From: Promethearchaeota archaeon
GTDB lineage: Archaea; Asgardarchaeota; Lokiarchaeia; Sigyniarchaeales; SOKP01
Length of the DNA: 58,778 nt
Assembly: GCA_013375475.1 (NCBI GenBank)
Contig: JABXKD010000013.1
Coordinates: 1-58,778 of the forward strand
Direction: 5' to 3'
Position 1 is the first letter of the stretch, and each line of letters opens with the position of its first letter. Positions 1 to 58,778 of this stretch are shown piece after piece. Under the pieces are notes generated by a model. It made no database searches. It saw nothing but the letters and a program-made list of their open reading frames with translations, and was not told the DNA's origin. A program made the translations under genes and the position numbers.

Positions 1-1
1 G

Positions 2-700
2 CCATTAAGGCAAGTAGATACATTAAAAAGCATGATGAAAATTCTCAAAGCAGCCGGGAAAGATATTGCGATGTCGAAGTATGAGTGGTGTTGTGGTTCT
101 GTAGCTATACGAATTGGAGATCAGAGCTCTCTTACTGAAATTGTTAAACACAATATAGATGTTTTTAAGAACATGGGCGCTCAAACAATTTTTACAGCTT
201 GTGCAGGATGTTATAGAACATGGAAAAAGGACTATCCCGAATTATTAGGCGAAGAATTACCGTTTGAAGTAAAACACATAACTGAAATCTTAGCTGAAAT
301 GTTAGAAAATAACGAGATACCTTTTAAGCCTGTTGAGGGTTTGGAAACCGTAACATGGCACGATCCGTGTCATTTAGGAAGACACATGAATCTTTACGAA
401 ATACCCAGAGAAGCCCTACTTAAAATTCCGGGAGTAGAATTAAAAGAAATGAAGAGAAATCGGAATAATGCTTGGTGTTGTGGAGCTGGTGGAGGTGTAA
501 AAAGCCAATTTCCAGATTTAGCTCTTGATATTTCAAAGGAAAGAATTAATGAGGCGATAGAGACCGGGGCGCAAATTTTAACAACGAGCTGCCCTTTCTG
601 CGTTGGTAATTTAAGCGACGCTTATAACGAAATGGAACCAGAAGATCAAGAAAAAATTACTATAATAGATATTATTGATTTGATAGCTGAAAAAATTTAA
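2..700 (+). CDS. CCG-domain Fe-S oxidoreductase (HdrD/GlpC-like), 5'-truncated by the window edge
   Basis: Frame is open from position 2 (PLRQVDTLKS-MMK). Two CCG repeats: EWCCGS...TACAGC and WHDPCHLGR...WCCGAGGG...TSCPFC. Confidence 0.85.
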   Translation, partial: PLRQVDTLKSMMKILKAAGKDIAMSKYEWCCGSVAIRIGDQSSLTEIVKHNIDVFKNMGAQTIFTACAGCYRTWKKDYPELLGEELPFEVKHITEILAEMLENNEIPFKPVEGLETVTWHDPCHLGRHMNLYEIPREALLKIPGVELKEMKRNRNNAWCCGAGGGVKSQFPDLALDISKERINEAIETGAQILTTSCPFCVGNLSDAYNEMEPEDQEKITIIDIIDLIAEKI

Positions 701-765
701 TTTTTTTAAATTAAATATCGAATTCCAAAGATATTTTTTTAACTCACCTTTGATTAAGTAAATGT

Positions 766-1395
766 ATGAACCATATTCCAAGTGGTGATGATAGAGTTAG
801 TAAAGCTGCTAGTGTAGCTTTAAGTTTTCTCAAAAAAAGATTGACTAAATCTAAGCAATTCAGATTTCTAGACATTGGATGTGGTAATGGACGCGATATC
901 GACTTTATATCTTCGAATTTAGATAATCTCATAATACGAGGAATTGATATATCATTAAAAGCTATAGAAAATGCAATTGAGCTTAATTCAAACAAAGATA
1001 ATGTCACGTTTGAATGCTTGGATTGGAAGGATTTAGATGATACTCAATATGATATAATTTTCATTTCAGGTGTATACCATTTCTTTAATATAGCTGATAG
1101 AAACTTGTTTATTACCAAAATCAAGGAAATTTTAAAATCACATGGTTTTTTTTTCTTGAATACACTTTCCTCAAATGATAAGCAATATTATGGAAAAGGC
1201 ATGCCAGTAAAAGATGATCCAAATTCATTTCAGAGTGAGTTCTTCATTCATTTTTGTTCAGAAGATGAGCTTCGGGAGGATTTCAAATTTTTGAAGTTTG
1301 TTGACCTATTTGAATATTTTCACAAAAATTATTCTAAAGATACAGAATATCATACAATGTGGATATTAATAGGTAAAAATGTCAATTCTATTTGA
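766..1395 (+). CDS. Class I SAM-dependent methyltransferase
   Basis: Motif I FLDIGCGNG, GIDIS, YDIIF...VYHF, LKSHGFFFL. Confidence 0.85.
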   Translation: MNHIPSGDDRVSKAASVALSFLKKRLTKSKQFRFLDIGCGNGRDIDFISSNLDNLIIRGIDISLKAIENAIELNSNKDNVTFECLDWKDLDDTQYDIIFISGVYHFFNIADRNLFITKIKEILKSHGFFFLNTLSSNDKQYYGKGMPVKDDPNSFQSEFFIHFCSEDELREDFKFLKFVDLFEYFHKNYSKDTEYHTMWILIGKNVNSI

Positions 1396-1398
1396 TAT

Positions 1399-2352
1399 AT
1401 GGAAAATGAAGATTTCATTTTAAAAATATTTAATAGGGTAAGTTATGAAAAAGGATTTTTATGCAAAAAAATATTATGTAATAAGTTAAGGTCTTATACT
1501 ATGAATCATAAGAAAAATCAAAATCTCAATATGAACCAAAGCGAAAAAGAAAAGGATAAGGTTTATAAACTCAGGATATTTATCCTCTTCTTAATGTGTG
1601 GGTTATTAATCTTCGTTGTTCCAATCTTCATGCAAGATATTATTAAAATTATATATTTCATTGCACTACCCCTTGTTTTTCTAATTGTCTCAATAATAAT
1701 TTACAGGAATACTCAACTAAGTAAGTTCTTTCCTGTTTTTTTTGCTTTTTTTATTGCGTCTTTGGTTTTTTTTCTTCAAATGCCTTGGGCATCTGGTACA
1801 ACGATTGAGAACATCGTTTTCAATAAATTAATAAGTACATTAATAATTGTCGTTCCTATCATCCTTCTAACCAAGATTTCTAATAATGATATTTCCTCAT
1901 TATTTCTACAAAAAGGAAACACCCGGTTAGGTCTACTTATCGGGTTGGCGACTTTTTCGATCTTTCTCCTAACAGCGTTGCCTACTGCGGTATATCTCTT
2001 TGGGGGTCAAAATATTCCTTTTGATAGACTGATCCTTCTGTTGCCTTGGATTCTAATATTCGTATTTTTGAATGGAATACGTGAAGAAATATTATTCAGG
2101 GGCCTTTTCTTGAAAAAGTACGATACCTTCCTCGGTGTTGATACTTCCAATGTATTGCAAGCAATTATCTTCTCATTGGCTCATCTCTCAACGCAATTCA
2201 CGCCCTTTGTATTCATTTATCTTATTCTTACATTCTTTTTAGGATTAGCATTTGGTGCTGTCATACAAAAGACTGACAGCTTACTTGCTGCGATTTTGTT
2301 TCATGCTGGAGCAGATATTCCTGTAATAATTGCAGTATTCTCCTTCCTCTAG
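1399..2352 (+). CDS. CPBP family (CAAX/Abi) intramembrane glutamic endopeptidase; true start may be 1501 or 1531
   Basis: Multi-TM protein with EExxxR (REEILFRG), FxxxH (FSLAH) and HxxxD (HAGAD). Confidence 0.85.
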   Translation: MENEDFILKIFNRVSYEKGFLCKKILCNKLRSYTMNHKKNQNLNMNQSEKEKDKVYKLRIFILFLMCGLLIFVVPIFMQDIIKIIYFIALPLVFLIVSIIIYRNTQLSKFFPVFFAFFIASLVFFLQMPWASGTTIENIVFNKLISTLIIVVPIILLTKISNNDISSLFLQKGNTRLGLLIGLATFSIFLLTALPTAVYLFGGQNIPFDRLILLLPWILIFVFLNGIREEILFRGLFLKKYDTFLGVDTSNVLQAIIFSLAHLSTQFTPFVFIYLILTFFLGLAFGAVIQKTDSLLAAILFHAGADIPVIIAVFSFL

Positions 2353-2533
2353 TCAATTTCTCAATAAAACAAACTTTAGATGAGCTTTTAGAACATTAAA
2401 CAAATATAATATGATTTGCAATAGAATTTCTTTGAAAAGATGAATTTAGAGTTAAAAGTATAAAATCAAAAGAATTGATCACACTTATATTATTAAATGA
2501 CGAAATAAGAATATTCAAAGGTGTATCATTCTC

Positions 2534-3760
2534 ATGAAAGAGGAATCTAAAAAACCACGGCTCATCTTCCTTGATAATATAAAGGTCTTATTTGCTATTT
2601 TAGTAATTTTCACTCATGTGAGGGTTTCTTATGGAGGGGAAGGATGGTGGTATTATATCTCCACATTGAACGAATCGAATCCTGTTGATACTTTCACTAT
2701 TATATTCTTTTATATGATAGCAGGAATTGGAGGTATTTTTCAAGCCTCCCTCTTAGGATTATTCTTTTTGATGGGTAGTTATTTCACTCCTAAGAGTTAC
2801 GATCGAAAAGGAGTCTTGGCGTTCTGGAAAGAACGTTTAATCCGTCTTGGTATTCCTGTCCTTTTATATGTTTTGGTAGTTAATCCCATTATTTTTTATC
2901 TCCTGAGTGCAGGAGGAATTCAACCATGGAGTTCCTACCCAAGACTCCAAACATCTTTTATAGAGTATTATTTAAGTAATTTTCAATCCCTAGAATATTT
3001 TGTAAATTTTCTCACAGAATATACTATCACTTGGTTTCTAGTCGCTTTATTAATTTTTACTTCGATTTATACAATTTGGCGCCAGATAACAAAAATTGAC
3101 TCGATACAGCGACGCATCCCAAAGGAATTGTCCATACCAAGATACATTTATTTACTCCTTTTAGCAATTTGCTTAGGATTTCTTACTTTTTTAATTCGCA
3201 TAAACTTTTCCATACTCGATAATCCACTGGGATTACCAGTAGCTTATATGATTCAGTATTTTCTGATGTTTTCCGTAGGTATCATCGCTTATCGATATGG
3301 TTGGTTCGAAAAGATGACTAGACGTCATGTCAAAGTTTGGGCTATTACAATATTTGTGGCGGTTATGTTATTTTTTACGTATTTCTTTGTAATTGCCGGA
3401 GCTGATTCTGATTTTAGCGTCTTTTTAGGAGGGTTCCATTTGAACGCTCTTATATTTGCGGTGGTAGATAATATCGCTTCTATGGGAATGATTTTTGTGT
3501 TAATTAAGATTTTTTACGCGAAATTCAACAAGCAAGGAAAAATACTACAGAATCTAGCCGATAGCTCATTTCACATGTATCTCATTCATCCTTTCGTCGT
3601 TATTCCTTTATCCCTTGGAATTGCATTCATACCCATTTCTCCAATTATAAAGCTATTAATTGTTTTAACTCTATCAGTCATTCTATGCTATTTAATAAGT
3701 CATTATGTCCTTCAAAAAATACATTTGAGCAAACGCAAAAGAATAACTCCGAATAGTTAG
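2534..3760 (+). CDS. Acyltransferase family 3 (OpgC/MdoC-like) membrane protein
   Basis: RLIFLDNIK...LVIFTH, LFFLMGSYF, ERLIRLGIP, WFL, SFHMYLIHP; about 10 TM segments. Confidence 0.85.
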   Translation: MKEESKKPRLIFLDNIKVLFAILVIFTHVRVSYGGEGWWYYISTLNESNPVDTFTIIFFYMIAGIGGIFQASLLGLFFLMGSYFTPKSYDRKGVLAFWKERLIRLGIPVLLYVLVVNPIIFYLLSAGGIQPWSSYPRLQTSFIEYYLSNFQSLEYFVNFLTEYTITWFLVALLIFTSIYTIWRQITKIDSIQRRIPKELSIPRYIYLLLLAICLGFLTFLIRINFSILDNPLGLPVAYMIQYFLMFSVGIIAYRYGWFEKMTRRHVKVWAITIFVAVMLFFTYFFVIAGADSDFSVFLGGFHLNALIFAVVDNIASMGMIFVLIKIFYAKFNKQGKILQNLADSSFHMYLIHPFVVIPLSLGIAFIPISPIIKLLIVLTLSVILCYLISHYVLQKIHLSKRKRITPNS

Positions 3761-3792
3761 AATATCTACATTATTTCTTATTTTTCTTAAAA

Positions 3793-3930
3793 AAGTGAGA
3801 TTGTTATAACCTACGAAGAAAGTCAGATCGAAGCATGCTTGGGTTTCTAATGGCTGTTCCAATTATTTTAAGAAATTGTTTTTTATCTCGACATAATTCC
3901 CCTTTCAAACTTAAATAATTTGAAGTTTGA
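3793..3930. repeat. Direct repeat copy 1 (138 bp; partner 9423..9560)
   Basis: Manual ungapped alignment gives 16 mismatches in 138 nt; offset 5630 bp. Confidence 0.9.
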
Positions 3931-3944
3931 TTTTTATGAAAATT
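3804..3944 (-). pseudogene. Remnant 3' end of the radical SAM gene at 9434..10348
   Basis: Translates to NFHKNQTSNYLSLKGELCRDKKQFLKIIGTAIRNPSMLRSDFLRRL*, versus IFNTNHASNYLSLKGELSRDKKQFLKKIETAIKNPNMLRPDFLRRL* in the intact gene. Bounded upstream by an in-frame TAG. Confidence 0.9.
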
Positions 3945-4026
3945 CTATGCTAAAACTGAATAAGGATTATAAGGTTCAAAGTTTATCTCAAATTATTTAT
4001 TTATAAATTAAATATATTTAATTATA

Positions 4027-4632
4027 ATGAAAATATTAGCTGTTTCATGCAGTCCACGGAAAAAAGGGAATACGGTATCCTTATTGGAAGAAACTCTCAG
4101 AGGTGCAGCCGAATCTGGAGCTAACATTGAACTTTTCAGTGTGTCGGGTAAGAACATCAGAGGGTGTGATGGTTGTTATTCCTGTTTAACTGAAGGTGAT
4201 TGCCATATCCAAGACGATATGCAACCTCTTTACGAAAAATTAATAGGAGCAGATGGAATTGTCTTTGGTTCCCCCATCTATTTTTACGGCATGACAGCAC
4301 AAGCCAAAACCATAATGGATCGTACTTTTGCATTGAACAAACCAGGTAAAAGTTTGGCAAATAAAGTAGCTGGAGTAATCGTTGTGGCAGGTAGTTTAGG
4401 TTTGATTGATGTCCTCAAGGATTTTTACTTCTTTACAACTATAAAGCGCATGCTCCCAGCGAATTTCGTTGCAGCGTATGCAACTGAGAAAAGAGATGCT
4501 AAAAAGCTCGAAAAAGGTATGAACGCTGCTTTTAAGCTAGGTAAAGAAATCGTGCAACTCGTTGACAGAAAGTTTGAGTTTCCCAACGAATTTCCCCGCA
4601 ATTTCTTTGCTTTTGGTACCCATACGCATTAG
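4027..4632 (+). CDS. Iron-sulfur flavoprotein (Isf) / flavodoxin-like FMN reductase
   Basis: SPRKKGNT FMN loop, CDGCYSC-x5-C Fe-S motif, GSPIYF. Confidence 0.85.
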   Translation: MKILAVSCSPRKKGNTVSLLEETLRGAAESGANIELFSVSGKNIRGCDGCYSCLTEGDCHIQDDMQPLYEKLIGADGIVFGSPIYFYGMTAQAKTIMDRTFALNKPGKSLANKVAGVIVVAGSLGLIDVLKDFYFFTTIKRMLPANFVAAYATEKRDAKKLEKGMNAAFKLGKEIVQLVDRKFEFPNEFPRNFFAFGTHTH

Positions 4633-4712
4633 CTGCTAGTATCTGCGATGTAGGAATCAGGTATTTCTATAAAAAAATAAGTAAGATTGAGAAAAAAATA
4701 ACCTCTGGAATA

Positions 4713-5615
4713 TTAATCTTCATAAAATGGGGATCCTGCTTTCATAAAACGATCCAAGTGACGCATTGACGCCACGATTTTTCCAGTTTCCTTTTCTTCT
4801 AATGTAGAGTCAAACCAAGCATACTCCGTTTTCCTAGACGCTCCGATACAGATATACTTCCCTTTAGCAATATATGTAACCCCCGTGAGTGCTGGTCCGT
4901 TTATATTCTTAATTTCGGTTGCACCAAAGAACGGAACAGCTTTGAATTCTTCAGTACTTCTTCGCTCAGAACCCAATGCCATAGCCTCATACATAGCTGT
5001 AGGATAAAAGATCGTATCCCCCCAAGGAGATTTATCTTTTCTTCTGTAATACTCCAATTGGTCAGTTATTCGACTTACTCCCTCATTAATTTCTTCTTGT
5101 GTAAGTAAAATTTCTTTAGAAGGAAGTTCATCACCTACTTTCAATCTTGCTAAAATGCGTAAATCCTCAGGATTACTACTTTTTAGGTCTACAACTTGCA
5201 AATATGAAGGTTCTTTAGGTGAACCTATTGATACTGTCCCTGTCATTATTTGTTGCCCATTTTTCAATTCAGCCCACGCTTTAACTTGCACATCTTTCGT
5301 TGCAATGGGTAGCATCTCTTCAGTTGTATTTGGGGGCAGTTCAATGATTGCTCTTACTTCTTCTTTATCGATTGTTGCAAATGTGTAATACATACTAACA
5401 GTCCCCTTCTCAAACCAACGATCACCAAATATTTTCTGGGCTAAAGGTGCAAACATGCTTAAATGTATAGTTCCTTGTATTGTTCCACCACGCATACCAA
5501 CTTTTTGGGCTACGATATCGTCGTGAATCGATGTAATATTTGATTTATAAACATTTTCTGGTGCTCTCCAACCTCCGAAAACTTTTCCATCTCTAATTTC
5601 AATATCATCCATCAT
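4713..5615 (-). CDS. Putative double hot-dog fold (MaoC-like) acyl-CoA dehydratase
   Basis: SIHDDIVAQKVGMRGGTIQG resembles the MaoC hydratase motif (xIHxDxxxAxxxGxxxxxxxG); length fits two hot-dog domains. Confidence 0.55.
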   Translation of the reverse strand: MMDDIEIRDGKVFGGWRAPENVYKSNITSIHDDIVAQKVGMRGGTIQGTIHLSMFAPLAQKIFGDRWFEKGTVSMYYTFATIDKEEVRAIIELPPNTTEEMLPIATKDVQVKAWAELKNGQQIMTGTVSIGSPKEPSYLQVVDLKSSNPEDLRILARLKVGDELPSKEILLTQEEINEGVSRITDQLEYYRRKDKSPWGDTIFYPTAMYEAMALGSERRSTEEFKAVPFFGATEIKNINGPALTGVTYIAKGKYICIGASRKTEYAWFDSTLEEKETGKIVASMRHLDRFMKAGSPFYED

Positions 5616-5624
5616 ATAGCGTTT

Positions 5625-5631
5625 ACCTCCT
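5625..5631 (-). promoter_or_regulatory. Shine-Dalgarno-like AGGAGGT
   Basis: 9 nt upstream of the ATG at 5615, in the 31-bp gap after the FabK-like gene. Confidence 0.6.
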
Positions 5632-5646
5632 ACAAACGAAAATAAG

Positions 5647-6630
5647 TTAGGTAGTTATATTTTGTAGCCTTGAAATTACTTCCTCTGCTTCTTTCATCAT
5701 CCTATCTAATAATTCTTTAACGGTAGGGACATCTTTAATTAATCCTACTCCTTGACCACAACTTACCATCCCTGCGTCAATATCTCCTTCTTTGTACATT
5801 TTTTCAGCTTTTTGACCAGACGCAGCTTGGATAATCGTCTCTAAAGGTGCTTTTTGAGCTTCTAAATCAATAATTTGTTGTGCTGCTTTATTCCTCCACA
5901 TTCTATGAGTATTATGTATAGAACGCATTACCAAACTGGTATCAGTTTCCGCAGCTTGAACAAAGGCTTGTTTTAAATTGTCATGAATAGGACACTCCTT
6001 TGTAGCCATCATTCTTGTTCCTATTATTACCCCCTCTGCACCAAGTGCTAAGACTGCAGCAATTCCTCTCCCATCTGAGATTCCACCTCCCGCGATTACG
6101 GGAACATCCAGAGAATCAACAACAGACGGGGTCATTACGAGAGTTCCTATGTCTAGGGTACCAGTAGCTCCACCATTTTCATATCCAACAACCGTTATCA
6201 TATCCGCCCCTAATGATGCTCCTTTTATAGCATACCTTACTCCAGCACATTTATGGATCCAAATTGCACCCCCTTCCTTAAACTTAGGAACTAACTGCTC
6301 TGGTGCTTTATGACCGCTTGTTTCTATGATTTTAACTCCCTCATCTAATGTAGCATCCACATATTCTACTAACTTTTCTTGTGGCATCAATGCTGGAAAA
6401 AGATTAATGTTTACCGCAAATGGTTGATTCGTCAGAGATTGTGTTTTTTTGATAGCCTCTCGTAATTCATCTGGTGATTCATAATTAGCGCTGGCTAACA
6501 CTGCGCAAGCACCAGCATTACTAGCTGCTGCGACAAATTCGGGATTTGAAATTCTTGCCATTGTTCCGCCAATTATTGGATATTTACATCCTAAAATTTC
6601 AGTTACTTTCGTTTTTATCATATCAATCAC
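5647..6630 (-). CDS. Nitronate monooxygenase / FabK-like flavin oxidoreductase
   Basis: KYPIIGGTM, PFAVNI, GYENGG, PVIAGGGISDGRG, LGAEGVIIGTR, GQGVGLI. Confidence 0.85.
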   Translation of the reverse strand: MIDMIKTKVTEILGCKYPIIGGTMARISNPEFVAAASNAGACAVLASANYESPDELREAIKKTQSLTNQPFAVNINLFPALMPQEKLVEYVDATLDEGVKIIETSGHKAPEQLVPKFKEGGAIWIHKCAGVRYAIKGASLGADMITVVGYENGGATGTLDIGTLVMTPSVVDSLDVPVIAGGGISDGRGIAAVLALGAEGVIIGTRMMATKECPIHDNLKQAFVQAAETDTSLVMRSIHNTHRMWRNKAAQQIIDLEAQKAPLETIIQAASGQKAEKMYKEGDIDAGMVSCGQGVGLIKDVPTVKELLDRMMKEAEEVISRLQNITT

Positions 6631-6834
6631 AAAAAATTTAGTTAACTATATTAAAAATAATATAAAGATATTTTGTTTTCATATTTATAGAAAATGTGTC
6701 AATTCATTATTTACTTCTTACCAAAAAAAATCTCTTTTGGCTCTTTAATTAGTTAAGCGAGGTTACTTCTGAATAAAAAATACACTTGATGATTCTGATA
6801 GCAATGTTTTTGAATGCTTAAATAATTACTTTAT

Positions 6835-9282
6835 TCAACCTTCTCTCGTGAAATCAAACAGATCTGCGGTTTTAAATATCGCTTTTGATCCCCTTATGTC
6901 GCTATTTTGAGTTGCCCAAAAAGCCTGAATACGCTTGATGAGATCTGGGGGCTGTTCAATTTTCCAATCTCTTGGAAGAACACTATTATAATAGGTTGTT
7001 CTAAATCTATGCCCAATTAACATCACAAATCCACGATCAGTAGAAGTTCTAAAAATTCGACCAGCAGCTTGAATTACTTTCATCATCCCAGGATTTCGAT
7101 AAGCATATTCGAAACCTTTTTTCCATTTAAGATCATAATATTCTCGCATTAATTCTTGTTCCTTTGAATAAGCGGGAAGCCCAGGGCCAATAATAAATGC
7201 TCCAATGGCCATATCTCCTGTAAAGTCTACGCCTTCACTAAATATTCCCCCGTGGACAGCCAGAAGAAGATGTTTCTCGTCAGAACTTCGTAGTTTCTTT
7301 AAATAATTTCTACGTTTGGCTTCACTCATTTTTCGTTCTTGCACTATGAGCTTAACTGAGAGCGGTAACGTTTCAATTTCATTTTGGACAGCTTTAAGAT
7401 AAGCGAAAGAAGGAAAAAAAGCCAAATAATTTCCCTTTTTAGCATTTACGGCATTGGAAATAGTTGATGCAATAAGATCATACGATTCTCGACGGTCTTC
7501 ATATTTAGTCGATAGATTGGGCATAAGAAGATAAAGTCGGTTTTGTTGAGCAAAGGGAGAGAAATATTGAATTTTCTGTGTTGAAGAGGGGTACCCTGAC
7601 ATTTTTTGAAAATATTCTAATGGAAACAGAGTAGCCGATTGCATGATTACCGAATGAAAGCCTGCAATTTGTTTTTCGAGTTTCGGTGCTGCCGATTTGC
7701 ATAAAATTTTGATTTTTTCTTCTTTTATATACAATAATTCACTAAATTCAGGAGAATTACATTCTTTTAAAATACTCGTGAACTGACGAAAATTTAAAAC
7801 AAATTCCAAGACTGGGTCTTTTTTTCCAGGTTGAAATCCTTGTCGAGAAGTGTAGGCTTCAATATATAAAAGGATAAAATGTTCTAGATTTTTTAATACT
7901 GTTTGGAAGAATTTTTTATCAAATTTTGCCAATATTGGCATTTTTGTTGTCGAATCGGGAAAAGGCTTAATCAAGTCCAAAATGTAATCAGTTATCTGTT
8001 CATATATGTCAATTCCCTTTTTCTCAATAAATTTTGGCATATGAAGTGATTGTAAATAACTGTTAACATTAGATATGGATTGTAGAGTTAATTCTGGAGA
8101 ATAATAAGTCATCGCCCGGAAGGGTAGATTATGAGCCTCATCGACAATCAGTATGATATTGTCATATGCTTGGTCAAAAAATCGCCTTAACCTGATGTAT
8201 GGATGGAATACATAATTATAATCCCCTACTATTAGATCACAATGAAGAGAACAATCTAATGAGAGTTCAAAGGGGCAAATAGTATGGGTTTTTGCTATTT
8301 TTCGAATATACCGCGCATCGATGACTTGTTTAGTGAGCATTTCAGACACGATCTTATCTACTGAAACCTTAACGTAATTATCGAGGTAAGGACATAATGA
8401 TTTTTCACAAGTAAAAGCACTATTTATGCATAATTTCTCTTTTGCAGTGAGAATAATCGAATTAAATTGTGTTTTCTTTTTCGCAAATATCCGTAAAGTG
8501 TCCCTGTAGATGTGTTGTTGAGTAGTTTTTGATGTAACCACGAAGACATATAAATTTTTCTTTAAAGCATATTTTAACGCGGGAAAAAGTGTCCCAACTG
8601 TTTTTCCTAAACCAGAGGGGGCTAAAAGCATTAGTCGTTCTCTCCTTTGAATACATTTAAGCGCGTCTTTTATAATTTCCTCTTGATTAATTCTATATTT
8701 GTCAAAAGGAAATATAACTGTTTTGGCACGCTCTCGCTGCTCTGCTTTGATTTTTTGTCCCATCTCCCACTCGTTTAAGATAGTTTCACACTGTTTTATA
8801 AGATATTCTGACATATCTTGAGGAGGAACATTAATAATTTTGGCTTTTTCAGTAAAAATGTCAATTAACACTAAATGACATTGAATCATTTTTCCCAACT
8901 GGAGAAAATAGTGCCCATATAGTAACAACTGTAAGCGATATTCCTTGGCAGTTTCTGATTCAAGATCAAAGTCATCAAGATTCGTTACCGACTTAATTTC
9001 TTCAATTACCAAGATTCCTTTGTTTTCATAGATGATGTCAGCACGCCCTGAGATTGTAAATTTCCACCCTTGAATCTTTGTATTAAATTTTACCAGGACT
9101 TCGCGTTGAAAGGAATTTTCAGTATTATTTCTTTCTTTTTGGAATAGTTGGTGAATTTCAGTTCCTTTTGAGGCGCGAATACTAAAAGGAATCATCGAAT
9201 TAGATAATTTAACCTTTTTTGTTGCAAAAATAACATCTTTTATTGAGATTTGGAATTCTTTAAGCTCCTTGATAACTTTCAA
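6835..9282 (-). CDS. XPD/Rad3/DinG-family Fe-S helicase with N-terminal RecB/Cas4-like PD-(D/E)xK nuclease domain
   Basis: Nuclease motifs: GTEIH, ISGRADII, IEEIKS, QLLLY. Helicase motifs: Q motif, APSGLGKT, four Fe-S Cys, DEAHNL, SATL, SEGVDF, QAAGRIFR. Confidence 0.88.
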   Translation of the reverse strand: MKVIKELKEFQISIKDVIFATKKVKLSNSMIPFSIRASKGTEIHQLFQKERNNTENSFQREVLVKFNTKIQGWKFTISGRADIIYENKGILVIEEIKSVTNLDDFDLESETAKEYRLQLLLYGHYFLQLGKMIQCHLVLIDIFTEKAKIINVPPQDMSEYLIKQCETILNEWEMGQKIKAEQRERAKTVIFPFDKYRINQEEIIKDALKCIQRRERLMLLAPSGLGKTVGTLFPALKYALKKNLYVFVVTSKTTQQHIYRDTLRIFAKKKTQFNSIILTAKEKLCINSAFTCEKSLCPYLDNYVKVSVDKIVSEMLTKQVIDARYIRKIAKTHTICPFELSLDCSLHCDLIVGDYNYVFHPYIRLRRFFDQAYDNIILIVDEAHNLPFRAMTYYSPELTLQSISNVNSYLQSLHMPKFIEKKGIDIYEQITDYILDLIKPFPDSTTKMPILAKFDKKFFQTVLKNLEHFILLYIEAYTSRQGFQPGKKDPVLEFVLNFRQFTSILKECNSPEFSELLYIKEEKIKILCKSAAPKLEKQIAGFHSVIMQSATLFPLEYFQKMSGYPSSTQKIQYFSPFAQQNRLYLLMPNLSTKYEDRRESYDLIASTISNAVNAKKGNYLAFFPSFAYLKAVQNEIETLPLSVKLIVQERKMSEAKRRNYLKKLRSSDEKHLLLAVHGGIFSEGVDFTGDMAIGAFIIGPGLPAYSKEQELMREYYDLKWKKGFEYAYRNPGMMKVIQAAGRIFRTSTDRGFVMLIGHRFRTTYYNSVLPRDWKIEQPPDLIKRIQAFWATQNSDIRGSKAIFKTADLFDFTREG

Positions 9283-9422
9283 TTTTTTTAATCACTTACA
9301 CTAACAAGTCTATTTTTTATATTAAAAAGGTGCCCCTCAATAAAATTTTAAATTATTAATCGGAGATTATGTCTATAATTAAATGTATTCGATTTAATAA
9401 AACCCAAAGCAAATTCTTATCC

Positions 9423-9560
9423 AAGTGAAATTGTTATAACCTACGAAGAAAGTCAGGTCGAAGCATGTTTGGGTTTTTAATAGCGGTTTCGATTTTTTTA
9501 AGAAATTGTTTTTTGTCTCTACTTAATTCTCCCTTCAAACTTAAATAATTTGAAGCGTGA
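9423..9560. repeat. Direct repeat copy 2 (3' end of the radical SAM gene)
   Basis: Matches 3793..3930. Confidence 0.9.
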
Positions 9561-10348
9561 TTCGTGTTAAATATACACTTCAGCAAATCATCTGATGTGT
9601 ATTCTATCATCGTATATAATTCTCCTAAAATTTGAGTGCTAGAACACGGTTTGAATTCTCCTGTTGATTTTTGAGTCCACAACTCCGTTCCTGGAGTAAT
9701 CCCTAATGTTAATGGCGATACATACCAATTAATTGGTGTTGGTGGAGCCATTCTATTAATTAATTTGGCAGATTCAATCGCATGTTTTCTACTTTTTTCA
9801 GGATCATTTCCGGCTAGTCCTAAAAGAAAAATACCAGACCAAGCTATTCCAGCTTTATGACATTTTTGAGCCGCTAGAGCAATCTCATCTTGTGTTGTTC
9901 CTTTATTACAGGCCATTAAAACTTCATCATCTCCACTTTCAATGCCCACATAAACCATCGTAAATCCGCTATCTGCTATTTTTTTTAAATCCTCATCAGA
10001 TTTTTTTATAATATCCTTAGCATGGGCATAGGCACTAACCTTTTTGAGATTTGGGTGAATTTTATAGCTATATTCGGTTAATTCAATAAGGATCTCAGGT
10101 TTAACAACAAACGCATTTCCATCTTCGAAAAATATTTTCCGTACGCGATTTCCATAAAGAGCCCCCGCCCTTTTAATATCCGTTTTGATCTCTTCGATAT
10201 CTTTACGAATAGAGAACGCTTTTGATCTATACATAGAGCAAAATGTGCATTTACGTGTACAACCCTCTGTAATTGCAATCAATAAAGCATCCCACTCAGA
10301 AGGAGGTCTAAATACGGGATCTACCAGATTACCTACTACTAAATTCAT
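9434..10348 (-). CDS. Radical SAM protein
   Basis: FRPPSE, CxxxCxxC (CTRKCTFC), YVGIESG, NHASNY. Confidence 0.9.
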   Translation of the reverse strand: MNLVVGNLVDPVFRPPSEWDALLIAITEGCTRKCTFCSMYRSKAFSIRKDIEEIKTDIKRAGALYGNRVRKIFFEDGNAFVVKPEILIELTEYSYKIHPNLKKVSAYAHAKDIIKKSDEDLKKIADSGFTMVYVGIESGDDEVLMACNKGTTQDEIALAAQKCHKAGIAWSGIFLLGLAGNDPEKSRKHAIESAKLINRMAPPTPINWYVSPLTLGITPGTELWTQKSTGEFKPCSSTQILGELYTMIEYTSDDLLKCIFNTNHASNYLSLKGELSRDKKQFLKKIETAIKNPNMLRPDFLRRL

Positions 10349-10523
10349 AATTAATTCTACTTATACGATAATTTTTAACTTTAACTACAATTAAGCATAT
10401 TTATTTTAATTGGTAGTTTATTTCGAAAATGTTGAATTACTGAAAAAATTATCGACCAACCTTAATAATTGATTCTAGAAGAATGTTCATAACATTTTAG
10501 TTCAATATTTCACATTTTAATTT

Positions 10524-11600
10524 GTGAATGCTAAGGAGAGGTATTTAGCGGTCTTTGATGATGATAACCGGAAAAAATTGGATCATGTTCCTACCTTCGT
10601 CCAGTATCTCCGACCTGAATTTATTCGGTTGCATGAAGAAAAATTTTTGGTTAAAAGCCTTCCTTTTCATACTAATATTCCTGGGTTTATGGAAGCTAAT
10701 TACGTAGGCTTTGAATCAATATTTGGGGACGTACATCCTGGTCTAAGGGTAAACCGAGTAAAAGTGGAGGATGAAAATGGTAAGAAAGTTGCTGTGTCTT
10801 GGAATGGCCAGCCTACTTCAAAAAGATTTGGTTATTACAAAAAAGGTCTTTTTTTCTCATTAGATAATTTCAATAAAGTACGAGAAACATTGAGAGTTGT
10901 GGACGACTCATTAGAAATAAAAAAATCCCTTGACCACTTCGATGTAATATCCCCTTATCTTTTTCCAGTTATAGGTGCTGGGGGTATTTTTGACACATTG
11001 TGGCAATCGATGGGATTTAAGCATTTTTCCATACACCATCATAAAAATTCCAAGCTATATCAAGAATTAGTAAAATATTTTGCAGAATTAACTCGTATAA
11101 AGGTTCAAGCAATTATTGGTGCAACAGGAAATCGTGCTGGAATCATAAATATCTTAGACGACATAGCCTTTAAGGGTAGACCAATGATCTCACCAGAAAG
11201 ATGGGAACAAGATTTTGGAAGATATTATAAGGAGATTTGTTCACTAATCACCGATGCGGGTATGAAGGTACAAATACATTCAGATGGAGATGTTACCGAT
11301 ATGATTCCGATTCTGAAAAAGCTTGGTTTTAGTGGTCTCCAAGGATGGGAAGGAGGTGCTGATCCAATTACCATAAACGAGAAGTATCCTGATTTTGTAG
11401 TTGTTGGATTTGGTGATATATCTAATGTGTTGCCATTTGGCTCCAAACAAGAGATTTTTAATCATGTAAAGGAGTTAATGGATGCATTGAAAGAAAATCA
11501 ACATTTTATAATTGGTCCAAGCACTGTGATTTATGAAGGTATACCTTATAAGAATGTCATACATTTTACGGAAGCATCTAGACATTATGGAAAATATTAA
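10524..11600 (+). CDS. Uroporphyrinogen decarboxylase / MtaA-like TIM-barrel family protein
   Basis: MNAKERYLAVF...DHVP start, DDIAFKGRPMISPE, IHSDGD, VVVGFGD. Confidence 0.8.
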   Translation: MNAKERYLAVFDDDNRKKLDHVPTFVQYLRPEFIRLHEEKFLVKSLPFHTNIPGFMEANYVGFESIFGDVHPGLRVNRVKVEDENGKKVAVSWNGQPTSKRFGYYKKGLFFSLDNFNKVRETLRVVDDSLEIKKSLDHFDVISPYLFPVIGAGGIFDTLWQSMGFKHFSIHHHKNSKLYQELVKYFAELTRIKVQAIIGATGNRAGIINILDDIAFKGRPMISPERWEQDFGRYYKEICSLITDAGMKVQIHSDGDVTDMIPILKKLGFSGLQGWEGGADPITINEKYPDFVVVGFGDISNVLPFGSKQEIFNHVKELMDALKENQHFIIGPSTVIYEGIPYKNVIHFTEASRHYGKY

Positions 11601-11626
11601 TTACATTACACTATACCCAATTTGTT

Positions 11627-12358
11627 GTGATATTGGAAAGGAAAAGTAATATTCAAAAAGAACTAAGAGTTTTCATAATCATGGAGAATCTTGATATTTA
11701 TCTGCAACCTAATGAGTTTTTTAATTTCGACAAAAAAGTAGTAAGAGATAAAGCCTTTGAGATTACAGATGGTTTAGAAAGTGAAAGTGAGAAGGCTAAA
11801 GCGCTCTTTTATTGGGTTAGGGATGAGATTAAATACAATATGCATACTTATATCCCATCAGTTAAAGCTAATTTTAAAGCTAACGTGACTCTAAGACGAA
11901 GAAATGGTTTTTGTGTCTCAAAATCAATTCTATTATCCACCTTTGCACGCGTCGTTGGAATTCCTGCAAGGATTCACTTGGTAGATCTAATAAATCACAA
12001 AATATCACAAAAAATAGTAGATTTTATGGAAACAAACGTCATGCATTATCATGGTTATAGTGAACTTTACCTTAATAATAAATGGGTGAAATTAACTCCC
12101 TCGTTTGACCAAAAAACTGCTATAAAAGGAGGTTTTTTTCCAATGGTTGAATTTGACGGTGAGAATGACGCGACTTTTGCTTCTTTTGATAACGAAGGTA
12201 ATAAATTTGGCGAATATGTCAAAGATCGAGGGGTTCATGCGGATTTACCTCTTAAAGAAATTGAAATTGTTTTTAAAGAAAAATATCCGAAATTTTCGTT
12301 AATGAGAAATGGAAAGATGATAATGCCGGTAAAAGATAAAACGCTTACCTATAAATGA
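11627..12358 (+). CDS. Transglutaminase-like domain protein; start possibly ATG 11681
   Basis: LFYWVRDEIKY, GFCVSKS (catalytic Cys), GIPAR, HGYSE, WVKLTP. Confidence 0.85.
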   Translation: MILERKSNIQKELRVFIIMENLDIYLQPNEFFNFDKKVVRDKAFEITDGLESESEKAKALFYWVRDEIKYNMHTYIPSVKANFKANVTLRRRNGFCVSKSILLSTFARVVGIPARIHLVDLINHKISQKIVDFMETNVMHYHGYSELYLNNKWVKLTPSFDQKTAIKGGFFPMVEFDGENDATFASFDNEGNKFGEYVKDRGVHADLPLKEIEIVFKEKYPKFSLMRNGKMIMPVKDKTLTYK

Positions 12359-12362
12359 ATTC

Positions 12363-13286
12363 TTATTTAAAATAACTCCTTTTTAATCCTAATTCTCGTA
12401 AATATATCTTATATTTACCTAATTTACCTCCATAATTCCCTGCAGAAATTTTGAGCAATCCGCTCATATCAGAAATCCCTTCAATAGTTTTTTGCATGGC
12501 TACTTTAACATCACTAATATTTAGACCGTTAAATACTAGTTCAGGAATCGAGCTTACTCCCTCTGGAACCTTGAATTCATCTGGAGATGTTCTACCTTTT
12601 AGCGTTGGACAATATGGATGATTAGTAGATGGCCCTATCTCCGGATATTTAGCATCCGGGAAAACCGGTTTCGAACCTGCAGAGCAAACATCAAAAGTAG
12701 TACATACATTATCGATTTCAGCTAAAATTTTTACTCCCTCCCTTCCAACCTTAATCCCAGACTCAACTGAGTCACAAAATAGCCACAAATTTCCTCCCAT
12801 AACACCTTGAGCGTAAGTTATCTCTTCTTCAATTAAAAAATCATATCCCATCATTATAGGGACATTGATTAGTTTTCGATTAAATTTTTCAACAATCCAC
12901 TCGTATCCATCACCGCAATGACCTATATTCTCCATCATATTAAATTTTGTTTTAGATGTTTCGGGATAATAATCAAAAACTGCAGTTGTTGGAACGACAA
13001 GAATGCCTTGCCTCACTCTACGACCAAGTTGTTCGTAAAACTTAGTTGTGGCCTTCTTACCTGTTCCTGTCACCCATAATTGAACGATTGCTCCCAATCG
13101 CTTATCAATAGTTTCTTTATCGGAAAGCCATCTTACAATTCCACCTTCTGCATCTCCAAAAACAGTTGAAGGTAACGCAGTAAATGCATTTACAGCTCTA
13201 GTTAAGAACTCTGCATCTTGCGCAGTGACCATTAATTGAACTACTAACCCTTCAAACGCTTCGCAATAAGTATCTACAATTTCCAT
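12363..13286 (-). CDS. ftr: Formylmethanofuran--tetrahydromethanopterin N-formyltransferase
   Basis: IVDTYCEAF, PTTAVFD, GDGYE, VPIMMG, GVMGGN, SAGSK, STNHPYCPTL, ISAGNYGGKLG. Confidence 0.92.
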   Translation of the reverse strand: MEIVDTYCEAFEGLVVQLMVTAQDAEFLTRAVNAFTALPSTVFGDAEGGIVRWLSDKETIDKRLGAIVQLWVTGTGKKATTKFYEQLGRRVRQGILVVPTTAVFDYYPETSKTKFNMMENIGHCGDGYEWIVEKFNRKLINVPIMMGYDFLIEEEITYAQGVMGGNLWLFCDSVESGIKVGREGVKILAEIDNVCTTFDVCSAGSKPVFPDAKYPEIGPSTNHPYCPTLKGRTSPDEFKVPEGVSSIPELVFNGLNISDVKVAMQKTIEGISDMSGLLKISAGNYGGKLGKYKIYLRELGLKRSYFK

Positions 13287-13471
13287 TTTTCACACTTCTT
13301 TTCTAGATTCTAATAAATCTCCTATCTTAATAGATGAATTATTTAGAACAAAATTTTATGGTATATCGGTGTTGAACCAATAATAGATATTTATTTATTC
13401 CAATAATAAATATTTATTTTAATCTAAGTTGTCTATTTCATTTTAGTCATTGAAAAACCTGATGTGAAAAT

Positions 13472-15190
13472 ATGTCATTTATGATGAAACTGGCCTATAT
13501 ATTTGTCCCTTTTATCAGATTGAGTAATTTAGTCAAAAGAACCGTTTCTCCTCCCATCAAGCGTTTTTTTGCACCAAAAATATCAGACCATGCTTACGAG
13601 CTTGGTGTTTGGAATAATAATGCTACTATCCAAACAAAATATGGGCTGTTAACTGGTTATTCGGATAAAAATACATGGTGTTGGAAGGGAATTCCCTATG
13701 CGACACCTCCTGTAGGGGACCTACGGTGGAAAGCACCACGCGGTCCTGTTCCTTGGCTCGGAACGCGCAAAACAAAAAAATTTAGGAATGCTGCAGCACA
13801 ATTTATGCCCTTCCTAGGCCCAATTGGCTCAGAAGACTGTCTCTACCTCAACATCTGGCGCCCTAAAAGTTCAGAAACTGAGTTACCTGTTTACTTGTAT
13901 ATCCACGGGGGTGGTAACTCAATAGGAACAGCTGCTACGACCCAATACTATGGTAATGCGGTGGCGGGGAAGTCAAACTTGTTATATATCTCTGTTAACT
14001 ACCGCTTAGGGGCAATGGGATGGTTTATTCACCCTGCCGTGACAGGAAGTGGCTCTTCAGAAGACCAAAGCGGGAATTTTGGCACTCTTGATCTGATAAA
14101 GGCCTTGGAGTGGGTCCATGAGAACATCAGAGCATTTGGTGGTGATCCAAACAATGTAACAATCGCAGGTGAATCTGGTGGAGCTTTTAACGTACTTTCA
14201 CTCCTTGTTTCTCCCGCAGCGAAAGGACTCTACCACCATGCTATTTCAGAAAGCGCTCTTTCGCTTATCTGGAGTAATAGTGATGCCATAATCCAGAGTA
14301 CCAAACTTCTTGTATCTCTCCTCGTTAAGGAACGAAAAGTTGGTAGTGAACAAGAAGCGGAACGACTCATCAGCAAGATGACGGACGATGAAATTAATGA
14401 GTACTTCCGTTCGAAATCAGCGTTTACAATCACGAAAAACATCCCTACTAAAGACTTTGGAATGGCAGAATGGCACACTATCTTCACAGATGGTGTTGTA
14501 ATCCCAGAAGATGGTTACGGCGTATTTTCATCTGGAGAGTGGACAAACAAGGTACCTTTAATTATAGGTTGTACCAAGGACGAAATGAAGCTCTTTGGTT
14601 ATTTTAGAAAGAATCCCCCGTTAAATTCACGGGAATATGATTTGATTTGGGGTTACTATTCACTATTATGGCGTGCAAACGGCGTTGATGTCATAGCAAA
14701 AAGAATAACTTCTAATAGTGATGTTCCTGTCTATGCATACCGATTTGACTGGGGAAGCCCTGATAGTAATGGATTAAGCGTTCTGCCAGGAAATAAGGGG
14801 CAAAAACTGGCTGCTCACCACAGTGCAGAGATACCATTCTTTTTAGGTATGGGAATAGGTGAAATAGCCATGATAATAGGAAAAACCCATACAAAGCATA
14901 ACTATCTTGGTCGCGAAAGACTAACTGACTTGTGTATGAGCTATCTAGCCAATTTTGCAAAAACAGGAAATCCCAACGGAGAAAAATTACCATATTGGCC
15001 TATTTGGGATAACACTGGGGGAAAAGAAAAGATTCTTGTCCTTGACGCGGGAATCAGCGATTTAAAGCTGTCATACCTGAGGGAGATGATCAGTGTCCGA
15101 AGCGTTTTAGATCTTATCAATTCTGAAATCGAAGAACCTGAACGGGAAAAAGTACTGGCGATGCTCGATGATTTCATACCTTTAGACTAA
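13472..15190 (+). CDS. Type B carboxylesterase
   Basis: KGIPYATPPVGDLRWKAP, SEDCLYLNIW, HGGG, GESGG nucleophile, catalytic Glu (KDE) and His (HSAEI). Confidence 0.92.
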   Translation: MSFMMKLAYIFVPFIRLSNLVKRTVSPPIKRFFAPKISDHAYELGVWNNNATIQTKYGLLTGYSDKNTWCWKGIPYATPPVGDLRWKAPRGPVPWLGTRKTKKFRNAAAQFMPFLGPIGSEDCLYLNIWRPKSSETELPVYLYIHGGGNSIGTAATTQYYGNAVAGKSNLLYISVNYRLGAMGWFIHPAVTGSGSSEDQSGNFGTLDLIKALEWVHENIRAFGGDPNNVTIAGESGGAFNVLSLLVSPAAKGLYHHAISESALSLIWSNSDAIIQSTKLLVSLLVKERKVGSEQEAERLISKMTDDEINEYFRSKSAFTITKNIPTKDFGMAEWHTIFTDGVVIPEDGYGVFSSGEWTNKVPLIIGCTKDEMKLFGYFRKNPPLNSREYDLIWGYYSLLWRANGVDVIAKRITSNSDVPVYAYRFDWGSPDSNGLSVLPGNKGQKLAAHHSAEIPFFLGMGIGEIAMIIGKTHTKHNYLGRERLTDLCMSYLANFAKTGNPNGEKLPYWPIWDNTGGKEKILVLDAGISDLKLSYLREMISVRSVLDLINSEIEEPEREKVLAMLDDFIPLD

Positions 15191-15324
15191 GTTTTTTAAC
15201 TAAATAGTTTGCTACAATGTAGAAAAACATAAAAAATAGAACAAATAAAATATAAAATTATTCACTTATTAACTAGTAATTAATAACAATTTTAATCTGA
15301 AAAATTATATAGAGAATCAATATT

Positions 15325-16248
15325 ATGCCAGTTGGAATATACCTCTACGAAATTGACGAATCATTTGGACCAAATGTATTAGCAGAATATTATTTGGATC
15401 AAAAGAATAACGTAAATAAGGAGATCCTAAAGGATTTTGAAGAAAAACATATCCAAAAAGAATTTTCTGATACAATCTTTTGGAATGAAGATTTACGGTA
15501 TTATTCGGCAAAAATGGATGCAAAATCTGTTGAGCGAGATAATTTATTTCTAGGTTTTGTTCTAAAACAGGACGAGGATTTAGTCTCTTTGAAAAGTATC
15601 CTGGAAAACATCGCAACCAAAGTTGTAAAAGATTTCTCACAAGATAAAAATGCTCTAGAAGCATTATTGAGGAAAGAATTCGATTCCATTTTCACTTTAA
15701 TGGAAAAACTAAAGGAACCAAGTATGGTTAAAGAAACTATCAATGATAAAACTAAAAAAATGCTTGATGATGGTAAATTAACCGAAGCTAGAGAATTAAT
15801 TGACTTAGGTGAGCAAATTCCTGAAAAGTTGTCAGAGGAAATTAAACTTGCTGAACAACAACTAATCGAAGGCTTTTATAAAAAAGCAAAAAAAAGCTTT
15901 CTAAAAGCCGCCGAATTAGCAGAAACCATTCAAGAAGGGGATATCGTTTCGTTTTTAACAAGTAAAGCCGAACAAGTGGGAAAGTTTCCAGAATTAATCA
16001 AAGAGCGGGAAACTAATATAAAAGAAATAGAAAATAGGATTGAAACGCTACAGAATAACAAACTTCACCTTTATCACGAATTAATAAAACCATTAGATAC
16101 ATTAATAAATATTGCGAACTCATTTGAGGAGCATGAAACAACAACTGCATTAACCGAATTCCTTAAAGATAGTAAACGAGCAGATGAATTAGCTAAAGAA
16201 TTGTTCAATTTAGATAAAAAATTTAAGGAAATTCTACACGAACTATAA
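15325..16248 (+). CDS. Hypothetical protein with putative longin/uDENN-like N-terminal domain and helical C-terminus
   Basis: GIYLYEIDESFGPNVLAEY start; residue pattern fits beta-beta-alpha-beta-beta-beta-alpha-alpha; rest is charged and helical. Confidence 0.55.
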   Translation: MPVGIYLYEIDESFGPNVLAEYYLDQKNNVNKEILKDFEEKHIQKEFSDTIFWNEDLRYYSAKMDAKSVERDNLFLGFVLKQDEDLVSLKSILENIATKVVKDFSQDKNALEALLRKEFDSIFTLMEKLKEPSMVKETINDKTKKMLDDGKLTEARELIDLGEQIPEKLSEEIKLAEQQLIEGFYKKAKKSFLKAAELAETIQEGDIVSFLTSKAEQVGKFPELIKERETNIKEIENRIETLQNNKLHLYHELIKPLDTLINIANSFEEHETTTALTEFLKDSKRADELAKELFNLDKKFKEILHEL

Positions 16249-16285
16249 ACGATTTTATTATTAAAATCGAAAAAAGTTAATTTTT

Positions 16286-18106
16286 TTATTGTTCTGAATC
16301 TTCTGAGGGCTCTTCAACTTGTGGTGGAGTATATTCTCCAATGTCTGGAAAAATTATTCTGGCTATCTCCCAACCCTCTTTTGATGGATAAGTTAACGCA
16401 CTAGCTATCAAACTTTCTCCTGATTCGTTTGTTAATTCAACCTTGTGAATTTGTTGATTGTTTTCCAATATAGATTCAAATTTAGCACCACTGCTCCCTG
16501 CTGGAACTATTAAGATTGCTGAATCAATTGCTTTCTCATCAATAGCATCTTTTAATCTTTTTGCAGCGTAATATCCTGCAACACCCGCACTTCTATCAAA
16601 AGTTTTAATCGAAGGAATTTCTAAACCCCATTTCTTACCTCCGAACTCAATGAGTGCTGCTAATGTTTGGCTTCTCTTTCCCATCATGAATTTATACTCC
16701 ATTTGAGTGTCGAAGTCCTTATTTTTTTCCTCTCCAGCTTTAATAATACTTTTTAATGTTGCTCCCGCTACTGAAGACGGATTTACTTCTATAACATATT
16801 CTTCTTCCGCCAATATTTCTTCAATAGTCTTTTTAATTACTTCTCTAGGTTTCGAAAAGTCAACAACTTCCTCCTCTTGCTCTCGCCTTGGAGGTTTTGC
16901 AGTTGCTACGATGGTTGCACTTGCCTCTAACAATTCTTCAACACTCATTTCCTCGGTAACAACTTTATCGATGAACCTTCTACAAAGTTTAATGGAATTT
17001 CTAGGATTTCCCTGTGTTTTTTCGTAAATTATCTCAATCAATTTTTCGTTTAAGGGAAATAACGGATATAACGGGGGATTTAAATTATTATCCTCCCAAA
17101 AGGTTTCCATTGATTTGCTGAAAAAGATTTTTAGGTCGTTTAAACTAAAAGGTTTTAATTCTTCTTCCGGTTCCATCCTTGACCTTAATGGTGGATCGGC
17201 GATTTCTAAAATCCGTGGCCAGATTTCCTTCAGAACAGCTATTATAATGACTAAGCCTTTGACTTCGTTATATAATCTTTTCAATATTTCGAGGAACTTT
17301 CTTTCTGCAGCCTCACCGAGCATTCTATATGGAGACTCTAATTCATCAAAATAAAGTATTAGTACGCGATCTAAGTTTTCAGTTATAATTTTAATCATAG
17401 CTAGGCAAACATCATCTTCCTCAACTACGGAGTTTATTCCAAGCTCACTAAGTTCTTCTGGTTGAAGATCTTCACCTAATAACCATCTTTCAGCTAAGGC
17501 TTTTTTGCTTTTATCTAATTGGTAAGTAACCAACGCTTTTACGCAGTCAGCGAAAACCCCTGGAAATTCCCTTATGCCTTTCTGAATAATTTCTTCAATT
17601 TTAGGTTTTTGAAATAATCCACCCTTTTTTCCTCCCCATTTTTCTCTTACTAATTTTTCTGAAACGATATCGAGGATTTCTGGACCCACATCTTCTATTA
17701 TACATGTATAGACGTGTAACAATACTCGAATAGAAGCAGGGGGGCTAGGGATATAAATAATTGTCCAATCTGTAGGTTCTAACTGACTAGTATCTATCTC
17801 TTCTGATTCGGCTGTTTCTTTCAATTCTTTTCTATTTTCTCTCTCCTTATCTTTAAAAGAATGATAAGCATGAGTTTTTCCAGTTCCAGCTGACCCTAGT
17901 ATGGGTATTAAACGGGATGATCTATCTCTATAAGTTTGACGTACTAATCTATAAACTTCTCTGTCAATAAAACTTCTCGGCCGCGAAATGTCAATTTTAT
18001 CTGGTATATCACCTCTACTTACGAAATTAGAAAAAGGTAAAATCGGCGCTTCACGTAATACATCAAGATACATTTCCTTATCATCATCTGAGAGTTCTGA
18101 ATACAT
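16286..18106 (-). CDS. AAA-type P-loop ATPase with C-terminal alpha/beta domain
   Basis: Walker A GSAGTGKT, Walker B LYFDELE, LRSR, GNPR. Confidence 0.8.
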   Translation of the reverse strand: MYSELSDDDKEMYLDVLREAPILPFSNFVSRGDIPDKIDISRPRSFIDREVYRLVRQTYRDRSSRLIPILGSAGTGKTHAYHSFKDKERENRKELKETAESEEIDTSQLEPTDWTIIYIPSPPASIRVLLHVYTCIIEDVGPEILDIVSEKLVREKWGGKKGGLFQKPKIEEIIQKGIREFPGVFADCVKALVTYQLDKSKKALAERWLLGEDLQPEELSELGINSVVEEDDVCLAMIKIITENLDRVLILYFDELESPYRMLGEAAERKFLEILKRLYNEVKGLVIIIAVLKEIWPRILEIADPPLRSRMEPEEELKPFSLNDLKIFFSKSMETFWEDNNLNPPLYPLFPLNEKLIEIIYEKTQGNPRNSIKLCRRFIDKVVTEEMSVEELLEASATIVATAKPPRREQEEEVVDFSKPREVIKKTIEEILAEEEYVIEVNPSSVAGATLKSIIKAGEEKNKDFDTQMEYKFMMGKRSQTLAALIEFGGKKWGLEIPSIKTFDRSAGVAGYYAAKRLKDAIDEKAIDSAILIVPAGSSGAKFESILENNQQIHKVELTNESGESLIASALTYPSKEGWEIARIIFPDIGEYTPPQVEEPSEDSEQ

Positions 18107-18308
18107 ATAAATCCGCTCTACTTTATTGCTTTTAATTAGTTTTGATTTTATATAACAAACTTTTTTGTTGGAATAAGTTTATTAAACTAAACAATTTTTT
18201 CTAGAATAAAAGCTATTATATATCTAGCTTTAGTATACATATTTAAATTTATATTTAAAAATTTAATTGTAATTAATATCTACATATATTTTACATGGAA
18301 GTGATAAA

Positions 18309-18953
18309 ATGTCGGGAAAAGACGATTATGACGATTATGATGATGAAGATGAGGAAGATATAAATAAAGATTTTTTTAAGATGTTTAAGGGTATAGGAGA
18401 TCCAAGTAAACTATTTGGAAATTTCGATCCCGCTAAACTATTCAATTCAAAAGAATTTCAAAAAATGTTTAAAGAAATTTTTAAACAGCTATCGAAAAAT
18501 TTACCTGAAGAATTTCAAGGGCTCTCACACGAAGAAATTACTAAAGAATTTATGAAAAAAGGACCTATCATGTATGGATTCAATTTAGGGTTCGGTCCTG
18601 ACGGAAAACCTATTATGGACTCATTTGGTAATCTCGAAAAGGAACCTATCTCCGGAGAACGAAAAGTTAGAAAAACAAGAGAACCTCTTGTAGAAGTGAA
18701 TGAAGAACCAGATCAAATTATCCTTATCGCTGAGATGCCAGGAGTCAACAAAGAAGATATTCAATTAAACGCTACAAATAGATCTATAACGATTTCTACT
18801 GAAAAAATAGTTTCTGGGAGAAGTTATTTTAAAGAAATAGATTTACCGGCTGCAATTAACCAAGATTATGCAAAAGCTCGGTATACAAATGGGATTTTGG
18901 AAGTTCGGCTGAAAAAAATTAAAGAAAAAGGAAAATCCATTGATATTGAGTAA
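18309..18953 (+). CDS. hsp20: Archaeal small heat shock protein
   Basis: GPIMYGF...GPDGKP...FGN, REPLVEV, AEMPGVNKEDI, ARYTNGILEV. Confidence 0.92.
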   Translation: MSGKDDYDDYDDEDEEDINKDFFKMFKGIGDPSKLFGNFDPAKLFNSKEFQKMFKEIFKQLSKNLPEEFQGLSHEEITKEFMKKGPIMYGFNLGFGPDGKPIMDSFGNLEKEPISGERKVRKTREPLVEVNEEPDQIILIAEMPGVNKEDIQLNATNRSITISTEKIVSGRSYFKEIDLPAAINQDYAKARYTNGILEVRLKKIKEKGKSIDIE

Positions 18954-19008
18954 AGAACCAAATCCTTATTTCTCGATTATTACTAATATCAAGTCTTTTT
19001 TATGGAAG

Positions 19009-19809
19009 TTATGCTTTACCAAATTTAATTTTTCCCACTGGACACGATTGTATGCACATGAAACACTCATAATAAGATCCTTGGGATAAAGCTTGCCAAA
19101 AGTTCCACATTTCCATTCCCTGTAACTTCTTAAATATTTTTTTCGTTGATTCTCCCTTCTCTAATTCAGAAATAAATTGGAGAATTCGTGGTAATCCATA
19201 TTTCATTGAATAAGGGCTACATAATCTTGGATTGCATCCCGTTTCAGAAAGTGCTTCAGCAGGACAGGCTTCTATACACATTCTGCAATCTGTACAATAG
19301 TCCTTATCATTTTTAGGTGTAGGTTTCAAATCTGCATCGGTAATTACGCCAAAAAGACGCACTCTAGGACCATAATTGGGAGTTATGAGCAAATCATTTC
19401 TTCCTCTGCTTCCCAAACCCGCTTCAGCAGCAACAAGTTTTAAATTTAGATCTCCCTTTAATCCAAAGGTTTGATAACTCATTTCGACAGGTAAGTAAGC
19501 AGGTATAATTACTCCGCGATATCCATTCTTTTCAAGAACTCTAGATATTTTTAAACAAATTTCAGCTCCTTCTGAATAAAGTGTCTCTAAACTATAGCGA
19601 GCTGGCCGAGCGTTTTCAGGACAAGCATCCAATATCGATTGGGGGAAAATATTACCGAAGACGATAACACACTTCGCGTTTGGACAAATTCTCTCAACAT
19701 TTTTTTTATATCTTTCATCTGTAAGAAGTGGTTTGATCGGAGCTACTCCAACGAGCTCAATACCTTCTGATTTAACAAAAGAAATAATGTCTGGTGTGTT
19801 TAGTTGCAT
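19009..19809 (-). CDS. Epoxyqueuosine reductase (QueG)/reductive dehalogenase-like Fe-S protein
   Basis: AAEAGLGSRGRNDLLITPNYGPRVRL...ITDADL, CTDCRMCIEACP, CFMCIQSCP. Confidence 0.8.
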   Translation of the reverse strand: MQLNTPDIISFVKSEGIELVGVAPIKPLLTDERYKKNVERICPNAKCVIVFGNIFPQSILDACPENARPARYSLETLYSEGAEICLKISRVLEKNGYRGVIIPAYLPVEMSYQTFGLKGDLNLKLVAAEAGLGSRGRNDLLITPNYGPRVRLFGVITDADLKPTPKNDKDYCTDCRMCIEACPAEALSETGCNPRLCSPYSMKYGLPRILQFISELEKGESTKKIFKKLQGMEMWNFWQALSQGSYYECFMCIQSCPVGKIKFGKA

Positions 19810-19864
19810 AATATTTCATGAAAGGAAGAAAAAAATTTAAATTTCCCCATTACAACAATAATAA

Positions 19865-19886
19865 TCGTGAAACACCAATTTCACGA
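19865..19886. promoter_or_regulatory. Perfect inverted repeat TCGTGAAA-N6-TTTCACGA, possible operator
   Basis: 8-bp arms, about 55 bp upstream of the QueG-like start. Confidence 0.4.
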
Positions 19887-20142
19887 AATTTCATAAATAT
19901 CTATAGAACATCCTGCTATATATCTAAAAGATATAAAGATAATATAGAGGAAAATCACTTTTATAAATACTATAAATTTTAAAACCTGATTCCTTTTCAT
20001 AAAAGGTCTTTGAAGAATTAATTTTTCCATATCAAAACAGGCCAAGTTTATTATTTTCTGGAAGTTCGATTCCAAAACTAAAATTCACCATCTTTGAACT
20101 TTATAGTAGCCTTATTTTGTTGTTTAAGAGAAAGAAAAGTAA

Positions 20143-20979
20143 TTAGAAATTATCTTTATGAATGATATTTTTTATATACAAAATTACACCAAATGTCCCT
20201 AGACCAATAAAAAATAAAAATCCTAAACCAATGGAAATATTTGGTCCGGGTGGAATTGGTGGTGAAGGTATGTCACCTAGATCTATCCGAGTGTATTTCA
20301 CAATCCATGGCCAAAGTATAGTTCCGAGTATAAAAGATTTCATTTCTGCATATTTTAAAGTACCGTCATCATAAAAAACCAATTTTACATACTCTTCCGT
20401 TGCGTTATTTGAGAATTGGATTAAATTATTATCAGGAGATAAGATAATCGTAATTGCAGGATTATCGATATTGTCTAAATATTGTTTATAATATTCATAA
20501 GAACTATTCGCACACCAACTTAGCATAATTCCAGATTCATTTTTAGGAATGAAGTATGTCACCGGAAAACCCGAACTAGGTAATGGATTCATAATACTTT
20601 CAGTGAAGTTAATAACTGAAATTTGTAGAGGAACGCCACCAGGATCAAGTTCTACAAACCCACCTAAACTATCGTTGTATTCCACTGCCATTAGTTGAAT
20701 AGCATAACACCTCCAAAGGCTATATGTAATTATATTCATAGAGGAAACATTCCAATATAGTTCCCGAGAGACCATTAAGGTGGAACCGTTATATTCATTC
20801 ATTTCCCATCCTTTTATTGATCCAATTTCAAAATCCCAATAAGCTCCGTTGTAAGGAGGATTAGGAGTAGGCTCAAAAGGGACACTTATTACATTGCTAG
20901 CAATGATTGAAATGAAAAAAGTTGTAATAAATATACCTACCAAAATTTTGGTTTTTAATAAAGATTGTATAGTATTCAC
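20143..20979 (-). CDS. Putative exported protein with C-terminal membrane anchor
   Basis: N-terminal hydrophobic signal, several NxS/T sequons (NGS, NVS, NDS, NFT, NES, NAT), Pro-rich linker, C-terminal TM plus basic tail. Confidence 0.7.
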   Translation of the reverse strand: MNTIQSLLKTKILVGIFITTFFISIIASNVISVPFEPTPNPPYNGAYWDFEIGSIKGWEMNEYNGSTLMVSRELYWNVSSMNIITYSLWRCYAIQLMAVEYNDSLGGFVELDPGGVPLQISVINFTESIMNPLPSSGFPVTYFIPKNESGIMLSWCANSSYEYYKQYLDNIDNPAITIILSPDNNLIQFSNNATEEYVKLVFYDDGTLKYAEMKSFILGTILWPWIVKYTRIDLGDIPSPPIPPGPNISIGLGFLFFIGLGTFGVILYIKNIIHKDNF

Positions 20980-21079
20980 CTATTGTTAACTTATAGAGTT
21001 TAATATAACACTAAAATCTAATTTCTATTAAAGAAATATAAACTTTCTATATTAATAATAGTTAATAGAATTATAATTG

Positions 21080-22030
21080 TTAATTCTGTTTAAGAATATT
21101 TTTTTTTATTTCTTCAATAAAAGATTGGGTTAGTTCATTAGGTTTTTCAAAAATATATGAAAATTTAAAACCTGCTCGTTCTTTATGACCCCCTCCTTCA
21201 AATTCCCTTGCGAAATCTCTACAATTGATAAAATCACTATAGATAATTATATCATTATTACGTTTATCAATGCCAATGAATGCCTTTGCGTCGGGATATT
21301 TTTGCTTCAATATCCTAGTTATTCTACCTCCTCCAATTTTAGCCCAAGAAACAACTAAATCACCAAAAGATTCTACTGAAAAGATTATTGCGTGATTCAA
21401 GGAAAAAGTAGATTCTTCTTCAAGCCATTTATTCAATGAACTTAATTGTTCAGTAAACCAAGGATTATGGAAATCACCCTGAGAAAGTAACCTAACAATT
21501 TCATGCTTATTTTGATCGTTTTGAGCTCCACGATTAAAACCAATTATAGATTGCAAATCTGAAGCAAGTTTGTATTTATTTGTTCTAAAATCTGTGTCTC
21601 TTGCGAATTCAGCAATTTTAGCCGCAATCGGATCATCATATAAGAAGTAATTCCTAACGATTTCAGCAGCACAGTTCTCGGGAATATTTATGTAAACATG
21701 AATTAGAGACTTAATTTCTTCTTTTATTGATGCATCTACGATGTGATGATCAAACCAAGAAATTTTACATCCTCTTTTTTCTGCTTCTTTAAAGTGGGGA
21801 AATACTTCTTTAAAGGAATCGTTAAATCCTAAGTCAGAGATGATTAACTGTGAAGGAATGGTCTCTGTGCTTAAAATCCCTTTAATTTCCTCAACAAAAT
21901 TAGTATAATCCGCAAAAAAAAAGGTAATTTCATCGTTTTGGATTCCAGCCTTTAAGATAAAATAGCGTTGAATAATTGCTTGTGAGCCTAATCCATCAAG
22001 ATCGTGTTCATGAGTCAGTGAAACTATCAT
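21080..22030 (-). CDS. DHH/DHHA1 family phosphoesterase
   Basis: HDLDG, ISDLG, WFDHH, GGGHKERAG. Confidence 0.9.
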   Translation of the reverse strand: MIVSLTHEHDLDGLGSQAIIQRYFILKAGIQNDEITFFFADYTNFVEEIKGILSTETIPSQLIISDLGFNDSFKEVFPHFKEAEKRGCKISWFDHHIVDASIKEEIKSLIHVYINIPENCAAEIVRNYFLYDDPIAAKIAEFARDTDFRTNKYKLASDLQSIIGFNRGAQNDQNKHEIVRLLSQGDFHNPWFTEQLSSLNKWLEEESTFSLNHAIIFSVESFGDLVVSWAKIGGGRITRILKQKYPDAKAFIGIDKRNNDIIIYSDFINCRDFAREFEGGGHKERAGFKFSYIFEKPNELTQSFIEEIKKNILKQN

Positions 22031-22095
22031 TCTTATTTCTTAACTCGCAGAAAATTTATTAAACGATAAGAGTAAATCAGTTTTTTAGTTTCGTC

Positions 22096-22548
22096 TTAAA
22101 ATAAATCCAAATATGGTTCAACCTTTTCCTTGCCACCGTTAGCATACACAAATTCAAGTATCTTCTTTGCTAGCTCTTTTTTTTTGTCGAAATATATTTT
22201 CATGTATTCTTCTCTGGTTTTATCCGGGTATCTTATTTCTAACGCGGGATCCCTTCTTGAGCACCCACCTCGCCTCATGCAACAATAAGAAATTGAACCA
22301 AAACAAACAAGGTCAGAATCCCAATCGTTTTCTTTTGAAAACTCATCTTTAATTTTCATAAAATCTTCTTGGCTCAATCCTAAGTCTTCTAAAGTTTCGT
22401 CCCTACTACATTTATAACCAAACGTAAGAGAATGCCCTGGTTTACAACAAAAGGTCAGTCCTCGACAATCAGCACCCATACAAATATGAATCGGAGCATT
22501 TTTCCATCCATGTATTTCGCGAAGTTTATCTGGATCTAAATCAACCAT
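22096..22548 (-). CDS. Methanogenesis marker 9 domain protein (Cys-rich)
   Basis: WKNAPIHICMGADCRGLTFCCKP, CSRD, CFGSISYCC, CSRRD; pattern recalled for the marker 9 domain. Confidence 0.7.
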   Translation of the reverse strand: MVDLDPDKLREIHGWKNAPIHICMGADCRGLTFCCKPGHSLTFGYKCSRDETLEDLGLSQEDFMKIKDEFSKENDWDSDLVCFGSISYCCMRRGGCSRRDPALEIRYPDKTREEYMKIYFDKKKELAKKILEFVYANGGKEKVEPYLDLF

Positions 22549-22672
22549 ATAATAGACCTAAAGTTTATCGTTAAATTGTACTTGAAAATATATGAAAAGA
22601 TATTAATTTTCTGCTCTATAAGTCATAAAATACACCTTATAGTAAATAAATTGGACTTATAAAATATAAGAG

Positions 22673-22775
22673 GGCCCGATGCGAGAATTGAACTCGCCTT
22701 TCCCCAGTAGTAAGGATATTCTTACACTTCTAGGGATTCACAGTCCCCAATACTAACCACTATACGAACCGGGCC
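22673..22775 (-). tRNA. tRNA-His(GUG) with encoded G-1 and a 30-nt intron (22700..22729)
   Basis: Acceptor GCCCGGT/ATCGGGC, G-1:C73, D loop AGTGGTTA, anticodon arm GGGGA-CTGTGAA-TCCCT, T arm GCGAG-TTCAATT-CTCGC; 34 nt between anticodon and T arms. Confidence 0.9.
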
Positions 22776-22839
22776 ATTGTAAAAAAACTAAGAAGTAAGT
22801 GATATTATATTACCTATTAAAAAAATTTTATGCGTTTTA

Positions 22840-23394
22840 TTATTTTCTTTTTGCTTTAACAGCAGTCAGAAGATAGTCTAAAAATTGATTAATTGCAACC
22901 TTTAAATCTCCAGAATTATCAACATAAAAGTCGGCATCAGGAAAAATTTGATTTTTTTTTGCTCTTTGAATTCTCTCTTCTAATCTTTTCCCGCTTTCTC
23001 TTGCACGTTCTTTTACTCTCTTAAGCGTAATTTCAAAAGGAACTTCTATAAATACTACTAGTATATTTTGGTAAATCTCACGAGCTGTTTTCACGATTGA
23101 CCTACTAACATTGACGAGAACAAGATGACCTTTTTTCATCCACTCATCAATTTCTATTGGGACCCCATAATCAAGCCCATAAATATGCCATTCTAACGCA
23201 AATTTTCCTTGTGCTGACATTTCTTTAAAAATTTCTGGTGTAACGGATATATTGTCTTCTGTGTCAGAAGAGGGTCTTGTTATAAATCTTTGAGTAAGAT
23301 AAACACTTTTGAATTCAGAAGGAAATCTCTCCTTTACTCCTTTCAATATCGAATCTTTTCCAGATCCGGAGTTTCCGACAACTAAAATTAGCAA
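22840..23394 (-). CDS. phnN: Ribose 1,5-bisphosphate phosphokinase (PhnN, guanylate kinase-like)
   Basis: VVGNSGSGKDS, RFITRP, FALEWHIYGLDYGVP, VNVSR, DNSGDL; start codon uncertain. Confidence 0.75.
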   Translation of the reverse strand: MLILVVGNSGSGKDSILKGVKERFPSEFKSVYLTQRFITRPSSDTEDNISVTPEIFKEMSAQGKFALEWHIYGLDYGVPIEIDEWMKKGHLVLVNVSRSIVKTAREIYQNILVVFIEVPFEITLKRVKERARESGKRLEERIQRAKKNQIFPDADFYVDNSGDLKVAINQFLDYLLTAVKAKRK

Positions 23395-23560
23395 ACCAGG
23401 AAAAATTTTTTTATTTTTAGTCAGTATTGTTCAAAAGAAATCAACTTTACATCTTTTTTAAGTCTAATTACACTACTCAATTTTCAAAATATATTAAAAA
23501 CATTTTTAAGATTAAATTGCGTTATCCATCATGTAAAAGCAATAATCGTTCTTAATTAAA

Positions 23561-23974
23561 ATGTCCAAAATTAAAGAAAATCCCGAAATTTCAGAAATAC
23601 CCGAGAGTTATCAAAGATATTTAGACATTATTTTTAGCATTTCAAAAAAAAAAAAGGGTGGGTGGGTAACAAATAAAGAAATAGCTGAAAATCTCCAAGT
23701 TGAGCCTGCTTCCGTATCTGGAATGCTTGAGAAATTAAAGAAGAAAAAATTAATAAAGTGGGAGCCACGAAAATCAATTAGACTGACTGATAAGGGAAAA
23801 AAATACGCAGAACAATTAGAAGAAACACATGATTTACTCCGAACTTTTTTTCAAAATATTTTAAAGATCGAGGATGGGGAAATAGTTGAAAAAATTTCGT
23901 GCGAGATAGAACACCACATAACTCAAGAAGTAAAGGCTTCTCTTCGCGACTTTATTTTAAAATATCATAATTAG
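23561..23974 (+). CDS. DtxR/MntR family metal-dependent regulator
   Basis: YLDIIF, EIAENLQVEPASVSGMLEKL, IRLTDKGK, CEIEHHI. Confidence 0.88.
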   Translation: MSKIKENPEISEIPESYQRYLDIIFSISKKKKGGWVTNKEIAENLQVEPASVSGMLEKLKKKKLIKWEPRKSIRLTDKGKKYAEQLEETHDLLRTFFQNILKIEDGEIVEKISCEIEHHITQEVKASLRDFILKYHN

Positions 23975-24018
23975 ATTTAATTATCATTGATGCTTTATTG
24001 ATTTAATACAATTCTAAG

Positions 24019-24783
24019 ATGATTTTGAATATGTCCGAAGCAATAAGTAGTAAAATAAAAATCGTTAATGAATACTTTAAAGGATTCACTAATTTTCTTG
24101 AACTAGAAGATTTTCGCTCTTTTTTATTGTTGACCCTAACAAGTCAAGTTCCAATGAATATTATGGCTCAACTTGGTTTAGGTGGTAATAAGGATGTAAT
24201 TAACTTACCTTATAATCCTGACTCCGAAATATACTATCAAAAAATCAATCTAATGTCATCAAGTTCTCTAATATTATACGCTAAGTCTGATCCAATTACA
24301 AAAGAGTTTGTGTTAGAAAAAAACGATGATGTATTTAAAAAATACTTAAGTCTGAGCGAAATTGATCTTGCTTTTAGAGGAAAAGAGAAATTCTTATTTC
24401 CTAAGATTAGCGATTGTAGCATTATGGAAGATTCAAATCTTAATATTAAGATTGATGATTTATTTCACGATTTAGAATCGTTTATTTCCTATACTCAACC
24501 AAATATATTATTTGTAATAGATGCTGAAGATTCCACTAAACCAGATTTAATATTCACTTTTAATATGACTCCCCAATTACCCAATAATTTAAATGATAAT
24601 GTGCTACAGGTTGATGTGTTTTTAGATACTAATAGAAAAGCTAAAGATATTAACTTTTTAAAGCGGGAAAAAGACTATAGTCTGACCTTTTTAAAAAATA
24701 TCAAAGAAATGAGTCATGCTGAGCTTTACACGTCGTCTTTTGCTCTAGTTTTACACATTAAGTCTTTAAATAAACCAAGTTGA
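24019..24783 (+). CDS. Hypothetical protein
   Basis: 254-aa ORF co-oriented with the DtxR gene; no recognised motif. Confidence 0.65.
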   Translation: MILNMSEAISSKIKIVNEYFKGFTNFLELEDFRSFLLLTLTSQVPMNIMAQLGLGGNKDVINLPYNPDSEIYYQKINLMSSSSLILYAKSDPITKEFVLEKNDDVFKKYLSLSEIDLAFRGKEKFLFPKISDCSIMEDSNLNIKIDDLFHDLESFISYTQPNILFVIDAEDSTKPDLIFTFNMTPQLPNNLNDNVLQVDVFLDTNRKAKDINFLKREKDYSLTFLKNIKEMSHAELYTSSFALVLHIKSLNKPS

Positions 24784-24957
24784 ATGAAAAGAATTCTTTT
24801 TCTTTTATATTAACGAATTAATATATATTATTCGTAAAAAATTAAGGAATTAACACCATTAAGGGATTAATACTCTTAATTTATAAATTATCCGACGAAA
24901 TATGATAATTAATCAAGAAGTATGTAGTTCACATTTTTATAATAAGTAAATTAAGGG

Positions 24958-25170
24958 TTGAAAATGATGAAGATAATTACAATAAACCTGCCTGAAAAGT
25001 ATTTAGAAGCGATTCAAACATTAAATGATTTAGGAATATATCCTAGTCGAAGCGAGGCGATCAGAACTGCGTTGAGCGAGTTCTTGGAGGATGAATTAAA
25101 AATGTTTAATAGTTTAGAAGAAGATACTTTTAAAATGCTTATCCGGAGCAACAAAAATAATAGATCTTAA
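24958..25170 (+). CDS. Ribbon-helix-helix (CopG/NikR-like) DNA-binding protein
   Basis: MKIITINLPEKYLEAI...GIYPSRSEAIRTAL. Confidence 0.85.
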   Translation: MKMMKIITINLPEKYLEAIQTLNDLGIYPSRSEAIRTALSEFLEDELKMFNSLEEDTFKMLIRSNKNNRS

Positions 25171-25198
25171 TTAATTTATTTTTCTTATTTTAAATTCT

Positions 25199-25663
25199 CT
25201 AATCTACATTAACTTCAACTTTGCAATTGTTACATCTTTTTGCTCCTCTAAATAATTGATTTCCACAATCTGGGCAATGGTACCTTTTCTTTTCTTCTTC
25301 TACAAATTTCTCTGTTCCGTGCTCGCGCCAAAATGGGATTGCTCTAAGAATCACTTTTTTCCCTACTGGAATTGGAAAATTATCAATAAATTTACACGGA
25401 AAATCATCGCATTGATAACAACCATCAATATTCTTTTCTTCGCAACACTTCTTGATCGCACAGGCTCTACAAACGGGAAAAACAATTCCATCAGATAAAC
25501 AGCCTGTACATGCAATATCGTCCACATCTTTTGCAAATGCTCGATAAACAGGTAGCAATTTCTCTTTAAATTTCGTGTTATTATCTCGGTGAGCAATATA
25601 TATCGAACACACACCACACCATAAACCACAAGGCGCCAATAATTCTTTCTTTACTTCCACCAT
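25199..25663 (-). CDS. DUF3795-like Cys-rich protein
   Basis: APCGLWCGVC, CTGC, CAIKKCC, CYQCDDFPC, C-terminal CPDC/CNNC zinc ribbon. Confidence 0.8.
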   Translation of the reverse strand: MVEVKKELLAPCGLWCGVCSIYIAHRDNNTKFKEKLLPVYRAFAKDVDDIACTGCLSDGIVFPVCRACAIKKCCEEKNIDGCYQCDDFPCKFIDNFPIPVGKKVILRAIPFWREHGTEKFVEEEKKRYHCPDCGNQLFRGAKRCNNCKVEVNVD

Positions 25664-25804
25664 TTTTCTTTCACAATATTTTTCTTAATTATAGTAAAAT
25701 ATTGTCTTTAATAAATTTAAAATATTAATTTTAAATAAAGAATTAATCTAATACACAACATACTTACATTAATAATTAAAATTTGAATATATTTTCACCC
25801 TATT

Positions 25805-26854
25805 ATGAAAATTGCTCGATATTATAGTAATAACGATGTTAGGCTTGATGAAATTCCTAAACCAGTAATAGGCCCAGGAGAATTGTTAGTAAAAGTTAAA
25901 AAATCAGGAATCTGCGGTTCAGATGTTTTAGAATATTATAGATTTGCGAAAATGAAGAAATTAGGGGTAGATAATTTAATTCTTGGACACGAAATTGCAG
26001 GAGACATCGTAGAGATAGGATCTGGTGTGAAAGGATTAAAAGTGGGAGACCGAGTTTTTGTGTCTCATCATGTTCCATGTTTTGATTGCTATAACTGTAA
26101 TCATGGGCACCAAACTGCATGTAATCTTCTCCATAACACCAATTTTGACCCAGGCGGTTTTTCTGAATTTGTCAGAATCCCGAACATAAATATTGAAAAA
26201 AAAGGAGTATTTGTTTTAGATGATTCGGTTTCTTACGAAGAGGGGGTTTTTATAGAACCGCTTGGTTGTGTTTGCCGAGCACAACGCTTAGTTAATGTTG
26301 GAAAAGGTTTGACGGTTTTAATATTAGGTAGTGGAGTATCTGGAATCTTACACACCCAATTAGCCAAATTAAGAGGGGCAAAAAAGGTCTTTGCAACAGA
26401 TATTAGCGATTATAGATTAGGAAAGATAAGCAAATTTGGAGCTGATAAAACTTTTCATGCAAGTGAGAACATTCCTTCAAAACTTCTAGAATTTAACGAT
26501 GATAGATTAGCTGACATTGTTATTGTGTGTACTGGGGCTATATCCGCAGCGAAACAAGCTTTAAAATGTGTAGCTCCAGGTGGGAAAGTGTTATTCTTCG
26601 CAGTCCCAGGTCCGGGCGTCAATTTAGAGGTTCCTATAAACGATTACTGGAGGAACGAAATAACATTAACGACATCATACGGAGCAGCACCTGAAGATCT
26701 TCAGGAGTCGTATATATGGATATTATCTAAGAAAATAAAAGTCTTAGAATTAATAACTCATAGATTCCCTCTAAGTCAAGTTGGAGACGCTTTCAAGGTT
26801 GTTTGTGAAGCAAAAAAATCCTTAAAAGTTGTTTTAGAGCCCAATAAAGAATAA
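25805..26854 (+). CDS. Zn-dependent (MDR) alcohol/polyol dehydrogenase
   Basis: GICGSD, LGHEIAG, CFDCYNC-x7-C, EPLGC, GSGVSG. Confidence 0.9.
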   Translation: MKIARYYSNNDVRLDEIPKPVIGPGELLVKVKKSGICGSDVLEYYRFAKMKKLGVDNLILGHEIAGDIVEIGSGVKGLKVGDRVFVSHHVPCFDCYNCNHGHQTACNLLHNTNFDPGGFSEFVRIPNINIEKKGVFVLDDSVSYEEGVFIEPLGCVCRAQRLVNVGKGLTVLILGSGVSGILHTQLAKLRGAKKVFATDISDYRLGKISKFGADKTFHASENIPSKLLEFNDDRLADIVIVCTGAISAAKQALKCVAPGGKVLFFAVPGPGVNLEVPINDYWRNEITLTTSYGAAPEDLQESYIWILSKKIKVLELITHRFPLSQVGDAFKVVCEAKKSLKVVLEPNKE

Positions 26855-26866
26855 AGAATGAGCTAT

Positions 26867-27829
26867 TTATAGATTTTTTCTTATACTTCTTTCAATATGC
26901 TTTCTTATTATCCAAGATTCCCAAAAAGCGTAAATTTTTAGCATTGCTCCTTTTATTTTTCTTTTAGGAAAGAATATATCTAATTTAAGCAACGCTTCTG
27001 TTTTCTCGCCAATTGTAAGTTTATGACCAAGTGTTTTTAGCGCAGAATTAACTTTTTCTTGATTTTCTTCTATTTTTTTTCTCATATAATTAAACGGTGT
27101 TCTATCGGGATTTTTAACTACATATGAATGACTCGAAGTTAATTGAATTGCTTTTTTAAGAAAAAACTCTTCAGCTAGATTAATATCCTTGATAGTTTGT
27201 TCAATAGAGCAATCCCTAAATCCATACCAAGGGCCAAAACCATTTACTCCTGGTTGAGTTTGGTCAAATCCCATACAACTTATATGTAATATTTTTTCGG
27301 AAGGAAAATAAAAACCAACATGACCTAAGGAGTGCCCTGGAAAAGAGATGGTTTGCAGTTCGAAATTATCGAATCTTAATGTGTCACCGGGTTTAAACGA
27401 TATAACTTCATTACAACTTTTATAACCCATTGAATTAACAAAGCTCATTCCAGTTTCTAAGTCAATATACTCTAAAAATCCAAAGTTATTTAAAAAATTA
27501 TAACTATCTAACAAATTCATGTGTTCTGGAACGGGAGCATATATGCTTACTCCCTTTTCGTTCCAAATATGCACATGAGCAGCGTGATCTAAATGCGTAT
27601 GACTGCATATATAATCCGAAATGGGCTTAAACGAATTGTATATGGCATTTGCATACTGTGGTTCAATATTAAGATCTATAATAATAGCGTGCCTATTTAC
27701 ACCCTTTTCTGGTAATTTAATTAAACCGTCGCACCTTGTAAAGATGCCTGATGCTTTGATTTGATGAACTAATAATAAATTTTTAGTAACCTTAGAAATT
27801 TGAAGATTTTCAATATTAGGTAAAGACAT
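26867..27829 (-). CDS. Metallo-beta-lactamase fold hydrolase
   Basis: SHTHLDH, PGHSLGH, TSSH. Confidence 0.82.
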   Translation of the reverse strand: MSLPNIENLQISKVTKNLLLVHQIKASGIFTRCDGLIKLPEKGVNRHAIIIDLNIEPQYANAIYNSFKPISDYICSHTHLDHAAHVHIWNEKGVSIYAPVPEHMNLLDSYNFLNNFGFLEYIDLETGMSFVNSMGYKSCNEVISFKPGDTLRFDNFELQTISFPGHSLGHVGFYFPSEKILHISCMGFDQTQPGVNGFGPWYGFRDCSIEQTIKDINLAEEFFLKKAIQLTSSHSYVVKNPDRTPFNYMRKKIEENQEKVNSALKTLGHKLTIGEKTEALLKLDIFFPKRKIKGAMLKIYAFWESWIIRKHIERSIRKNL

Positions 27830-27910
27830 TAGTGCGAGTTAAATCTCTAAAGTAATTATAAAGGAAAATTATGAAATATTTAAGAACTTAATCTTAACAC
27901 AAAATTTTCT

Positions 27911-27943
27911 TAAAATAAATAAAAATAAATAAAAAAAATAAAA
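27911..27943 (-). terminator. Oligo-T tract after lsrF, putative archaeal terminator
   Basis: A-rich run on + (T-rich on -) directly after the stop at 27944. Confidence 0.4.
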
Positions 27944-28726
27944 TTATAATCCTACTGGACCATTACTATAGATTTCATATGCTTCATCTACTGAAGCATT
28001 TTCGTGAACAATTGCTCTCACTGCTTTAATCATACCAATGGGCTTGTCAGATTGGAATATATTCCGCCCCATATCTACACCTACAGCTCCAGCATTAATT
28101 GCATTCTTAGCCATTTGGAGTGCTTCTCTTTCCGGTGTTTTTTTCCCTCCCGCTATAACGACGGGGACAGGACAAATTCCAGTAACATTTTCGAAATTTT
28201 CGCAATAGTAGGTTTTAACAAAAGTAGCACCTAACTCCGCAGCCATTCTACTAGCCATTCCCAAATACCGGTCATCTCTAACCATTTCTCTTCCAACTGC
28301 AGTGACAGCTAAAGTTGGTATACCGTATTCTTGCCCCCAATTAACAAGTTTGGATAAATTCATTAAACTCTGTTTCTCAAACTCTCCACCTACAAATATT
28401 GAGCAAGTGATAGCTGATACATTTAATCGAATAGCTTCCTCGATGGTTACATTAATTTCTTCGTTTGAAAGCTCTTTTAACATGCTAGCGCCCGCTGATA
28501 CTCGTAAAACAATCGGAATATCGAAGTCTGCCGATACACAACTCCTCAACATCCCGCGAGTAAGCATTATTGCATCAGCATATTGAAATAGCGGGTTTAA
28601 ATCTCCAAAACACTTTAAAGATCCTGGAATATTACCAAAATATCCATGATCTACAGCAAGCATGACACAATGTCCCGATTTAGGCTTGATGATTCTTGCC
28701 AATCTGTTTTGCATTCCCCAATCCAT
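27944..28726 (-). CDS. lsrF: LsrF-like class I aldolase/thiolase
   Basis: MDWGMQNRLARI, MLAVDHGYF, AVTAVG, AAELGATFVKTYY, PVVIAGGKK, GVDMGRNIFQ. Confidence 0.85.
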   Translation of the reverse strand: MDWGMQNRLARIIKPKSGHCVMLAVDHGYFGNIPGSLKCFGDLNPLFQYADAIMLTRGMLRSCVSADFDIPIVLRVSAGASMLKELSNEEINVTIEEAIRLNVSAITCSIFVGGEFEKQSLMNLSKLVNWGQEYGIPTLAVTAVGREMVRDDRYLGMASRMAAELGATFVKTYYCENFENVTGICPVPVVIAGGKKTPEREALQMAKNAINAGAVGVDMGRNIFQSDKPIGMIKAVRAIVHENASVDEAYEIYSNGPVGL

Positions 28727-28864
28727 ATTTAATTCACTTTAATCTGTTTTCACAAATAAATTTGTTTTTATAAAGTATGAAAAATATAAATTCATTATCT
28801 TTTTTGTACTTTTCTATAGAAAAGTACTATTTAAAAGAAACAAGCTATAACATAGAGTGCTAGG

Positions 28865-29713
28865 TTAATTCTTTATCTTATCACTTAGTTCGCTCGAAAA
28901 TCTTTGCTTAATAAATTCTTTTATTATTAAGACGCGTTTTTTGTTAATTGTAGAAACTATTAATTTTTCTTTTAACTGTTTTACTAAATCTTTTTCACTA
29001 ATTTTTTTACTATTTTCTAGAAGAGTTGCAGTAAACTCTACATCTTTTATAAATTGATTAATATATTGAGCTAAATACTTTAATTGTTCTCCTTTATCAC
29101 TCCTTCCTAACGCGTTATCTAATATTGATTTTTCAAAATCACAAGGGGTGTTCCATGGTTGCTGTATGACAGCTTTGCGGTTATTAATTAGAAACGCGTT
29201 TGTATTATTATTTTTAAATGCTGTATAGAAATAATCTTCATTTGTGAATACATTATTGTCGAATTCCGCGTCTCTTATAGCATTGTTGTTTCGATACTTA
29301 AGCGGTATTACATTATCAAACATTTCATCTAACTGTTCTATATTAATATTAAATTTTTCACTTCTTAAAACAAAAGAAGGGTAATCAAATAATTTTGCAT
29401 GAATTAAACCTGCTACACAATTAAATCCAAAAGCTTCAATTAATTGATCCAAAGTTAAATTAATTATTTCTTCTGACAAGTTTACATCTCCATTTGACGA
29501 TACAGAGGTGTCTATAACATCATATCCCACGATTTTTCCTTTCGTAGAAATAAAGACTATAAAGTTGTGATCCTTACATACTGCTCCTTGGGGTACCTTA
29601 ATCTTCACCGTACCGAATTTCTTTTGATAAAAAAGTGATTCTGGAACATTTATCTGTTTTTCTGCCCCACATTTAGGACATGCAACAATAAATCCTTTTA
29701 AAGCAACACTCAC
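28865..29713 (-). CDS. Hypothetical protein with N-terminal zinc-ribbon-like domain
   Basis: CPKC...CKDHNFIVF...GY. Confidence 0.7.
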   Translation of the reverse strand: MSVALKGFIVACPKCGAEKQINVPESLFYQKKFGTVKIKVPQGAVCKDHNFIVFISTKGKIVGYDVIDTSVSSNGDVNLSEEIINLTLDQLIEAFGFNCVAGLIHAKLFDYPSFVLRSEKFNINIEQLDEMFDNVIPLKYRNNNAIRDAEFDNNVFTNEDYFYTAFKNNNTNAFLINNRKAVIQQPWNTPCDFEKSILDNALGRSDKGEQLKYLAQYINQFIKDVEFTATLLENSKKISEKDLVKQLKEKLIVSTINKKRVLIIKEFIKQRFSSELSDKIKN

Positions 29714-29935
29714 TCAATCCTCAACCTCAATTTTTATTTTCTCATGCTTATTGAATTTATTCAAATCGAAATTTATATCCATGTGATATATTCATATTTT
29801 TCTCTACAGAAATAGTAAAAAAGTTCTCGTTAAAAAACTTAAACATTTTTATTAAATTTTTTGTGTGAAAAATAACTTGATACCTCTAAAATTATACATG
29901 AAAATACTAAAAGTATTTCTAATTAGAAAATGAAA

Positions 29936-30661
29936 TTAAATCTTCACAGAATTTAGAAGAATATCGAAGGCAGCTTTCCATTCAGAATAATCAAGTACAT
30001 AATCAAATCCACATACTTTACGAAGTATGTGTTTGTTGAGAATGTTATCCATTACATTAGCGCCTGCTATAGTTTTATCATGTGGACCATAGGGATTAAA
30101 ATGCATATTACCACCAGAAACAGATACATAATCGCAAATGAAAAATACATCTTTAAATATGTAAAATGTAAATCCGGGAGTGTGACCATTTATATGGAAT
30201 GCTTCAATTTCACAAAAATTATAATCATTCTCAAATTTCTTGTCAAAAGGATATTTTTGAGCAAGTTCTTGTTTGGAATCTTCTTCATGAATCCATAAAA
30301 ATGCAGAGTTATAACTACGATATAAATTTGAAGCTCCAAGAAAATGATGATGCGTAAGCATGATTTTATCCATCCTCTCAATATCCTTGCTAAAAGTGGA
30401 AGGACAATCAATCCAGATTATCTGTTTTTCGGTTTTAATACTATATGCTGAATGCTCTAATCCAAGTGGGGGTGAAGAATTTAACCGAATTACTTTATCA
30501 GTTACCTTAGTTTCCAATACTTCATAATTTTCGTTACAATCTTCCGCAGTAATAAAGTTTACCTTTAGCGCCCCACAGAAAGGACATGTTTCAGGATAAT
30601 ATCCAATCATATTATATCCGCATACTTTACAAACGTATTGCTCTTCTCTAAATGGTGACAT
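29936..30661 (-). CDS. Rubredoxin-like domain fused to MBL-fold protein
   Basis: YVCKVCGY...CPFCGA, then LTHHHF, WIHEED, GHTPG. Confidence 0.8.
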   Translation of the reverse strand: MSPFREEQYVCKVCGYNMIGYYPETCPFCGALKVNFITAEDCNENYEVLETKVTDKVIRLNSSPPLGLEHSAYSIKTEKQIIWIDCPSTFSKDIERMDKIMLTHHHFLGASNLYRSYNSAFLWIHEEDSKQELAQKYPFDKKFENDYNFCEIEAFHINGHTPGFTFYIFKDVFFICDYVSVSGGNMHFNPYGPHDKTIAGANVMDNILNKHILRKVCGFDYVLDYSEWKAAFDILLNSVKI

Positions 30662-30820
30662 TCATTCCACCTATGCTTAATAGAACATTTTGACTTTGAT
30701 GTAGTTGAAATTATAAAATCATTTTTAACTCATCAAATCAATAAAACAATTAGAAATAAATATATATAACTTATAAAGTAAAACTCAATTTAACTTTCAT
30801 TTCGAGAAGAAAGTAAAAAG

Positions 30821-32110
30821 GTGAATTCATTGAAACCTAGTATTGATGAGAAAGATTCAAATTACATGTATGAAATAATTCAATCTATTATTGATGAATG
30901 TGGCCCAAGAATGCCATGTAGTCCACAAGAGGCTCAAGCTGCCGAAATAATCAAGAAAGAATTGGAGGTAGTATGTGATGAGGTCACTTTAGAACCTTTT
31001 TCCTGCAACCCCCGTGCCTTCTTAGGTTGGATTAAAGTTGATATTATTTTAGTTTTATTATCGTTTATATCGTTTTTTCTAATTCCAATAAATATTTTCA
31101 ATTATTGGGGATATTTAATGTCATTTTTATCCTTTGGCCTTAATTTAGTTGCCTTCTTGATTCTATGGAACGAATTTTTCAACTACAGGGAATTTATCGA
31201 TCCCCTATTTAAATCAAAAAATTCCCAAAATGTTATTGGGAAAATTTACCCTAAAGAAGATGCCAAAAAAATCCTAATTTTTTCCGGACATCACGATAGC
31301 GCACTAGAATTTAATTTATTAACGCATTTAAAAATAGGTTATCCAATAGTGATTTTGTTAGGTTTAGCGGTTATAATTTTATGGTTGTTGACATCAATAG
31401 TAGTTATTCTATTAGTTCTAACTAACTTGTTTTTCTTTGAATCATTTTCCATACTTGCTCTAGTTTTATTTTTAATAAGTATCCCCGCGTTTATAGGGTT
31501 ATTTTTCTTCGTTTCTTTTGGAAAGAAGGCAAACAAAGTGCCTGGAGCTGTTGACAATTTAAGTGCAGTAGCAGTTGTATTAGCTATTGGTAAGATTCTC
31601 AAAAAAAATAAAGAAATCGTGCCTAGCGATACAGAAATTAGGTTGATTTCTTTTGGATGCGAAGAAGCAGGTTTAAGAGGTGCATTTAGATACGTACATA
31701 AACATCTTGACGAATTGAAAAGATTGGACGCAGAATGTATCAACATGGATGCTATCCAGAGTAAGAAAAATATATCAATTATTGATTTCGAACCTTCCAC
31801 GAGAACAAAACATTCTGAGGTTGTTGTTAAAAAAATTATGAACGCGGCAAAATCTTCCCAGATCGAAGTAAAATCTTCCGCTTTAGGCGGTTCTGGTACC
31901 TTTGAGAAAATTTTCGGGCAAATCACCGGAGGTACTGATGCTACCGCCTTTTCAAAGGCAGGAATTAAAGCAGCAAATATATCTGCCATGGATCTTAATA
32001 AAATGCTTAAATTTTATCACCAACCCACAGATACTTTGGATAAAATTGAAAAAGGCTCCCTTGAGCGCGTTTTACGGATTTGTATTGATTACATTATTAA
32101 CGAGTCTTAG
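30821..32110 (+). CDS. Membrane-embedded M28 family Zn peptidase
   Basis: GHHDS, GAVDNLSAV, GCEEAGLRG, NMD, GTDA, YHQPTD; four TM segments inserted. Confidence 0.88.
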   Translation: MNSLKPSIDEKDSNYMYEIIQSIIDECGPRMPCSPQEAQAAEIIKKELEVVCDEVTLEPFSCNPRAFLGWIKVDIILVLLSFISFFLIPINIFNYWGYLMSFLSFGLNLVAFLILWNEFFNYREFIDPLFKSKNSQNVIGKIYPKEDAKKILIFSGHHDSALEFNLLTHLKIGYPIVILLGLAVIILWLLTSIVVILLVLTNLFFFESFSILALVLFLISIPAFIGLFFFVSFGKKANKVPGAVDNLSAVAVVLAIGKILKKNKEIVPSDTEIRLISFGCEEAGLRGAFRYVHKHLDELKRLDAECINMDAIQSKKNISIIDFEPSTRTKHSEVVVKKIMNAAKSSQIEVKSSALGGSGTFEKIFGQITGGTDATAFSKAGIKAANISAMDLNKMLKFYHQPTDTLDKIEKGSLERVLRICIDYIINES

Positions 32111-32147
32111 AGAAGATAGGTATGGGTTAATGGTGAATTTGTCCCAC

Positions 32148-34784
32148 TTACGATCCTCTTGGTTCCTTTTTAACAACAATTTTGACTAATAGCATCCCTA
32201 AAACAGAAGGGATTATTCCGACTCCTACAATCGCGAATAAGACTAGCTTAACAGTACCTTCGAAAGTATTATCAAATACCACATATGTAAACAATTGCCC
32301 TAAACTATTTATCAGATAATGTAAGATAATTGAGGGTATTAAACTCTTAGTTTTAATGAAAAGATAACCGAAGAGAAAGCCCATTAGGGACGCATAAATG
32401 ACTTGTACCCCAGTTAAAACCAAATTACTTCCCGATAAGAGATTGAATAAATGGAAAAAACCAAATAATAGAGCTACGACAACCAATACCGTCCTTTGAG
32501 AATATTTCCTTAAATTTAAAGTAGAAATTACCCCTCTAAAAGAAACTTCCTCCCAGATTCCTGGAATTAACATCAAGATAAAAAGAAACCATCCAAAGAT
32601 TGAAATACTAGTTCCAGGATTGCCAAAAATCACATCCAAATCGAAAATATAATTACCAAAGATATTTCCAGTGATATAGGTACTAACGAAATATATTATT
32701 GAGCAACTAACTCCAAGAAAAATGTTGCGTCCTATTTTTCTATCAGGCTTTAATCCGATAGTTTTTATGTATTCTTTTAGTGTTTCTTTTCCGTTTGGAA
32801 GACCTAAGGATCGGGGAACTAACAATAACCAGAGTAGTGCCATTACACCAAAAGTTACGAAGAAATCTATAAAAAGCAATGTAATAAAAGTAATATCTGC
32901 TGATAAAAAGATGAGAGGAAAAATGATAAGGCCTTCTATTAATCCAGGTAAAATTAAAAATCCGGCGTATAAAACTAATAAATTTACAGTTCCAAATAAG
33001 GGGTGTTTCCTGTAGATTTCTCTAATACTTATAGTTTTTTTCTTTCCCAGTACTTTTGGAAACATACTATTGAAAGAAAGTAATAATACACCTAAGGAGA
33101 GGATCCCTCCCAGAAAATACGCTATAAACATAGCAACTGGACCTATAGATGCAAACAAGATCACACCCATGAGGAAGAAAGCGAAGAAAATCAAATGTTC
33201 AGCTATTATCATGATGGTCCATTTTGTTATCTTTTTCTCGATGTTAAATTCTTCTACGACAAATTTATATTTCATCCTTCCAAAAAACCGTATCTTCATT
33301 TGGAACATCGATATTAGTAGCGTTAATATAACGGGATAGAAGGAAATAAAAGACAGCAGATAACTTATAAAATCTGGATTTCCAGTAAAAAACATAAGAG
33401 GTAAGAAAAATGATATTGTTTGGATTGAACCTAATAATAATAATTTCGCTTTTGCTTGGTCCCGAGTACGGATTGGTAAGGATGAGAGAGTTGACGCTCC
33501 CGTATCCTCCATGTTTAAGAAGCCTGAAGTAAGCATCATCGAGATCATCGGTTGGTACATAGTTATAATCAACCACATAAAGACATAATCGTCTATGAAC
33601 GATTCTCCAAGACCAATTGGAGTGATTAGAAGAGGTGATATAACCATTAAGGGTAGAATAATAGGTGTAATTATAAACATAAATGCTTGTATATCTCTTG
33701 TAGCAGTAGATAAATCTTTTCGAATATAGGCCTTTATTGGTGTCCTTAGCTCAATAGTAACTTCAATTGGTTTTTCTGGAGTTTTCTTTGAAGATTTTGC
33801 CTGTTCTATTTCAATAGAGGCTGAGGAAGTAACCGTTCGCATAGCCTTTAGAGCTTTTTTGTAAGTGGATAATGTTAACAACACAAAAAGAACCATACCT
33901 ATAATAACAGGTAGCCATAATGAGAAAGAAAAACTTGTTGGTTCTATAGCCATTGTTATTAGGTAACCAGAAGCAAAGGGGAAAGGTATCAAGCATAGTA
34001 TGATATTAACAAAATTAGGAATTTCTGAGGAATATAATGAGACAAAAAAGTCTCCCGCAGAAGTAAGTATCCACTGAACAAAAAATGAGGCAGAAAATAT
34101 GACTATTATATAGCTCAACATAGTGAATAATCGAATTAGAGTTGCTTTTTTAGAAGCTGCCTCACTTACTTTTAAAACGCGGCTAATTCTTCCTGCAACT
34201 AAAACAAGGACACTAAAAGAGAACATAACATTAATTATTGAAATTAACGCAGCAACCAAAGCTAAAAATATATTTTGAGACATTATAAACATTGTAACAG
34301 GAAAAGCAAGTATCATGACAATAATGCCTATATCCATGTTGTGAAAAACTGTCATAAAACCTAATTTCCTTAACTTATCCTTAGGAATAGGTAAAGTTTC
34401 GTACCATCTAAAAGCATCTCCTGACATCATGGCACTAATAGCAAACATTCCGAGCATCGTAAGATATATCATTTGCATAATAAAATTTGCTCCGAAGAGA
34501 ATACTTCCCGGAATTAAGACCGATTCTGGAGGTACTATTGGGATACTAAAAGAATAGACAACTTGAGAATAAGCACTTACAGGTAAAAAACCTACAAAAA
34601 AAAGCATTGCAGCAAAAATGATTTTCGTCGCAATCGCTTGCTGTTTTATAGAAGCCTTATTTTTTTTATACTTTTCAAGTAACTTTGCTTGGTTTGCGCC
34701 AGAAGAAAGAACCTGTGCTTCCATAACAATTTCGAGATTCGTATATTTCGCCAGCTTGTAAAGTCCTAATTCCTTTTTAGCCAT
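32148..34784 (-). CDS. ABC exporter permease fused to CPBP intramembrane protease (copy B)
   Basis: Two ABC-2-like halves (YETLPI; IRKDLSTATRD...LSSLPIR...AK); C-terminal WEEVSFRG, FGFFH, HYLIN. Confidence 0.8.
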   Translation of the reverse strand: MAKKELGLYKLAKYTNLEIVMEAQVLSSGANQAKLLEKYKKNKASIKQQAIATKIIFAAMLFFVGFLPVSAYSQVVYSFSIPIVPPESVLIPGSILFGANFIMQMIYLTMLGMFAISAMMSGDAFRWYETLPIPKDKLRKLGFMTVFHNMDIGIIVMILAFPVTMFIMSQNIFLALVAALISIINVMFSFSVLVLVAGRISRVLKVSEAASKKATLIRLFTMLSYIIVIFSASFFVQWILTSAGDFFVSLYSSEIPNFVNIILCLIPFPFASGYLITMAIEPTSFSFSLWLPVIIGMVLFVLLTLSTYKKALKAMRTVTSSASIEIEQAKSSKKTPEKPIEVTIELRTPIKAYIRKDLSTATRDIQAFMFIITPIILPLMVISPLLITPIGLGESFIDDYVFMWLIITMYQPMISMMLTSGFLNMEDTGASTLSSLPIRTRDQAKAKLLLLGSIQTISFFLPLMFFTGNPDFISYLLSFISFYPVILTLLISMFQMKIRFFGRMKYKFVVEEFNIEKKITKWTIMIIAEHLIFFAFFLMGVILFASIGPVAMFIAYFLGGILSLGVLLLSFNSMFPKVLGKKKTISIREIYRKHPLFGTVNLLVLYAGFLILPGLIEGLIIFPLIFLSADITFITLLFIDFFVTFGVMALLWLLLVPRSLGLPNGKETLKEYIKTIGLKPDRKIGRNIFLGVSCSIIYFVSTYITGNIFGNYIFDLDVIFGNPGTSISIFGWFLFILMLIPGIWEEVSFRGVISTLNLRKYSQRTVLVVVALLFGFFHLFNLLSGSNLVLTGVQVIYASLMGFLFGYLFIKTKSLIPSIILHYLINSLGQLFTYVVFDNTFEGTVKLVLFAIVGVGIIPSVLGMLLVKIVVKKEPRGS

Positions 34785-34797
34785 AATTAAAGTATCC

Positions 34798-35592
34798 TTA
34801 GTTTCTCTCGTTAAAAGATTTTCTCAGCTTCGCTACTATTTCATTCACGCTTACATCTTGTTCAGTTAATCGTAGGAACACATCTTCCAGATTTGCTCCT
34901 AATCTATCTGCTTGCTGACGAAGTTCTTCCATGGTTCCAATTCCAACTAATTTACCCCTATTCATAATCGCTATACGGTCACATAAGTCTTCCGCTATTT
35001 CCATGATATGGGTTGAAAATAATACAGAACCACCATTTTCGACATGGATATCTAAAATCTCTTTAACCACTTTCACAGACTTTGCGTCGAGACCAGCTAA
35101 AGGCTCGTCCATAATAAGTAAATCAGGATCATGAAGGATTGCGGAAATTATTTGAATTTTTTGTTTATTTCCATGGGATAAGGTTGCTACTAATTGTTCG
35201 TAATATTCTAGAGCACCTAAACTCTCCAAGTATTCTTGTGCTCGTTTTGAGGTTTCATCTCCATCTAAGCTACGAATAGACGCTATAAAATTAAACAAAT
35301 CTTTGGGTGTAAGTGATTTAAAGATCAACGGCTCCTCCGAAACGTAACCTACACGACTTTTAATTTGAACTTCTTCTGTTTCGGGATTTAAACCCATTAT
35401 TTTAATATCCCCTTGATTCGGTTCTAGCAAACCTAGTAACAGCTTAATAGTAGTAGTTTTACCAGCTCCGTTAGGACCTAATAAACCAAAAACTTCCCCC
35501 TTTTTAACTTCGAAGGAAATTCCGTTTACCGCTTTAACATCCCCAAAAAATTTCATTAATTCACTAACAGATATCATAACACTATCATTCAT
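34798..35592 (-). CDS. ABC transporter ATP-binding protein (copy B)
   Basis: GPNGAGKTT, LSHGNKQK, LIMDEP, STH. Confidence 0.93.
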   Translation of the reverse strand: MNDSVMISVSELMKFFGDVKAVNGISFEVKKGEVFGLLGPNGAGKTTTIKLLLGLLEPNQGDIKIMGLNPETEEVQIKSRVGYVSEEPLIFKSLTPKDLFNFIASIRSLDGDETSKRAQEYLESLGALEYYEQLVATLSHGNKQKIQIISAILHDPDLLIMDEPLAGLDAKSVKVVKEILDIHVENGGSVLFSTHIMEIAEDLCDRIAIMNRGKLVGIGTMEELRQQADRLGANLEDVFLRLTEQDVSVNEIVAKLRKSFNERN

Positions 35593-35625
35593 TCTACATC
35601 ATCATATTAAAGTTTTTTAAAATTT

Positions 35626-38280
35626 TTATCGTTTATTAATTATAATATCTTTACTTTCATACTTCCAAAAAACTAATTTAGTTAAGCCAATACTCAAAAT
35701 TGAAGGAATAACGCCTAAAAACACTATTAAAAATACTCCAACGAGAATTATGTTTTCGAAGTATACATTTATAAAAGCAAGTCCTACTGTATCAATTAAA
35801 TAATGATAAATAATACTAGGTAGCAAGCTTTTTGATTTTATATACATATATCCCATTGAAAAACCAATTAGAATGGTATATATGACCTGAAGCGCCGTTA
35901 GGTAATGAGGTCCACCTGACAATAGAACCCCAATAATGTTAAATGCATGTGCCAATCCAAAAACTACACCGCTTATTAAAATCGCTATTACATTTTTATA
36001 TTTTCTTGAAAGAAGGGGTATAACTACTCCCCGAAATGCAACCTCTTCCCATAATCCCGGTCTGATCATAAAAATCCAAATAAACCATCCCATACTAGCA
36101 ACCCCTCCATAAATAGGATTTGGATTCCTAAACAAGAAATCGGGAGGAAGATATGTTCCTCCTAAAATGGTAGCGCCAATATACAAAGTACAACAAAGAA
36201 TAGCAGTAGAGCCGAATCCAACAATTAAGTTTCGTATTAGAGGTTTTGCTCTGGTTAAACCGATAGATTTTGTGTAGTTTGAAAAAGTTTTATCTTTTAC
36301 TGGTAACCTCATCCCTATAGGAATTACTAAGAATAACAAAAGCACTAAAAATCCTTCATAATAAAGGAATTCGAAAATTAAAATACCTATATAATCTAAT
36401 TCCAAAATGAGAGGAAGAAAAATAATCTCGATAAAAGTTGCAATCCATGGAAATAGATTGAATAAGAGTAGTATCACTATAGCCCCTAAAATAGGTTTAC
36501 TTCGTAGTAATCCCCTTGTTTCAAATCGCGGCAATTTATCCGCTTTAGGAAACATAACCGAAAAAATGTAAAGAACAACGGTCAGTCCAATTAATCCTAA
36601 GATAAACATTATGATTGCAGTGGGTATTATTCCTAATGTAACGAAAAACGTAATTCCAAGGATAAAAATGAAAATACAAACACAAATGTCAACCCCAACT
36701 ATAGAAATCCATTTCAATACTTTATATCTTGGGTTAATATCTTCAAGGACGTACTTATATTTCATTCTGCCAAATAGTCTTACATTCATTTCAAAAACAA
36801 ATAAAAGAAGTGTCCACGAAATAGGTAGCGTGCTTAAGATTAAGATCAAAACATATACCGATTGAGTTAGTATTGTTAGAACTATAGCTATTAAACTTAA
36901 TGAGATCCCTTGAATTAATACCATTATGATTAATTTTCCTTTAGCTTGATCCCGCGGCACAAGAGGTAACGAAGCTAGTGTTGATGAGCCTGATTCTTCG
37001 ATTCTTAACATTCCTGCTACAAGCAGAGGAGGTATAAATTGACTGGCGAATAGTATAACTGTCCATAATATAAAGATGCTAACCATGGAACTTATTTCTT
37101 GAATAAATACTTCCTGCATAGCTAAAATCATAATAATAGGGTAAACGAGAGGCATGAGAATAAAAATCAACGATTGATAATCACGAGTTGAGGAGATTAA
37201 GTCTTTATGCATATATGATTCGACGGGAGAAGTAGTTTTAATTTCAATTACAACAGGTTCCAAAGTTTGCTTAGATTTTCTTTTTGATTCCTTTTTAGCT
37301 TTAGACGAGTCAATTTCAAAAGTAGCTACGCTCGACAAAGAACGAATGGCAATTTTATAAGTGAGAAATGTAATTCCTGCTAAGATTACCATTCCAGCTA
37401 TACTTGACCCCAATAACTCTAATGGAACTGGACCACTCACTATGGTCAAACTTATAAAATATCCCGGAGCAAAAGGTAATGGAATAAAACTAAGCATGAT
37501 ATTTAAGAAACTCGAGGGTGGATTTGTTTCAAACTCCAAAGCAAGATCTCCTATGGCTCTAAATCCCGATTGGAGTACAAAACTTGAACCAAATGCTATA
37601 AGGAAAAAACCTACTAGTGAAACTATTCTCAAGATATTAGCTTTTCCTGAACTTTTATTTGTTTCTGAAAAAACTCGGCTGAATCTTTCTCCAGCTATAA
37701 TCAAAAGGCTTACTGCAAAGACAGTTATTAGAAAGGAGGATATAAGACTTGCCAAAAATGTAAGAATATTCTGAGTTATGATCAATAATATAATCGGAAA
37801 CGAGAATGTCATTACTATTATTGGAATACTTAGATTACGAAACAAGGTCGCAAATCCCAATTTCTTTAATTCTTTTCGCGTTACTGGTAATGTTTGTAAC
37901 CATCTGAAAGAAGTGCCGGACATCAGACTACTTGTTGTAAATAATCCAAACATAAATATATAAAAAATAGATACAAGTTGATTAATCCAGAGAAAAAAGC
38001 TATAAAGGTAAATTTCTCCCTCAAACGGGTAAGATGCAGAAATTTCATCTGTTATTGTGAAATATAGAAGGATTGACATAAGTGGCATTAGCATCATCAC
38101 TAAACTGGAAATAATCTTTAACGATTTTGCTTGGTTCTTTATATATTTACTGTTTTTCTCGAATTTTTCAAGCAATTTAGCTTGATGTGCTCCAACTGAA
38201 GCAAATTGAGAATCCATTATCATCTCAAAATTCGTGTATTTAGAAAGTGAAAATGCGCTTAACTCTTTTTTTTCTCTCAA
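35626..38280 (-). CDS. ABC exporter permease fused to CPBP intramembrane protease (copy A)
   Basis: LQTLPV; MHKDLISSTRD...LASLPL...AK; C-terminal WEEVAFRG, FGLAH, HYLID. Confidence 0.8.
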   Translation of the reverse strand: MREKKELSAFSLSKYTNFEMIMDSQFASVGAHQAKLLEKFEKNSKYIKNQAKSLKIISSLVMMLMPLMSILLYFTITDEISASYPFEGEIYLYSFFLWINQLVSIFYIFMFGLFTTSSLMSGTSFRWLQTLPVTRKELKKLGFATLFRNLSIPIIVMTFSFPIILLIITQNILTFLASLISSFLITVFAVSLLIIAGERFSRVFSETNKSSGKANILRIVSLVGFFLIAFGSSFVLQSGFRAIGDLALEFETNPPSSFLNIMLSFIPLPFAPGYFISLTIVSGPVPLELLGSSIAGMVILAGITFLTYKIAIRSLSSVATFEIDSSKAKKESKRKSKQTLEPVVIEIKTTSPVESYMHKDLISSTRDYQSLIFILMPLVYPIIMILAMQEVFIQEISSMVSIFILWTVILFASQFIPPLLVAGMLRIEESGSSTLASLPLVPRDQAKGKLIIMVLIQGISLSLIAIVLTILTQSVYVLILILSTLPISWTLLLFVFEMNVRLFGRMKYKYVLEDINPRYKVLKWISIVGVDICVCIFIFILGITFFVTLGIIPTAIIMFILGLIGLTVVLYIFSVMFPKADKLPRFETRGLLRSKPILGAIVILLLFNLFPWIATFIEIIFLPLILELDYIGILIFEFLYYEGFLVLLLFLVIPIGMRLPVKDKTFSNYTKSIGLTRAKPLIRNLIVGFGSTAILCCTLYIGATILGGTYLPPDFLFRNPNPIYGGVASMGWFIWIFMIRPGLWEEVAFRGVVIPLLSRKYKNVIAILISGVVFGLAHAFNIIGVLLSGGPHYLTALQVIYTILIGFSMGYMYIKSKSLLPSIIYHYLIDTVGLAFINVYFENIILVGVFLIVFLGVIPSILSIGLTKLVFWKYESKDIIINKR

Positions 38281-38281
38281 C

Positions 38282-39088
38282 TTAAGTCATCTCCTCGATT
38301 TTCTTTTTATACGAATTTCTTAACTTCTTCACTATATCTTCTACCGTAGAATCTTGTTCAGTTAATCGTAGGAACACATCTTCAAGGCTCGCACCTAGCT
38401 TATCCGCTTGTAGCCTGAGTTCATCTATAGTTCCAATTCCTACTAATTTACCCCTGTTTATTATTGCGATACGATCGCATAAATCCTCTGCAACTTCCAT
38501 GATGTGAGTTGAAAAAAGGACGGCTCCTCCCTTTTCAATATGCATATCTAAGATCTCTTTTACAACTCTTACTGATTTAGCGTCAAGCCCCGTTATCGGT
38601 TCGTCTAATATCAAAAGATCAGGTTCATGAAGAATTGATGCAACAATTTGTAGTTTTTGTTTGTTACCATGAGAAAGTGAAGCAATCATTTGACCGTAGT
38701 ACTCCGCTGCACCTAAACTTTCTAAATACTCTTTTACTCGCTCTGTAGCTTCCTTTGGATCTAATTGTCGAATAGAAGCTATAAAATTAAATAAATCCTT
38801 TGGAGTTAAAGATTTAAATATAAGCGGTTCCTCTGAAACGTACCCTACATTCTTTTTCATTTGAACTTCTTCACGCTCTGGATTTAACCCCAAAATACTG
38901 ATCTCACCTTCTAAAGGTTCAAGCAATCCCAATAAAAGTTTTATCGTGGTTGTTTTCCCCGCTCCGTTTGGACCCAAAAGGCCAAAAACCTCACCATTAT
39001 GAACATCAAACGAGATGCCATTGACGGCTTTAACTTCCCCAAAAAATTTTTTCAGATTTCTAACAGAAATTATTTTATTATCTATCAA
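38282..39088 (-). CDS. ABC transporter ATP-binding protein (copy A)
   Basis: GPNGAGKTT, LSHGNKQK, LILDEP, STH; paralog of 34798..35592. Confidence 0.93.
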   Translation of the reverse strand: MIDNKIISVRNLKKFFGEVKAVNGISFDVHNGEVFGLLGPNGAGKTTTIKLLLGLLEPLEGEISILGLNPEREEVQMKKNVGYVSEEPLIFKSLTPKDLFNFIASIRQLDPKEATERVKEYLESLGAAEYYGQMIASLSHGNKQKLQIVASILHEPDLLILDEPITGLDAKSVRVVKEILDMHIEKGGAVLFSTHIMEVAEDLCDRIAIINRGKLVGIGTIDELRLQADKLGASLEDVFLRLTEQDSTVEDIVKKLRNSYKKKIEEMT

Positions 39089-39324
39089 TCTAATACTTCC
39101 TTTATAGTTTATAATGCTGTTTTTACGGAAATTTCGATATCAAATATATATTTCTTTATATTTATTACTATATACTTTCGATATATAAATGTTATTAATA
39201 CCTCTATACCATTTATAAATCGACATATAAGCGATTTTTATCATGATATATAATAACATATAAACATATATTTGAATCATAATTCAGTCAAATCATATTT
39301 CTATAATTTTTATTTAAATTTAAT

Positions 39325-40266
39325 TCAATCCCTTTTTTGTTTAACAATTATAATAACTGATAAGATAACTATTGCGGATCCAATTAGGTGAAAAACTGTA
39401 AAAACTGCTCCTAATATAAAAGTAGCAAAAATCGCTGTAACAATTGGAGTAGGTGATAGGACTATTGTAGCATTCGATACATCTAAATACGATAATGTCT
39501 TATACCAACAGAATAATCCAATTCCATAAACAGTCCCCATCAATATAAAAAAGAACCAATTAAGAGGATTATAAAAAACAATAAGTCCTACTGGTGAAAA
39601 AATCACAAATGTAGTTAATAGAATGAAACCACTTAATATATTTCGAATGAAAACCATCTGTATAGGGGTGACCTCTTTTTTACTGAATAATGGCTTAGTC
39701 ATCGTGTGACCAAACATCCACATTGCAGTTATCAACAATACGATTAAAAGTCCAATCAAAATATCCGCCTTTAAGCTGAAAAAATTAAACGAACCTTGAG
39801 TAATAGCAATAACCAAACCAAAAAATAACACGATGGAAAATACGATTTGAATCCTTGATATTTTTTCTTTCAAAAGCAAAAAACCATAGAGTAACCCAAA
39901 GAATACAGAGGTTTTTTGAGTCAATGAGCCATTAATTTCTCCAGCTAATTTATATCCTACGAAAAAGAGGAGTTGATTTATGCCAAATATTATGCCGATA
40001 AGAAGTAAAAGCCAAACATTTTTCCGCAAGCTTCCAATAAGTGAGATCTCTGACAATGAACTATTATTTATCCTCACTTTTTTCTTAATCATCCGCATCT
40101 CCAAAAGCATTATAGGAAGAAAGATAATAGCTTCAATTAAGCAGGTCATGGCACTAAAGGCGTGAGGATCGATTGTTTTTGCCGAATTTGCAATAATCGG
40201 TTGAAATCCGACAAGAATTGTTCCTATAACTCCAAAAATCAAGCCTTTTTTTAAATTATTAACCAA
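39325..40266 (-). CDS. DMT/EamA family transporter
   Basis: About 10 TM, LLKEKIS, LFCWYKTL, PIVTAIFA. Confidence 0.88.
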   Translation of the reverse strand: MVNNLKKGLIFGVIGTILVGFQPIIANSAKTIDPHAFSAMTCLIEAIIFLPIMLLEMRMIKKKVRINNSSLSEISLIGSLRKNVWLLLLIGIIFGINQLLFFVGYKLAGEINGSLTQKTSVFFGLLYGFLLLKEKISRIQIVFSIVLFFGLVIAITQGSFNFFSLKADILIGLLIVLLITAMWMFGHTMTKPLFSKKEVTPIQMVFIRNILSGFILLTTFVIFSPVGLIVFYNPLNWFFFILMGTVYGIGLFCWYKTLSYLDVSNATIVLSPTPIVTAIFATFILGAVFTVFHLIGSAIVILSVIIIVKQKRD

Positions 40267-40377
40267 GATATCTAAGGAAAACCATAAAAAATTAAAAACT
40301 TTTACAATGGAAAAAGGTAGTGGAGCTCTGTTCCTAACATAAAGAAAAACATTAATATTGTTTCATTCCTTAAATTA

Positions 40378-41538
40378 TTGATTATGAAAAGTTTTGATCG
40401 CATATGGGGAGCTCTCAACTTTGAAGCGATTGATAGAATTCCAACCCATACAATTAATATCGATGGAAATGTCGCTGATCAAATCTTAGGTCGTCCTAAA
40501 CGAAATGCCTTTGACATATTTCATGAGCTGGAAAAGAAATATCCCGATGATTGGGTAGATAAAATTAACGATATCCTCCTCGAAATTGAAATTTCTACCT
40601 TTTCAAAAGCAGTAAGAGCAGGATACGATTTGGGATTTGATGGAGTGGGAGTACAATACATACCCTTTATCCTTGAAAGTCTAACCGAAATGACAGATAT
40701 ATTTGGAAAGAGACATAAAGTCAGGAATATCGAAGGCAATCCCTATCCTGATTACTATGGTGGATATATTAAAAATCGAGAAGATTGGGAGGCGTATCCT
40801 AAACCGGATATGAAGGAAGAATATAATAAAGCTAAAAAATTTTACAAAGGAGTTTTGAGAAAATGTCGAGATATAAACGAAGATATCTGTATTTTCGCTC
40901 AAAATGCTTTAACATCGGTGTTTCCCCCCGTTTGGCAGGGAATGGGCATGCAAAATTTTGCTCGAGCTCTTAAAAACGATCCAAAACTTATCGAAGAACG
41001 ATTTCGCTTTAGTACAGACTACACACTAACAGTATTTAAAGCCTATTCTGATTGTGGTGCTAAGATCTTTCTAGAAGGCGGAGATATAGCTCACTCAGGA
41101 GGACCAATGATTAATCCGAAATACTTTGATAAGTACCTGCTTCCACGTTACCAAGAGGTTTCAGAAACAATTCACGAGTGGGGTGGGAAATATATATTGC
41201 ATACTGATGGTGATATCACTACTCTCTTAGATTTCATCGTTGAGTCCGGATTTGACGGTCTTCAATGTCTTGAACCACCTTTGGTTGATCCATATTCAGT
41301 CAAAAAGAAAGTAGGCGACAAATTGTGCTTGTCGGGGAATATCGATACAAGACATATACTAGTGGATGCTACAAAAGAAGAAGTGGAACAGGCCGTTAAA
41401 ACTGCCGTAAACGCACTAGCTCCTGGAGGTGGTGGTATGATTTCCCCTGCTAATTTTCATCCCGGAATGTCAGTTGAGCATTTAAGGTGGATGATTAAAG
41501 CTGCGAATAAATTTGGGAATTATCCATTTCTAGAGTAA
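40378..41538 (+). CDS. Uroporphyrinogen decarboxylase / MtaA-like family protein
   Basis: DRIWGAL...DRIP, GDIAHSGGPMINP, LHTDGD, LSGNID. Confidence 0.82.
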   Translation: MIMKSFDRIWGALNFEAIDRIPTHTINIDGNVADQILGRPKRNAFDIFHELEKKYPDDWVDKINDILLEIEISTFSKAVRAGYDLGFDGVGVQYIPFILESLTEMTDIFGKRHKVRNIEGNPYPDYYGGYIKNREDWEAYPKPDMKEEYNKAKKFYKGVLRKCRDINEDICIFAQNALTSVFPPVWQGMGMQNFARALKNDPKLIEERFRFSTDYTLTVFKAYSDCGAKIFLEGGDIAHSGGPMINPKYFDKYLLPRYQEVSETIHEWGGKYILHTDGDITTLLDFIVESGFDGLQCLEPPLVDPYSVKKKVGDKLCLSGNIDTRHILVDATKEEVEQAVKTAVNALAPGGGGMISPANFHPGMSVEHLRWMIKAANKFGNYPFLE

Positions 41539-41568
41539 TTTTGAATACCAACTTATTTTTATTTAATC

Positions 41569-42531
41569 TTAAACTACCTTTTTCCCTCTAACAATCATAA
41601 AAATGGAGAATATAACAATAATCGTTCCGATTAAATGAAAAAAGGTAAACACCGTCCCAAGGATAATGAATGAGAAAAAAGCGGAGACAATTGGTGTAAG
41701 GGAAATAATAATGCTTGCTTTCCCGATTTGAATATATGTTAAGGTTTTATACCAGAGATATAGAGACGCTCCGTAGTCAATCGCCATGAGTAGAAAAAAC
41801 ATAAAATTATAAGGATCAATAACGATAGCGAAGTTTTCCAGTGGAAAGATTAGAAAATAAAATATGGTTAGCAGTATCCCTGAAAATAAATTCCTTAGGA
41901 ATACTACTTGAGAGGGAAATAATTCATTTCTTTCAAAGCTTATTTTTGTTAGCGTATGTACTAATGTAAAAAGTATAACACTAAAGAGAAGAATAAGAAC
42001 ACCCAGATTAAACTCACGTAGATTTAAGGAACCATCAGTAATCGCAATCACAAGTCCAAAAAACAATAGAAAACAAAACAGAATTTGAACTTTAGATATC
42101 TTCTCCTTTAAGAATAGAAATCCAAACATTAAAGCAAAGATGATCTCAGATTTCATAGTCAAGGAACTTATAATAGGTCCTGCAAGTTCGTAACCAATAT
42201 AAAGTAAAATTGGGACTGCGCTAAAAGTTAATCCTATAATTATAATAACTTTTATATTTGATTTTTTTTTCCAACCGTGAATTAGAGATGAATTCTTTTT
42301 ATTTGATATCGGATCATTTAATAAACCTCTGCTTAATTTACCCCTTTCTATTAAAAGTATAGGAAAAAAGAGTATAGCTTCAATCAAGGCTGTTATTGCT
42401 CCAAATAAGTAAGGATCGATTATATCGGGTCGTGCAATAGAAATTACTGGCTGTAATCCAATTGTAAAAATACAAATCGAAGCAAAAATGATTCCTTTTT
42501 TTAAATTATAATTTTCCACGCTAACTTCCAA
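41569..42531 (-). CDS. DMT/EamA family transporter; start may be GTG 42519
   Basis: About 10 TM; paralog of 39325..40266 (FLKEKIS, LYLWYKTL, PIVSAF). Confidence 0.88.
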   Translation of the reverse strand: MEVSVENYNLKKGIIFASICIFTIGLQPVISIARPDIIDPYLFGAITALIEAILFFPILLIERGKLSRGLLNDPISNKKNSSLIHGWKKKSNIKVIIIIGLTFSAVPILLYIGYELAGPIISSLTMKSEIIFALMFGFLFLKEKISKVQILFCFLLFFGLVIAITDGSLNLREFNLGVLILLFSVILFTLVHTLTKISFERNELFPSQVVFLRNLFSGILLTIFYFLIFPLENFAIVIDPYNFMFFLLMAIDYGASLYLWYKTLTYIQIGKASIIISLTPIVSAFFSFIILGTVFTFFHLIGTIIVIFSIFMIVRGKKVV

Positions 42532-44329
42532 ATTGAGTAAAATTTTTTAATTGATCTGAATTAAAAACGGGTCCATCTTTGCAAACAGTGATATTGTGAT
42601 CATTTCCTATACAACAAGAACCGCATAATCCTAACCCACATTTCATTTTTCTTTCGATACTAGCCTGAATTTCAATATTCTTTAAATTCGCTAGTTCAAG
42701 AACTTTTTTCATCATAACTTCGGGACCACATGTAACAATCAAATCGAAATTCTCTCTATTAATTAATTCTTCAACTGGATCAGTTACAACACATTTCTTT
42801 CCTATAGATCCATCTTCTGTAGTACACATTGTATCTGGAATCAAACCTATTAACCTTTCCGCGAAAATCAACGATTCTTCATCTTTAGCTCCAATTGCTA
42901 CTTGTACATTTGCCTTATTTTGTTTCAAAATATCTACTAAGGTTGTTAACGCTGCGATTCCCATTCCTCCTCCTACTAAAAGGATATTTTTAAAATCTTC
43001 ATAATTAAACGAATTTCCAAAAGGTCCCCGGATTCCGATTGAGTCTCCTTCACTCAATTCGAACAACTTGGATGTTCCCTCTCCTATTTTCTTAACGGTT
43101 ATTTCAATGAGGTCTTCATCTATGTTCGAGATGGACATTGGGAGAAAGTCAATATCCGGTAGCCATAATATGACAAACATTCCTGGTTTGTAAGCATCCG
43201 CAATCCTCGAATTTCTAATAACAAAACTTCTAATTTCCGAGGAATGTTCTGTTATAGATTCTAACTTCACAATATCGGTTTTATTTCTGGTTAAATCTAA
43301 AACAAGCTCCTTCATACTGTGCTCTAACGGTTCTGCTTCGATAAAGTTTTGTTCAACAGCTAAATCAAAAACTTCTTTACCTCTTTCTGTTCTTACAATT
43401 AGAGTGTTCCACCCCTCTTTACTACCAAATTTTCCAATTGATAAATCTGCGAACGATGCTGTGTAATCAGAACAAGAAAAACAGGCATTTCTAATTGCTT
43501 TATCGTATAAATAGTTAAGCGGAATATCCTTTACAGTAGAATTACTGGTTATGCTCATGCAAAAATTATCTTTATCAGTATTTATTTTATCTATATCGCT
43601 AGATTTAATCCCGAATTCGTTAAATGCGATATCTAATAATTGATTATAATAAGTACCAAAACAAAAGGTCCCTATAGCCAATGTTACTAAATCATACGCC
43701 TCGTAATCAAATGCGGGATGGTTCTGTAATTTCCTTAGAGCCTGAACCTGACAGGGAGTTCCTACAACGGCAATATCTACGTTTTCTTTATTGATGGCTT
43801 CTCCTAAAAGTGAAAGTAATGGACCTTGACTTGGTTTATATCCTGCTCCTTTGAAAATATCTTGTGAATTTTGGGCTATTATCGGAATAGGCTTAAAGTT
43901 TTCCTCTTTATCAGTAATAATAGAACAATCGATCAAACCATTTTCCATAGCCAACCATAATAGCCCTGACAATGGACCAGCATTCTCTGGCACACTTTCT
44001 CTTGCTTTATCTGTGAGTTTTATTGAAGCAATTTCTAGATAATGTCCCAAAATCTTATTGTGTTTTTTTCCAAAAACCCACTTATCTAATAAGGATAAAG
44101 GAATTGCTTCAGTTTCCGTTTTTGGACAAAGATTATAACAAAGGCCATAACCATCTTTACATGTATTCACATCTTTACAAGAACCATCTTCGATAGGGAT
44201 CTCTTTTTCTTTATCAAATTGAATGTTTGCACAGAATGCCCCACACGCTCCACAGTATACGCATTTCCCGGTTTGAATTATTTCTTCAGATAGTTCCTTC
44301 CAACCTTTCTGAATCTTTCCAATATACAT
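42521..44329 (-). CDS. Fusion: ferredoxin/FrhB-like (F420-reactive beta subunit) plus PyrK/NfnA-like FAD-NAD(P)-[2Fe-2S] domain
   Basis: N-terminal part: CVYCGACGAFC, CYNLCP, VVGTPCQ, IGTFC, ACFSCSD, ADLSIG. C-terminal part: PGMFV, PMSIS, RGPFGN, GGGMGIA, CGPEVMM, MKCGLGLCGSC, VCKDGPVF. Confidence 0.88.
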   Translation of the reverse strand: MYIGKIQKGWKELSEEIIQTGKCVYCGACGAFCANIQFDKEKEIPIEDGSCKDVNTCKDGYGLCYNLCPKTETEAIPLSLLDKWVFGKKHNKILGHYLEIASIKLTDKARESVPENAGPLSGLLWLAMENGLIDCSIITDKEENFKPIPIIAQNSQDIFKGAGYKPSQGPLLSLLGEAINKENVDIAVVGTPCQVQALRKLQNHPAFDYEAYDLVTLAIGTFCFGTYYNQLLDIAFNEFGIKSSDIDKINTDKDNFCMSITSNSTVKDIPLNYLYDKAIRNACFSCSDYTASFADLSIGKFGSKEGWNTLIVRTERGKEVFDLAVEQNFIEAEPLEHSMKELVLDLTRNKTDIVKLESITEHSSEIRSFVIRNSRIADAYKPGMFVILWLPDIDFLPMSISNIDEDLIEITVKKIGEGTSKLFELSEGDSIGIRGPFGNSFNYEDFKNILLVGGGMGIAALTTLVDILKQNKANVQVAIGAKDEESLIFAERLIGLIPDTMCTTEDGSIGKKCVVTDPVEELINRENFDLIVTCGPEVMMKKVLELANLKNIEIQASIERKMKCGLGLCGSCCIGNDHNITVCKDGPVFNSDQLKNFTQFGS

Positions 44330-44330
44330 C

Positions 44331-44930
44331 CTAATTTTTCCCCTCCTTTAATTGCTTAAGAAGCTTTTCTGCTTCTTGTTTTCCTAATTCGAACGCTTCT
44401 AAATTTTGATTAATGGTAGCGATAGGGACGAATTTTTTAATAGTTTCCATAGCTGATTGCTCAGAAAAAATTCTTGATAGGATAGTAAAACTTCCAAATA
44501 AAATTGAATTTCCAAACACTATGTTACCAAAACTCTCTACTGCTATTTTTTGGATAGGAATTCCAATCTTTTTTTCAATATGTCTTGCAGCTCGAAAATT
44601 TTGTATAGTAGAAGTGTCCCATATCAGATATCCGGTATTTTCGTCCTCTTTAAGATGTTCTGGTTTTACATTTTTAGCAGCTTCTTCTGAAAGTACAACT
44701 AGAAAATCGTAAGGGCGCATAGCTTTTGGATAATCTATCGATTTTGTATTTTTATCTAAATCTATAACCACTTCTGCCCAACATTTTCCTCCACGAGCAG
44801 ACGAACCGTAAGCCTCAGTTTGTGTAGCAGCTAAGTCTCCATATAATGAACTTGCGTTAATTATCATTTTTGAGAGAGTTATTACTCCCTGACCCCCATA
44901 TCCTACAATCCTAACTTCGTACCTACTCAT
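44331..44930 (-). CDS. korC: 2-oxoacid:ferredoxin oxidoreductase gamma subunit
   Basis: EVRIVGYGGQGVI, YGSSARGG, NSILFG, NLEAFELG. Confidence 0.85.
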   Translation of the reverse strand: MSRYEVRIVGYGGQGVITLSKMIINASSLYGDLAATQTEAYGSSARGGKCWAEVVIDLDKNTKSIDYPKAMRPYDFLVVLSEEAAKNVKPEHLKEDENTGYLIWDTSTIQNFRAARHIEKKIGIPIQKIAVESFGNIVFGNSILFGSFTILSRIFSEQSAMETIKKFVPIATINQNLEAFELGKQEAEKLLKQLKEGKN

Positions 44931-44932
44931 TT

Positions 44933-45850
44933 TTAATCATCTCCCATAGCAACTTTCTGAATCTTGGAATACACTTCTGAGTATTCGGGTCTGCTATTAT
45001 CATAGCGAAATTCACCAATAATATATCTATTAAAGAGCTCATCTTCACTCATAAATTTTACTTGGTTTTTCCTTACAGTGTTTCTTTTTATCCATTCTAT
45101 CATTTTTCCCCCTGTATCCATTTTATTTCCTGGAAGACCTAAGTTTTCAGCACCGAGATTATCAAGATTTTTACTCCCAAAATATGTTAAGCAGGGGGTA
45201 ATTACTTCAATCACAGAAGTTCCTTTATGTCTTAAAGCTTTTTTAAAGTATTTCATAAGCGTTCGCGGATGTGCTACCGTGGTTCTAGCAATATGTGTTG
45301 CACCTGCAGCTAGCGCTAGTTTCACAGCATCGCTTCTTTCTTCAAACACTTTATAAGGAGTAGTTGTGCTTTTTGCCCCATACAAAGTAGTTGGTGCACC
45401 TTGACCCCCTGTCATAGCGTATATACTATTATTAAAGATAAGGATAGTACAATCAACATTTCTACGACATATGTGAATAAAGTGATTTCCTCCAATTCCG
45501 AGACAGTCTCCATCACCGGTAAATACAATAGGTTTCAATTTAGGATTTGCCATTTTCATTCCCGTAGCAACTGCTGGCGCACGGCCGTGAAGCGTAGAAA
45601 ACTTTTGTGCCTTATGATGAGCTAAGGTTACTATTTGGGTATAGCATCCAATACCTATAATTAAAGGATACAATTTTGGATCAAGTTTCTCATCCTCAAA
45701 TATTCGAGTAAAAAGATGACCAATTATTCCATACCCACAACCTGCACAAAATAGAGAATTATAACTACCAAAAAGATGTCCTCCAAAAGAATGCTGAACA
45801 TAGGGATGGTCTGGTTTTTCTGTTGGATATCTTGGGCCTAAATCTGACAT
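44933..45850 (-). CDS. korB: 2-oxoacid:ferredoxin oxidoreductase beta subunit (ThDP-binding)
   Basis: FCAGCG, GIGC, TLHGRA, GDGD...NNSIYAMTGGQ, TPC. Confidence 0.88.
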   Translation of the reverse strand: MSDLGPRYPTEKPDHPYVQHSFGGHLFGSYNSLFCAGCGYGIIGHLFTRIFEDEKLDPKLYPLIIGIGCYTQIVTLAHHKAQKFSTLHGRAPAVATGMKMANPKLKPIVFTGDGDCLGIGGNHFIHICRRNVDCTILIFNNSIYAMTGGQGAPTTLYGAKSTTTPYKVFEERSDAVKLALAAGATHIARTTVAHPRTLMKYFKKALRHKGTSVIEVITPCLTYFGSKNLDNLGAENLGLPGNKMDTGGKMIEWIKRNTVRKNQVKFMSEDELFNRYIIGEFRYDNSRPEYSEVYSKIQKVAMGDD

Positions 45851-47022
45851 TATTTTGATACCTCCTTTATAACATTTAATATATCATCTGGATGGTGAAT
45901 TTCACCTACTTTGGGGATTTTTATTATCGGAGTTTCACGTTTTTTGACTCTTTCTACCTGTTCTGCGATAATTCCCGTATAATTTAACTCAGGTATAATT
46001 ATTGCCTTAGTATTTTTTACTACGCTTCTTATTTTCTCATCAGGAAATGGCCAAATAGTTATCAACCTATATACTCCGACTTTTATTCCTTTCTCCCTAG
46101 CTTCATCGACTGCTCGATAACTAGCCCTCACAGGTAGCCCATACGCAATAATGACAATTTCCGCATCATCTAATCTATATTCTTCAGTTATTGAGATTTT
46201 TTCAATATTTGAATTTACTTTTTCAATCAATATTTCCATAAATGCTAAGGCATTAGATATTGGAAGACCAATTGTGTTATGAGGTAATTGAAGAGATGTA
46301 GCTGGATAATAATCTGTGCCTATTATTGGAGGTTTAGGGATAATGAACTCTCCAGTCTCATCATTTTTATAAGAAAATATTTTAGAATAATCTTGGGGTA
46401 ATTCGCGTTTAATTACTCTTTTAATTATTTCTTCCTTTGGTGGAATGTAAACTGGTTCATGAAGATGTCCTAAATAGGCATCAGAGAGAATAAATACAGG
46501 ACAGCGATAAGTTTCAGCAAAATTAAATGCTGTTATTGTTAGATCAAAGAGCTCTTGGCAGTTCATTGGGGCTAACGCAATAACTTGAAATTCTCCCTGG
46601 CCAGCAAAACGAATTAATCCTAAATCGTTGTGATGGGGTGCAGTTACGGGTCCATGGCTGCCAGGACCAACGCGTTGAACATCACAAAAAACAAACGGAA
46701 TTTCAAGATTTGCTGCCATTGAGATTGTTTCTACCATTAAAGAAAGACCCGGTCCAGAAGTTGCTGTCATTGCTTTTGCTCCGGTTAAAGATGCCCCCAT
46801 TACGGCATTAATTGATGCTAATTCGTCTTCCATTTGAATACAACACCCTCCCACCTCTGGTAATCGCTTAGCAAGATGTTCTATAACTTCAGTAGAAGGA
46901 GTTATCGGATAACCTCCAAAAAAATTTAAACCTGCTGCTAATGCTCCTTCTGCCATCGCGACATTTCCCATCATAACGTGTTTACCTTCTGGCAAATATC
47001 TTTTAGTATTTTTTACTTTCAA
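45850..47022 (-). CDS. korA: 2-oxoacid:ferredoxin oxidoreductase alpha subunit
   Basis: GNVAMAEGA, YPITPSTE, QMEDELAS, TATSGPG. Confidence 0.88.
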   Translation of the reverse strand: MKVKNTKRYLPEGKHVMMGNVAMAEGALAAGLNFFGGYPITPSTEVIEHLAKRLPEVGGCCIQMEDELASINAVMGASLTGAKAMTATSGPGLSLMVETISMAANLEIPFVFCDVQRVGPGSHGPVTAPHHNDLGLIRFAGQGEFQVIALAPMNCQELFDLTITAFNFAETYRCPVFILSDAYLGHLHEPVYIPPKEEIIKRVIKRELPQDYSKIFSYKNDETGEFIIPKPPIIGTDYYPATSLQLPHNTIGLPISNALAFMEILIEKVNSNIEKISITEEYRLDDAEIVIIAYGLPVRASYRAVDEAREKGIKVGVYRLITIWPFPDEKIRSVVKNTKAIIIPELNYTGIIAEQVERVKKRETPIIKIPKVGEIHHPDDILNVIKEVSK

Positions 47023-47039
47023 TTTTTTATTTCACCTTA

Positions 47040-47321
47040 TCATGTTTTAGCTTTTTTAGTCTTAGGTTCTTCTTCATCTAGAACATAAATACACCAATCC
47101 GGGCACCCATATTCACATCTTCTACATCCTGTGCAATACTTAGACTTTCCTTCTTTAACTCGAGGAGTATAAGCAATTCGCATATTTAATTCATTATTGA
47201 GCTCTAAAATACCAGTGGGACATAAAGAAATGCACATTTGACATCCTCCGCATCGATCTTTATTTAGAAATAGTGAAAATTTCTTCTTTTCATTCTCCAA
47301 TAATTTTGGAATTATAATCAA
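47040..47321 (-). CDS. korD: 2x[4Fe-4S] ferredoxin, OFOR delta subunit
   Basis: CGGCQMCISLCP and CTGCRRCEYGCP. Confidence 0.85.
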   Translation of the reverse strand: MIIIPKLLENEKKKFSLFLNKDRCGGCQMCISLCPTGILELNNELNMRIAYTPRVKEGKSKYCTGCRRCEYGCPDWCIYVLDEEEPKTKKAKT

Positions 47322-47460
47322 CTCACTTTTTCGTTCACTTAGATTATGAAATATTTTAAATGTTTTAAATTTCCATTAAATTATTATTAAGTATAAGTAG
47401 ATAAAAGGTTAAATAAAATAATATCAAATTTTTTTTTAAAAATCAAATTTTATACTTACT

Positions 47461-48201
47461 ATGAAAAAATTAATCTTCTTAGGTTGCTTGTCAAATTCCA
47501 AATATAAGAATACATGTGCTAACGCTATTAAAATTATCCAATCGATCGATCCGACTTACACAGTTTTAGACGATGTCCCATGCTGTGGGGCTTTATCGTA
47601 TCATATTGGAAATGATATCGAGTTAAGAGAACATGTGGAATTTGTAAATAATTGGTTTAAAACTAACGATATTTCCGAGATCGTGACTACTTGCGCGGGA
47701 TGCTATAATTATTTAACAAAATATTACACCCAATTTCTAGGAAACGAATTTAAAATTAATGTTAAACATTTCCTTCAATTTTTAGCTGAACCAGAAAATC
47801 TCTCAAAGTTAGATTTAAAACATTCTGGAAAGAAGTTAAAAGTAAGCTATCACGACGCTTGTCACTTAAGAAATGCTGAAGTACCTATAATTGAAGAACC
47901 TAGAAAAATCCTCAATTCAATCGATAATATCGAACTCAACGAAATGGAAAATAATAGAACAAATAGCATTTGTTGCGGCGCTGGAGGGGGGGTTTATTCA
48001 ATATTTAAAGAAAATAGTGATTACAATTCAAAATTGATTTTTGATCAATTAAATCGCGGAAAAATTTTAATAACTGCATGTCCTTTTTGTTTTACCGCTT
48101 TGGCTCGTATTAGAGAAGAGCACCAAATAAAAAAACCTGTGGTTAAATTTGAAGATTTTATTATAAACATTATAGAAGGAGTTGATCCTCTAGATGGATG
48201 A
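47461..48201 (+). CDS. CCG-domain Fe-S protein (LutA/HdrB-like)
   Basis: FLGC, CCG...TTCAGC; YHDACHL, CCGAGGG, TACPFC. Confidence 0.85.
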   Translation: MKKLIFLGCLSNSKYKNTCANAIKIIQSIDPTYTVLDDVPCCGALSYHIGNDIELREHVEFVNNWFKTNDISEIVTTCAGCYNYLTKYYTQFLGNEFKINVKHFLQFLAEPENLSKLDLKHSGKKLKVSYHDACHLRNAEVPIIEEPRKILNSIDNIELNEMENNRTNSICCGAGGGVYSIFKENSDYNSKLIFDQLNRGKILITACPFCFTALARIREEHQIKKPVVKFEDFIINIIEGVDPLDG

Positions 48202-49495
48202 AAAAGGAGAGGAATTATATGAAAAAGTTAAGGAAAACATCGAAACTTCTCAAAAAGAAGGGACTTTAGAAAACCAATTTGGAACATTCTGGAAGATGGC
48301 TTGTACGATAAAAACTAGGCAACATGATATGAGATATTTATACGAAGATACGAGTCGAGAATTTGTTGATCAAAATCGGGATAATCTTACCGCAATGCGG
48401 GAAGAGTTTGTTAAACATATGGAATCCTACGTTGAAAAATGCATTAATATAATGCGGAAAAAGAACTTTATTGTTCATTACGCAAAAACAAATGAAGAAG
48501 CTCAAAAAATTTTCATGGAAGAATTAGGGGATAATAGAACTATTTACAAGTCGAAATCAGTTGAAGCTAAAGATATCGGCATTATTGATGTATTGAAAAA
48601 GAATAAAATAAAAATAAAAGAAACCGATTTAGGGGATGTCCTTGTTCAATTGTTCAATTATACTTTACCAAGTTTTCAAGTTGGCCCCGGAGCTCATTTT
48701 ACTGAAGAAGAAATTGCAAATAAAATTAAGGAGGTATATGGAGTAGAACTTGAACCTAAAGCTCAAGCGATCGTCGACTATTTTAGAAGTACTTTTAGAA
48801 ATGAGTTGCTCAACCAGGTGAAAGTCTCCTTAACATCTGCAAATGCTATTTCTGCGGAGGATGGAACAATTGTATTAGGAGAAAACGAAGGTAATATCAG
48901 TCTTATAACAAGAGCAACTGAAAAGCACATTGTCGTATGTGGTATTACTAAAATCGTCCCTAATATTTTGGATGCCGTTTTAATGACACAATTGGCATCT
49001 AGAATAAATAATGTTTCCTTTAATTACATAAGTCTCATTTCAGGACCGTCAAATACTTCTGATATACAAGGCACAAGCGTTCAAGGTATGTACGGAGCAA
49101 AGGAAGTAGTCGTTATCCTTGTTGATGACTGGAGAACTAAAGCTGCTAAAGAGAATCTCATTTATGCTGAATTTTTAAAGTGTCTTGGTTGCAAATCTTG
49201 TATCTTTCCCTGTACTGCCTCTCGAGCATTTGGTAATATCTACGCTTCCAAGTACGGCTTAGGAGCTACTGCGATAATAAGAGATTATATTCACAATGGA
49301 ATTGAAGCCGCTGTAAACGATGGTCTATTTCTTTGTACAGGATGTGAAAATTGCCTGCACTGGTGTCCTGTTTCAATTAACTGTGGCGAAATTTTAAAAT
49401 CTATGAAAAAGGAAGCAACAGAAAAAGGTTTAGCTCCGCCATCTCTAGAGAAGTATAAAGAGAAGATTTTTAAGGATAAAAATCCTTTTTTATAA
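48194..49495 (+). CDS. LUD-domain Fe-S protein (LutB/LldF-like)
   Basis: KSKS, ETDLG, ANAISAEDG, NEGN, ISGPSNTSDI, CLGCKSC, CTGCENCLHWCP; overlaps the upstream gene by 8 nt. Confidence 0.85.
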   Translation: MDEKGEELYEKVKENIETSQKEGTLENQFGTFWKMACTIKTRQHDMRYLYEDTSREFVDQNRDNLTAMREEFVKHMESYVEKCINIMRKKNFIVHYAKTNEEAQKIFMEELGDNRTIYKSKSVEAKDIGIIDVLKKNKIKIKETDLGDVLVQLFNYTLPSFQVGPGAHFTEEEIANKIKEVYGVELEPKAQAIVDYFRSTFRNELLNQVKVSLTSANAISAEDGTIVLGENEGNISLITRATEKHIVVCGITKIVPNILDAVLMTQLASRINNVSFNYISLISGPSNTSDIQGTSVQGMYGAKEVVVILVDDWRTKAAKENLIYAEFLKCLGCKSCIFPCTASRAFGNIYASKYGLGATAIIRDYIHNGIEAAVNDGLFLCTGCENCLHWCPVSINCGEILKSMKKEATEKGLAPPSLEKYKEKIFKDKNPFL

Positions 49496-49507
49496 GAATT
49501 CCTATTT

Positions 49508-50695
49508 TTATTTACAATGCATATATTGAAAGGGTGCTGCTGTATTTCTCCAAATTGCTATATCATTAAAACCTAATTTTTCTGCTTGGGTTTCTTCACC
49601 ATTTAGTGTATTTTTCATCTTTAACCACAGAACTTCTGAAAGTTCCTCTACGGTTTTTTCTCCTTTAATAATTGGACTCATATCAACATCAATGTTTTCT
49701 GCCATCCATTCACAAGTTTTCGGATTTCCACATAATTTTATAACAGGAACCACGGGATTTCCACAAGGAGTACCTCTTCCTGTCGTCATAGCAATAATAT
49801 TTGCTCCAGCTGCAGCTAATCCTGTCATAGATTCGACATCTAAACTTGGTTCGATCATGAGCCATAATCCTTTACTTTTAGGTTTCTCAGTATATTGAAT
49901 TAATCCTTGAATAGGAGATTTTCCTGCCTTTGCGATGGTTCCTAAACTTTTTTCTTCTATTGTTGTCAATCCGCCCTCAATATTCCCGGGAGTGGGTTGT
50001 ACTCCAAGAAAGTTAATACCTAATCCCTTCAGATTTTCTAAGAAACCGGAGAGTAACTCATGTATTTGTGCTGAGACATTTTTATCAATTGCTCGTTTGA
50101 TAAGTAAATGTTCAGTCCCAATCCATTCCGTAAATTCTGGTAATATAGAAGTCCCTCCAAATTTAACGATTCTATCAGATACAATTCCTAATGCGGGATT
50201 AGCTGATATTCCAGAAATTGAATCTGATCCTCCACATTCTAATCCTAGTACAATGTGGGAGAAATCGAATGGTTCCCTTTTCAACTCTTTTGCTTCTTCT
50301 GAAAATCTATTACCAAGTTTGACGCCTCTTTCTATAGCCGCTGGTGATCCTCCCTTAACTTCTTGTAAATCAAAAAATTCTACCGGTTTTTTTGATTTCT
50401 TATTATTTTTTGCCAATAATCTACTACTAATGTTTTCGCACCCTAACCCAACAACAATAGTTCCGAACACATTAGGATTCGCTCCTAAACCTATTAAGGT
50501 ATTTAGTGTATTGCTATAGTCTGGACCAAATTGGCCACATCCTAAAGGATGAGTAATTGCTACCGCACCATTTACTTTATCAGCGATTTGCTGAACTACA
50601 TGGTTTACGCATACGACTGATGATATAATGGCGATGTGATTTCTAATTCCTACTTCTCGGTTTGGTCTCTGATATCCCATAAATTCTTCTTTCAA
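49508..50695 (-). CDS. UxaA family dehydratase/sulfo-lyase large subunit (altronate dehydratase/SuyB-like)
   Basis: GIRNH, HPLGCGQ, GLGCE, LECGGSD, PTPGNIEGGLTTIEEKSLG, TTGRG. Confidence 0.88.
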   Translation of the reverse strand: MKEEFMGYQRPNREVGIRNHIAIISSVVCVNHVVQQIADKVNGAVAITHPLGCGQFGPDYSNTLNTLIGLGANPNVFGTIVVGLGCENISSRLLAKNNKKSKKPVEFFDLQEVKGGSPAAIERGVKLGNRFSEEAKELKREPFDFSHIVLGLECGGSDSISGISANPALGIVSDRIVKFGGTSILPEFTEWIGTEHLLIKRAIDKNVSAQIHELLSGFLENLKGLGINFLGVQPTPGNIEGGLTTIEEKSLGTIAKAGKSPIQGLIQYTEKPKSKGLWLMIEPSLDVESMTGLAAAGANIIAMTTGRGTPCGNPVVPVIKLCGNPKTCEWMAENIDVDMSPIIKGEKTVEELSEVLWLKMKNTLNGEETQAEKLGFNDIAIWRNTAAPFQYMHCK

Positions 50696-50982
50696 TCCTT
50701 CAACACCTCCTTAAGATATTGACTCGTGAGATTATGAGTATGTATCCAATCTCCTCTCTTTATATCTTTAGTAGCAACTCCTATTGACTGACCGTACTTT
50801 TTTATAAGTTCATCCTTATTGATATCTTTTAAAGCAAACTTGTGACCTAAGGGTATATTTTGGTTAATTGCGATGACATTCTCATCTACTTCAAATTCAG
50901 TATCTTTTTGTATATCGTTTAGGGTAGTAGCGCAATTATCAACTAAATTCATTATGATATATGCTTTCTTTTGATTAGGCAT
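50692..50982 (-). CDS. UxaA family small subunit (SAF domain, SuyA-like)
   Basis: DNCAT, IPLGHKFAL, KYGQSIG, IHTHNL; 4-nt overlap with the large subunit. Confidence 0.88.
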   Translation of the reverse strand: MPNQKKAYIIMNLVDNCATTLNDIQKDTEFEVDENVIAINQNIPLGHKFALKDINKDELIKKYGQSIGVATKDIKRGDWIHTHNLTSQYLKEVLKD

Positions 50983-51099
50983 AATTATTTACTTTTTATC
51001 TACATTCTGTTATGACTTTTATACATTCTAAACATTTAAATTATTTAATAATTTCACTTGCAACATATTTCTAAAAATTAACACTTAGGTGTAAAAAAA

Positions 51100-52938
51100 A
51101 TGCCAAATGGATATTTAGGTAAAATTTTATGGGTAAATCTAACTGAAGAGACATTTCAAGAGGAGAATTTGCCTGAAGAATTATATCGTCAATACATTGG
51201 AGGGTATGGTTTAGCAACGAAAATTCTTTATCAAAATATGCCAGCAAAGGTAGATGCATTATCGCCCGAAGCAATCCTTGGATTTTTCCCAGGATTGTTA
51301 ACGGGAACAGTAGCACCACTCTCTGGTCGATTTATGGTAGCTGGAAAATCTCCCCTCACTGGAACGTGGGGTGACTCTAACTGTGGAGGTTATTTCGGCC
51401 CTGAAATTAAAAAATGCGGCTACGATGCTATCTTGTTTAAAGGTGCAGCAAAAACTCCAAAGTATATAACAATTTTAGACGGAGAAAAACAAATACTAGA
51501 TGCTTCAGAACTTTGGGGCTTAGACGCAGTTCAAACTGAAGAAAAACTGCTCGAGAAGTATAGTAGAGCTCAAGTAGCGAGTATAGGCCAATCGGGAGAA
51601 AAATTATCTTTAATCTCTGGAATTGTAACTGATAAAGCAAGACTTGCTGGAAGATCAGGATTAGGCGCAGTTATGGGCTCTAAGAAGTTAAAAGCAATCG
51701 TGCTTAAAGGAAATCAATCTATTAACGTTTCAGATAAGAATAAACTACTTGAAAGCACTAAGAGCTACAATGAATCTATACAAAATGCTACTAGAGGTGC
51801 AGTGGCTGCCTTTAGAACTATGGGTACCACCTTTGGGAATACTATTTCTTTTCAAATTGGAGATACACCATGTAAAAACTGGGGTGGAACTAAAGAAGAT
51901 TTTCCAGACGAGAGGCTAAACAAAATATCCGGACCGGAATTATTAAAGTTTAAGCAAAAGTCGTATGGGTGTTTTTCTTGTCCTGTTCAATGTGGAGCCA
52001 TTATGAAGGTACCTGAAGCTAATATTGAAGAGACCCACAGACCTGAGTACGAAACATGCGCGAGCTTCGGACATTTGTTATTAAACGATGATCTCGTATC
52101 GATTTTTGCTGCTAACGACCTATGTAATCGAGCCGGTTTAGATACGATTTCAGCCGGAGGTACAATAGCGTTCGCAATTGAATGTTTTGAAAATGGACTT
52201 CTAAGCGTAGATGACACGGATGGTATAGAATTGACATGGGGAAATTCAAATGCTATAATAGAAGTCCTGAAAAAAATAATTACTCGGGAAGGAATTGGCG
52301 ATCTATTAGCTGATGGATGCAAAATTGCATCTGAAAAGATAGGAAAAGGTAGTGAAACTTATGCTATTCATGCTTTGGGTCAAGAACTTGGAATGCATTC
52401 ACCAAAATATTACAAGAGCATGGGTGCTTCGTTTGCGTTCGATCCAACTCCTGGAAGACATACAACTGCTTCTCTTGATATGCTAGCTGGAGGACCTTTA
52501 ATGAAGCCTAACGGATTATTCGACGGATTTTCCTTACCAGAGAAATTTAAAAGACGTGGAGAAGATAGAAGCGAAGCCGAAAAGTTAATTGCTGGCTTAT
52601 GGCAAAGCTTCAATAGTTTAGGGTTATGCGAATTCCTAGCGTTCTATCTTCAGTATCCTTTAAAAGAATTAATCAAATCAATTGTAGGTTGGGATTTATC
52701 TGTGAATGATTTGGTTAAAATCGGACTTAGGATACAAACACTTAGACAAGCTTTTACTCTACGTGAAGGCGTAGATATTATAAACAGTAAATTGTCTGAA
52801 AGAACTGTATCTATTGATTATTTAGAAGATTACAAAGGATATTGTGAGAAAATGGGATGGAATCCTGAAAATGGCTATCCACTCAAAGAAACATTGACAA
52901 ATCTTAATTTAGATTTCGTCGTAAAAGATTTATATTAA
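51100..52938 (+). CDS. aor: Tungsten-type aldehyde:ferredoxin oxidoreductase
   Basis: KSPLTG, GYD, GRSGLGAVMGSKKLKAI, CFSCPVQC, PEYET, GLDTIS, SLGLC. Confidence 0.92.
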   Translation: MPNGYLGKILWVNLTEETFQEENLPEELYRQYIGGYGLATKILYQNMPAKVDALSPEAILGFFPGLLTGTVAPLSGRFMVAGKSPLTGTWGDSNCGGYFGPEIKKCGYDAILFKGAAKTPKYITILDGEKQILDASELWGLDAVQTEEKLLEKYSRAQVASIGQSGEKLSLISGIVTDKARLAGRSGLGAVMGSKKLKAIVLKGNQSINVSDKNKLLESTKSYNESIQNATRGAVAAFRTMGTTFGNTISFQIGDTPCKNWGGTKEDFPDERLNKISGPELLKFKQKSYGCFSCPVQCGAIMKVPEANIEETHRPEYETCASFGHLLLNDDLVSIFAANDLCNRAGLDTISAGGTIAFAIECFENGLLSVDDTDGIELTWGNSNAIIEVLKKIITREGIGDLLADGCKIASEKIGKGSETYAIHALGQELGMHSPKYYKSMGASFAFDPTPGRHTTASLDMLAGGPLMKPNGLFDGFSLPEKFKRRGEDRSEAEKLIAGLWQSFNSLGLCEFLAFYLQYPLKELIKSIVGWDLSVNDLVKIGLRIQTLRQAFTLREGVDIINSKLSERTVSIDYLEDYKGYCEKMGWNPENGYPLKETLTNLNLDFVVKDLY

Positions 52939-52948
52939 AGATACTTCA

Positions 52949-52967
52949 TTTTTTTTCATTTTTTTTT
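52949..52967 (+). terminator. Oligo-T terminator-like tract (T8-CA-T9)
   Basis: About 10 nt after the aor stop, between convergent genes. Confidence 0.5.
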
Positions 52968-52984
52968 GTAAAATATAGAATATT

Positions 52985-54169
52985 TTAAGAAAACCTTTTT
53001 CCAAATCCCCTGTACGTTTTGTACTTATCAATAAATTCTCCCTTAGTATAAACATTAATTTCATTGAAATGCTCTAATGGTTCTCCTGCTTTACTAAATC
53101 TGCAGAATATTGGATCTCCAAGACTAACCCGTGATTCTTCTGAATTAAAAATGAAGGGCGTCTGAACTTCACCAAATCCTTCATCTTTTGATAATTTTAA
53201 ATTCTCTGGAATTACTGGTAAAGGCAATGCTCTTACGCTACCAGAACTTATATATCCCCCTGAAAACGCAGTTGCTATGTTTTCTCTGGGTTTTCTAACA
53301 ATTTGTAAAACAAAAAATAGAGATGGAATATAATCATCTAGAGAGTTAATCGCATCGAAAATATGCGACTTAAAAAGTAATGAGCCAATCCCTATTTCCG
53401 TTATAGATGGTTCGGCGGCGGTTTCCTGATAACATCCTGATCCTCCTCCGTTTACGACTTCAGGAGGGAATCCTGCATTAATTAGAGCATCTACGATATT
53501 TTGTCGCAACAAATTTACGCGTTTTCGAGATCGTTTCTTTGCGTATCGGAATAATATTTTATCGTCCCCAATACTTGCATTCTGAGCTTCGTAACCCATT
53601 ATCCCTCGAAAGCGTAAGTGAGTCTTTTTACTAATTATATGAGTAAGATTTACTACGACCTCAGGTTTCCTTATAGGACTTCTATAAACACCAACATTTC
53701 TCCCTAGTAGAGTATCTGCTACATCAACCTCAATCAATGTACTGAGTTCAACATTGTTTTTAGCAGCAATACTTTCTAGAAGATCAATCTGTGTAGTATC
53801 ATCCACCATTACCGTAATAGTTACCCCTTCTATTTTTGCTGCTTGGCACAATTCTTCTACATCAACCTTGGACATAGTAGGATAACCCAACAATATGTCT
53901 TTGGTTTTGTAGTTTTCTGCGTAAAACAAAGCTTCAGCTGAGTTATAGGTAAATATGCCATTAACAAAATCTTCTTTTTCTACTCTATTTACTAACTCAG
54001 GTACTCTAATTGATTTAGTACAAAGCCTTAGACTTTTTTTCGACTCCTTAAGATGCTTACCGACTCTCTCTAGATTCTGGTTGAAAGCATCAAGATCACA
54101 AATTACCAATGGAAATTTCTGGTTTTTTACTAAATTCTTTAATTCTTCATAAGTAGATGTTAAAATCAA
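52985..54169 (-). CDS. Fold-type III PLP enzyme (D-serine dehydratase/D-threonine aldolase-like)
   Basis: LRLCTKSIRV (PLP Lys), LLGYP, GIMGYEAQ, NGGGSG, GFGEVQTP. Confidence 0.8.
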   Translation of the reverse strand: MILTSTYEELKNLVKNQKFPLVICDLDAFNQNLERVGKHLKESKKSLRLCTKSIRVPELVNRVEKEDFVNGIFTYNSAEALFYAENYKTKDILLGYPTMSKVDVEELCQAAKIEGVTITVMVDDTTQIDLLESIAAKNNVELSTLIEVDVADTLLGRNVGVYRSPIRKPEVVVNLTHIISKKTHLRFRGIMGYEAQNASIGDDKILFRYAKKRSRKRVNLLRQNIVDALINAGFPPEVVNGGGSGCYQETAAEPSITEIGIGSLLFKSHIFDAINSLDDYIPSLFFVLQIVRKPRENIATAFSGGYISSGSVRALPLPVIPENLKLSKDEGFGEVQTPFIFNSEESRVSLGDPIFCRFSKAGEPLEHFNEINVYTKGEFIDKYKTYRGFGKRFS

Positions 54170-54309
54170 AATCCATTCAACCTTCGCATTAAGTAATTAA
54201 ATAGTAATACATGTAAATTACTTTTTAGCTTTTGTCAAATGTAAAGAGATATGTGTAAACAAAATTTTAGTGGAGCGCTATAAAAAAAAGAAAAAAATAC
54301 TAAATTGAA

Positions 54310-54705
54310 CTATAACACAGCGATTGCACTAATTTCTATTTTCATGCTAGGGAGAGGCAAATTGGATATTTCCACAGTAACCCTTGAAGGGTAAGCTTTT
54401 GAAACGCCGTTATCATCAAAAAATTTTTTGTAAACTCCGTTCATTTCGCTAAACTCGCTAATATTTTTTAAAAATATTGTTGTTCTAACTATACTCGAAA
54501 CTTTACCTCCCCCAGCTTCTACGATCTTTTTTATTTTATTTAGTGTAGATAAGGTTTGTTCTTTAATATCTTCATCAGATTGCGCCGAAACTTGACCAGA
54601 AATAAATACTAAATTACCAGCTTTAATACCTGGATTATAAGGTCCAACAACGGGAGTTCCCGGGTTAATCATTTCAATATCTGGCATAATTAATTTAACT
54701 CTCAA
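54310..54705 (-). CDS. RidA/YjgF family enamine/imine deaminase; start probably 54687
   Basis: GPYNPG, FISGQ, MNGVY, YPSR (catalytic Arg), KIEI. Confidence 0.9.
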   Translation of the reverse strand: MRVKLIMPDIEMINPGTPVVGPYNPGIKAGNLVFISGQVSAQSDEDIKEQTLSTLNKIKKIVEAGGGKVSSIVRTTIFLKNISEFSEMNGVYKKFFDDNGVSKAYPSRVTVEISNLPLPSMKIEISAIAVL

Positions 54706-54836
54706 TTCTTTTAATAGATTTTTATCATGATTAATGTGAAATATGAAAAAGTTTAACTGACCTTCCTATCTCTAATAAAAACGAAAAAGATATTTGATAG
54801 TGAACCTATTTTTATTTATTATTAAAGCTAATTTAG

Positions 54837-56198
54837 ATGAACAATATTATGTCTAAGAAACTATCAACTCAACCACTTAGAGGAATGGAAGATTATTATC
54901 CTTCTGATTTGCGGGAAATAAACTGGATAATTGATACTATACGAGATATTGCGGATTTGTATAGTTATGAAGAATTCGAAAGCCCTAGCTTGGAGCCCAT
55001 CGAGATTTTCGCCGCTAAATCTTCTGATGAGTTAGTAAATGAACAATCGTTCATAGTTGAGAAAAAAAAAGGAGAAAAATTAATTTTAATTCCTGAACTT
55101 ACTCCATCATTAGCACGTATGATCACTGCTAAAAGGCAAGAATTAAAAAAACCTATTAGGTGGATTTCAGTTCCGACATGTTATCGCTACGAAAGACCTC
55201 AAAAAGGTAGACGACGGGAATTTAAGCAGATAAATATGGATATTCTTGGAGAGAATAGTCTTTATGCTGATCTTGAGATATTTAATATTATTGTGGACAT
55301 TTTTTCTGAATTTGGTGCTACATCAAAACAATTCCAAATTTACTACAATAATAGGCGTTTTATAGATTCTGTATGTGAACTAATCTTACAAGTTCCAAAA
55401 GAAAAAATACCTTTAGTATATAAAATATTAGATAAAGCTGATAAGATGGAAGATTCAGAATACGAGAAGTATATTTTGGATAATTTTCAAAACGAATTGA
55501 TTATCCAAGGTATTTACAAACTAAAGGAAGCTACTAGTTTAGATGACATTTTAAACAAGTTTGATGATATCTCTGATGATTTCTACGAATCCAAAGGTTA
55601 TCAAGAATTAACATCATTTATACAACTTCTAAAAGATGCAGAAATCTCAGAATATTGTACTTTTTCTCCAGGTGTGGTACGTGGTCTGGATTATTATACA
55701 GGAATAGTGTATGAGGTTTTTGATACAGGAAAAGAAAATGTTAGAAGTATTTTTGGCGGTGGGCGCTACGATGATCTGCTAACTTTATTTTCTGATGAAA
55801 AAATTACTGGAACTGGATTTGGAATGGGTATATTAATGTTCTCTTTATTTCTGAAGACATATGATCTAATACCCGAAGAAATTCGAGAAAAAGATTATAC
55901 CGATACTATTTACATTTCCTCGATTAATGATGATGTTACAAATTTCGCATTAAAATTAGCTCGTATGATTAGAGCTGAAGATTTTCCTTGTATTGTGGAC
56001 TATCGTTTTTCAAATCTTAAAAACCAATTGAGTAAAGCCAATGAACTAGGAGTTTTGATCGTATTAATAATTGGCCCAAAAGAAATGGAACAAAATAAAG
56101 TAACGATAAAAAATATGAGAACTGAAGAACAAGAAACAATAGAAATTGGTTCCCTTATTGACAAAATTTACGATATAATTGATGAATCAGAACCGTAA
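54837..56198 (+). CDS. hisS: Histidine--tRNA ligase
   Basis: RGMED, PELTPSLAR, YRYERPQKGRRREFKQ, VRGLDYYTG, GGGRYD, GFGMG. Confidence 0.97.
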   Translation: MNNIMSKKLSTQPLRGMEDYYPSDLREINWIIDTIRDIADLYSYEEFESPSLEPIEIFAAKSSDELVNEQSFIVEKKKGEKLILIPELTPSLARMITAKRQELKKPIRWISVPTCYRYERPQKGRRREFKQINMDILGENSLYADLEIFNIIVDIFSEFGATSKQFQIYYNNRRFIDSVCELILQVPKEKIPLVYKILDKADKMEDSEYEKYILDNFQNELIIQGIYKLKEATSLDDILNKFDDISDDFYESKGYQELTSFIQLLKDAEISEYCTFSPGVVRGLDYYTGIVYEVFDTGKENVRSIFGGGRYDDLLTLFSDEKITGTGFGMGILMFSLFLKTYDLIPEEIREKDYTDTIYISSINDDVTNFALKLARMIRAEDFPCIVDYRFSNLKNQLSKANELGVLIVLIIGPKEMEQNKVTIKNMRTEEQETIEIGSLIDKIYDIIDESEP

Positions 56199-56260
56199 CA
56201 ATATCTTTTAAGGTTTGAAAACACGAACATTATTAAGATTCCACGCAATTTATTTTATTT

Positions 56261-57223
56261 ATGAATCTAAAACTCAAAAAATTTGATGTTTTCTATATCG
56301 TTGGCTTAATTGCTGCAACAATTTTCATGGTTCTTGAATTCATATTTGGATTTGTTGCATTGAACATTACTTACTTAATTTTCTTTTGGACAATGAAGCT
56401 TCTCTCTGGTTTTGGGTTGGTATTGACTGTGTCAAATGCTATATTGTGGATTCTCAATCGTTTTACTGAGAAATTTAGTAAAAAAGAAGTTCAAGCTCTT
56501 GTAATTTTTCAATTGATAATCCCAGGGATTCTCATAGGATACGCGATTTATAGTATAGTTTCTAGCTTACCTCCCACCATACCTCCGACAGGCATACAAT
56601 ATTGGATCGATCTTCTAGTATTTCTTTATGGTGTTATCTCACTGATACTAACATTATATATAATTCCCTTAATTAAAGAAGAATTTCAGGAAGCTGCAGA
56701 CGAAGGAGTAGTAGATCGTGTAAAGAGAGAAGCAAAAGAAATAGGAAGAAAAATAAAGAAAGGATACTTTAGCTTGAGAAAAAAGTATGCGAAAGTTCAA
56801 ATTCAAGATCAAATGACATTAGGAGATGTCCTGGATATCTGGAGAAATCGATTTGCAGTGTATTTACTTATCCCGATTGCAATAGGTTCCCTCATCTTTA
56901 CCCCTGTAGCGTTTGTTTGTATTATCTTTTGGTTAAAAATATTTGTTTTTGATAAAGGAGAACCTAAGTTATACGAAAGAATAGCTTTACTTATTTCTAT
57001 GATTTGGATCGCAACGATTACATGCTTATCTTACGCTTTTAAACTCGTATTCTTTACATCGATAGAGCCATTTTTCTGGACCATTCAAGTGTTTTACCTC
57101 GTCGGAATATTGATTTCCACCTGCATTTATCTTTATCGATTCATTAAACTTAAAGGAATAACGATAAAAAAAGTTAAGGAAGAGATCCGTGAAAGAAGAT
57201 CGGCTAACGCCAATAAGGATTAA
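56261..57223 (+). CDS. Hypothetical integral membrane protein
   Basis: About 7-8 hydrophobic segments with a central basic loop. Confidence 0.7.
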   Translation: MNLKLKKFDVFYIVGLIAATIFMVLEFIFGFVALNITYLIFFWTMKLLSGFGLVLTVSNAILWILNRFTEKFSKKEVQALVIFQLIIPGILIGYAIYSIVSSLPPTIPPTGIQYWIDLLVFLYGVISLILTLYIIPLIKEEFQEAADEGVVDRVKREAKEIGRKIKKGYFSLRKKYAKVQIQDQMTLGDVLDIWRNRFAVYLLIPIAIGSLIFTPVAFVCIIFWLKIFVFDKGEPKLYERIALLISMIWIATITCLSYAFKLVFFTSIEPFFWTIQVFYLVGILISTCIYLYRFIKLKGITIKKVKEEIRERRSANANKD

Positions 57224-57345
57224 AATTTACCGGAAATTTCCTTAACAAAAATAAACTTTTTCTTTTTTTTTAATTAAAATATCAAGAATAATAAAGACCG
57301 TTTCCTATTAATATTTAAACTGCACAATTCCTAAATACTATAATC

Positions 57346-58266
57346 ATGAATTTTATTGAAGATGTAATTCAATCAATTATAGATAAACGCAGTGTTGTAT
57401 GTATGGGATTGGACCCTAGACTAGATAAAGAAGGGGAAATTCCACAATTTCTAATCAACGAATTAGAAGATCCAAACAAAATAATACTTGAATTTAATAA
57501 AACGCTAATAGACAATACATTCGATTTAATCCCAGTTATAAAACCACAAATAGCTTTTTACGAAAAATACGAAGCTCTGAACGCTTTAAAAAACACTATT
57601 AAGTATGCTCACAAAAAAGATTTACTTGTCATTTTAGACTCAAAAAGAAATGACATTGGATCAACTTCAGAAGCGTACGCATATTCTACCTTTAAAGTTT
57701 TTAATGCGGATGCGTGCACTTTAAATGCTTATCTCGGAATTGATGGAGTTAAACCATTTTTAGAGTATAAAGAAAGAGGTAAATTTATCCTAGTTAAGAC
57801 ATCAAATCCTAGTAGTAAAGATTTTCAAAATATTTTCAGTGCAAATATTCCGAATATAGTAGAATCCAAAACCGAAATTAAAGTAGATAAAATCACTCTT
57901 GAAAGAAATTATATTAAAATGGCGAGACTCGTCTATGATTGGGGAAATAAATTAGACCAATTTTCAGGATTCCATAATTTAGGTGTAGTAGTAGGTGCTA
58001 CATTCCCGGAGGAACTAAATGCCGTACGAAAAGTAATTAGAAATTCTTTCATATTATTACCTGGGTTCGGTGCTCAAGGAGCTACGGCGGACGATATAAG
58101 ATCTGGATTTAACCAAAACGGATTAGGAGGAATAGTAAACTCATCAAGATGTATAATCTATGCATATTCTAAGAATAAAAAATACGCTCCAAATAAATTC
58201 GGTGAAGCGGCGAGAGAAAAAATTGTTGAAATGAATCAAGAAATTAATAAAGAGATTAATTTATGA
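57346..58266 (+). CDS. pyrF: Orotidine-5'-phosphate decarboxylase
   Basis: CMGLDP, KPQIAFY, DSKRNDIGST, VKTSNP, VVGAT, LPGFGAQG, NSSR. Confidence 0.95.
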   Translation: MNFIEDVIQSIIDKRSVVCMGLDPRLDKEGEIPQFLINELEDPNKIILEFNKTLIDNTFDLIPVIKPQIAFYEKYEALNALKNTIKYAHKKDLLVILDSKRNDIGSTSEAYAYSTFKVFNADACTLNAYLGIDGVKPFLEYKERGKFILVKTSNPSSKDFQNIFSANIPNIVESKTEIKVDKITLERNYIKMARLVYDWGNKLDQFSGFHNLGVVVGATFPEELNAVRKVIRNSFILLPGFGAQGATADDIRSGFNQNGLGGIVNSSRCIIYAYSKNKKYAPNKFGEAAREKIVEMNQEINKEINL

Positions 58267-58271
58267 GACAT

Positions 58272-58688
58272 TTACATGAAAAAACTAGGTAAACTTGAAC
58301 CAAAAATAACCATTATTAGCATTATTGGAACAAATGTAAGTACGACTACTATAAGTGAGCGCTTCAAACCAATCTGATGTAAAATATTAATTACATTGAA
58401 ATCAATAAATATTGAAAGGAGAATAATCGGTACTAAGCCTTCAGGTTCTCCACGATAAGCACCCATAATCCCAAGCAAAAATAAAGGAGAACTAATAATG
58501 AAAACTACTCCAAATTGAATCAAAAAGCTTCCCGCAACCCATTTCATCCGAGTTCTTTTTTTTGCTTTAGTTGCTACTAATCCAAGCTTAAGTAATAAGA
58601 TATCTCCTACAGCAAATGCAACCATAATGATTATTGGGAATAGTTTCTCCATAGGAATAGTTCCCATTTGGAGGATAGTTAAAAACAT
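58272..58688 (-). CDS. Small hypothetical membrane protein
   Basis: About 4 TM segments; convergent with pyrF. Confidence 0.6.
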   Translation of the reverse strand: MFLTILQMGTIPMEKLFPIIIMVAFAVGDILLLKLGLVATKAKKRTRMKWVAGSFLIQFGVVFIISSPLFLLGIMGAYRGEPEGLVPIILLSIFIDFNVINILHQIGLKRSLIVVVLTFVPIMLIMVIFGSSLPSFFM

Positions 58689-58778
58689 TTTACATCAATG
58701 TCCTGAAAAATCAATTATAATTGATTAACGAATATTTTTTATTCAATTAATATAAAACATATATAAAAAAAGACTGAT

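What the first reader, a model, noticed from the sequence alone, without database searches (positions are those of the whole stretch)
42521..44329. FrhB-like/PyrK(NfnA)-like fusion directly after an OFOR operon
Seen: one uninterrupted 602-aa ORF joining a ferredoxin-FrhB region (~aa 1-350) to an FAD/NAD(P)/[2Fe-2S] region, starting 1 bp after the korC stop. The FrhB GG motif reads AGPLSGLL. No pyrD, NfnB/GltD or hydrogenase gene is adjacent. Known: FrhB folds react with F420; PyrK/NfnA folds react with NAD(P). Inference: a two-flavin module that passes low-potential electrons from 2-oxoacid oxidation to F420 and/or NAD(P), as a transhydrogenase or possibly a bifurcating enzyme feeding the H4MPT C1 pathway (ftr is in the window). 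Alternative: an electron acceptor for a distant PyrD.
Basis: partly seen in the sequence, partly recalled or inferred. Interest (0 to 1): 0.78.

Follow-up and report, generated by a model that had tools for sequence, protein, structure and literature searches.

The report
Fused electron-outlet subunit of Asgard oxoacid oxidoreductase
A Loki-type Asgard archaeon ends a 2-oxoacid:ferredoxin oxidoreductase operon with an untested 602-residue protein, mislabelled in databases as a pyrimidine-synthesis subunit, that probably carries the enzyme's electrons along an iron-sulfur wire to NAD(P) rather than to free ferredoxin.

Summary
One 602-aa ORF on the minus strand (42521-44329) joins a 2x[4Fe-4S] ferredoxin domain, an FrhB-type domain and a PyrK-type FAD/NAD/[2Fe-2S] domain. 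It starts 1 nt after korC.

The fusion is the fifth gene of korDABC. korC lies directly upstream in 42 of 42 assessable related loci. Eight of 8 fusion-less family genomes tested also lack the KorA ortholog.

It is not a PyrD partner: the genome has its own adjacent pyrD-pyrK pair, and a separate NfnAB pair.

The N-half is closest to the F420-reductase adaptor subunits of Ca. Ethanoperedens CODH and Fwd (8RIU_B, Z 38.4). However, the two loops that hold the ADP part of FAD in every canonical FrhB (QDGG, G[ST]xY) are changed and no longer specially conserved. The cluster cysteines are kept.

Best reading (about 0.5): an OFOR-attached outlet that wires 2-oxoacid electrons to the PyrK FAD and NAD(P)+. 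F420 reduction remains possible (about 0.25), since the organism has CofD, CofE and Mtd. Bifurcation is unsupported.

I found no paper on it. This scan has already reported the same fusion on at least ten other genomes.

Verdict: a new variant of a known kind, of moderate to high interest.

The parts
47040..47321 (-). korD: OFOR delta subunit, 2x[4Fe-4S] ferredoxin-like, 93 aa
   Evidence: Pfam Fer4 families and NCBIfam OorD (68.8 bits). Eight Cys are invariant in 15 orthologs.
45850..47022 (-). korA: OFOR alpha subunit, 390 aa
   Evidence: POR_N and PFOR_II. NF006412 scores 404 bits, just under its cut-off of 411.
44933..45850 (-). korB: OFOR beta subunit (TPP-binding), 305 aa
   Evidence: TPP_enzyme_C. 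PorB_KorB subfamily scores 188.5 bits, below its cut-off.
44331..44930 (-). korC: OFOR gamma subunit, 199 aa; its stop lies 1 nt before the fusion's start
   Evidence: POR domain. Directly upstream of the fusion in 42 of 42 assessable loci.
42521..44329 (-). Whole fusion ORF, 602 aa plus stop
   Evidence: AF2 model on a 126-row alignment: pLDDT 90.0, pTM 0.87.
44045..44329 (-). Fusion aa 1-95: N-terminal ferredoxin domain, 2x[4Fe-4S] (C23, C26, C29, C33; C51, C57, C64, C68)
   Evidence: All 8 Cys are invariant in 16 family members. The region aligns with the ferredoxin domain of 8riu_B. That domain anchors the zeta subunit to CODH (PMC11493965, passages).
43280..44044 (-). Fusion aa 96-350: FrhB-type domain with [4Fe-4S] ligands C193, C223, C283, C286
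   Evidence: Pfam FrhB_N and FrhB_C. 8riu_B: Z 38.4, rmsd 3.1 A over 351 residues. 8rja_E: Z 35.1. The four Cys are invariant.
43976..43987 (-). aa 115-118, NAGP: the equivalent of the FrhB QDGG loop that wraps the FAD pyrophosphate
   Evidence: Alignments. Role of QDGG from PMC3930138 (passages).
43832..43846 (-). aa 162-166, GYKPS: the equivalent of the FrhB G73-T77 (GTKYT) FAD loop
   Evidence: PMC3930138.
42524..43279 (-). Fusion aa 351-602: PyrK-type FAD/NAD(P) domain (GGGMG, CGPE) plus an all-Cys [2Fe-2S] (C564, C569, C572, C583)
   Evidence: NF000796 over its cut-off. 5ksw_B PyrK: Z 32.4, rmsd 1.7 A over 243 residues. 5jca_S NfnA: Z 31.9. Ligand comparison. Invariant residues.
41569..42531 (-). 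EamA-family transporter gene. As listed from its first TTG, it overlaps the fusion's end by 11 nt. A frequent but not constant downstream neighbour.
47461..49495 (+). Divergent CCG-domain (LutA/TfrB-like) and LutB genes. Context only.
   Evidence: The same divergent pair occurs in 12 of the 35 loci that have at least 3 kb of upstream DNA.

Best explanation
The ORF encodes a fifth, electron-outlet component of a four-subunit Kor-type 2-oxoacid:ferredoxin oxidoreductase (OFOR).

Proposed path. All of it is inferred from homology; none was measured.
1. Electrons leave the TPP site through the KorB and KorD [4Fe-4S] clusters.
2. They enter the fusion's N-terminal 2x[4Fe-4S] domain. The same type of domain docks the F420-reductase subunits onto CODH and Fwd in Ca. 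Ethanoperedens.
3. They pass the FrhB-domain [4Fe-4S].
4. They reach the PyrK-type [2Fe-2S] and its FAD.
5. They leave as a hydride on NAD(P)+.

The net reaction would be 2-oxoacid + CoA + NAD(P)+ -> acyl-CoA + CO2 + NAD(P)H, without free ferredoxin.

The FrhB-like half serves mainly as docking piece and iron-sulfur wire. Its flavin pocket is altered: possibly FMN, a differently bound flavin, or no flavin. F420 is at most a secondary acceptor.
For: Operon membership:
- korC is directly upstream on the same strand in 42 of 42 loci that have upstream DNA. Three of the 45 fusion loci start inside the gene and were not assessable.
- The full korD-A-B-C set is present in 34 of the 35 loci with at least 3 kb upstream.
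- The median distance between the aligned korC end and the fusion start is 10 nt. In the window it is 1 nt.

Co-inheritance:
- 17 of 26 genomes of the organism's GTDB family carry the fusion, and 0 of 125 sampled genomes of other families of the phylum do.
- Eight of 8 fusion-less family genomes tested lack a KorA ortholog.
- Two fusion-bearing controls have a KorA ortholog (73-83% identity) beside the fusion.

Structural relatives:
- N-half: best PDB sequence hit 8riu_B (E 3e-55) and 8rja_E (3e-43); Z 38.4 and 35.1. These subunits wire ferredoxin-type enzymes to a hydride carrier via an N-terminal ferredoxin domain (PMC11493965, passages).
- C-half: PyrK equivalog over its cut-off; Z 32.4 to PyrK. 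Four Cys, GGGxG and CGP are invariant. 19 of its 29 closest stand-alone relatives sit directly after pyrD, so they are genuine NAD-linked PyrKs.

Flavin loops:
- All 10 stand-alone FrhB paralogs of this genome and all 22 closest stand-alone representatives keep [QT][DNSQ]GG and G[ST]x[YL]. The fusion clade does not.
- In canonical FrhBs these loops rank among the most conserved 7% and 12% of positions. In the fusion family they rank at the 61st and 57th percentile of variability. The cluster-ligand loop GTPCQ stays conserved, at the 20th percentile.

Same theme elsewhere:
- Another OFOR cluster in the same genome carries NuoE/NuoF-like NADH modules.
- A canonical FrhB sits directly before iorAB in another Asgard genome.
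Against: - No biochemical data exist.
- No model coordinates were available, so I could not check that the [2Fe-2S] lies within electron-transfer distance of the FrhB cluster or flavin pocket.
- The isoalloxazine/cluster loop (GTPCQ) is conserved, so a flavin may still be bound and F420 may still react.
- Divergent family members keep GG (P0121, P0123, L055) and a near-canonical GTPFT (P0123).
- The organism makes or uses F420: CofD, CofE and Mtd are present.
- Sending electrons of about -500 mV to NAD+ wastes energy, which seems odd for a syntroph that needs reduced ferredoxin for H2 or formate (physiology from PMC7015854, passages).
- NAD versus NADP cannot be assigned from sequence.
- The entropy comparison uses 19 closely related sequences.
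Confidence: 0.5

Rival explanations
1. F420 is a true acceptor. The FrhB-type domain still holds a flavin and reduces F420, as ACDS zeta and FwdI do, while the PyrK half adds an NAD(P) port. The complex would be a 2-oxoacid:F420/NAD(P)+ oxidoreductase. It could also equilibrate F420H2 and NAD(P)H, acting as a transhydrogenase.
For: - The closest solved relatives are proven F420 reductases (PMC11493965).
- CofD (312 bits, cut-off 257), two CofE genes and Mtd (351 bits) are in the genome.
- In the family, CofD is over its cut-off in 38 of 41 genomes and CofH in 31 of 41.
- The loop around the isoalloxazine and Cys ligand is conserved.
- Some family members keep GG and GTPFT.
- Fsr shows that Fd-FrhB-X fusions work with F420 (PMC10229431, passages).
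Against: - QD of QDGG is lost in all 19 family sequences examined. The second G is lost in the main clade, and one member (L041) has no G at all.
- The invariant G of G[ST]xY is replaced in several members.
- Both loops show no special constraint in the family.
- All 32 canonical comparators keep them.
Confidence: 0.25
2. A free-standing ferredoxin:NAD(P)+ (or F420) oxidoreductase that is merely co-expressed with Kor. It would re-oxidise soluble ferredoxin reduced by this OFOR and is not a bound subunit.
For: - KorD already gives the OFOR a complete three-cluster chain to a surface site.
- Synteny alone does not prove a complex.
- Recalled, not checked here: soluble FpoF acts as a ferredoxin:F420 oxidoreductase in Methanosarcina.
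Against: - Spacing to korC is 1-10 nt, and synteny holds in 42 of 42 loci.
- Kor and the fusion are lost together.
- The closest solved relatives are bound subunits anchored by the same N-terminal domain.
Confidence: 0.13
3. A flavin-based electron-confurcating or bifurcating enzyme, an Nfn analogue. The FrhB-site flavin would couple F420(H2) to both the low-potential Fe-S/OFOR branch and the [2Fe-2S]-FAD-NAD branch.
For: - Formally the module set parallels NfnAB: a PyrK-like subunit plus a flavin with a [4Fe-4S] chain.
- In vivo F420 has an NADPH-like potential, about -380 mV (PMC10229431, passage).
- This genome pairs PyrK/FlxA-like and FrhB genes in an HdrA cluster.
Against: - The candidate bifurcating flavin site is the eroded one.
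- The [2Fe-2S] has Cys where both NfnA structures have Asp.
- In known FrhB modules the flavin is a chain terminus with one cluster neighbour (PMC10229431 and PMC3930138, passages).
- The genome has a canonical NfnAB pair elsewhere.
Confidence: 0.08
4. A PyrK variant that serves dihydroorotate dehydrogenase, as its database name says.
For: The NCBIfam PyrK equivalog scores over its cut-off. Every source name says 'dihydroorotate dehydrogenase electron transfer subunit'.
Against: - pyrD at C211:96546-97388 is followed directly by its own 288-aa pyrK.
- The fusion is never next to pyrD in the 42 assessable loci.
- Nine of 26 family genomes lack the fusion, although pyrimidine synthesis is essential.
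Confidence: 0.02

Closest known systems
F420-reductase adaptor subunits of Ca. Ethanoperedens thermophilum: ACDS zeta (PDB 8RIU chain B) and FwdI (8RJA chain E); Lemaire et al. 2024, PMC11493965 (passages read)
   Same: An N-terminal 2x[4Fe-4S] ferredoxin domain plus an FrhB-type domain with one [4Fe-4S]. Encoded with, and in the solved cases bound to, an enzyme that normally uses ferredoxin. Z 38.4 and 35.1, 27-30% identity.
   Different: Here the partner is an OFOR. A whole PyrK module is fused to the C-terminus, where zeta has a dimerisation tail. The FAD-binding loops QDGG and G[ST]xY are not kept, so F420 reduction is not assured.
PyrK, electron-transfer subunit of class 1B dihydroorotate dehydrogenase (PDB 1EP1/5KSW chain B)
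   Same: An FNR-like FAD/NAD fold with a C-terminal all-Cys [2Fe-2S]. Z 32.4, rmsd 1.7 A over 243 residues. The NCBIfam equivalog scores over its cut-off. The closest stand-alone relatives are pyrD-linked.
   Different: It is fused behind an FrhB module, is never next to pyrD, and the genome has a separate pyrDK pair.
NfnA of NADH-dependent ferredoxin:NADP oxidoreductase (PDB 4YLF chain A, 5JCA chain S)
   Same: The same fold, and the role of an NAD-side FAD plus [2Fe-2S] feeding a partner's cofactors.
   Different: There is no NfnB/GltD partner. Cys stands at the position where NfnA has Asp. The genome's real NfnAB is on contig C13.
Fsr, F420-dependent sulfite reductase (PDB 7NP8/7NPA); PMC10229431 (passages read)
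   Same: A single chain built as ferredoxin domain - FrhB domain - C-terminal catalytic or redox module. Z 30.9.
   Different: The C-terminal module there is a siroheme sulfite reductase, and FAD is bound canonically. Here the C-terminal module is PyrK and the flavin loops are altered.
NAD(P)-linked OFORs with an extra flavoprotein subunit: phenylglyoxylate:NAD+ oxidoreductase PadEFGHI and 2-oxoglutarate:NADP+ oxidoreductase of Azoarcus/Aromatoleum. Recalled; only the NCBIfam model names for PadE/G/I were seen.
   Same: An OFOR core plus an added flavoprotein that lets a 2-oxoacid reduce NAD(P)+ directly.
   Different: The added subunits belong to other families. Neither an FrhB-type adaptor nor a PyrK-type module is known there (recalled, not tested).

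Membership tests
PyrK (DHOD 1B electron-transfer subunit) | FNR-like FAD/NAD(P) fold with a C-terminal four-Cys [2Fe-2S] domain | tested here: met
   NF000796 scores 255.6 bits (cut-off 224). Z 32.4 to 5ksw_B. C564, C569, C572 and C583 are invariant.
PyrK (DHOD 1B electron-transfer subunit) | Works with, and is usually encoded next to, PyrD | tested here: not met
   korC, not pyrD, is upstream in 42 of 42 loci. The genome's pyrD has its own adjacent pyrK on C211.
FrhB-type F420 reductase/oxidase module (FrhB, FpoF, Fsr N-half, ACDS zeta, FwdI) | FrhB fold with one [4Fe-4S] bound by the PCQ, FC and CxxC cysteines | tested here: met
   Pfam FrhB_N and FrhB_C. Z 38.4. C193, C223, C283 and C286 are invariant.
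FrhB-type F420 reductase/oxidase module (FrhB, FpoF, Fsr N-half, ACDS zeta, FwdI) | FAD-binding loops QDGG (pyrophosphate) and G73-T77 / G[ST]xY (PMC3930138) | tested here: not met
   The loops read NAGP and GYKPS here. All 32 canonical comparators keep the motifs and the fusion clade does not. The loops are not specially conserved in the family.
FrhB-type F420 reductase/oxidase module (FrhB, FpoF, Fsr N-half, ACDS zeta, FwdI) | Hydride exchange with F420 | not testable with these tools
   This needs an enzyme assay. F420 biosynthesis and use genes are present in the genome and family.
NfnA (Nfn small subunit) | Pairs with NfnB/GltD; [2Fe-2S] has an Asp in place of the first Cys | tested here: not met
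   No GltD-like neighbour. Cys stands where 4ylf_A and 5jca_S have Asp. That this Asp is a ligand is recalled.
Four-subunit 2-oxoacid:ferredoxin oxidoreductase (Kor/Oor type) - the upstream genes | Delta (2x[4Fe-4S]), alpha (POR_N, PFOR_II), beta (TPP_enzyme_C) and gamma (POR) subunits in one operon | tested here: met
   Substrate specificity is not assignable: all equivalog scores are below their cut-offs.
Bound fifth subunit of the OFOR complex | Physical association with KorABCD | tested here: inconclusive
   Only genetic evidence is available. No structural or biochemical test of binding could be made.

The most novel reading that the evidence does not exclude
The Kor-fusion complex is a three-port redox hub in which the FrhB-site flavin is retained and bifurcating or confurcating. 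2-oxoacid-derived low-potential electrons and NADH together would reduce F420 (or the reverse). That would be an F420-type Nfn built onto an OFOR, giving these Asgard archaea a direct route from amino-acid oxidation to the F420H2 needed by their H4MPT Wood-Ljungdahl branch (Mtd is present).
Probability: 0.08. Interest if true: 0.85.

Novelty: new variant of a known kind. Interest (0 to 1): 0.6.

Why it matters
Current models of Asgard (Loki-type) metabolism treat 2-oxoacid oxidation as the main energy-yielding step and assume that it reduces free ferredoxin, which then drives H2 or formate release to syntrophic partners (PMC7015854, passages). If one of the OFORs instead hands its electrons directly to NAD(P) or F420, the redox budget of these organisms changes, and with it the thermodynamics of the syntrophy used in eukaryogenesis scenarios.

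The case also extends the recently discovered principle that FrhB-type adaptor subunits re-wire ferredoxin-dependent enzymes (PMC11493965) to a new enzyme class and a new output module.

It also exposes a systematic database error. Every source name listed for this family calls it a dihydroorotate dehydrogenase subunit.

Tried and rejected
- Complex prediction with KorA, KorB, KorD and fusion aa 1-95 as partner returned 'no answer' (score 0.00). It says nothing for or against binding.
- The first AF2 model, on 16 close homologs, was poor (pLDDT 65.5). It was replaced by a 126-row alignment (pLDDT 90.0, pTM 0.87). No coordinates are delivered, so cofactor distances could not be measured.
- Expression: two metatranscriptome runs of one study (X19, X21) gave only short, low-depth contigs on korA and korC and 41-90-nt pieces on the fusion. 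This is not enough to claim transcription or a single transcript.
- NAD versus NADP: comparison with NfnA, PyrK and SHI gamma showed no usable signature.
- The tree of the C-half shows the fusion clade as one group (support 90/54). The NfnA and AsrB-like outgroups sit on branches of about 3 substitutions per site, so their placement is unreliable. No donor lineage is claimed.
- Correlating the fusion with F420 genes failed to discriminate. CofD and CofH are family-wide whether or not the fusion is present.
- Of the 8 stand-alone N-half relatives in Asgard genomes that I examined, none has kor-type genes beside it. One sits directly before an iorAB-type OFOR (L131).
- Literature searches: 'FrhB'+'PyrK' gave 0 papers. 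'FrhB'+'Asgard' gave 16 papers, 13 listed, none on this protein by title or abstract. 'Lokiarchaeota'+'2-oxoacid'+'F420'+'ferredoxin' gave 2, both unrelated. 'F420-dependent'+'2-oxoacid'+'FrhB' gave 3, all unrelated. The phenylglyoxylate search gave no primary paper. Supplements were not opened, and the supplementary gene tables of the Asgard genome papers might list this gene.
Full report
**Observation.** The window holds an uninterrupted ATG-started ORF of 602 aa at 42521-44329, on the minus strand.
- Pfam finds FrhB_FdhB_N (aa 117-175), FrhB_FdhB_C (aa 186-336, E 4.7e-37), a weak NAD_binding_1 (aa 451-543) and DHODB_Fe-S_bind (aa 559-594).
- NCBIfam matches FpoF over aa 16-348. It matches the PyrK equivalog NF000796 over aa 351-600 at 255.6 bits, above its cut-off of 224.
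- Upstream on the same strand lie korD (47040-47321), korA (45850-47022), korB (44933-45850) and korC (44331-44930). One nucleotide separates the korC stop from the fusion's ATG.
- No pyrD, GltD/NfnB or hydrogenase gene is adjacent.
- ftr is in the window but about 29 kb away (12363-13286).

**Organism and distribution.**
- Where sources name homologs, they are from Promethearchaeota/Lokiarchaeota MAGs. Every name given is 'dihydroorotate dehydrogenase electron transfer subunit'.
- One search returned 299 clusters at E<=1e-3. The 120 listed are 68-94% identical.
- Among 1.84 billion 50%-identity representatives, only four proteins match both halves: P0121 (65%), P0123 (43%) and the fragments P0122 and P0124. 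All other hits match one half only.
- In 151 sampled genomes of the phylum, the full-length fusion occurs in 17 of 26 genomes of the organism's own GTDB family (some are split at contig ends). It occurs in 0 of 125 genomes of other families.
- Two more divergent full-length members (L054 at 50%, L055 at 39%) exist among species representatives. I did not determine their family.

**Genomic linkage.**
- Of the 45 fusion loci from species-representative genomes, three begin inside the gene and cannot be assessed.
- In all 42 others, korC lies directly upstream on the same strand. The median distance between the aligned ends is 10 nt.
- Of the 35 loci with at least 3 kb upstream, 34 show the complete korD-A-B-C set.
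- The exception is L030. There korC and the fusion follow an unrelated 1036-aa ORF with a LAGLIDADG domain at a contig start.
- Eight of the nine fusion-less family genomes were searched with KorA. None has an ortholog: five have no hit at E<=1e-30, and three have best hits of only 28-36% identity.
- Two fusion-bearing controls have KorA at 73-83% identity just upstream of the fusion.

The five genes are therefore inherited and lost as a unit.

**Not a PyrD or Nfn partner.**
- The genome has pyrD at C211:96546-97388, followed directly by its own 288-aa pyrK.
- It also has a canonical NfnA-NfnB pair on C13.
- The C-half is nonetheless PyrK-type in sequence. 19 of the 29 closest stand-alone relatives sit right after pyrD.
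- The fusion C-halves form one clade among these relatives, whereas the genome's NfnA and AsrB-like paralogs lie on very long branches.
- The first [2Fe-2S] ligand position is Cys, as in PyrK and SHI gamma, where both NfnA structures have Asp.

**Structure.**
- An AF2 model on a 126-row alignment reached pLDDT 90.0 and pTM 0.87.
- VIA-align gives 8riu_B Z 38.4 (rmsd 3.1 A, 351 residues) and 8rja_E Z 35.1 for the N-half.
- For the C-half it gives PyrK 5ksw_B Z 32.4 (rmsd 1.7 A, 243 residues) and NfnA 5jca_S Z 31.9. Fsr 7np8_A scores Z 30.9.
- By sequence too, 8riu_B (E 3e-55) and 8rja_E (3e-43) are the best solved relatives.
[quoted passage not shown] Ethanoperedens. Each has a ferredoxin domain with two [4Fe-4S] clusters that anchors the subunit, plus an FrhB-type domain with one [4Fe-4S] and FAD. 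They couple enzymes that normally use ferredoxin to F420 (PMC11493965, passages read).
- All 8 Cys of the fusion's N-terminal domain, the 4 Cys of the FrhB cluster and the 4 Cys of the [2Fe-2S] are invariant in 16 family members.

**The flavin site of the FrhB half.**
- In FrhB, the 24-QDGG loop wraps the FAD pyrophosphate. Loop 71-77 (G73-T77) and A72-N81 hold the adenine side. Loop 131-138, with the cluster ligand Cys134, surrounds the isoalloxazine (PMC3930138, passages).
- In the window's protein these read NAGP, GYKPS and GTPCQ.
- All 10 stand-alone FrhB paralogs of this genome and all 22 closest stand-alone representatives keep [QT][DNSQ]GG and G[ST]x[YL]. The fusion clade alone does not: NAGP, EAGV, NADP, TGGS, GGGA, GAGS; and GYKPS, NNNLS, EIKPC, GTPFT.
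- In the 32 canonical sequences the two loops are among the most conserved 7% and 12% of domain positions. In the 19 fusion sequences they sit at the 61st and 57th percentile. GTPCQ remains conserved, at the 20th percentile.
- The parts that hold the ADP moiety of FAD have therefore lost their special constraint. The cluster and isoalloxazine loop has not.
- This fits a domain kept mainly as an iron-sulfur wire and docking piece, or one that binds a flavin differently (for example FMN). It weakens, but does not exclude, F420 reactivity.

**F420 in the organism.**
- CofD (312 bits, cut-off 257), two CofE genes and the F420-dependent Mtd (351 bits) are present. Mer-like hits are below the cut-off.
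- CofG was not found. CofH is only an 87-aa C-terminal remnant in this assembly.
- CofH is over its cut-off in 31 of 41 family genomes, including all five sampled genomes of the same genus. CofD is over its cut-off in 38 of 41.
The distribution also does not discriminate, because fusion-less genomes have these genes as well.

**Mechanism.**
- Shown: the domain set, the cofactor-ligand conservation, the operon linkage and the co-loss.
- Inferred: electrons from the TPP site pass the KorB and KorD clusters, then the fusion's two N-terminal clusters, then the FrhB cluster, then the [2Fe-2S] and the PyrK FAD, and end on NAD(P)+. I put this at about 0.5.
- F420 as a real (co-)acceptor: about 0.25.
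- A co-expressed but unbound ferredoxin:NAD(P) oxidoreductase: about 0.13.
- Bifurcation or confurcation: about 0.08.
- A PyrD partner: about 0.02.
- I could not measure inter-cofactor distances, because no coordinates are delivered.

**Context that supports the theme.**
- On contig C144 of the same genome, another OFOR operon carries NuoE- and NuoF-like genes, and its beta subunit is fused to 2Fe-2S/4Fe-4S domains.
- In another Asgard genome, a canonical Fer4-FrhB gene sits 13 nt before iorA-iorB.
- Relatives have an HdrA-MvhD-FeS-FeS-PyrK/FlxA-like-FrhB cluster.

Attaching hydride-carrier modules to ferredoxin-type enzymes thus seems common in this lineage.

**Literature and earlier scan reports.**
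- Four targeted full-text searches found no description of this fusion.
- The MK-D1 paper treats 2-oxoacid oxidation as ferredoxin-coupled (PMC7015854, passages).
- The archaeal fusion survey mentions only Fsr among FrhB fusions in the passages I read (PMC11237513).
- After reaching the above reading, I found that this scan had already reported the same operon on at least ten other genomes, with the same closest relatives. Several of those reports also note the eroded flavin site. These are not independent evidence.

**Verdict.** This is a real, conserved, clade-restricted and uncharacterised fifth gene of a Kor-type OFOR operon. It is a new variant of known kinds (FrhB-type adaptor subunits; NAD(P)-linked OFORs), and its database name is wrong. 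Interest 0.6.

Noticed in passing
G000 contig C144, about 10671-16454 (L132:6672-12455, minus strand): A second OFOR operon in the same genome has the gene order gamma, delta, alpha, NuoE-like, NuoF-like (615 aa). It ends in a beta subunit fused to an N-terminal 2Fe-2S/4Fe-4S domain. This suggests an NADH-linked, possibly confurcating, OFOR.
   Followed up: partly
G000 contig C144, L132:446-6219: An MvhD-like gene (141 aa) and a 478-aa Fer4-FrhB with a canonical QDGG lie between two OFOR clusters. The second cluster has a gamma-delta fusion, an alpha and a beta.
   Followed up: no
L131 (G025:C13) 6379-10538: In an Asgard genome of another family, a canonical Fer4-FrhB (355 aa; QYGG and GSKYT kept) sits 13 nt before iorA (648 aa) and iorB, followed by a flavodoxin gene. 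This is a second kind of OFOR with an FrhB-type partner.
   Followed up: partly
L121 (G008:C10) 378-7136; in G000, paralogous clusters on C245 and at the start of C284: The cluster reads HdrA-like, MvhD, FeS protein (343 aa), Fer4_22 protein (347 aa), PyrK/FlxA-like (279 aa), Fer4-FrhB (370 aa). It is a Flx/Hdr-type cluster with an F420-reductase-type subunit, so PyrK-like and FrhB genes also occur as separate neighbours in this family.
   Followed up: partly
G000 contig C31:1277-1540 (L087): Only an 87-aa C-terminal remnant of CofH is found here, next to GTP cyclohydrolase I, and no CofG was found. All five sampled genomes of the same genus have full-length CofH. This is either a deletion or an assembly artefact.
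   Followed up: partly
L030:13-3123: In one MAG contig, korC and the fusion are preceded by a 1036-aa ORF with a LAGLIDADG domain instead of korDAB. This is the only exception among the 35 loci with enough upstream DNA.
   Followed up: partly
window 32148-39088 (minus strand): A tandem duplicate of a two-gene unit: an ABC ATPase (264 and 268 aa) plus a roughly 880-aa 12-TM permease fused to an Rce1/CPBP protease domain.
   Followed up: no
window 10524-11600 (+) and 40378-41538 (+): Two MtaA/URO-D-like methyltransferase genes. The second is conserved near the kor-fusion operon in several relatives.
   Followed up: no
window 47461-49495 (+): A CCG-domain (LutA/TfrB-like) gene and lutB are transcribed divergently from korD. 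The same arrangement occurs in 12 of the 35 loci with enough upstream DNA. A lactate-to-pyruvate-to-acyl-CoA route is conceivable but untested.
   Followed up: no
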